This document shows positions 1-27,270 of a stretch of DNA of 27,270 nt, piece after piece. Under the pieces are notes generated by a model. The model saw only the letters and a program-made list of their open reading frames with translations. It made no database searches and had not been told where the DNA came from. The DNA is from a virus (taxonomy: Duplodnaviria > Caudoviricetes), in IMG/VR virus record IMGVR_UViG_3300017766_001536, positions 1 through 27,270 of that record; one strand, written 5' to 3'. Numbering within the stretch: the stretch's first letter is position 1; every line of letters begins with the position of its first letter. The position numbers and the translations under genes were made by a program.

Positions 1-1
1 C

Positions 2-3000
2 GCAGCGGAAGGTAAAGCATCTAAGCCGTTTAGAGCAGTTACTGTGCAGAAGGAGTCAGAGACTGATGAAGAATTCGCTGCTCGCCAACAAGAGGCGCTC
101 GATAAATATAAAGCTAGATTGGAAGAAGGCACTGGTGTTCAGGGGTTGCTTAATTTCTTCCGTAACCCAAATCAGTCGGCGTACACAAATACGTTAGCTA
201 CGGCTATAACACAGGCGTTACGCCGTCGTGGGGCTAAGCAGCCTAAACTAGCGTGGATTGAGGACGGAGATACCACTACTAATCCTGCATACATTCCTGC
301 AACAGATACTGTTTTAGTGCATAGGACCGCCTCTGCTGAAGAGACCTTGCATGAGACGCTTCATGCTGCGCTACAGTGGTTAGTACACTCCAATCCTAAA
401 CTTGCAGAAGTTCAGCGCTTAACTAAAGCCCTAGACAGAGTATTAGCGGTAAACATAGATTCCACTAGCCTAAGCAACGCACAGAAAGAAAAGGCCAAGG
501 AAGTAGTTGCAGTACTTAGCAAAATAGTTAATCGCACTAAGAATAAGAGCACCGCTAAGTTAGACGCAGTGCTAGAACTTATGTCTTATGGAACTACCTT
601 GGCAGACTTTAAAGCTCTGCTAAAAGGCATGCCTAGTACTAACGATGCAGCTACACGCTCATGGCGTACTGCAGTAACTGACCTGTGGAATAACATAGTT
701 TCATTGGCGCAAAGCCTTCTTGGTGTTAGAAACACGCTTGCCAACGACGTGCTTGAGAATACTATTTCTCTGCTAAACAAAGCTGCTACGGCAGAAGTTC
801 TACCTACTAAACGTACTGGCAATATTCTTGAATCCGCGCTTAACACCGCCACGGCTGCGTTTAAGAACTGGTTTGGTAATTCCGTCGTGCGCAACAAAGA
901 TGGTTCGCCTAAAGTTATGTACCACGGCACTGCGCAGGACATAACGGCTTTCCGCCCTAAACAAGCTGGAGCTATCTTTGTAACCGATGACCCAAGAGTA
1001 GCGGAAGCATTTTCCCGTTCATCTGAATCGTGGATGGTGGAAAATTTAGATAAAGTACTTAGCCCAGATGAAGTAACTGCCCTTAAAAAAGAAGCCGCTG
1101 TTATCGCAAAAAAGACAGCCAAAGAATCGGGTGGCGTAGCAGAAGACTACGAAGAAGGTGAATTTATACGTTTGGCTATGGACAAAATGCCTTCCTATGC
1201 CAACATCATCCCGGTGTACGTCAGCGCACAAAAACCATTTGATTTTGAAAACCCAAAACATATTGCGGAACTCTCTAAGCAAATATCGCTTATGGGGGAA
1301 GATCGTGCAGATGTAATGCGTGGTAGCTGGAGTGCTATTGAGTCTAAACGTATCCAAGACGCTATTAAAGCTGCTGGCTTTGATGGGTTTTACGTTGTGG
1401 AAGGTGGGCGTAAGAACCTCGCCGTGTACGAGTCGTCGCAGATTAAGTCCGTATTTAACCGAGGTACTTATGGTAAAGATACTGGCAATATCTTAGAAGC
1501 GGCAGTTACGTCGAACAAGGCTATGTCACAAGCTGCTGGTATTCCAGCACAGGACTTCCGTACATTCAGTGAAGGTATTGCGCCTGCTGCGTTGAGCACT
1601 AGATTCTTGTTCGATGCGTTTGGTTGGGGCAAGCTGGCCAATAAGATTATTGAGAGTTCTGGCAAGATTTCTACGGAGATTCGCAAAAACTTCCCTGCTA
1701 CTGAGCGTACTCTGATCTACATTAACTCTAGATTCAGTGCTGGCGAGGCAACGAGTAAAGAAATTGAGAACTTCAAAGTCAATAAGAGCGTCGGCTATCA
1801 GCAGATGGAACGCCTTGCCAACTTCGTTGCTAACCGACCCGGTACAGATGTCCTGTCTCTGTTTAAGTACATGGATGGTGACAAGACTGCTCTCGACGGC
1901 GTTAAGAACAAAGAAATTCTATCCCGTGCGGCAGACAATGTTCGCAACTGGTTCGATACCTACGTCAAGGAACTGCCAGAAGCTGACCAGAAGTTCTTTA
2001 ACCAGCCGTTCTCCAAGTCGTTATTGTTTGCCAGCAACCGTGATCAAGTAGCTTCCAATACGTTTGGTATGCGTGGGCTAGGCAAAGTCATGGGTTTGCA
2101 GCACAAGTACGAAGAGACGCTCGATGGCTTTAAGCAGTGGATTGCAAAAGACCAGAAAGGCGGCTTAGATTTAGAAGGTCGCTTCTACCAAATATATAAG
2201 AACGATCCTATTATTTCGAATACCCCACAACTACAAGGCTACATGTCTATCAGTGAGTTCGAGAAACTTGGCAAAGTTGCTCCTACCGGCTACGTCGTTG
2301 ATGCTACTCGTGAGTGGTGGCTGTCGCAGTATGAGAATGATAAGAAGTACAAGTTCACGTCAAGTATGACGGCTAGGCAAGCCATCGCAGAAGACAAAGC
2401 AGATGAGTTAGCTAACGCTATGCGTAATACCATGGCTGCACTGGCTAATAACTATGCCAGCAAGGTCTTCTCTACTGCTATATCTAAGATTGGTTACGAC
2501 GCGAACGGTAAGCCTACCGCTTTGTCGGTAGCGTTTGATAGCTTGGATGCCATTAACAACACATTCAGCCGAAAAGTACGTGACGAAATAGCAGTACTAA
2601 AAGTTTCCTCCAACGAAGCCAGAACACCACAGATCACGTCTATGTATCGCCGCACGGGTACATGGGTTAAGTTGTCCGACGACAAGGCTATCTACGGCGA
2701 CTTAGCTGGTAAGTACGTATCTGGTCCAGTGTGGAGTGCCATTACAGATGCGTCTGACAGACAACCACTTATACCACTTCAAGCCGTTAACAATGGTATG
2801 CGCTGGTTTAAGAAGGCTAAGACTATCTACAACCCCGCCACACACGTTACCAACGTCGCGTCCAATATAACGCTGGCCATGATGCACGATATCCCGATGG
2901 CAACACTGGGTAAGGCAGCTCTTATACTCGCTCAATACGAATTAGCACCTAGCAAACTTACTGAAACTGAACTCGACATGATGTCGTCGTTCATGAACTC

Positions 3001-4219
3001 CGGTGCCATGTTGGGTGACTTCTCAAGTTCTGAAGTTAAGCGCGCACTGAATGAAGCATGGGCTAAGAATATGGCCATGGAAAATGATGTGTCTCTGCTG
3101 CAGCGTTTGGCTTCGTTCGTTAATTACGAGAAATCTAAGGCTCAGGAACTCGTTAGAATTGCTGCTAAGGTTGGTACTACACTTGATAAAATCGGTACGG
3201 AAACCTACGCCGCTGAAGATAATATTTTCCGCTTAGCTGCTTTCTTAAAGAAGGCTGGTGACTTACAACGGTTAGACAATACAAAGACAGCTACGCCTGA
3301 GCAGATGCGTGCTGCTGGTGACTTTGCTCGTAAAGCCTTTCTAGACTACGACATCGACTCTAAAGCGGTGCGTATTGCACGGCAGTCAGTTATCCCGTTC
3401 GTATCTTGGGGATACGCCGTATCCCCTGTGCTTGGCCGCATCGCCCTACATCAGCCATGGAAGATCGCTAACATATTGATGGCTTACTACCTGCTCGACG
3501 CTGGTATGGCAGCTATGGCTGGCGACGATGATGAAGAAACACGCAAGGCTCTTCCAGAAACTGTACGAGAGCGCATGTTCTTCGGTAGATTTGGTCCTAA
3601 TATGCACATCCGTATCCCGTTCATGGGCGACGCAGATAACCCTGTGTACTACAAGCTGGGTGACTATGTACCGTTTGCATCGATGACTAAGGGATTGCCT
3701 AATGGCGCGTTTGGTCAGAACTGGATTCCTAGTATCGTTACGCCAAGTGGACCATTTGTATCTGCCATTGCTGGATTTGTAGCTGGTGTTGATCCGTATA
3801 CAGGCAAATCTTTGTATAAGCCTACGGACACACAGTGGGATAAGCTATTAAAAAGTGCAGAGTTCGGATACGATATCGTTGCGCCTCCGATGGTAAATAG
3901 CAAAAACTTATCGAAAGCTAAAGAGATTGCCTCTGGGGATAACCTTAGCATCACTGGCGCAGAACCTAGCAACGCCGTATTTGCTCGTATGTTAGGACTG
4001 AAGATATACGACTACAACGTGCAGGAGTCGTTAGCTATACAAGATAAGATGGAGAAGAGTATCGAGCGTGACTTCAAGGCTGCAATGAACAAGGCTAAGA
4101 AGGAAGAAGATAAACGTGGGTATCCTGACTATGAGGAACTTGACGAGACGCTGGAAGACCTACAAGAACGCATGGAAGAACGGGTTGCAAGACTCCGTGG
4201 TGAAGAGGAGGAAGATTGA
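2..4219 (+). CDS. 5'-truncated large phage polyvalent / internal virion (ejection) protein with HExxH metallopeptidase-like motif, ART-PolyVal-like ADP-ribosyltransferase domain and LPD38-like C-terminal region
   Basis: The frame is open from position 2, so the true start lies upstream of the window. Motifs: LHETLH; AFKNWFGNSVVRNKDGSPKVMYHGT...IFVTDD...IPVYV...GFDG...AVYESSQIKS (typical of ART domains in polyvalent proteins); C-terminal VDPYTGK and LGLKIYDY resemble podovirus internal proteins. Confidence 0.75.
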   Translation, partial: AAEGKASKPFRAVTVQKESETDEEFAARQQEALDKYKARLEEGTGVQGLLNFFRNPNQSAYTNTLATAITQALRRRGAKQPKLAWIEDGDTTTNPAYIPATDTVLVHRTASAEETLHETLHAALQWLVHSNPKLAEVQRLTKALDRVLAVNIDSTSLSNAQKEKAKEVVAVLSKIVNRTKNKSTAKLDAVLELMSYGTTLADFKALLKGMPSTNDAATRSWRTAVTDLWNNIVSLAQSLLGVRNTLANDVLENTISLLNKAATAEVLPTKRTGNILESALNTATAAFKNWFGNSVVRNKDGSPKVMYHGTAQDITAFRPKQAGAIFVTDDPRVAEAFSRSSESWMVENLDKVLSPDEVTALKKEAAVIAKKTAKESGGVAEDYEEGEFIRLAMDKMPSYANIIPVYVSAQKPFDFENPKHIAELSKQISLMGEDRADVMRGSWSAIESKRIQDAIKAAGFDGFYVVEGGRKNLAVYESSQIKSVFNRGTYGKDTGNILEAAVTSNKAMSQAAGIPAQDFRTFSEGIAPAALSTRFLFDAFGWGKLANKIIESSGKISTEIRKNFPATERTLIYINSRFSAGEATSKEIENFKVNKSVGYQQMERLANFVANRPGTDVLSLFKYMDGDKTALDGVKNKEILSRAADNVRNWFDTYVKELPEADQKFFNQPFSKSLLFASNRDQVASNTFGMRGLGKVMGLQHKYEETLDGFKQWIAKDQKGGLDLEGRFYQIYKNDPIISNTPQLQGYMSISEFEKLGKVAPTGYVVDATREWWLSQYENDKKYKFTSSMTARQAIAEDKADELANAMRNTMAALANNYASKVFSTAISKIGYDANGKPTALSVAFDSLDAINNTFSRKVRDEIAVLKVSSNEARTPQITSMYRRTGTWVKLSDDKAIYGDLAGKYVSGPVWSAITDASDRQPLIPLQAVNNGMRWFKKAKTIYNPATHVTNVASNITLAMMHDIPMATLGKAALILAQYELAPSKLTETELDMMSSFMNSGAMLGDFSSSEVKRALNEAWAKNMAMENDVSLLQRLASFVNYEKSKAQELVRIAAKVGTTLDKIGTETYAAEDNIFRLAAFLKKAGDLQRLDNTKTATPEQMRAAGDFARKAFLDYDIDSKAVRIARQSVIPFVSWGYAVSPVLGRIALHQPWKIANILMAYYLLDAGMAAMAGDDDEETRKALPETVRERMFFGRFGPNMHIRIPFMGDADNPVYYKLGDYVPFASMTKGLPNGAFGQNWIPSIVTPSGPFVSAIAGFVAGVDPYTGKSLYKPTDTQWDKLLKSAEFGYDIVAPPMVNSKNLSKAKEIASGDNLSITGAEPSNAVFARMLGLKIYDYNVQESLAIQDKMEKSIERDFKAAMNKAKKEEDKRGYPDYEELDETLEDLQERMEERVARLRGEEEED

Positions 4220-4473
4220 TGGCTAAGTCCCCAGCATGGCAACGTAAGGAAGGCAAAGACCCCGAGGGGGGTCTTAACGCCAAGGGTCGCGCAGCGTACA
4301 ATAAGGCTAACCCCGGTAAGCCCGGACTCAAGGCACCACAGCCTGAAGGTGGCCCACGTAGAGATTCCTTCTGTGCACGTATGGAAGGTATGAAGAAGAA
4401 ACTGACCAGTGCTAAGACAGCAAAGGACCCAGATTCTCGCATCAACAAGAGCCTTCGGGCGTGGAAATGTTAA
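4219..4473 (+). CDS. Small basic conserved phage protein (DUF6321-like)
   Basis: ATG overlaps the upstream stop (TGATG) after GAGGAGG. MAKSPAWQRKEGK..GGLN..RRDSFCARM..SRINKSLRAWKC matches a recognisable phage family. Confidence 0.7.
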   Translation: MAKSPAWQRKEGKDPEGGLNAKGRAAYNKANPGKPGLKAPQPEGGPRRDSFCARMEGMKKKLTSAKTAKDPDSRINKSLRAWKC

Positions 4474-4487
4474 CTTAGGAGATTGTT

Positions 4488-4667
4488 ATGATGAAAAAAG
4501 GTATGCCCGTCCGTGGTTCACGTACAGCCACATCGAAGTCAAAAGCTATGCCGTTTGGTAAGCCAGAAACAAAGGCTAACGAAGCTAAAGAAATGAAGAT
4601 GGTCGGTGGTAATAAAGCCGCTTATGCTCGCATGGAGAAGAAGATGGAAGGCAAGAAGTATAAGTAA
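4488..4667 (+). CDS. Small Lys/Met-rich hypothetical protein (59 aa, not in ORF track)
   Basis: RBS AGGAG, ATG at 4488, MMKKGMPVRGSRTATSKSKAMPFGKPETK...EGKKYK, TAA at 4665-4667 abutting the stop of the convergent HNH gene. Confidence 0.75.
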   Translation: MMKKGMPVRGSRTATSKSKAMPFGKPETKANEAKEMKMVGGNKAAYARMEKKMEGKKYK

Positions 4668-4919
4668 CTACTTCATACCTGCACGTTTCGTGCGTGGGAA
4701 CGATCTATTCGCGGAGGCGGTAACTGCACGAAGGTTGCCCCCTCCATTCCCACCTCCCTTGACGATTGGCTGCTTGTGGTCAACGTCCTTGCCGTCTCCC
4801 TTAGAAACTACGCCCTTACGCTCCATGTCCCGACGGGCTGCGTTACGCTTGGCGCGGTTCTTCTTCTGCTCCTCCGTGCCTTGGTAGTTAGCGTACTCAG
4901 CCTTGTAATCTCGTGCCAT
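4668..4919 (-). CDS. Small HNH endonuclease-like protein
   Basis: DVDHKQPIVKGGGN...NLRAVTASANR (H-N-N type motif) with RBS AGGAG upstream. Confidence 0.75.
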   Translation of the reverse strand: MARDYKAEYANYQGTEEQKKNRAKRNAARRDMERKGVVSKGDGKDVDHKQPIVKGGGNGGGNLRAVTASANRSFPRTKRAGMK

Positions 4920-4928
4920 ACCATTCTC

Positions 4929-7889
4929 CTAGTTAGTTCCACCCTGCAACACCGCCAGCGCCACAGGACTTTGCAGCCGTGCAGTCGTACTCGTCAGCGT
5001 CTCGATAAACCTAGGGTGATTAATATTTACTATGATGCAATGCGCTTGCCCCGGATTACGGTTCTGGCATCCTTTAAATATAGTAACCCGTTCCCGTGGT
5101 GCAATCAAGCCACCCTTAGCTTCTAGTTCCTTGACGATACGGTCAGAGCTGTCCTTAGTTTTGTTCAGCCACTTCTTGAACGTCTGCAGGTTAATAGCCA
5201 ACTGGCTACCCGGCATCACAGGGTTATTGCTATCGTAAACGACCTTGAGTCTGGCAACAGCCCGTTCTGGTGCTGGAATGTGTACCTGCTCTTTCGACGT
5301 GCCATACACCTCAGTGACTTCGATTAGCTGATCATTGTGCTCTTGCAGGAACTGGCCAACAACGTCGAATACGTCCTGCTTATTGAACACAGTATCGTTC
5401 CTAAATTTCCTGACGTGCTCAATTAAGTACTGGGTTGTAGCATCGACATCAAACGGAAACAGGCCGAGCTTCTTACCGATCTTGCCCATCGTCCATGCAC
5501 TGATAATACCTGTGCGGTAGAAACGCTCTTGCGGCTCGAAGATGAAACCAAACTTCTCGAAGAACGCTTTCTCGCCCTTCTCCCATACAACTTTCGGCCC
5601 ACCCATGGCGATGACTGCTTCCACCAACTCAGGAAACGCCCACCCGTTATTGTTGGCAATCATGTCGAAGAACTTGTACCCATTGCTGGAACCTGTTTCA
5701 TCGGTAGTAATGAATATCCTATCGTCGTGCGGCAACTCTAGCGTACGTGCCTTGAGCGGGTCGTTATTTGTCTGCACGTTCTCAAACTTCTGGTGCATAG
5801 AGAAGTTCGATGTAATCATCGTAGGTGCAGCCCATGTAACCGGCTCACGCAACTCACGGTCTTTAGTCATCGCAATCTTCTCACGACCTTGACTCAGGTC
5901 ATACGCCAAGTCAGCAGCATCCTGATCTAGCATCGTAGTAAGCTCGTCGATTGTGCACGGCAAACTATTCAGTACCCCACGTATCTTGTACAACGAATTG
6001 GCTGTATCGTTCTTCGACATCAACAATATCTTAGGCGTACCAATCAAGCTGTTCGCAGCAAGCAACGCGAGTGTCTTACCCGTCGTAGTCTCTGGCGAGT
6101 AGATCGATACAACCATCGTAGAGTTACCTGCAACCTCACCAATGATACCGACTGTGCCTAGCAATACACCTGCACGAATAGTCTGCGTACCCGGAAGGTT
6201 TAGCATCTCCATCGCCTCAACCCACTCTGCACGTGTACCGTGTTCCTTAATGATGTTGGAGAAACGCCCTGCTGGTCCACGCAGACGACGATCGGTACTG
6301 CCTGTAGGTGAGCCTAATACTTTCTCGCCGCATAAGAACGAGCCGTCTGGTTGCCAACCAAACGCAACATAATCTAATCCCGTGGGAGTAAGGCTTTGTA
6401 CTGATGTTAAATAGTCCATTAAGTAACCTCGTAGTTTTTCTTGGTGTCCACCGCCCTTCACGCTATACACCTGTCTGTTCAACATAAACGCAGAGAAGTC
6501 TCTGCCGATCGAAGCCAGCACTGCTATCTCATGATCTTCCTCTTGCCAGCCAGTAAGCGGATACTTAATCGCTAAGCGGAATGTAGACTTAGTAGATACG
6601 TTATCTTTATAAATACCCGTGATGTGCATTGGGTACGGCGAGATCAAATCCCACTCTGTGCTTTCTACCTGTACAGCCGCGCCATTAGCATCAACACCGT
6701 CAATTGTGATCTTGATCTCTTTATAAATCTTTCCGTCTTTCTCAACGTATGGGTGTGGCAGTGTGATCTCAACCTCTTCGCCTGAATCCACAACGACAGT
6801 CGAAGTAGTGCTTGATGATAGTTGTGCAGGACTTGTAAGCTTTCCATAGTGAGGACATCCTTCGCAACCTTTGGCGCTTACTTGTTCAAATTTCTTGCAG
6901 GTAGTCGGAGGATAATCCTTCCACCCGTCAATCTTATCCATGCTTGTTTGCAGGTCAAAGTCAGGATGTTTCCCTGCCAGCATGATCACTGCAGCCTTTA
7001 CATCGGTGGCGTGTGCCGCCATACCCATACCTAGCCGCCACATCGGTTCCTTTATGAGATTACCCGCTGCGTCCGTCACTCCGCCAGAGAGTAGCATTGC
7101 TTTTATTTGCCCACAGTGTTGTGCAACGACTTCTATGTTCACTGTGTTCGAGTTCAGCACTGCTGCCAGTATCGACGATTTTGGTCTTGTCCCTCGCTGC
7201 GGTGACGAGCTTTTTGTTGCCTTTGCGAACCATGGCTTGAGTATAGTAAAAAGCTGTATCGGATCGTAATCGGGGCAGTCCTTTATACATTTAACTTCCT
7301 TCCATGGTTTTTGTTTTTTGTGGTGGGTACCGACGGGGCGTAGCACCATCGATGGGTCGTGAATCTTTGTCGTGTCAATCTGTACGTTATTCTTCTCTAA
7401 CGCTACTCGTAGTGCTGTCGATACTCTTACCCAATGCTCTTTGCTGATAGCTTCGGTTAGTGGCCAATATAAATGGATGCCGTTGCCCGATGAAATAACC
7501 ATTGGTGCTGGCATGCCAATCGCATTAAGAGCCGCTGACATAACAGTCCAACCTTCCTTCTGTGTTGCGTACGGCTTGTCTGCACCGATATCGAGATCAA
7601 GCGCGAGTGTCTTGAAGGTCTTTGCGTGTTCCTGTGTTCTAAACCATTTCTGTCGTCCATTAGCTGTGTGTGCATGGTTTGCAAATGATCCAATAGTGAA
7701 GTAAATAGTTGTGTCGTTCTCTTTATCCCATTGACTAATGTCAGCTACAGCTAGATCGAGATCGGTGTATGAGCCACGATTCCAAAAGAACCCACGCGGA
7801 TTCTTCCCTGATGGGTCAGGCTTGTGCGTACATATAACCAACTCATTTTGCTGGGCGAATACACGAGTAAGAAAGTTTTTAGTATCCAA
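4929..7889 (-). CDS. Primase-helicase: N-terminal AEP/RepB-like primase, Cys cluster, DUF927 and P-loop helicase
   Basis: ALDLD and SSGNGIHLYW primase motifs; C..CEGCPH; FGWQ..GSF (DUF927); Walker A ETTTGKT; Walker B TIDE. TTG start with AGGGG RBS. Confidence 0.8.
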   Translation of the reverse strand: MDTKNFLTRVFAQQNELVICTHKPDPSGKNPRGFFWNRGSYTDLDLAVADISQWDKENDTTIYFTIGSFANHAHTANGRQKWFRTQEHAKTFKTLALDLDIGADKPYATQKEGWTVMSAALNAIGMPAPMVISSGNGIHLYWPLTEAISKEHWVRVSTALRVALEKNNVQIDTTKIHDPSMVLRPVGTHHKKQKPWKEVKCIKDCPDYDPIQLFTILKPWFAKATKSSSPQRGTRPKSSILAAVLNSNTVNIEVVAQHCGQIKAMLLSGGVTDAAGNLIKEPMWRLGMGMAAHATDVKAAVIMLAGKHPDFDLQTSMDKIDGWKDYPPTTCKKFEQVSAKGCEGCPHYGKLTSPAQLSSSTTSTVVVDSGEEVEITLPHPYVEKDGKIYKEIKITIDGVDANGAAVQVESTEWDLISPYPMHITGIYKDNVSTKSTFRLAIKYPLTGWQEEDHEIAVLASIGRDFSAFMLNRQVYSVKGGGHQEKLRGYLMDYLTSVQSLTPTGLDYVAFGWQPDGSFLCGEKVLGSPTGSTDRRLRGPAGRFSNIIKEHGTRAEWVEAMEMLNLPGTQTIRAGVLLGTVGIIGEVAGNSTMVVSIYSPETTTGKTLALLAANSLIGTPKILLMSKNDTANSLYKIRGVLNSLPCTIDELTTMLDQDAADLAYDLSQGREKIAMTKDRELREPVTWAAPTMITSNFSMHQKFENVQTNNDPLKARTLELPHDDRIFITTDETGSSNGYKFFDMIANNNGWAFPELVEAVIAMGGPKVVWEKGEKAFFEKFGFIFEPQERFYRTGIISAWTMGKIGKKLGLFPFDVDATTQYLIEHVRKFRNDTVFNKQDVFDVVGQFLQEHNDQLIEVTEVYGTSKEQVHIPAPERAVARLKVVYDSNNPVMPGSQLAINLQTFKKWLNKTKDSSDRIVKELEAKGGLIAPRERVTIFKGCQNRNPGQAHCIIVNINHPRFIETLTSTTARLQSPVALAVLQGGTN

Positions 7890-7906
7890 TTTATTGCCCC
7901 TAGATG

Positions 7907-7929
7907 AAAAACCCCCGCCGTAGCGGGGG
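7907..7929 (-). terminator. Rho-independent terminator between the SSB-like gene and the primase gene
   Basis: Minus strand reads CCCCCGC-TACG-GCGGGGG-TTTTT: 7-bp GC stem, cUACGg tetraloop, U-tract. Confidence 0.85.
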
Positions 7930-7949
7930 ACGCGATAAGAGCTATTCTA

Positions 7950-8858
7950 TTACTCGTCGAAGAGACTGTCGAGCTTTGCTGCAAGTTCGTCAGACGCTTT
8001 TACCGGAGAGACAACAGGCTTAGCTTGCTTCGCTGTTGCAGCTGCTTGGATAGGTGCAGCCTCTTCTTCATACGCATCATCAACCACAGGAGCAGGGGCA
8101 GGTGTAGGTGCGTTGATCGCCGTTGCTTTTTGCGGTGCAGCAAGAGACGCCATGGCACTCTGTGGTGCTAAAACACGAGTTGCGACTTTAACACTGTCGC
8201 TCTCTAACAACACATCAACACGTTGCATTGCCTTTTCAGGAACGTAACCTTTTTGCTTAAATGTGATCTTCGGAAAGCTGGCTGAGTCATCAAAACCCAA
8301 CTCAGTAATCGCTTCTTCTGGACCAACACCGTAGTTACCTAGTTCCTTAAAGTACTCGCGCAGTGCCTTCATACCCGAGACCGGCACCGTCAGGCTATAG
8401 ACTTTTGTAGGGTCAGCTGCGGGTACTACTGCCAGATGGCGTTGGTCTGCACACATCTTCGACTTGGCACCTGATGGGAGAATCTTGGAACCGAGTACGT
8501 TGTTAGGGCAGTCAGCGCAACCTGTGTGTACTGGCTTATCGATAGATACATCGGCTTTTATACCGTCGTTAGACCAGCAATCAGGACGCACGTCAGAGGC
8601 TGACGCATCGAACGCCTTGCCATAGAACACTTTAGATACGCGTGGATTTGCACCGACGATAATCGTGTCCAGTGTCACACCAACAGTTGTCTCTACGCCA
8701 TCTTCGTTCAGGCGATAACGACCTGCACGGATACTAATACGGGGGATATTAAATCCCTCGCTGACGACTGCTGACGCTACTGTTGATTTTGTACCCGATT
8801 GCTGACGTGCTGCAATACGGGCGGCAATGTGTGCTGGGACTGTAGTTACATTGGTCAT
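7950..8858 (-). CDS. Putative ssDNA-binding / annealing protein
   Basis: Located in the replication block. CWS..CADC..C motif, Ala/Pro-rich linker and acidic-aromatic tail (LDSLFDE) typical of phage SSBs. Followed by a terminator. Confidence 0.5.
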   Translation of the reverse strand: MTNVTTVPAHIAARIAARQQSGTKSTVASAVVSEGFNIPRISIRAGRYRLNEDGVETTVGVTLDTIIVGANPRVSKVFYGKAFDASASDVRPDCWSNDGIKADVSIDKPVHTGCADCPNNVLGSKILPSGAKSKMCADQRHLAVVPAADPTKVYSLTVPVSGMKALREYFKELGNYGVGPEEAITELGFDDSASFPKITFKQKGYVPEKAMQRVDVLLESDSVKVATRVLAPQSAMASLAAPQKATAINAPTPAPAPVVDDAYEEEAAPIQAAATAKQAKPVVSPVKASDELAAKLDSLFDE

Positions 8859-8867
8859 AATTTTTCC

Positions 8868-9152
8868 TTAGTTACCATTTTTAAATAATTCTTCAGCTAA
8901 GAGGTATCCCTCTAGCGGCCAAAGTTTGTCGATCGCATTTTCATACGAGTACTTCTCACCAAGCGCTTGATTGAATTTAAGTGGATCAACACACGCACTT
9001 GTTCCTACAACTACATAACCATTCTCCATAGACAGTTGACAGATAGTGGTAGTGGTATCCGGTATCACATAGTATTGGGTCTTTACGACCTTCTTCATCA
9101 TGTCTGGCAACGACACGGTATTACGACGTTGTATGGTGTTTACCTGATTCAT
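8868..9152 (-). CDS. N4 Gp49 / Sf6 gp66 family protein
   Basis: TICQL.MENGYVVVGTSACVDP.KFNQ.LGEKY..ENA.DKLWPLEGYLL. Confidence 0.85.
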   Translation of the reverse strand: MNQVNTIQRRNTVSLPDMMKKVVKTQYYVIPDTTTTICQLSMENGYVVVGTSACVDPLKFNQALGEKYSYENAIDKLWPLEGYLLAEELFKNGN

Positions 9153-9547
9153 TACGGTTCCTTCGTTTGTGATTTACGGAAGTTAAATACTTTGGCAGAC
9201 GCGAAGTTAATGCCCGGTGGTGGCGCACCCTTAGCCTCGATGAAACTCTTTACGCCTGTCTTTGATGCACGAGCCTCGACCATATCCCATGTGTCGTTTT
9301 CTTTGCAGTACGCAAAAAAATCTTCCCGCGATGCGACTGTCGCTGTGTGGTGCGTAGACCAGTAACCTGTACCTGCGCTTGTCTTGATTGTACTAAGCCC
9401 ATCTTCCTGTGCTTTAGCAGTAAACCAATTTTCCAGTGTGACTAATTTTTGTACTAGCTCTGCTTTACGTTCTTTATGTTCTCGTTCCATCGTGTCTATA
9501 GCGTTGCGTGTTTCTATGTACTTTGCTGCTGCCATCTCGTAATTCAT
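9152..9547 (-). CDS. Conserved phage hypothetical protein (coiled-coil N-terminus)
   Basis: Coupled to the next gene, RBS GGGGAG. KTSAGT...PPPGIN motif is common in genes next to phage SSB/helicase genes. Confidence 0.7.
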   Translation of the reverse strand: MNYEMAAAKYIETRNAIDTMEREHKERKAELVQKLVTLENWFTAKAQEDGLSTIKTSAGTGYWSTHHTATVASREDFFAYCKENDTWDMVEARASKTGVKSFIEAKGAPPPGINFASAKVFNFRKSQTKEP

Positions 9548-9572
9548 ATCACTCCCCTATTTAACTGTTGAA

Positions 9573-11123
9573 CTATTCGTCACTGTTGATACCCTGCACT
9601 AACGTCAAAAACTCCGCCAACGTATTCTGCTTTGCACGTAAGCGGCGGTACAACTCTGCTTCAAATCCTGTAGCCCATATGTGCCACACAGAAGTTTTGC
9701 CGACGGTAGTCAACCGACGAATCCTTGCATTAGCTTGCTCGTACTGCTCTAACGAATAGATCGGAGCAAACCAAATAACATCCTTCGCTCTAGTAAGCGT
9801 CAACCCGTGCGCTGCAACCTTCGGATGTGCCAACAATATCTGCGGCCTGTCCGTATGCTGGAAGTCATTAAATATCTGATTGCGTTCGTTCTTACTTGTG
9901 TCACCGTTAACCATGGCAACATCAAATCCGTCTTTGAGTAAGTTATCGCGTAGCCAAACTTGTACTGCTTTAAGCGGAACGAATATGATCGCTTTGTCGC
10001 CTATCTCTGTAAGTAAGTCAGTGAGTGTATTATACCGCGCCGACCCGTCTATGGCAATTGAACCAGTATCTCCATACACCACACCGCAGCTAATTTGCAA
10101 CAACTTGCTTAGCATCACCGCTGTGTTCGCTGCCGTTACTTCACCTGCTGCAAATACCGTTACCGCCTTGTCCTTCATTTCCTTAAACGCTTTAGTCTGC
10201 TGCGCCGTTAACTCTGTCTTGCGCCCTACGTAATTAGTATCCGGCAAATCCTTGCACTCGTCTAGTGAGAACCTGATCGAAGGCTGTAGAACTTTCTTAC
10301 ATGTTTCTAGTGCGTCTTCTCTTGGTGTCCACTTAAACGTCGTCACCTTCTTCATTACTAAATCTTTGAACGTCGTAAAACTTTTCGGTACCACAGGTGA
10401 ATCTACTAATCGTGCCAGTGTCCATGCGTCAGCTGGTGTCTGCGATATAGGTGTGCCAGTCAGTAGCCACAGCCACGGTTGATTCTCTTGCATCCACTTA
10501 GCAAATATCTTGTACCGCTGCGAACTCGGTGACTTGAGTGCTGTCGCTTCGTCGTAGATAACCACGTCGAACCCATTGATGTCGGCGCTCATATTAGAAA
10601 ACCCATCGTGGTTAATGATCACGTACTGCACTCCGGGTGTATCTAATAATTTCTGTCGCTTCTCCTTACTACCTGTGCAAACAACGAACGATCTATGTGG
10701 CAGGTGATGCTTTAACTCTCTACCCCACACAACCGTCAGCGTAGATAGCGGTGCGATGATCAGCACCTTCTTAGCAATCTTCTCCTCTAGTAAAAAGTCT
10801 GCTGCCCACAACGCACTGATCGACTTGCCAGTACCCGGCGCATTTAGGCACAGGGCTTTACGATGCGTGGTGAGGAACGCTGCAGTATCTTTCTGGTGAT
10901 CCATCGGCGTGAACCGACTTGGCCAGTTGTAATACTGAAGAATAGGCGCAGGCACATGAAAGCCAAGGTTACGCAGAACCATAGACTCATCGACACCATA
11001 AGGTAGAGCAACGAGGTCTTCGCCGTTGTGACTAAATGTTTTCGCATGAGGTATGTACTGAGCAATCGCACTATTCTCAGTGCTATTAATAATGATCTTG
11101 CGCTTCTCCGGTATTACGAGCAT
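9573..11123 (-). CDS. SNF2-family (SF2) DNA helicase
   Basis: GTGKS, DEAT, LTGTP, AAHGLTL, QANARIRR motifs. Start placed at MLVIPE (11123). Confidence 0.9.
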   Translation of the reverse strand: MLVIPEKRKIIINSTENSAIAQYIPHAKTFSHNGEDLVALPYGVDESMVLRNLGFHVPAPILQYYNWPSRFTPMDHQKDTAAFLTTHRKALCLNAPGTGKSISALWAADFLLEEKIAKKVLIIAPLSTLTVVWGRELKHHLPHRSFVVCTGSKEKRQKLLDTPGVQYVIINHDGFSNMSADINGFDVVIYDEATALKSPSSQRYKIFAKWMQENQPWLWLLTGTPISQTPADAWTLARLVDSPVVPKSFTTFKDLVMKKVTTFKWTPREDALETCKKVLQPSIRFSLDECKDLPDTNYVGRKTELTAQQTKAFKEMKDKAVTVFAAGEVTAANTAVMLSKLLQISCGVVYGDTGSIAIDGSARYNTLTDLLTEIGDKAIIFVPLKAVQVWLRDNLLKDGFDVAMVNGDTSKNERNQIFNDFQHTDRPQILLAHPKVAAHGLTLTRAKDVIWFAPIYSLEQYEQANARIRRLTTVGKTSVWHIWATGFEAELYRRLRAKQNTLAEFLTLVQGINSDE

Positions 11124-11422
11124 AACATTGCCCACCCTTTAAATTCCGTAATCCAATTCTCAAGGCTAGTCTCACGCACGATCCACACCTTTGCACCACA
11201 CTGTGTAGCCGACTCTATCTCACGTAATTGATTCGCCGTACATACACCCTTGCCAAACTTCGTCTCTACCGCAAACGCATACCCATTAACCCAACCAACA
11301 AAGTCCGGTATACCTGCACGTCCGAACCCATTAGCGGGAGGCATAAACCAGTAGCATTTACTTGTAGCTTTTAGTATTTCTTTGACCTGCTTCTTTACAT
11401 CACCTTCGTTGTTGATCTTCAT
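11114..11422 (-). CDS. VRR-NUC domain nuclease (putative Holliday junction resolvase)
   Basis: E..V, GIPD, AVETK, Q motif of VRR-NUC; adjacent to the SNF2 helicase. Confidence 0.85.
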   Translation of the reverse strand: MKINNEGDVKKQVKEILKATSKCYWFMPPANGFGRAGIPDFVGWVNGYAFAVETKFGKGVCTANQLREIESATQCGAKVWIVRETSLENWITEFKGWAMLCS

Positions 11423-12111
11423 CGTTTACCTTTTAATCTTGCATCAGGGCAAATTGTTCTCGCAGCACACCACGGGCATAAGCCTGATGGACTAGCCTTG
11501 AAAACACCTAAGTCAATAACTTCTTGTACCTTGTCAAACCTTGGGCGCATTGCTTGCCACAACGAATCTAAGAACCTACGTTCGTACTTCGCATTTGTTG
11601 TCTCGTTAAACTTCAACCATATAAACGATGTCTTAACTGTATTAACTTTAGGGAACTGCCACATCACCATCGCCGCAAATAACTGGAGCTGCGTAGGATT
11701 TTCCTTAACCTTACCCGTCTTATAGTCAAGGCAATACGCCGTATCACCGTCCACAACCAACACGTCAGCAATAGAACGAATCCACACATCCGGCGCGAAC
11801 CAGTCAACTGGCGAGAGGTCGTTATTAACCGCCATTTGATATTCGAAATATTTATCTCCCGGTCTGGCAAGAATCTTATCTACGACACCACCCCACTTAT
11901 CTAGTGTCTGCTTGCCCTCATCAGACAATGCCGCTTCGTCTAGCTTACCTAGCCCATACGCTTCTAGTATCTTGTGCACACGGTCGCCATACTCCGACGC
12001 ATCGTTGCCTTGGTTTGCTACTAATTTAGATACGTACTGGTAATCAAACTGCGCCTGACACTGCTCGAATGTTGATAGGCGGCTAAACGATAACGGCATT
12101 ACTTTGGTCAT
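11419..12111 (-). CDS. PD-(D/E)XK Cas4/RecB-like exonuclease
   Basis: SFSRL..FEQC, G..VH, ADVL, LDYKTGK, QLQLF, CPWC...C (1+3 Cys pattern). Confidence 0.85.
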   Translation of the reverse strand: MTKVMPLSFSRLSTFEQCQAQFDYQYVSKLVANQGNDASEYGDRVHKILEAYGLGKLDEAALSDEGKQTLDKWGGVVDKILARPGDKYFEYQMAVNNDLSPVDWFAPDVWIRSIADVLVVDGDTAYCLDYKTGKVKENPTQLQLFAAMVMWQFPKVNTVKTSFIWLKFNETTNAKYERRFLDSLWQAMRPRFDKVQEVIDLGVFKASPSGLCPWCAARTICPDARLKGKR

Positions 12112-12120
12112 TAGGTTCCT

Positions 12121-13968
12121 TTATTTAGCTTGACCGTAGCTCCCCCCTATGCCGGTCTCGCAAGATACAGGAATAGCATTGCGACACCACAGTGGAGCCA
12201 TGGACAAACACTCTTCCATATAAGCTCGCGCTTGAGTAAGTTCTTCGTTCTTTACTACAGATACAGCTTCATCATGCACGGACAGTTTGACTGGGTACTT
12301 CTTATTGATACGTGCAGTTTGCCACATAACGATCTTCATTGCAGCATGTTGTGATAAATTTTCTACAACTTTCGGTCCGTAGATTCTAATCCGCGATCTT
12401 CCCATTTGGTACGTCCACTCTTTCGACCGTTGATCAAACTGCAAGTCGCTATACACAACGCCCGGTTCACCCGGTCTGCCGAAGCCGTCGTTCTGCGTAA
12501 TGAACCAGCCGTTAACATCTACGTTAGTTAAATTACAACCATTGGCAATATCAGGTAGTATTACGTGCTGGCAACGATCCCACAACTGCACTACCTCGCT
12601 ATGAATCTGGCGATATAAATCCACGATGGCATGAGCGCGATTGTCGTCAATCTCTTGCACACTTGGGTCTTGCCGCGCAGCCAGCCGAACCATCTCTTTG
12701 AACCGTGGTGCTCCTGCACCGTACTGCAAACCTAGCATAGCCGTCTTGCCTAGGAACCGCTCAGCCTTGTCAGCTTTGGTAATGGTGCGGCCAAACAACT
12801 TGCTTGCAAAGTCGCAATACAAATCAACACCGTCTGCTAACTTCTGCACCACATCCCACTGCCCAGCCAGCGCCATCACAGTGCGTAGCTCGATGTTAGA
12901 CGAGTCACCAACCAACACGGTATGCCCCTCGGGAGCCATGAGTGCGTCACGTAGTCCAGCCGAGATACCACGCGCAGGTAGGTTCTGCCAGTTAACACCG
13001 TTGCCACCGGAGTATCTGCCTGTAGTCTTAGCACCCCAAAAGTTCAGGTACACCGGCAACTGCCCCCGCTTGGCCATCTCATAGAACCGCAAGGCACGAG
13101 TCTCGGCGATAGTCGTCTTAACCCCTAGCCGTGCAGCTACTAGCGCCTGTACCTCTGCGTCGTCGTGCTCAAGTAGATCGGTGAATCCTTTGTCGGACTT
13201 AGCGAAGGCATACGTTTCCTTTTCCGTCCGTGCGCTGATCTTTAGTGGCGGAGCTACGCCTAGTTGCTCTAGCCGTGCGGCAAACTTATCGTTGGACATA
13301 ATCGCATCCCGATCAATCGTAGCCAGCTGCATGAGTTCTTCTTTGCGCTTTACTTCTGCCTCGTACAGCTTGTACATCTTGTCTGCATCACCCACCAGCA
13401 CAGGTTCTGTAAACATACGAATCGTCATGTCGATCAACATCATCTCAAGCGGCGGCGTGAAGTCATCCATCCTCTTAGCAGCAAGCTGGCACAGTATCGT
13501 ATCGTGTTTGCAGTACTCGGCATACTGCGCCAACTCCAGTGGAAAGAACGTAGTTCTACGCCGACCTAACGCCTTAGTTACTTCTGTACCCTTAGCATGG
13601 AACCCGAAGTGCTTGGCCATGTTAGCCAGTGAATGTGATGGCAGGTGTGGGTACAGCATACGGAATTGTGCCAATGTATCCATCCACAGCTTAGGCTTGA
13701 TACCGAACCGCTGCGTCAATATGAAGCCGTCGAACATCGCATTGTGGCAACGTACAGCCGAGTTAGCCCAGTCAAACTTTGGCTGCCATAGCCAGTCGTG
13801 CGTTTCTTCCTCAGTACCTGAGAACCATTCAGGTTCTTCGTCGTTGATCGCAATTGATACACCAACAACTTCAAAGCGTGAATCTAGTACGTACGCATCC
13901 GTCTGCATCTTGGACAGGGAATAATCCTTGTCGTAGTACGTCTCGAAGTCAACGGTCAGTGTGTTCAT
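12121..13968 (-). CDS. polA: Family A DNA polymerase with 3'-5' exonuclease
   Basis: Exo motifs DFET and HNAMFD; TTGRYS; motif A DSSNIELR; motif B RFLGKTAMLGLQYG; motif C VHDE. Start at MNTLTV (13968) overlaps the upstream stop (ATGA). Confidence 0.93.
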   Translation of the reverse strand: MNTLTVDFETYYDKDYSLSKMQTDAYVLDSRFEVVGVSIAINDEEPEWFSGTEEETHDWLWQPKFDWANSAVRCHNAMFDGFILTQRFGIKPKLWMDTLAQFRMLYPHLPSHSLANMAKHFGFHAKGTEVTKALGRRRTTFFPLELAQYAEYCKHDTILCQLAAKRMDDFTPPLEMMLIDMTIRMFTEPVLVGDADKMYKLYEAEVKRKEELMQLATIDRDAIMSNDKFAARLEQLGVAPPLKISARTEKETYAFAKSDKGFTDLLEHDDAEVQALVAARLGVKTTIAETRALRFYEMAKRGQLPVYLNFWGAKTTGRYSGGNGVNWQNLPARGISAGLRDALMAPEGHTVLVGDSSNIELRTVMALAGQWDVVQKLADGVDLYCDFASKLFGRTITKADKAERFLGKTAMLGLQYGAGAPRFKEMVRLAARQDPSVQEIDDNRAHAIVDLYRQIHSEVVQLWDRCQHVILPDIANGCNLTNVDVNGWFITQNDGFGRPGEPGVVYSDLQFDQRSKEWTYQMGRSRIRIYGPKVVENLSQHAAMKIVMWQTARINKKYPVKLSVHDEAVSVVKNEELTQARAYMEECLSMAPLWCRNAIPVSCETGIGGSYGQAK

Positions 13969-14231
13969 CGTACTGTTCCTTGCAATCTGTTTGCGACGAG
14001 CTGCGCGTAGCCAGCAATATCTACCCATGAATCTGCGTAGTCAGGATCACCATTCAGTATGCGAGCGATCTTGTGGGCAATCATATCTAGTGCTTCTAAC
14101 TGATCGGCTTCCATTAACCGACTCATGTTCTCGCGCATGACGGTCTTTAGTTGCTGCGATATAACCGCGTGGTTCTTAAACAGTCCGTACTTAACGCCAC
14201 GCTCATTCAAAATCGTATCGATGTCACTCAT
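13965..14231 (-). CDS. DUF6378-like protein (putative nucleotide-metabolism associated)
   Basis: ERG.KYG.F...KIARILNGDP.Y.DSW.DIAGYA. Confidence 0.75.
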   Translation of the reverse strand: MSDIDTILNERGVKYGLFKNHAVISQQLKTVMRENMSRLMEADQLEALDMIAHKIARILNGDPDYADSWVDIAGYAQLVANRLQGTVR

Positions 14232-14334
14232 CTTTATCCCCTAAAAAGTATATGGTCGCACCGATAGCTCCGGCACACAAACCAACTGCAATAATCAATT
14301 CACCGACGAACATCAGCACACGTGCTACGTCCAT
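14224..14334 (-). CDS. Small single-pass membrane protein (36 aa, not in ORF track)
   Basis: MDVARVLMFVGELIIAVGLCAGAIGATIYFLGDKDE; RBS AGGAG; overlaps both neighbours and fills the gap. Confidence 0.6.
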   Translation of the reverse strand: MDVARVLMFVGELIIAVGLCAGAIGATIYFLGDKDE

Positions 14335-14537
14335 GTTTTTTCTCCTGTCATCTTATTTTTAAGACTACGAGGAATCTTAGGCTTTGGACACCAACCTATA
14401 CAGTCGTCTGTCCAATTGCCTACGATGAGTACTCCTCCCGGATTAAGTAATAGCAAACTTACTGCTCTTGGTGGTGGATCGACTTCTGGGTCTCTGAAAT
14501 ACAACATATCTGTTGTTACTTGGTTAAACTCAGTCAT
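14325..14537 (-). CDS. Hypothetical protein (DUF551-like)
   Basis: PPP..SLLLL..GG..IVG.W....GW.PKP pattern; start at MTEFNQ after AAGGA. Confidence 0.55.
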   Translation of the reverse strand: MTEFNQVTTDMLYFRDPEVDPPPRAVSLLLLNPGGVLIVGNWTDDCIGWCPKPKIPRSLKNKMTGEKTWT

Positions 14538-14539
14538 GG

Positions 14540-14746
14540 CTATTTTCCTTTTTGTTTCTCCCATATTGGTTGTATGGGTCTTGTACCTCTGTCACCGCCT
14601 ACGATGATTCGCACATCACGTGGCACACCTTTGCTTGCATCAGATATATACTTTGCCATTGAGTAGTCACGACAGATAAGCAACACGAATCCTTGATCAT
14701 TCAAGACCGTGTACGTCCTATCTAATCCGTCGTTAACTAAAACCAT
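14540..14746 (-). CDS. Hypothetical protein
   Basis: 68-aa ORF packed in the leftward gene string. Confidence 0.55.
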   Translation of the reverse strand: MVLVNDGLDRTYTVLNDQGFVLLICRDYSMAKYISDASKGVPRDVRIIVGGDRGTRPIQPIWEKQKGK

Positions 14747-14755
14747 ATAGCAATG

Positions 14756-14905
14756 CTATACGCACTCCCGCAGCTTTAGGATTGTTTCTTGTAACCTGCG
14801 TACTTCTTTCTGGAGTTCTGCTACCTTAGATTCTGCAGCGTATAACGCACCTGCTAGTTCTTGTTTAGTAAGATTACTCACTCGCTTAACAGGTTCGTAA
14901 CTCAT
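14756..14905 (-). CDS. Small coiled-coil protein (49 aa, not in ORF track)
   Basis: MSYEPVKRVSNLTKQELAGALYAAESKVAELQKEVRRLQETILKLRECV; RBS AAGGA. Confidence 0.65.
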   Translation of the reverse strand: MSYEPVKRVSNLTKQELAGALYAAESKVAELQKEVRRLQETILKLRECV

Positions 14906-15032
14906 ATGTTTTTCCTTACAATTAATTTGTTTTGCTTTACAATAAATGTACTAAGTTGTCCCTTGGTCTGGCGGCTTAGTGGTCACAGGGAAACCGGCCT
15001 GACGTTAGGCCGTTAGTACCCGTTCTTCTCCT

Positions 15033-15281
15033 TTAGCTTGGCTTCGATGGCTCGGGTATATCTCCAACTTCAAAATGTTCAGCAATAAATTTTCTAACAG
15101 TAATTGCACCCGATGCCTCAACATCACAACCATGAGTCACAAAACTCATCTCCGTAACCTCACACATACGCATACATTCCAGCACAATCAACTCGGCGAA
15201 TTTTTCTATTATGTCTTCAAAATCATCACCGTACTTGTAAAATCCTGCCTGTTTAGCAAGTTGTTTAATTTGTTCATTCAT
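15033..15281 (-). CDS. Hypothetical phage protein (FAELIV.EC family)
   Basis: MNEQIKQLAKQAG...EKFAELIVLEC...IAEHF, a recurrent small-protein family in freshwater phages; ATGA overlap. Confidence 0.7.
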   Translation of the reverse strand: MNEQIKQLAKQAGFYKYGDDFEDIIEKFAELIVLECMRMCEVTEMSFVTHGCDVEASGAITVRKFIAEHFEVGDIPEPSKPS

Positions 15282-15439
15282 GTCGGCTTCCTTCCTTCTT
15301 CGTATTCTTCGCGCCCATCCATGCTTCTGTGTACGTACAAGTCATACTCCTCGTCGTACTCCGGTCTGCACCAGCAAAATGCACCTTTATCAGTTTCATG
15401 TTCGCGCAAATCGTTTAGCGGATACGTGTGCATTGTCAT
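15278..15439 (-). CDS. Small hypothetical protein (H/CxC motif)
   Basis: MTMHTYPLNDLREH...CWCRP...VHRSMDGRE; ATGA overlap, AAGGAG RBS. Confidence 0.7.
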   Translation of the reverse strand: MTMHTYPLNDLREHETDKGAFCWCRPEYDEEYDLYVHRSMDGREEYEEGRKPT

Positions 15440-15930
15440 GTGTTCTTCTCCTTTAGCTTGGCTTCTGCTTGAATAATTGCCCACCGAATATCCGGTGATG
15501 TGTCCTCGATCTCCATTGCCTCAGCGTCAGTCAGTCCTACCCATTCGCGCTTTGGCGGCGCTACAATTTCCGACGAATCACGTATTGAATCTATAATAAC
15601 TTTGTTAATGCCCACCGGTTCCTGCTCTGGCTGCGCTTGATGCTCTCGCCAAAATCTTTGCAGCACCGCTTTCTCTGTCGGACATCCATCATCTTCAACG
15701 CATGGTTTGTCTTGGCTTTTCTCAGGCTCCGGTTCAGGCTTAGTCTTTGGACACTCTTTACAATACCCACCTATTCCGCACTGCCCACCGTCACATTGCG
15801 CTGGTTCAGGCTGCGCTAGTCTGGCGCGTAGTGCTTTAATAAGCGGGACTTGCCATCTCATCCCATGATTGCCTTTATCAAAGTTATTAAGCGCATCCAG
15901 CGCATCTTGCAATAGTTCGCGGTCAGTCAT
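15436..15930 (-). CDS. Hypothetical mosaic phage protein (AQPEQEP...WVGLTD...EAKLKEKNT family)
   Basis: Start MTDRELLQ by ATGA overlap; characteristic motifs. Confidence 0.7.
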   Translation of the reverse strand: MTDRELLQDALDALNNFDKGNHGMRWQVPLIKALRARLAQPEPAQCDGGQCGIGGYCKECPKTKPEPEPEKSQDKPCVEDDGCPTEKAVLQRFWREHQAQPEQEPVGINKVIIDSIRDSSEIVAPPKREWVGLTDAEAMEIEDTSPDIRWAIIQAEAKLKEKNT

Positions 15931-16235
15931 ACCTGCCCCCTTGCGCGGATAGCTCTTGCGCATGCTCTGCTATATACAGCTTCCGGTGAAAAGTCATGCA
16001 GGAACGTCCCATTTTCACAAACCTTCGCACACGCCTCACGCTCCGCTGCTGCAATGCCGAGCTCGTACTCCGTCCAATGATCCTGACTCCATGTGCGGTT
16101 GCGCTCCGCTGCCGCTACTAATTCAGCAAAACGTTCAAGCAAATCTAAAAGCGATCCGCTTGTATAAGTCATACCCAATGAGTTCGACTCAAATCCAGCC
16201 TCCCGCGCCATGCGGATAATGTCATCTCGTGTCAT
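15927..16235 (-). CDS. Hypothetical phage protein (MTRDDIIRMAREAG...EREACAKVCE...IRARG family)
   Basis: ATGA overlap, RBS GGAGG, recognisable small-protein family. Confidence 0.75.
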   Translation of the reverse strand: MTRDDIIRMAREAGFESNSLGMTYTSGSLLDLLERFAELVAAAERNRTWSQDHWTEYELGIAAAEREACAKVCENGTFLHDFSPEAVYSRACARAIRARGQV

Positions 16236-16462
16236 TCCCCCTCCTTCATGTAGCTCATAAGCTCCGCGTTCATCTTGGCACGCGCCCACTTCTTGTCACC
16301 CTCCATCAGCATCAGTGCCAATGCAAACATGATGAAGTTTTGTATCTTGTCTAAATCTTCCTTGTTAACAGAACCCCGACGTATCTCGCCAATAGTACGC
16401 ATGGCCTCGCGGCGGGTATGGTCTACCGTTGCTTGCCACTCGCGGGTAGGCTCGGCTCTCAT
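16232..16462 (-). CDS. Hypothetical protein
   Basis: Overlaps both neighbours; RBS GAGG. Confidence 0.7.
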   Translation of the reverse strand: MRAEPTREWQATVDHTRREAMRTIGEIRRGSVNKEDLDKIQNFIMFALALMLMEGDKKWARAKMNAELMSYMKEGE

Positions 16463-16698
16463 TTGGACACCTCTCCTCTTTGTAGGCTATCTAAAAGCCG
16501 TTTGCTCGCTTCTTTTTTCTCTAGCTTTTCTAAACGTAGCTTAGCTGAAAGTACTAGTAGCAAAGCTCTGTTTGTACTAACATTAAATAACTTGCCTATT
16601 TCTTTGTACGTCATTCCTTGCTCACGATAGGCGATAGCAATCATTCCACGTTTATACGCAGCTTGGAATATTTCTTCCCGTGTTTTCCGTTCTTTCAT
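16459..16698 (-). CDS. Sigma70 region-4-like HTH DNA-binding protein
   Basis: REQGMTYKEIGKLFNVSTNRA; RBS AAGGAG. Confidence 0.65.
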   Translation of the reverse strand: MKERKTREEIFQAAYKRGMIAIAYREQGMTYKEIGKLFNVSTNRALLLVLSAKLRLEKLEKKEASKRLLDSLQRGEVSK

Positions 16699-16934
16699 TT
16701 GCACATCTCCTTAATTTTAGTGATGGGGATATTGGTCTGCTCATGTACGGCGATAATCATTGACGGCGGAATACGCACAAGACCGTTTCGTACCTTGCTT
16801 ATCATCGGTCTACGTGCGCCTAGGATGTGTGCCAGCTGTGCGTCAGTCTTCAGGTTGTACATCTCGCGTATGTAGTCGAACAACTTGTGCGGTTTCTGTA
16901 TTGTCCACCGCCCTGTAGTATCTTTGCTTTTCAT
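16695..16934 (-). CDS. XRE/Cro-like HTH protein (paralog 1)
   Basis: LKTDAQLAHILGARRPMISKVRNG HTH. Confidence 0.75.
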   Translation of the reverse strand: MKSKDTTGRWTIQKPHKLFDYIREMYNLKTDAQLAHILGARRPMISKVRNGLVRIPPSMIIAVHEQTNIPITKIKEMCK

Positions 16935-17185
16935 ATCAGCTCCCTTATCTCTTCAATGGTCATGTCAGTGGCATCATAGATCGCCAGAATCACACTCGCC
17001 CCAACCTTTTGTCCACCGCTACGCATCCTGCTTATGTATGCTGGCGTAGTTTCTAGCGCTTCGGCTATCTTTGCATCACTCGTAAAGCCACGCTCCAGTA
17101 GTAAGTGATCGAACAATTTGTGTGGCCTGTTGCTACGTGCTCTGCTGGTAATATCATCTTGCATCTCCGGTGCTTGGACAATCAT
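16931..17185 (-). CDS. XRE/Cro-like HTH protein (paralog 2)
   Basis: FTSDAKIAEALETTPAYISRMRSG HTH; shares PHKLFD with its neighbour. Confidence 0.75.
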   Translation of the reverse strand: MIVQAPEMQDDITSRARSNRPHKLFDHLLLERGFTSDAKIAEALETTPAYISRMRSGGQKVGASVILAIYDATDMTIEEIRELI

Positions 17186-17403
17186 TTTTTACCTCCGCAA
17201 ATACGACGCTTGGATTCTTGTAGCTCGGACTTGAACAGCCACGTCATGCACTGACGATCGATCTCCTCGATACTAGGCGGCACAATCTTGGTTGCCTTGC
17301 CCATCTCAATACCCTTGAGCGTACCTAACTCGTAGATACATACGGCTACGATGCACACGAACACCATGTACACGACTGAAGTAATAAGCTCATGTGGTTT
17401 CAT
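17182..17403 (-). CDS. Small membrane-anchored protein
   Basis: N-terminal hydrophobic segment LITSVVYMVFVCIVAVCIY; ATGA overlaps. Confidence 0.7.
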   Translation of the reverse strand: MKPHELITSVVYMVFVCIVAVCIYELGTLKGIEMGKATKIVPPSIEEIDRQCMTWLFKSELQESKRRICGGKK

Positions 17404-17624
17404 CGTGGCTCCTCTCGCAGAAAGTTCTCTAATCGCGTAATTGATTTCTGGTAGTACACATTCATCTGCGTGTGGTACTCGGCAAGCGACTGATTGAGTA
17501 GTAAGAACCGTCGTGCGTCGTCAAGCTCATGCTGCGCCATTACTTTGGCTGATGGCTTAACCCACAGGTTGATGATAGTTCCTTTGATGCTTTTAGCTAC
17601 GTCTATGACTATGCGTGTTTTCAT
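17400..17624 (-). CDS. Hypothetical protein
   Basis: RBS GAGGA; preceded by the box and palindrome. Confidence 0.7.
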   Translation of the reverse strand: MKTRIVIDVAKSIKGTIINLWVKPSAKVMAQHELDDARRFLLLNQSLAEYHTQMNVYYQKSITRLENFLREEPR

Positions 17625-17665
17625 ATTTTCCTCTGAGTAATCAAGTTAATCCCATGGGATTAAGC

Positions 17666-17962
17666 CTACATCGCTGGGTTGAAACAAATCGTTGCTACTA
17701 CTTCGCCCTTATGAACTATGTCGTAGTCCTTACCTATGTGCTTTGCACCCTTACGCACCATGTCCGTCATCAGCACCAGCATCGACCGGCCTAGTGTGGA
17801 TATGTACACAGTGCGCTCGTCGTCATCGACAGTAAGCCAGTTGCTATCGCTGTCGATGTTAACGCCTAGTTCCTCGAAACCTCGCACGAGTTTGCTTTCA
17901 ACCCGCACGAGTTTCTTGGTCAGTCGGCCAAGCTCAATCATTACTTCGCGTTGGTTTAACAT
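17666..17962 (-). CDS. Hypothetical protein
   Basis: Start MLNQREV after AGGA; stop lies 3 bp from a palindrome. Confidence 0.7.
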   Translation of the reverse strand: MLNQREVMIELGRLTKKLVRVESKLVRGFEELGVNIDSDSNWLTVDDDERTVYISTLGRSMLVLMTDMVRKGAKHIGKDYDIVHKGEVVATICFNPAM

Positions 17963-17970
17963 TGTGATTC

Positions 17971-19137
17971 CTATATAAGTTTTACTTCTACCCGCGTACC
18001 GAATGGCGCGTCGGGATGTGATCGTCCGATGTCTGCCCATATAACAGGGAAGTCCGGCTCGTTACACTCAGACAAGTTACCTTCCATGTCAGTGAAATAA
18101 ATCATGCCGCAGTAATGTTCATCTGATTCTTGCATGTGATCGAACACAGGCTTGAACCGCGTACCACCACCGCCCATTGGTTTGAGTTGCAGTAACTCAT
18201 CACGCTCGAACCTCTGCACATTGGTAACGATAGCATCGCAGTACACTACCTCAACGAACGAGGGTTGTAAGTCGTCAACGATAGCCTGAACTTCCGCAGC
18301 GATCTGATTGCACTCATTCGCCCCCATGGAACCTGATGTGTCGAAGCCAATGCACAGGCCACCTAGTGCTTCAGTACGCAGCGATGGCATATACAAACCA
18401 GCACCGATGAACCGACGCGATAGGCGTAAGTATGTATAGTCAGCTGCAGCTGATTCGGTCATCATCGAACGCGTCACGTCTTGCCAACGCACAGAGGACT
18501 TACCTACGCTATCCAGTACGCGATCGATCAGGCTTGAACCATGCCCACACTCTTTCGCCATCTTAGCTGACGTGATAATAGTCGCTTCCATATCTGCGCG
18601 TGTCGCTTCATCAACGGCATCCTCAAGGTCGCCCTTACCGTCGAAGCCCCCAGCGTTAGGTTGTGGAGTACCTTCGTCATCACCTTCGCCAGCACCTGAC
18701 TGCCCTGCGCCCGACGATTGTGGTGGCGGCGGGTCTTTCTTGAGTTTCTCATACACATACTCCGATGAATGTTCGTCACGCACCCACCGGACATCAACCC
18801 CATTGTCGGGCAGACTGTAACCACGTGAGCGAATATACGCGTTAATGATGGCGTCGTTGGCGTAGTTCCACAGCGACGGGTCACGACCTTCTCTGCGCCA
18901 CATGTGCATCAGCACGACATGGCATGACTCATGTAGCACAAGGCCGAATACCTGCTCGTCGTTCTGCTTGTCGAGAAAGTCTGAGTTGTACCAGCAATGC
19001 GTACCGTTAGTACCAGCGGTCGTCACCTTGGTGTTGTTGATCTCACGCTTGACGCGTGTCATTACCGCAGCGATGAACGGCTCACGCAGTCCTAGTTTGC
19101 TGTATGCAAGGTCGATACGTTCTTGATGTGTTGTCAT
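17971..19137 (-). CDS. DUF2201-like metallopeptidase plus VWA domain protein
   Basis: TAGTNG, LHESCHVVLMH (HExxH), WNYANDAIIN, MIDAS DTSGSM, GGGGT.F, YFTD. Confidence 0.88.
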   Translation of the reverse strand: MTTHQERIDLAYSKLGLREPFIAAVMTRVKREINNTKVTTAGTNGTHCWYNSDFLDKQNDEQVFGLVLHESCHVVLMHMWRREGRDPSLWNYANDAIINAYIRSRGYSLPDNGVDVRWVRDEHSSEYVYEKLKKDPPPPQSSGAGQSGAGEGDDEGTPQPNAGGFDGKGDLEDAVDEATRADMEATIITSAKMAKECGHGSSLIDRVLDSVGKSSVRWQDVTRSMMTESAAADYTYLRLSRRFIGAGLYMPSLRTEALGGLCIGFDTSGSMGANECNQIAAEVQAIVDDLQPSFVEVVYCDAIVTNVQRFERDELLQLKPMGGGGTRFKPVFDHMQESDEHYCGMIYFTDMEGNLSECNEPDFPVIWADIGRSHPDAPFGTRVEVKLI

Positions 19138-19180
19138 AATTATCCTAAGTAAACAAGTTAATCCCGTGGGATTAGTGCGA

Positions 19181-19453
19181 TCAGTCTAATTCTAGCGCAA
19201 CAAGTGAGTTGACGTAAAGCATTGCTTCCTCTTTCGTAGCGAAGTGCACCACGTCGTCAAACAGTCGCCGAGATACAACGAACCCACCTTGTGCATCGTA
19301 AAGACCTGATGCGTTGTATGTCGGTCGTATCGTAGCAAATAACCCACGCTGTAACACGCTGCGTAATCCAGTCTTAGTCTTGATCTGTTGGTCAATGAAA
19401 GCCATCTCTACATCATTCGATGACTCCCATTGTATGTACGGCTTGTACGGCAT
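19181..19453 (-). CDS. Hypothetical protein
   Basis: Start MPYKPY just after the ATPase stop; fills the gap before a palindrome. Confidence 0.55.
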   Translation of the reverse strand: MPYKPYIQWESSNDVEMAFIDQQIKTKTGLRSVLQRGLFATIRPTYNASGLYDAQGGFVVSRRLFDDVVHFATKEEAMLYVNSLVALELD

Positions 19454-19457
19454 GGAG

Positions 19458-20465
19458 TTACGCACGGCTAAACGCAGCCTGATTAGCGATAGCCCATTTG
19501 CTGTATGCAGCACTGCGCGTCAGCGACTTGTCACGCTTGTAAGCGAGCTTGATCGTCAGAGTCTGCACATCGCCCGGCATCTTCTCAAGGAACTTCCATG
19601 CGTTGTCGAAGTTGGTAGAGTCTAGGCGTGTAGCTAAGCCCATCGCTACGCAGTAGCGCACGTTGAGTTCCTTGGGCATCTCTACCTCGACACCGGCTAA
19701 GATGTCATCAATACGTGGCATCGTTTCCCATACACGCAGGTGCGTCTCGAATATCATCGCTGCTTCCTCGCCGATGTCACCCTTGATCTGCTCGACACGA
19801 TCTTGCTGCGGGAAATCTACGTCGAGAACGTGCGACACAGCGAACCACGAACGTGGTGTTGGGAACGCTTTGATGTCACCTGTTGGCTCGAACTTGTGCA
19901 GCATGTCAGGCCGGTCGCGCAGGAAGGACAGAATCTCTGGACGAATGTTGTTTGTGATGGCGTGATTGGTAAAGTCATCAAGCGTGGTGTTCACATCGAT
20001 GTCGCACATACGATTCTGCAGTGGTGCTGCGATGTTGTACGTAACACCTCGGTCTGTCTTGCGATTACCTGCAGCGATAACCATCCATGTGCTTGGGATA
20101 CCGTAGTCCTCTGGTGTGAGAACTAACTGATACGCCGCTGCTTGAATCGATGGTGGTGCTGATGTGATCTCGTCAAGGAACAGGATACCTGCACCGTCAG
20201 CTGGTAAGTAGTCTGGACGATTCATAACCGTGCGACCTTCTACGACTGTCGGCACACCACGCAGATCGGTTGGGTCCATCTGTGCGAGGCGCAGGTCAAC
20301 AACACCTTGCCAGTTAGGGATGTGCTCGGCAAGCAATGCACTGGTCTGAAAGACTACCTCAGACTTGCCAATACCTGACGGGCCGCGCAGAAATACAGTG
20401 CGCTTGCGAGTGTTCTCGTTCATGTAGCGTTTGACGAGGATAGGGGTGACGTGTTGGATACGCAT
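19458..20465 (-). CDS. MoxR-like AAA+ ATPase
   Basis: Walker A GPSGIGKS, D.TDLRG.P, Walker B ILFLDE, AAGNR, PTPRSW; adjacent to the VWA gene. Confidence 0.9.
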   Translation of the reverse strand: MRIQHVTPILVKRYMNENTRKRTVFLRGPSGIGKSEVVFQTSALLAEHIPNWQGVVDLRLAQMDPTDLRGVPTVVEGRTVMNRPDYLPADGAGILFLDEITSAPPSIQAAAYQLVLTPEDYGIPSTWMVIAAGNRKTDRGVTYNIAAPLQNRMCDIDVNTTLDDFTNHAITNNIRPEILSFLRDRPDMLHKFEPTGDIKAFPTPRSWFAVSHVLDVDFPQQDRVEQIKGDIGEEAAMIFETHLRVWETMPRIDDILAGVEVEMPKELNVRYCVAMGLATRLDSTNFDNAWKFLEKMPGDVQTLTIKLAYKRDKSLTRSAAYSKWAIANQAAFSRA

Positions 20466-20527
20466 GATAATTTCCTTAAAGTAAACGAGTGGTTGTGGTT
20501 GGTACTGTACTGCTTAATCCCGTGGGA

Positions 20528-20758
20528 TTAGTCCTCATTGAGAGCTAGTGATGCGTAGTCTTTCAATGTGAATACTTTCAGCGTCGGCGTGTACTCATTG
20601 TCGCGCTTGTACGTCTTGGTCTGCCAGTCATATGTTACCTGCTCGGCCTGACAAAGCAAAGCGAACACCTGCATCGCTACGTCTGTGGGCAATACTGCAC
20701 TGCGTAGGTTCTCAAGCAGTGCGTATGCTGGTATCTGTACCGTAATTTTCTCAGCCAT
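20528..20758 (-). CDS. Hypothetical protein
   Basis: RBS GGAGG; its TAA stop is part of a palindrome. Confidence 0.7.
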   Translation of the reverse strand: MAEKITVQIPAYALLENLRSAVLPTDVAMQVFALLCQAEQVTYDWQTKTYKRDNEYTPTLKVFTLKDYASLALNED

Positions 20759-21640
20759 TTAATCCTCCAGTAATGCGTTGATGGAATCTAGCAGCGCAGC
20801 TGACTGCACGTTGACCTGCATACGACGGTCAGGGTTGTCACGTAACTCTTGCGGCTTAGGTAACACATTGACAATACTATTGGCTAAATCCATCACATTG
20901 TCTGGCAGCATCTCAGCGAAGTCACGAAGCAAAGCGATTTCTTCTGCGATGTTCTCGCACACAGAGTCACGAAAGATCGGTGGCTTGATGGTCTCGATAC
21001 CTGTGCGCTTGTTGATCACTGCACGATCGTCACGTCCTGTCACATCGTGCAACTTGGCTACAACTTCCTTGAGACGTGCGAGTGGCGAGCGCAGCATCGC
21101 GTTCATCGATTCCTTGGTAGCACTCTCGACCTGTGCTTTGAGCGAGTCTAGTTCCTCTTGCTGAATCTGCACACGGAAGTCACTAGCGTCTGTCACTGGG
21201 CGATACAGTACGCGGAACCGAAAGTCTTGGCGCATCTCAGTCAGGTCAGGGTACGCATCAGCATTGAATAACGCACCTTGCGATTCTTGTGCGCGCATCA
21301 TCACATTGCTCCAGTTGTTCAGGAACGCAGTGACTGTCTGGTTAAACTCTACCTCGAACTTGCTCATGCGCTCGGCAAACTCCATGAAGCGACTAGCAGG
21401 TAGCAGGTAATCACCACGGTTCCACATATAAGTAGTGGATTCTATGTAGGCACGTGCTGCGCTTTCCACAGTGAGGATAGGCTGCACCAATGATTTGGGA
21501 TACAAGTCCTTGCGGTACTGCCCTGCACCATGTGCGTTGTTGGCAAGCTCAGCATCTGATGTTGCTTTGCTATCTTTCTGTGTCATCTGTGGTTTGTTGA
21601 CAGATAACGATACAAGCATTGCGTGGTCTTTGATAGACAT
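20759..21640 (-). CDS. DUF3150-like protein
   Basis: Helical 293-aa protein with YLLP..F, FLNNW, YP....R..F.F motifs; genes of this type commonly neighbour AAA/VWA pairs. Confidence 0.55.
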   Translation of the reverse strand: MSIKDHAMLVSLSVNKPQMTQKDSKATSDAELANNAHGAGQYRKDLYPKSLVQPILTVESAARAYIESTTYMWNRGDYLLPASRFMEFAERMSKFEVEFNQTVTAFLNNWSNVMMRAQESQGALFNADAYPDLTEMRQDFRFRVLYRPVTDASDFRVQIQQEELDSLKAQVESATKESMNAMLRSPLARLKEVVAKLHDVTGRDDRAVINKRTGIETIKPPIFRDSVCENIAEEIALLRDFAEMLPDNVMDLANSIVNVLPKPQELRDNPDRRMQVNVQSAALLDSINALLED

Positions 21641-21759
21641 AATGTTTCCTTAAAGTAAGCGAGTGGTTAATGTTAATGCTTAATCCCGTGGGATTAGTGT
21701 TGCGTTACTACTTTGCTACGACGCTTGCGCTGTACTGACGATCTCTCAGTACAGTACAT

Positions 21760-21788
21760 ATTATACCATAATACTCGTAGCTTGTCAA
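21760..21788 (-). promoter_or_regulatory. Consensus sigma70 promoter (leftward)
   Basis: TTGACA (21788-21783), 17 bp, TATAAT (21765-21760), with extended -10 TGG. Confidence 0.92.
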
Positions 21789-21803
21789 ACGAGTGGCACG
21801 AGA

Positions 21804-22409
21804 TTAAAACAACTCTCTCTGATTCTTATGCAACGCGTTGTATTTCGCGCCCTCGATACCGCAGATTAGATCGTTGATGATGAACTCTAGTTCCTCCCGC
21901 TTGTCTATGGCGAGCGACTCGATACCACCCATGCAGTCTGCGAATTCTATGTCAAGCGCACCATCCTCATCCAGCGGTGTTGCTCTCACAGTAACCCAGT
22001 GCCACTCATCGTTGTACCATCCACGCAGATAGGCGAAGTCCTGCTCGACGGCAAGCTCCGCGTCCTCGGGCTTCGTACCCCATACTTCCACCGCCCGATT
22101 AAGTGAGGCTACGAAGTCGTAGTACAGCAAAGACTTACCGTAGTACCCATGGTTGCGTTGCTCTAACCGCCTAAACAGGGGCAAGCGCATCTTGTAGTCA
22201 TCTTCTGCGTAGTCGGTAATTCTCTCAGGCCACTCATCCTCGTCCTGTGGGTCGAAGTCAAGCCACTCAAGCACACCGTGCATATGTCCAGCATCAAAGC
22301 CATCGACCGGCGAGTCGGTGCTGTCGTCATAGTGAACCTCTATCGCATACGACTTCTTTGTATGTGGGTGTGTGTAGGTCTCGCTGTGTAAAACGAATCT
22401 GTCTGCCAT
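21804..22409 (-). CDS. Acidic hypothetical early protein
   Basis: RBS GGAGG; YLRGWYNDEW...CMGGIES motif. Confidence 0.8.
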   Translation of the reverse strand: MADRFVLHSETYTHPHTKKSYAIEVHYDDSTDSPVDGFDAGHMHGVLEWLDFDPQDEDEWPERITDYAEDDYKMRLPLFRRLEQRNHGYYGKSLLYYDFVASLNRAVEVWGTKPEDAELAVEQDFAYLRGWYNDEWHWVTVRATPLDEDGALDIEFADCMGGIESLAIDKREELEFIINDLICGIEGAKYNALHKNQRELF

Positions 22410-22466
22410 GTTGTCCTCCAGTAATCAAGTTGCTTTCGCATTACAGATAATCCCATGGGATTATGG

Positions 22467-22715
22467 TTAGTGTATGTGCTGTTCTTCTCTCGTCGCTGCG
22501 AAAGCACTGAGCATATAGTCGTTGACCATGTGGGCTTGGTCGATAATATTCTCGTGAGATTCCATTGCCACCTCAACAACTAAGGTACACAGCACGGCCA
22601 TCACATTGTCTAGTTGCTTGTTATCTATTAGCGATGCAATGGCTTCAGCTAGTTCCTCCATCTCTCGCACCTCATCGCCAAATTCGTACTGCGCCTCGAT
22701 AGATCGTAGTGTCAT
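22467..22715 (-). CDS. Hypothetical protein
   Basis: Start MTLRSIE after GGGGA; stop lies 3 bp from a palindrome. Confidence 0.7.
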   Translation of the reverse strand: MTLRSIEAQYEFGDEVREMEELAEAIASLIDNKQLDNVMAVLCTLVVEVAMESHENIIDQAHMVNDYMLSAFAATREEQHIH

Positions 22716-22798
22716 AGGTATCCCCATAGGTGAAGTGCTGCTATATATACTACACATAAACCACAAAGATACAACTCTACTCCGTAGTCATTTTGCAC
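22712..22798 (-). CDS. Putative 28-aa membrane peptide (not in ORF track)
   Basis: AAGGGG RBS, GTG start, MQNDYGVELYLCGLCVVYIAALHLWGYL; TGA overlaps the next ATG. Confidence 0.45.
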   Translation of the reverse strand: MQNDYGVELYLCGLCVVYIAALHLWGYL

Positions 22799-22967
22799 TG
22801 AGTGTCCCCTTGATTTCAAGTATGGCAACTTTGGCTTGAAGCACATCTACCTGATCGTGTAGCTTCTGCTTGTCGTCACCACTATAGTCATCTACCCAGT
22901 ACTCGGCTAGGTGCAGCGCAAGCTCGATGAAGTTCAGTTGCTTTTCTGTTACCACGTAGGTTTTCAT
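22788..22967 (-). CDS. Hypothetical protein (59 aa, not in ORF track)
   Basis: RBS GGGAG; MKTYVVTEKQLNFIELALHLAEYWVDD...GTLSAK. Confidence 0.7.
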   Translation of the reverse strand: MKTYVVTEKQLNFIELALHLAEYWVDDYSGDDKQKLHDQVDVLQAKVAILEIKGTLSAK

Positions 22968-22976
22968 GTTGTCTCC

Positions 22977-23378
22977 CTAACAAAAAGATGTTGATCTATT
23001 CATGCTTATCACATCCCACACGTCGTAGTGCTCAAGTGGGTCGTGCATATCCTTTACGTAGTCGTCTTCTTCCTCACCTAGTCGTGTGTAGAACCACGCA
23101 CCGGAGTAGTTTTCCTCGACAAGTGTCATAATATTATGTTGCTCTTTCACCCAGTCGGTATCGTCGTACCACTTCACATAATCCCACGCCACATCGATGC
23201 GTATGTCGTAGTCACCATCGAACGCTCTTGTATGTACTTGCTTATTCTGCAACGCTTGAATGATGTCTTGCATCCAAGGGATGTCACCTAGTCGCAGCTG
23301 CACTTCACCCATAAACGCAGTGTAAGTTTCCTCTGTCGGCAACATAATCACGTACTTAACATCTGACATATATCCCAT
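22977..23378 (-). CDS. Hypothetical phage protein
   Basis: RBS GGAGG; MGY.SDV...WDYVKWY...RLGEE.DD conserved phage pattern. Confidence 0.8.
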   Translation of the reverse strand: MGYMSDVKYVIMLPTEETYTAFMGEVQLRLGDIPWMQDIIQALQNKQVHTRAFDGDYDIRIDVAWDYVKWYDDTDWVKEQHNIMTLVEENYSGAWFYTRLGEEEDDYVKDMHDPLEHYDVWDVISMNRSTSFC

Positions 23379-23379
23379 C

Positions 23380-23541
23380 TCACACCTCCATTTTTTCTAT
23401 TGACTCAACTTCCCAATCGGTTGCTTGTCCCAAAGAGGATAGCTCCGTCCATGCCAATTCCTCGGCGTGTTCTTCTGACTCTGCTTGCACTGTTATCACT
23501 ATGTAACTGGTACGGCGCATCTCTACTTCGTATGTTTTCAT
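23380..23541 (-). CDS. Small acidic protein (53 aa, not in ORF track)
   Basis: MKTYEVEMRRTSYIVITVQAESEEHAEELAW...MEV; GGAGG RBS, ATGA overlap. Confidence 0.75.
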   Translation of the reverse strand: MKTYEVEMRRTSYIVITVQAESEEHAEELAWTELSSLGQATDWEVESIEKMEV

Positions 23542-23915
23542 TGCAATTCCTCCGGTAGTTGTACTTCGTCGCCCATCTTTGATGCAACGTAGCAGCGCAT
23601 GGCTGCAATGAGTGGGGTTGTGCCTTGTTCTTCCCCCTGATAAATAATGTCGTAGTCATCATTTTGATATTGCATGGTTGCTACCCAAGCCAAGCTACCC
23701 ACAGGTTTTGTAACACCGATCTCTTCGCGCCCAATTATCGGCCCACCATGCGACCAGTTAAGTGTTGGCATGAAGTATTCGGTCTCGCCTGTTGACAGGG
23801 TTATGCGTAGCAGCCCCATATCATCTTGATAACCAAAGCCTAATAGTCCTTCGCACTCAGCCACTGCCCAATCAAGTGCAACGTCAATTAGCTGTGATGT
23901 TTTCATTGTTTTCAT
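23538..23915 (-). CDS. NinX / DUF2591 family protein
   Basis: LDWAVA..EG, P..NWS.GGPII, G.TPLIAAMRCYVASK.GDEV..PEEL. Confidence 0.8.
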   Translation of the reverse strand: MKTMKTSQLIDVALDWAVAECEGLLGFGYQDDMGLLRITLSTGETEYFMPTLNWSHGGPIIGREEIGVTKPVGSLAWVATMQYQNDDYDIIYQGEEQGTTPLIAAMRCYVASKMGDEVQLPEELQ

Positions 23916-23950
23916 TTTGTAATTTCCTTTAATCCCATGGGATTAGTTAG

Positions 23951-24775
23951 TTAGTTTTTCTCTAAGTCAACGATGCCGCTGATGCAAGCTCGCATCTCTT
24001 TCATGGGCATGGCAACTAGCGTCTTGTAGAACTCGCTCATCTCACTGTACTGTTTAATCTTCGCTATGCGAATTATTCTATCCATTGGCACACTGTGATC
24101 CTCATACGTCATAGGGTCGGGTACTTCATGGCTCATCATATGAACTGCGTAATCGAGTGCTGTGATGGCATGTTGAACTGCCATTGTGCGCGTCGCGTCG
24201 TGTAGCTTGGGCTTAACCGCGTGTTGCATGAAATTCACCACTTCACGCTCTACTTTCGGATATTCCACGTCATACATTCGGTTCGACGTAAAATTCTGAG
24301 TAAGGCTAAACGTATAAATCCTAGGCTCGATCGGCTCCCGCTGTTGTTGTCGTTGTTGTCCCTGCGCTTGTTCTTGTGGTCGTAGGTGTTTGCAGTATCC
24401 AGCGTATGCAGTCCTGAATAGTGATTTGTGTCTTTGGGTCGATGAACTGTAATGGTGTGCGTCAATCCACAACTCAGGCACTTTGGCATAGTCATTCCAT
24501 ACCAACATGGCAACTCGTGTCCTGTAACTTTTCCCTTGGGTCAGTGCGTAAAATACGTCACCGCTGTTGTTTATCCTGTGTTCCATTGGTACTACTGCAC
24601 TCAGGTTGGATGAGGATGAATTCAGCATACGCAATTTGTCCTTCACGTCTGCAACGATCTCAGCCGTGCGTTGTGTCTGCGAGTGCAGTGGATTCTGTGG
24701 TGTTGTCTTTAATGCACTTTCTAGTCTGTATAAGACTAGGGCGAAACGGTTCGCTACATCTGCATGGGTTGCCAT
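23951..24775 (-). CDS. Hypothetical early protein
   Basis: RBS AAGGAG; SY.T.VA...YSSSTQRH motif. Confidence 0.75.
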   Translation of the reverse strand: MATHADVANRFALVLYRLESALKTTPQNPLHSQTQRTAEIVADVKDKLRMLNSSSSNLSAVVPMEHRINNSGDVFYALTQGKSYRTRVAMLVWNDYAKVPELWIDAHHYSSSTQRHKSLFRTAYAGYCKHLRPQEQAQGQQRQQQREPIEPRIYTFSLTQNFTSNRMYDVEYPKVEREVVNFMQHAVKPKLHDATRTMAVQHAITALDYAVHMMSHEVPDPMTYEDHSVPMDRIIRIAKIKQYSEMSEFYKTLVAMPMKEMRACISGIVDLEKN

Positions 24776-24850
24776 GTTTGTTGCTCCTTGTAGTAATCGA
24801 GTGGGTGTTAATTGGTGTTGTGTTGCTTTGCTTTGCTTAATCCCGTGGGA

Positions 24851-25066
24851 TTAGGCTGTCTTGTCTTCGTCCTCTTTGTTTTGCATCGTGTCAGGGTCGA
24901 GCTGTGCATAACTGGCAGTCGCTCCAGTACCCGCTAAATGTGGCGCACGACCTTGTGCAGCAAATAAAGAACCCGCCCACAGATAACCTATGGGATGTCC
25001 GTCGCGGGTAGTTATAATAAATGCAGTCAGATTGCGGTTGCGACGATACGAATTGAAAAATTGCAT
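24851..25066 (-). CDS. Hypothetical protein
   Basis: RBS AAGGGG; TAA stop inside a palindrome. Confidence 0.7.
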   Translation of the reverse strand: MQFFNSYRRNRNLTAFIITTRDGHPIGYLWAGSLFAAQGRAPHLAGTGATASYAQLDPDTMQNKEDEDKTA

Positions 25067-25077
25067 GGTGATTCCCC

Positions 25078-25263
25078 TTAGATGAATGTGATGGTGTGCG
25101 GTTCGTCGGTAACAAGCGGGTCTGCGTCTGGATACAGATCGACCTTAGTTGGGCAGTCCTCATTGCCGTACAGGGTGAATGACTCGAACATGATGTCGGT
25201 TCGACCGCCAAGATGGGTGTTGCGTAGCCATTGGCAGTCTTCGAATGTGTTTAGAAATTTCAT
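25078..25263 (-). CDS. Hypothetical early protein
   Basis: RBS GGAG; first gene after the promoter at 25380. Confidence 0.7.
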   Translation of the reverse strand: MKFLNTFEDCQWLRNTHLGGRTDIMFESFTLYGNEDCPTKVDLYPDADPLVTDEPHTITFI

Positions 25264-25379
25264 GGTGTGCTCCGGTAAGTGATCGAGTGGCTGTCTAATC
25301 CCATGGGATTATCGGTAATGCGAAAGCATTGTGCTGCTTGTTTACTACTTTGCTACTTTTTACTACCTACTGAACAACC

Positions 25380-25408
25380 ATTATACCATATTACTACTAC
25401 GATGTCAA
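25380..25408 (-). promoter_or_regulatory. Consensus sigma70 promoter (leftward)
   Basis: TTGACA (25408-25403), 17 bp, TATAAT (25385-25380), with the same TATGGTATAAT as the 21760 promoter. Confidence 0.92.
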
Positions 25409-25495
25409 GCGAAGCATGGGTTAGAAATAGGCACAAACAACACTAGATGAGAACGATTCTTGAAAACTAATTTGACCATTTTACAAATAGGGTTG

Positions 25496-26010
25496 AATCT
25501 AAAGGTTTTGATAACATTCGCGGAAAATCTAAACACTGTATATACAGTCAGTGCTTGCAAATCATAGGATCGGGAAATTTTGTAGGATGATTTGTAGATT
25601 CTCAGAATTAGTTAGTTTAGATCGGAAATTAGTTAGATTAGATGGAAAATAGATTGGCGGAATCGGCCAAAACCCGCATGAACCCTCACTTTTAGATTAT
25701 TAGTTAGTTTTCTGAGATATGAGAGGAAACTCTTTGTAGTAATTGCAATGGCAGGGCTTGGAGGCACTTGCACAAACTACAATTTTACATTCCTCTCTTA
25801 TTTCTCCAATCTAATTAACTAACTAACTAAACAATGTGCTTGATGATGCCTGCTGCATCGCAACAATCCTGAAGAATCAATGACTTACATAATCCCATGG
25901 GATTAATATTACGTTAAAATGTAGATTAGTTTGGAAATCCTTAGATTGGCCAATCTAAATAGTGGTCACTTACGTCAAAACCCGCACCAGCACTCATTGT
26001 GTACAATCTA
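25496..26010. other. AT-rich, repeat-rich non-coding region; candidate replication origin
   Basis: No ORF of 60 aa or more; 11 copies of AATCTA/TAGATT, TAGT runs, palindromes and an IHF consensus. Confidence 0.45.
25875..25887 (+). promoter_or_regulatory. IHF consensus site
   Basis: AATCAATGACTTA matches WATCAANNNNTTR; 2 bp from the palindrome at 25890. Confidence 0.5.
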
Positions 26011-26162
26011 CAACAGTGCTCAACTCTTATATAAGACCAAAATGACAACTGCTGCAGCGCAACATGAAATTCGTAGCTCGTTCGTCGCTCGTAGCTCGTA
26101 GCTCGTAGGTCATCGCATAGTGCAAAATATTGCAGTAAGTTATCAAAACGGCAGCGCGAGCA

Positions 26163-26224
26163 TGATAGTAGTCGCGTTGGGTGATAGTAGTCGCGTTGGG
26201 GTTGGATTGTGATGATAGTAGTTA
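26163..26224 (+). repeat. TGATAGTAGT repeats (tandem TGATAGTAGTCGCGTTGGG x2 plus a third core)
   Basis: Read directly; two further cores near 27124 and 27192. Confidence 0.85.
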
Positions 26225-26244
26225 GGTTTACTCAAGGCGTGGCG

Positions 26245-26270
26245 AAAAAACCCCACTTTCGTGGGGTTTT
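26245..26270 (-). terminator. Rho-independent terminator (probably bidirectional)
   Basis: Minus strand reads AAAA-CCCCAC-GAAA-GTGGGG-TTTTTT, 10 bp after the stop at 26281. Confidence 0.9.
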
Positions 26271-26280
26271 CCTGTGAGAT

Positions 26281-26919
26281 TTATACGCCGACGATTTTCC
26301 GACCCTTGACCGCCTTGTTCAACGAAAAACCTAGCGTGATGAAGTGAGCCACGATCTTAGCGTGAAACACCGAATCGGTAATAAAACTTTCCGATTGATC
26401 AAGCCACTCTGAAAAACGATCGGTTTCGGTTTTTATCATTGGTGTCATATCTGGCGCAGGTAATGCCGTGGGATTAACGACTGGCTTTTCGGCGCGTTTC
26501 CTGCCCATGCCGTGCACTTCGCGTACTTGCTTGGCCGCTTCTCTCATTGCGTGTTTTGGCAATTCGACTGCTTTTCCTGCTGTTGTTTGCGTCTCTACTT
26601 TTTTGCCGTCAGTGCCGATTGTCTCAATACTTATCGGGCACTGTTCCGCAGCGTGCAGCGTTAGTGCGTCAACAAATAACGATTTGACATTGTGGCCTGC
26701 CGTTTTAAATTCTTCGGCATAGAGCGCGGTTACTTGTGCAATACGCGGAGCCATTGCCAATGTTGCATCTAATTGTTTTGCTGCTAATTTTGCAGCGTCT
26801 TTGCAGCAAGATAACATTGTGCTGGCCGCTTTGCCCGCGTCGAGAATCAATGTTGTCACTTCGGTTACTTTTGCCGCTGCTGGATTCACTGCTGGTACTG
26901 CTGTTGTCGAATTAGACAT
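26281..26919 (-). CDS. Hypothetical Ala/Thr/Lys-rich protein, monocistronic
   Basis: Start at MSNSTT (26919) after AAGGGG; has its own terminator. Confidence 0.8.
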   Translation of the reverse strand: MSNSTTAVPAVNPAAAKVTEVTTLILDAGKAASTMLSCCKDAAKLAAKQLDATLAMAPRIAQVTALYAEEFKTAGHNVKSLFVDALTLHAAEQCPISIETIGTDGKKVETQTTAGKAVELPKHAMREAAKQVREVHGMGRKRAEKPVVNPTALPAPDMTPMIKTETDRFSEWLDQSESFITDSVFHAKIVAHFITLGFSLNKAVKGRKIVGV

Positions 26920-27066
26920 GGAATTCCCCTTATTGAGTAAATGAGTCAAAAATGATAACTATGCAACAAAGTACGACAAATGAAACAATCGAAAAAACGA
27001 ACATGAGCCGTCCCCTTAGCAAGTCAGCAAGTGAGTTATGTGGCCGTTAACCTGTCCACGTAAATA

Positions 27067-27094
27067 ATTATACGCGCATCAAGAAAAAATGCAA
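27067..27094 (-). promoter_or_regulatory. Probable sigma70 promoter for the 26919 gene
   Basis: TTGCAT, 16 bp, TATAAT; a variant palindrome lies just upstream of the -35. Confidence 0.5.
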
Positions 27095-27209
27095 GTGATT
27101 AATCCCTGGGATTAATATTGTGATGATAGTAGTTAAGGCGATGCCATTAAATTAATTAGCTGCTTGGCAAGCCCGATGGACACGCTGGTCATGATAGTAG
27201 TGGGATGAC

Positions 27210-27257
27210 ACCCCCCTAGGGGGGTACCCGGCCCCCGACCCCCCACCCCCTCCCCCC
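27210..27257. other. C/G-tract element: palindrome ACCCCCCTAGGGGGGT and four C-runs (G4 motif on the minus strand)
   Basis: C5-GA-C6-A-C5-T-C6 at 27232-27257. Confidence 0.7.
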
Positions 27258-27270
27258 TCCTACATATCCG

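Follow-up and report, generated by a model that had tools for sequence, protein, structure and literature searches.

A conserved palindrome array in the early arm of an uncultured phage family, and a candidate reader protein suggested by covariation

The early arm of this phage carries an array of 16-bp palindromes that is conserved, together with its layout, across its relatives, and the palindrome sequence covaries with two residues of F8, the protein of the first early gene. From these patterns in sequence we lean towards the palindrome being an operator read by F8, a putative self-limiting repressor that would throttle host RNA polymerase across the early genes.

The first-pass annotation had listed nine exact copies of TAATCCCRTGGGATTA, a one-mismatch variant at 26461 within the 212-aa gene and a copy at 27100 missing a central base. 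All were recovered at those positions in the window, by which we mean the whole 27,270-nt stretch of DNA analysed, although the list was incomplete, since a one-mismatch site at 6375 had been overlooked and the total is 12 (nine exact, two with one mismatch, one with a short centre; Table 1). With up to three mismatches allowed there are 22 strand-matches in the window, against 0.18 expected and at most 2 in any of 100 shuffles. All genes flanking the copies are on the minus strand. Six copies indeed lie within 6 bp of, or form, the upstream stop codon (gaps of 3, 6, 0, 3, 5 and 0 nt), and eight precede the next start codon by a measured 14 to 62 nt, as had been reported. The centre of the motif was drawn too narrowly, the family consensus allowing any R-Y pair.

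Table 1. Palindrome sites, promoters, leader motifs and F8 features in the window (gaps in nt)
Feature	Position	Strand	Stop-to-site gap	Site-to-ATG gap	Remarks
Site 1	27100..27114	.			arms intact, single central base; just upstream of putative promoter of the 212-aa gene (F8)
Site 2	26461..26476	.			one mismatch; within F8 gene
Site 3	25890..25905	.			non-coding DNA, no start codon nearby
Site 4	25296..25311	.		32	68 nt downstream of P1 -10 box
Site 5	24838..24853	.	0	62	gives TAA of 25066-24851; before 274-aa gene
Site 6	23930..23945	.	5	14	before NinX-like gene
Site 7	22448..22463	.	3	38	before 201-aa gene
Site 8	21681..21696	.		40	63 nt downstream of P2 -10 box; before DUF3150-like gene
Site 9	20515..20530	.	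0	49	gives TAA of 20758-20528; before AAA ATPase gene
Site 10	19159..19174	.	6	21	before DUF2201 metallopeptidase/VWA gene
Site 11	17647..17662	.	3	22	last early site; before 74-aa gene
Site 12	6375..6390	.			one mismatch; within primase-polymerase/DUF927 gene 4929-7889
P1	25380..25408	-			perfect sigma-70-type promoter, 12/12, extended -10
P2	21760..21788	-			perfect sigma-70-type promoter, 12/12, extended -10
Putative F8 promoter	27067..27094	-			TATAAT perfect, -35 poor, 5 nt from site 1; found by eye, uncalled by promoter scanner
F8 gene	26281..26919	-			first early gene, 212 aa; candidate palindrome-binding protein
F8 codons 76 (His) to 80 (Ser)	26680..26694	-			first codons of predicted helix 76-90; residues 76 and 80 covary with position 3/14 of the palindrome
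Leader motif	26937..26946	-			immediately before Shine-Dalgarno of F8
Leader motif	25279..25288	-			before 25263
Leader motif	24793..24802	-			before 24775
Leader motif	22421..22430	-			before 22409
Leader motif	21655..21664	-			before 21640
Leader motif	20481..20490	-			before 20465
Leader motif	19149..19158	-			before 19137; abuts site 10
Leader motif	17637..17646	-			before 17624; abuts site 11

Scanning the whole genome and related phages, as had been proposed, shows the palindrome to be conserved: TAATCCCRYGGGATTA occurs in 6-12 copies in the early arm of each of nine near-complete relatives, which span 48-64% GC, and in all nine the array is limited to that arm, plus at most one copy in a replication gene. 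The phage and its relatives are uncultured, with no family member in culture. Pooled over 24 records there are 171 exact sites, 13 in genes and 158 intergenic, 121 of the latter no more than 80 nt from a start. When F8 protein sequence was the sole means of recruitment, 62 loci were obtained, of which 58 have the canonical site, three a T variant and one no site.

What might read the palindrome? A change to TATTCCC in both arms has taken place in four separate lineages, and F8 residues 76 and 80 change every time. Among the 113 F8 proteins with both helix and site (nine from T-variant and 104 from A-variant contigs), all nine T-variant proteins combine Ser80 with Ala, Ile or Ser at residue 76, and 103 of the 104 A-variant proteins have His or Asn at 76. 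The exception, L387, combines Ala76 and Ala80 yet retains the A site, and Ser80 is found in 25 A-variant proteins too, the F8 of the window among them, so neither residue singly can predict the site. In a tree built without columns 72-84, the five T rows require five changes and a single T clade is rejected (p-AU 0.000135). Of 61 conserved columns, 76 and 80 are the only two that set every T row apart from its A sisters, against 0.004-0.013 expected, and the two residues are i and i+4 on one predicted helix. Because the palindrome shifts in step with these residues, F8 is its likely, putative reader, and we regard binding of the palindrome by F8 as very probable. Helix 76-90 is the predicted recognition helix. 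His or Asn at 76 accompanies A at palindrome position 3/14, whereas T is accompanied by Ser80 and one of Ala, Ser or Ile at 76. It could be argued that a host protein or another phage protein reads the site and that the covariation with F8 is coincidental. The palindrome is nearly invariant across very diverged phages, and the column test also gave positives in other early proteins, F4 (8/151 columns), F2 (4/250) and F1 (12/209), a weak control with just 2-3 T lineages and distant sisters. Such a reader is nevertheless extremely unlikely, given that the same two F8 positions change in all four switches, that the HTH family is patchy, and that the palindrome and leader motif occur together in only one contig, carrying phage genes, of 185,579 species genomes.

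F8 is predicted to have a helical N-terminal domain, a linker and a small C-terminal domain, and it gave no match in Pfam, PHROG or PDB, with no recognisable HTH and no known fold. It may work as a dimer and, if it does bind, it probably represses; binding as predicted would make it a putative DNA-binding family without a recognisable fold. Of the earlier proposals, the one that a phage protein uses the copies as operators or roadblocks is supported, with F8 as the candidate by covariation with residues 76 and 80. The HTH genes, whose proteins had been suggested for binding assays, belong to a family (F45) found in just one of the nine near-complete relatives and were rejected in favour of F8.

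The palindrome behaves like a double-stranded DNA site. Its arms are 7 bp and perfect and its centre is fixed at 2 bp, the centre being R-Y (AC, AT, GT or GC) in 170 of the 171 exact sites; there is no orientation bias beyond flank composition (p 0.59), mismatches gather at mirror positions 5/12 (17/31), and copies lie in genes as well as upstream of a promoter. It has also to be considered that the signal acts in mRNA, as a hairpin that F8 would bind to block ribosome loading, or that marks processing or stabilises transcripts. All eight window leaders fold into a 6-bp stem with a 4-nt loop, many copies stop 9-14 nt short of an ATG, the A-to-T switch preserves pairing, and Aca2 recognises hairpins in 5' UTRs as well as DNA repeats (PMC13551039). 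Yet the hairpin reaches just -3.9 to -4.9 kcal/mol, the stem does not extend outside the 16-mer (35 pairs at the first flanking position against 39.8 expected), the set of centre dinucleotides is strand-symmetric, and half-switched sites with a broken 3/14 pair occur. In about 14 of the 17 regions inspected by eye, moreover, the F8 promoter has the first site on its upstream side. Action in mRNA is therefore distinctly unlikely, and the RNA processing or stability signal suggested in the first-pass annotation looks weak with a hairpin of about -4 to -5 kcal/mol, an unextended stem and a copy upstream of a promoter. Only one site in the window was called as terminator-like, on the non-coding strand.

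A site follows both strong promoters in the window and in all nine relatives (20/20), 35-78 nt downstream of the -10 boxes, and no site overlaps either promoter; the F8 site alone abuts a -35 region, about 1-15 nt upstream of the -35 box. This own-promoter site is degenerate in 55/103 cases versus 73/464 downstream sites (15/37 versus 21/180 others in a non-redundant set, p about 1e-4), and site 1 is likely, as the putative operator beside F8's own promoter, to be the weakest. In the proposed mechanism, F8 would be made first among the early proteins and would then occupy the intact sites behind the two perfect promoters as roadblocks, and also those at successive gene junctions; the weaker site beside its own promoter would be filled last, capping the F8 level, and early expression would be damped or shut off by bound F8. 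Sites sit at junctions, often as a TAA stop, probably because 16 fixed bases fit there cheaply. No strong sigma-70-type promoter belongs to the genes for DNA polymerase, exonuclease and helicase themselves, and four sites stand between P2 and these genes, so that a tight roadblock would starve replication and repression, if it occurs, has to be incomplete or come late. Three site positions are crossed by contigs from RNA libraries of a close strain, although contigs do not show transcripts.

Site-bound F8 could conversely activate or antiterminate, making or extending middle transcripts towards the replication genes, and the minus strand has no promoter of at least 10/12 matches between P2 (21788) and 10057. 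Site-led genes also carry a special leader motif, the directional ACTYRHTYAC, which stands ahead of 41/63 palindrome-led genes versus 21/312 other early or middle genes and 4/306 late genes. Activation is very unlikely, however, as the spacing from promoters varies, downstream of the strong ones and upstream of that of F8, and at many sites, where an ATG is 9-14 nt off, a -10 box and a transcription start could not be accommodated. A role in handling DNA would have F8 clamp or bridge the 10-15 kb that enter the cell first, like centromere-binding proteins, and so serve as a ratchet for entry, a scaffold for condensation or a tether. The spacing of sites every 0.5-1.5 kb over the genome-end arm, with non-coding and in-gene copies, would suit such a role, as would the absence of sites overlapping the strong promoters and the reliance of the replication genes on read-through; the Cluster O authors argued that a comparable array does something other than control initiation (PMC4351075). 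We consider DNA handling unlikely all the same: Pfam found no parABS system and no ParA- or ParB-like protein in sets of 31, 51 and 133 proteins (the last being one protein per family, 95-1000 aa), the sites trailing all 20 strong promoters and the weak own-promoter site both suit regulation, and first entry of the early arm into the cell is an assumption.

The palindrome might also be a recombination site that shuffles accessory cassettes in the manner of integrons or PeSLs. Behind the promoter-proximal site, some units made up of a site and a gene (F23, F38 and others) occur in certain phages and not in others, and in close strains the gene that directly follows a site can be missing, so the expectation that gene gain and loss would break at the motif holds in part. 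It does not hold for order, core gene order being identical in the window and all nine relatives. Sites precede 43/102 core junctions versus 42/254 accessory ones, and only 6/143 accessory junctions in the most variable stretch; the clearest close-strain loss has its joint at the ribosome-binding site, not between two palindromes, and Pfam found no recombinase, tyrosine recombinase/integrase included, in the same three protein sets. Because core order is fixed and the most variable region is poor in sites, shuffling, one of the options in the first-pass annotation, is highly improbable as the main role, and the loss of units more plausibly follows incidentally from the presence of short repeats.

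A bolder version of the repressor reading, possible but doubtful, would make F8 a new-fold DNA binder with a two-residue code, a stoperator-like master switch of integrase-free phages that silences the early arm, allows a dormant non-integrated carrier state and excludes superinfecting kin, the TAAT-to-TATT switches being escapes into new immunity groups. For want of a known reader, several phage repeat arrays, among them the Cluster O palindromes and Cluster K ESAS, have so far lacked an explanation, whereas natural variation here names a candidate reader and two specificity residues, so that the system is testable in E. coli with synthetic DNA and needs no culture. Should F8 bind as predicted, it would provide a DNA-binding family without a recognisable fold and ready-made orthogonal protein-operator pairs, and would reveal the means by which a widespread family of aquatic phages, lytic by all appearances, keeps very strong early promoters in check.

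How does the array compare with known systems? Integron attC arrays combine an integron integrase with reordered cassettes, unlike the invariant core order here, where Pfam found no tyrosine recombinase. Centromeres of the ParB/parS type pair a ParB-family binder with a ParA partner; the 16-bp dyad layout is similar, but there is no ParA/ParB Pfam match and no fold match for F8. In PeSL cassettes of T4-like phages, too, the repeats are found close to strong sigma-70 promoters in early regions that vary, adjoining gene gain and loss, but each has a promoter and a terminator stem-loop (PMC2839356), whereas here just 2/12 sites come after a strong promoter, the hairpin is a weak one and core genes are favoured. 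Recombination between PeSL units drives shuffling and yields mini-circles; the present array shows some gain and loss of units, in a fixed order. Cluster K SAS/ESAS elements, for which no reader is known (PMC3203893), likewise have a directional motif at translation starts that is preceded by an inverted repeat, as the palindrome stands before ACTYRHTYAC and the Shine-Dalgarno, and the ESAS consensus differs between subclusters, much as the palindrome varies between lineages here. However, the SAS is a 13-bp asymmetric motif, GGGATAGGAGCCC, that includes the Shine-Dalgarno, and ESAS have imperfect 17-bp arms with a variable 4-13 bp spacer, unlike the present leader motif, perfect 7-bp arms and fixed 2-bp centre.

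As described in PMC9410906 and PMC13551039, Aca repressors curb strong early expression through inverted repeats and regulate themselves, as F8 putatively does, and Aca2 also binds mRNA hairpins, including motifs between genes. They are mostly HTH proteins with sites within core promoters, unlike most sites here, which lie 35-78 nt downstream of promoters or at gene junctions over about 10 kb; F8 has no Pfam or PHROG match, and no acr names occur among the scanned neighbours. The similar array of Cluster O mycobacteriophages (PMC4351075) is a 17-bp palindrome, TGTTCGGNNNCCGAACA, with a 3-bp spacer, 34 copies genome-wide and its reader unidentified. The two share invariant arms of 7 bp, numerous unoriented copies in genes as well as between them, an apparently non-temperate phage, a predicted dimeric binder and occasional deletions between copies. 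Here, unlike in Cluster O, where copies are not tied to starts, there are 6-12 copies in the early arm only, with a different sequence, a 2-bp centre and a reader pointed to by covariation. The Cluster A mycobacteriophage stoperators, sites of the L5 Rep immunity repressor, are according to PMC6550527 and PMC4351075 asymmetric, oriented and present in 20-30 copies, unlike the symmetric and unoriented site here, and belong to temperate phages with an HTH Rep and integrase or parABS, whereas here F8 matched no HTH or other family in sequence or fold, so that any relation to Rep would probably be remote, and the Pfam scans of the three protein sets gave neither an integrase nor a partition gene. 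Like the present array, stoperators pair one phage protein with many dispersed sites, most off promoters and one near the regulator's own gene, their specificity diverges between relatives, and their proposed action is an elongation block, as is putative for F8 (PMC6550527, PMC4351075). The array could be viewed as a variant of these dispersed phage operators with a putative new family of reader.

What might read a 16-bp palindrome (7-bp arms, TAATCCC and GGGATTA, around a 2-nt centre) that recurs along the early arm of this phage? The window spans an entire virus record of 27,270 bases. It carries the last part of a virion gene whose product has an ART-PolyVal domain; a replication module (primase-polymerase, helicase, exonuclease and family A polymerase) and the early arm are also present, both on the minus strand. 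The nine exact copies listed in the first-pass annotation, its one-mismatch copy and its copy lacking one central base are all present in the sequence, and its distances from copies to stop and start codons proved correct on re-measurement; an additional one-mismatch copy was absent from its list. With up to three mismatches allowed, the window gives 22 strand-matches to the palindrome, against 0.18 expected by chance.

Coordinates of the window features discussed in the text
Feature	Position (nt)	Strand	Remarks
Large virion-type protein, ADP-ribosyltransferase (ART-PolyVal) domain	44-4219		versions in relatives 1,900-2,400 aa
Additional palindrome copy	6375		one mismatch
Small gene	8868-9152		one family with L235:16593-17090; longer member in G005 has N4 gp49-like and Tad2-like (Thoeris anti-defence) domains
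HTH genes	16459-17185		HTH family at 16695-17185
Conserved module	17971-21640		DUF3150-like, MoxR-type AAA ATPase, DUF2201 metallopeptidase/VWA; a site leads each of the three genes
Site 6	23930-23945		NinX-like gene directly behind
Site 4	25296-25311		61-aa gene behind
CTACTATCA repeat	26163-26221, 27124-27132, 27192-27200	-	directional; five copies around F8
F8	26281-26919	-	first early gene, 212 aa; candidate palindrome-binding protein
Palindrome copy	26461		one mismatch
Palindrome copy at F8's own promoter	27100-27114		central base missing
G/C runs	27200-27270		close the record; end coincides with a CGGATAT word

Sixteen sequencing runs, from aquatic samples classed as fresh, lake, estuarine or unspecified, contain at least half of the window's words; one or two of them are possibly the source sample. 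An exact-pattern scan of viral contigs gave at least 240 stretches, and ten records were searched whole. The first-pass annotation had proposed looking for the motif in related phages, and it is kept in all nine near-complete relatives (52-61 kb, 48-64% GC), at 6-12 sites per genome that lie in the early arm save for at most one per genome in a replication gene; the tenth record is a fragment with a single site, at its end. By our own gene calls, the common layout runs site, F8, site, strong promoter, site, variable genes, the F12 family, strong promoter, and continues with site, DUF3150-like gene, site, AAA ATPase, site, DUF2201 gene, the F0 family, usually a site, variable genes and polymerase. 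In the window and the nine relatives, a site lies 35-78 nt behind the -10 box of both strong promoters (20/20). An in-gene copy occurs at one shared offset, +419 of the DNA polymerase gene, in G002, G003, G007, G009, L223 and other relatives; the window is without it and has an in-gene copy in the primase-polymerase gene instead. The T variant of the 16-mer (TATTCCC arms, differing at palindrome position 3/14 from the A variant, TAATCCC) also occurs three times at 34-bp spacing in L334:8001-8084, on a contig without a match to the family's core proteins. The 8-mer core of the CTACTATCA repeat is found in eight of the nine relatives (4-7 copies, mainly around F8 and often directly ahead of the first two palindromes), and may be a packaging signal, an origin signal or the site of a second protein. 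CGGATAT also stands ahead of G-runs in several relatives, and the Rhizobium phage RHph_TM3_14A has a similar G-rich stretch; the end of the window may be where the genome physically ends, or a site of packaging.

Scans of 31, 51 and 133 proteins gave no integrase, ParA or ParB, and among 185,579 species genomes the palindrome-plus-leader pattern matched one contig, whose portion read consists of phage genes throughout, so the family looks non-integrating. One contig of the family, L223 (JBBAPZ010000024.1), is binned as Candidatus Sericytochromatia; the 20 kb read are phage genes throughout, and the assignment may be mis-binning or a weak host hint.

The HTH proteins suggested as binders in the first-pass annotation are patchy, their family occurring in one of the nine relatives, and were rejected as the reader. 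Every one of the nine has F8. Among 62 loci retrieved with the F8 protein alone, 58 have the canonical site, three the both-arm variant TATTCCCRYGGGAATA, at the same junctions as canonical sites, and one no site within the 390 bp of downstream DNA covered. Scans for the TATTCCCRYGGGAATA variant and of metagenomes added further loci, and 124 distinct F8 hits minus 11 (ten without the helix, one without a site) left 113 for comparison. All nine F8 proteins from T-variant contigs have Ala (seven), Ile or Ser at residue 76 and Ser at 80, whereas His or Asn occupies residue 76 in 103 of the 104 from A-variant contigs, the odd one out, L387, having Ala76 and Ala80; Ser80 also occurs in 25 A-variant proteins, and a few A sites or half-sites persist in some T contigs (L327, L328, L382). 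On a 20-row F8 tree built with columns 72-84 removed, the five T rows, which represent the lineages of four genomes, need five changes, and the AU test rejects a single T clade (p-AU 0.000135; with the three single-copy lineages, 1.5e-8). Columns 76 and 80 are the only ones of 61 conserved columns that differ between every T row and its nearest A sister, with 0.004-0.013 such columns expected. A control on other early proteins gave 8/151 columns for F4, 4/250 for F2, 12/209 for F1 and none for F0 and F14, and is weak and not clean, with two to three T lineages and distant sisters. This repeated covariation points to F8 as the palindrome reader, and the symmetry of the site is what suggests that it would act as a dimer. 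The two residues are four apart at the start of a predicted helix (76-90); His or Asn suits an adenine contact, and a small residue leaves room for the thymine methyl. The putative recognition code covers palindrome position 3/14 only; one highly divergent F8 subgroup was also scanned for, without yielding a locus. Tandem F8 paralogue pairs occur in L056, L316, L310 and L303; in L316, position 76 has changed in both paralogues together with the sites.

F8 has many homologues: one search gave 430, a second 185 clusters at 50% identity. It has no match in Pfam, PHROG or PDB sequences, nor by Foldseek with the whole model (pLDDT 81) or its N-domain (pLDDT 94). The best VIA-align score (Z 7.1) was to unrelated helical bundles and does not tell a known fold from a new one. 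The named ESM Atlas neighbours, DUF3102 (0.83) and phiC31 repressor c (0.82), both fall below 0.9 and are leads only; the conserved inverted repeat of phiC31 would be an analogue of the palindrome.

Is the palindrome read as DNA or as an RNA hairpin? Among 198 sites in 24 records, the centres of the 171 exact sites are AC (67), AT (66), GT (29), GC (8) and AA (1), a set identical on both strands; loci were collected with an RY-centre pattern, and whole-record searches with an NN centre gave the same picture. The AC excess matches flank composition (p 0.59). Pairing does not extend beyond the 16-mer (at the first flanking position, 35 pairs were seen and 39.8 expected), and mismatches, not all independent, cluster at mirror positions 5/12 (17/31) and 1/16 (8/31), the G>A excess at position 12 being largely non-independent. 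Thirteen exact sites lie inside genes and 158 are intergenic, and about 67 of the latter, on a count by eye, provide a TAA stop codon. The RNA hairpin would be weak (-3.9 to -4.9 kcal/mol). Inspection by eye of 17 F8 upstream regions placed the first site ahead of the promoter-like sequence in about 14, a position that would leave it outside the transcript from that promoter; in L055 and one L056 paralogue the leader contains it instead. The symmetric centre, the lack of stem extension, the in-gene copies, the weak hairpin and the position of the first site together favour a double-stranded DNA site. In the N4 type of promoter, a template-strand hairpin is recognised; this model was set aside, since the G003 and G006 proteins scanned with Pfam gave no RNA polymerase hit and host-type promoters are present. 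F8 and the palindrome may have a second role on RNA, as Aca2 has besides its role on DNA (PMC13551039).

How might F8 act on its sites? The site at its own promoter is the most degenerate, in 55/103 cases versus 73/464 for downstream sites (15/37 versus 21/180 after removal of near-copies), a pattern that one would expect from a repressor limiting itself last: F8 would occupy its target sites first and the weaker site at its own promoter last. The remaining sites, behind the two consensus promoters and at junctions, would act like stoperators, whose proposed action is to block elongation (PMC6550527). Between 21788 and 10057, the polymerase and helicase are without a promoter of at least 10/12 matches and have four sites ahead of both, so repression by F8 would have to be partial or late. 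A role as activator fits poorly, because the spacing between site and promoter is variable and 9-14 nt separate the end of many sites from an ATG. Alternatively, F8 and the palindrome may serve in DNA handling, a view similar to that which the Cluster O authors took of their array (PMC4351075).

Many of the genes behind sites also have a leader motif. The directional motif ACTYRHTYAC stands ahead of the Shine-Dalgarno sequence in 41/63 palindrome-led genes and 7/10 F8 genes, versus 21/312 other early or middle genes and 4/306 late genes. It probably enhances the translation of genes to which translational coupling does not extend, and it may resemble the T7 gene 10 leader. The layout of palindrome plus leader resembles that of SAS/ESAS elements (PMC3203893).

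The first-pass annotation also raised shuffling of cassettes at the palindrome, which the comparisons do not support as its main role. Core gene order is unchanged throughout the window and nine relatives, and across 12 records sites favour core junctions (43/102) over accessory ones (42/254), with 6/143 accessory junctions in the most variable stretch. Gain and loss of units does occur behind the promoter-proximal site. One close strain is without the NinX-like gene, the joint falling at the ribosome-binding site next to site 6; a second apparently lacks the 61-aa gene behind site 4. Close-strain joints between leaders with sides of 31-33 nt are indistinguishable from assembly breaks. In a descriptive comparison of nucleotide breakpoints between related genomes, a few alignment ends fall at sites and most elsewhere. 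RNA libraries gave no cover over 25230-27270, to which no weight is given. The turnover of units seems to be a side effect of short repeats and strong leaders and not shuffling of the PeSL type (PMC2839356).

Among cultured phages, F8 has no match in 50,697 phage records, and window 4929-12900 has no nucleotide match among cultured relatives. The nearest by capsid (43%) and polymerase (35%) is RHph_TM3_14A. An HMM did not find F8 in its first 40 kb or in 44 kb of KPP25, and the palindrome is not among the most repeated inverted repeats of these stretches. The first early protein of RHph_TM3_14A was rejected as an F8 counterpart (no alignment, probability 0.3%). RHph_TM3_14A (L431, MN988472.1, 1-40000) has the same ATPase-metallopeptidase-polymerase order as the window's family, and its own dispersed palindrome, GTTACC-N6-GGTAAC; the 40 kb, in which late genes also have it, contain 12 perfect copies, or 29 when one mismatch is allowed. 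This phage could serve to test a related design in culture, though without F8.

A search of the open literature found no published account of the motif. The array of candidate operators would work like stoperators or the Cluster O array and is a member of neither; as judged from sequence comparison, it is a previously undescribed form of dispersed phage operators, whose putative reader has no recognised fold and was picked out by repeated covariation.
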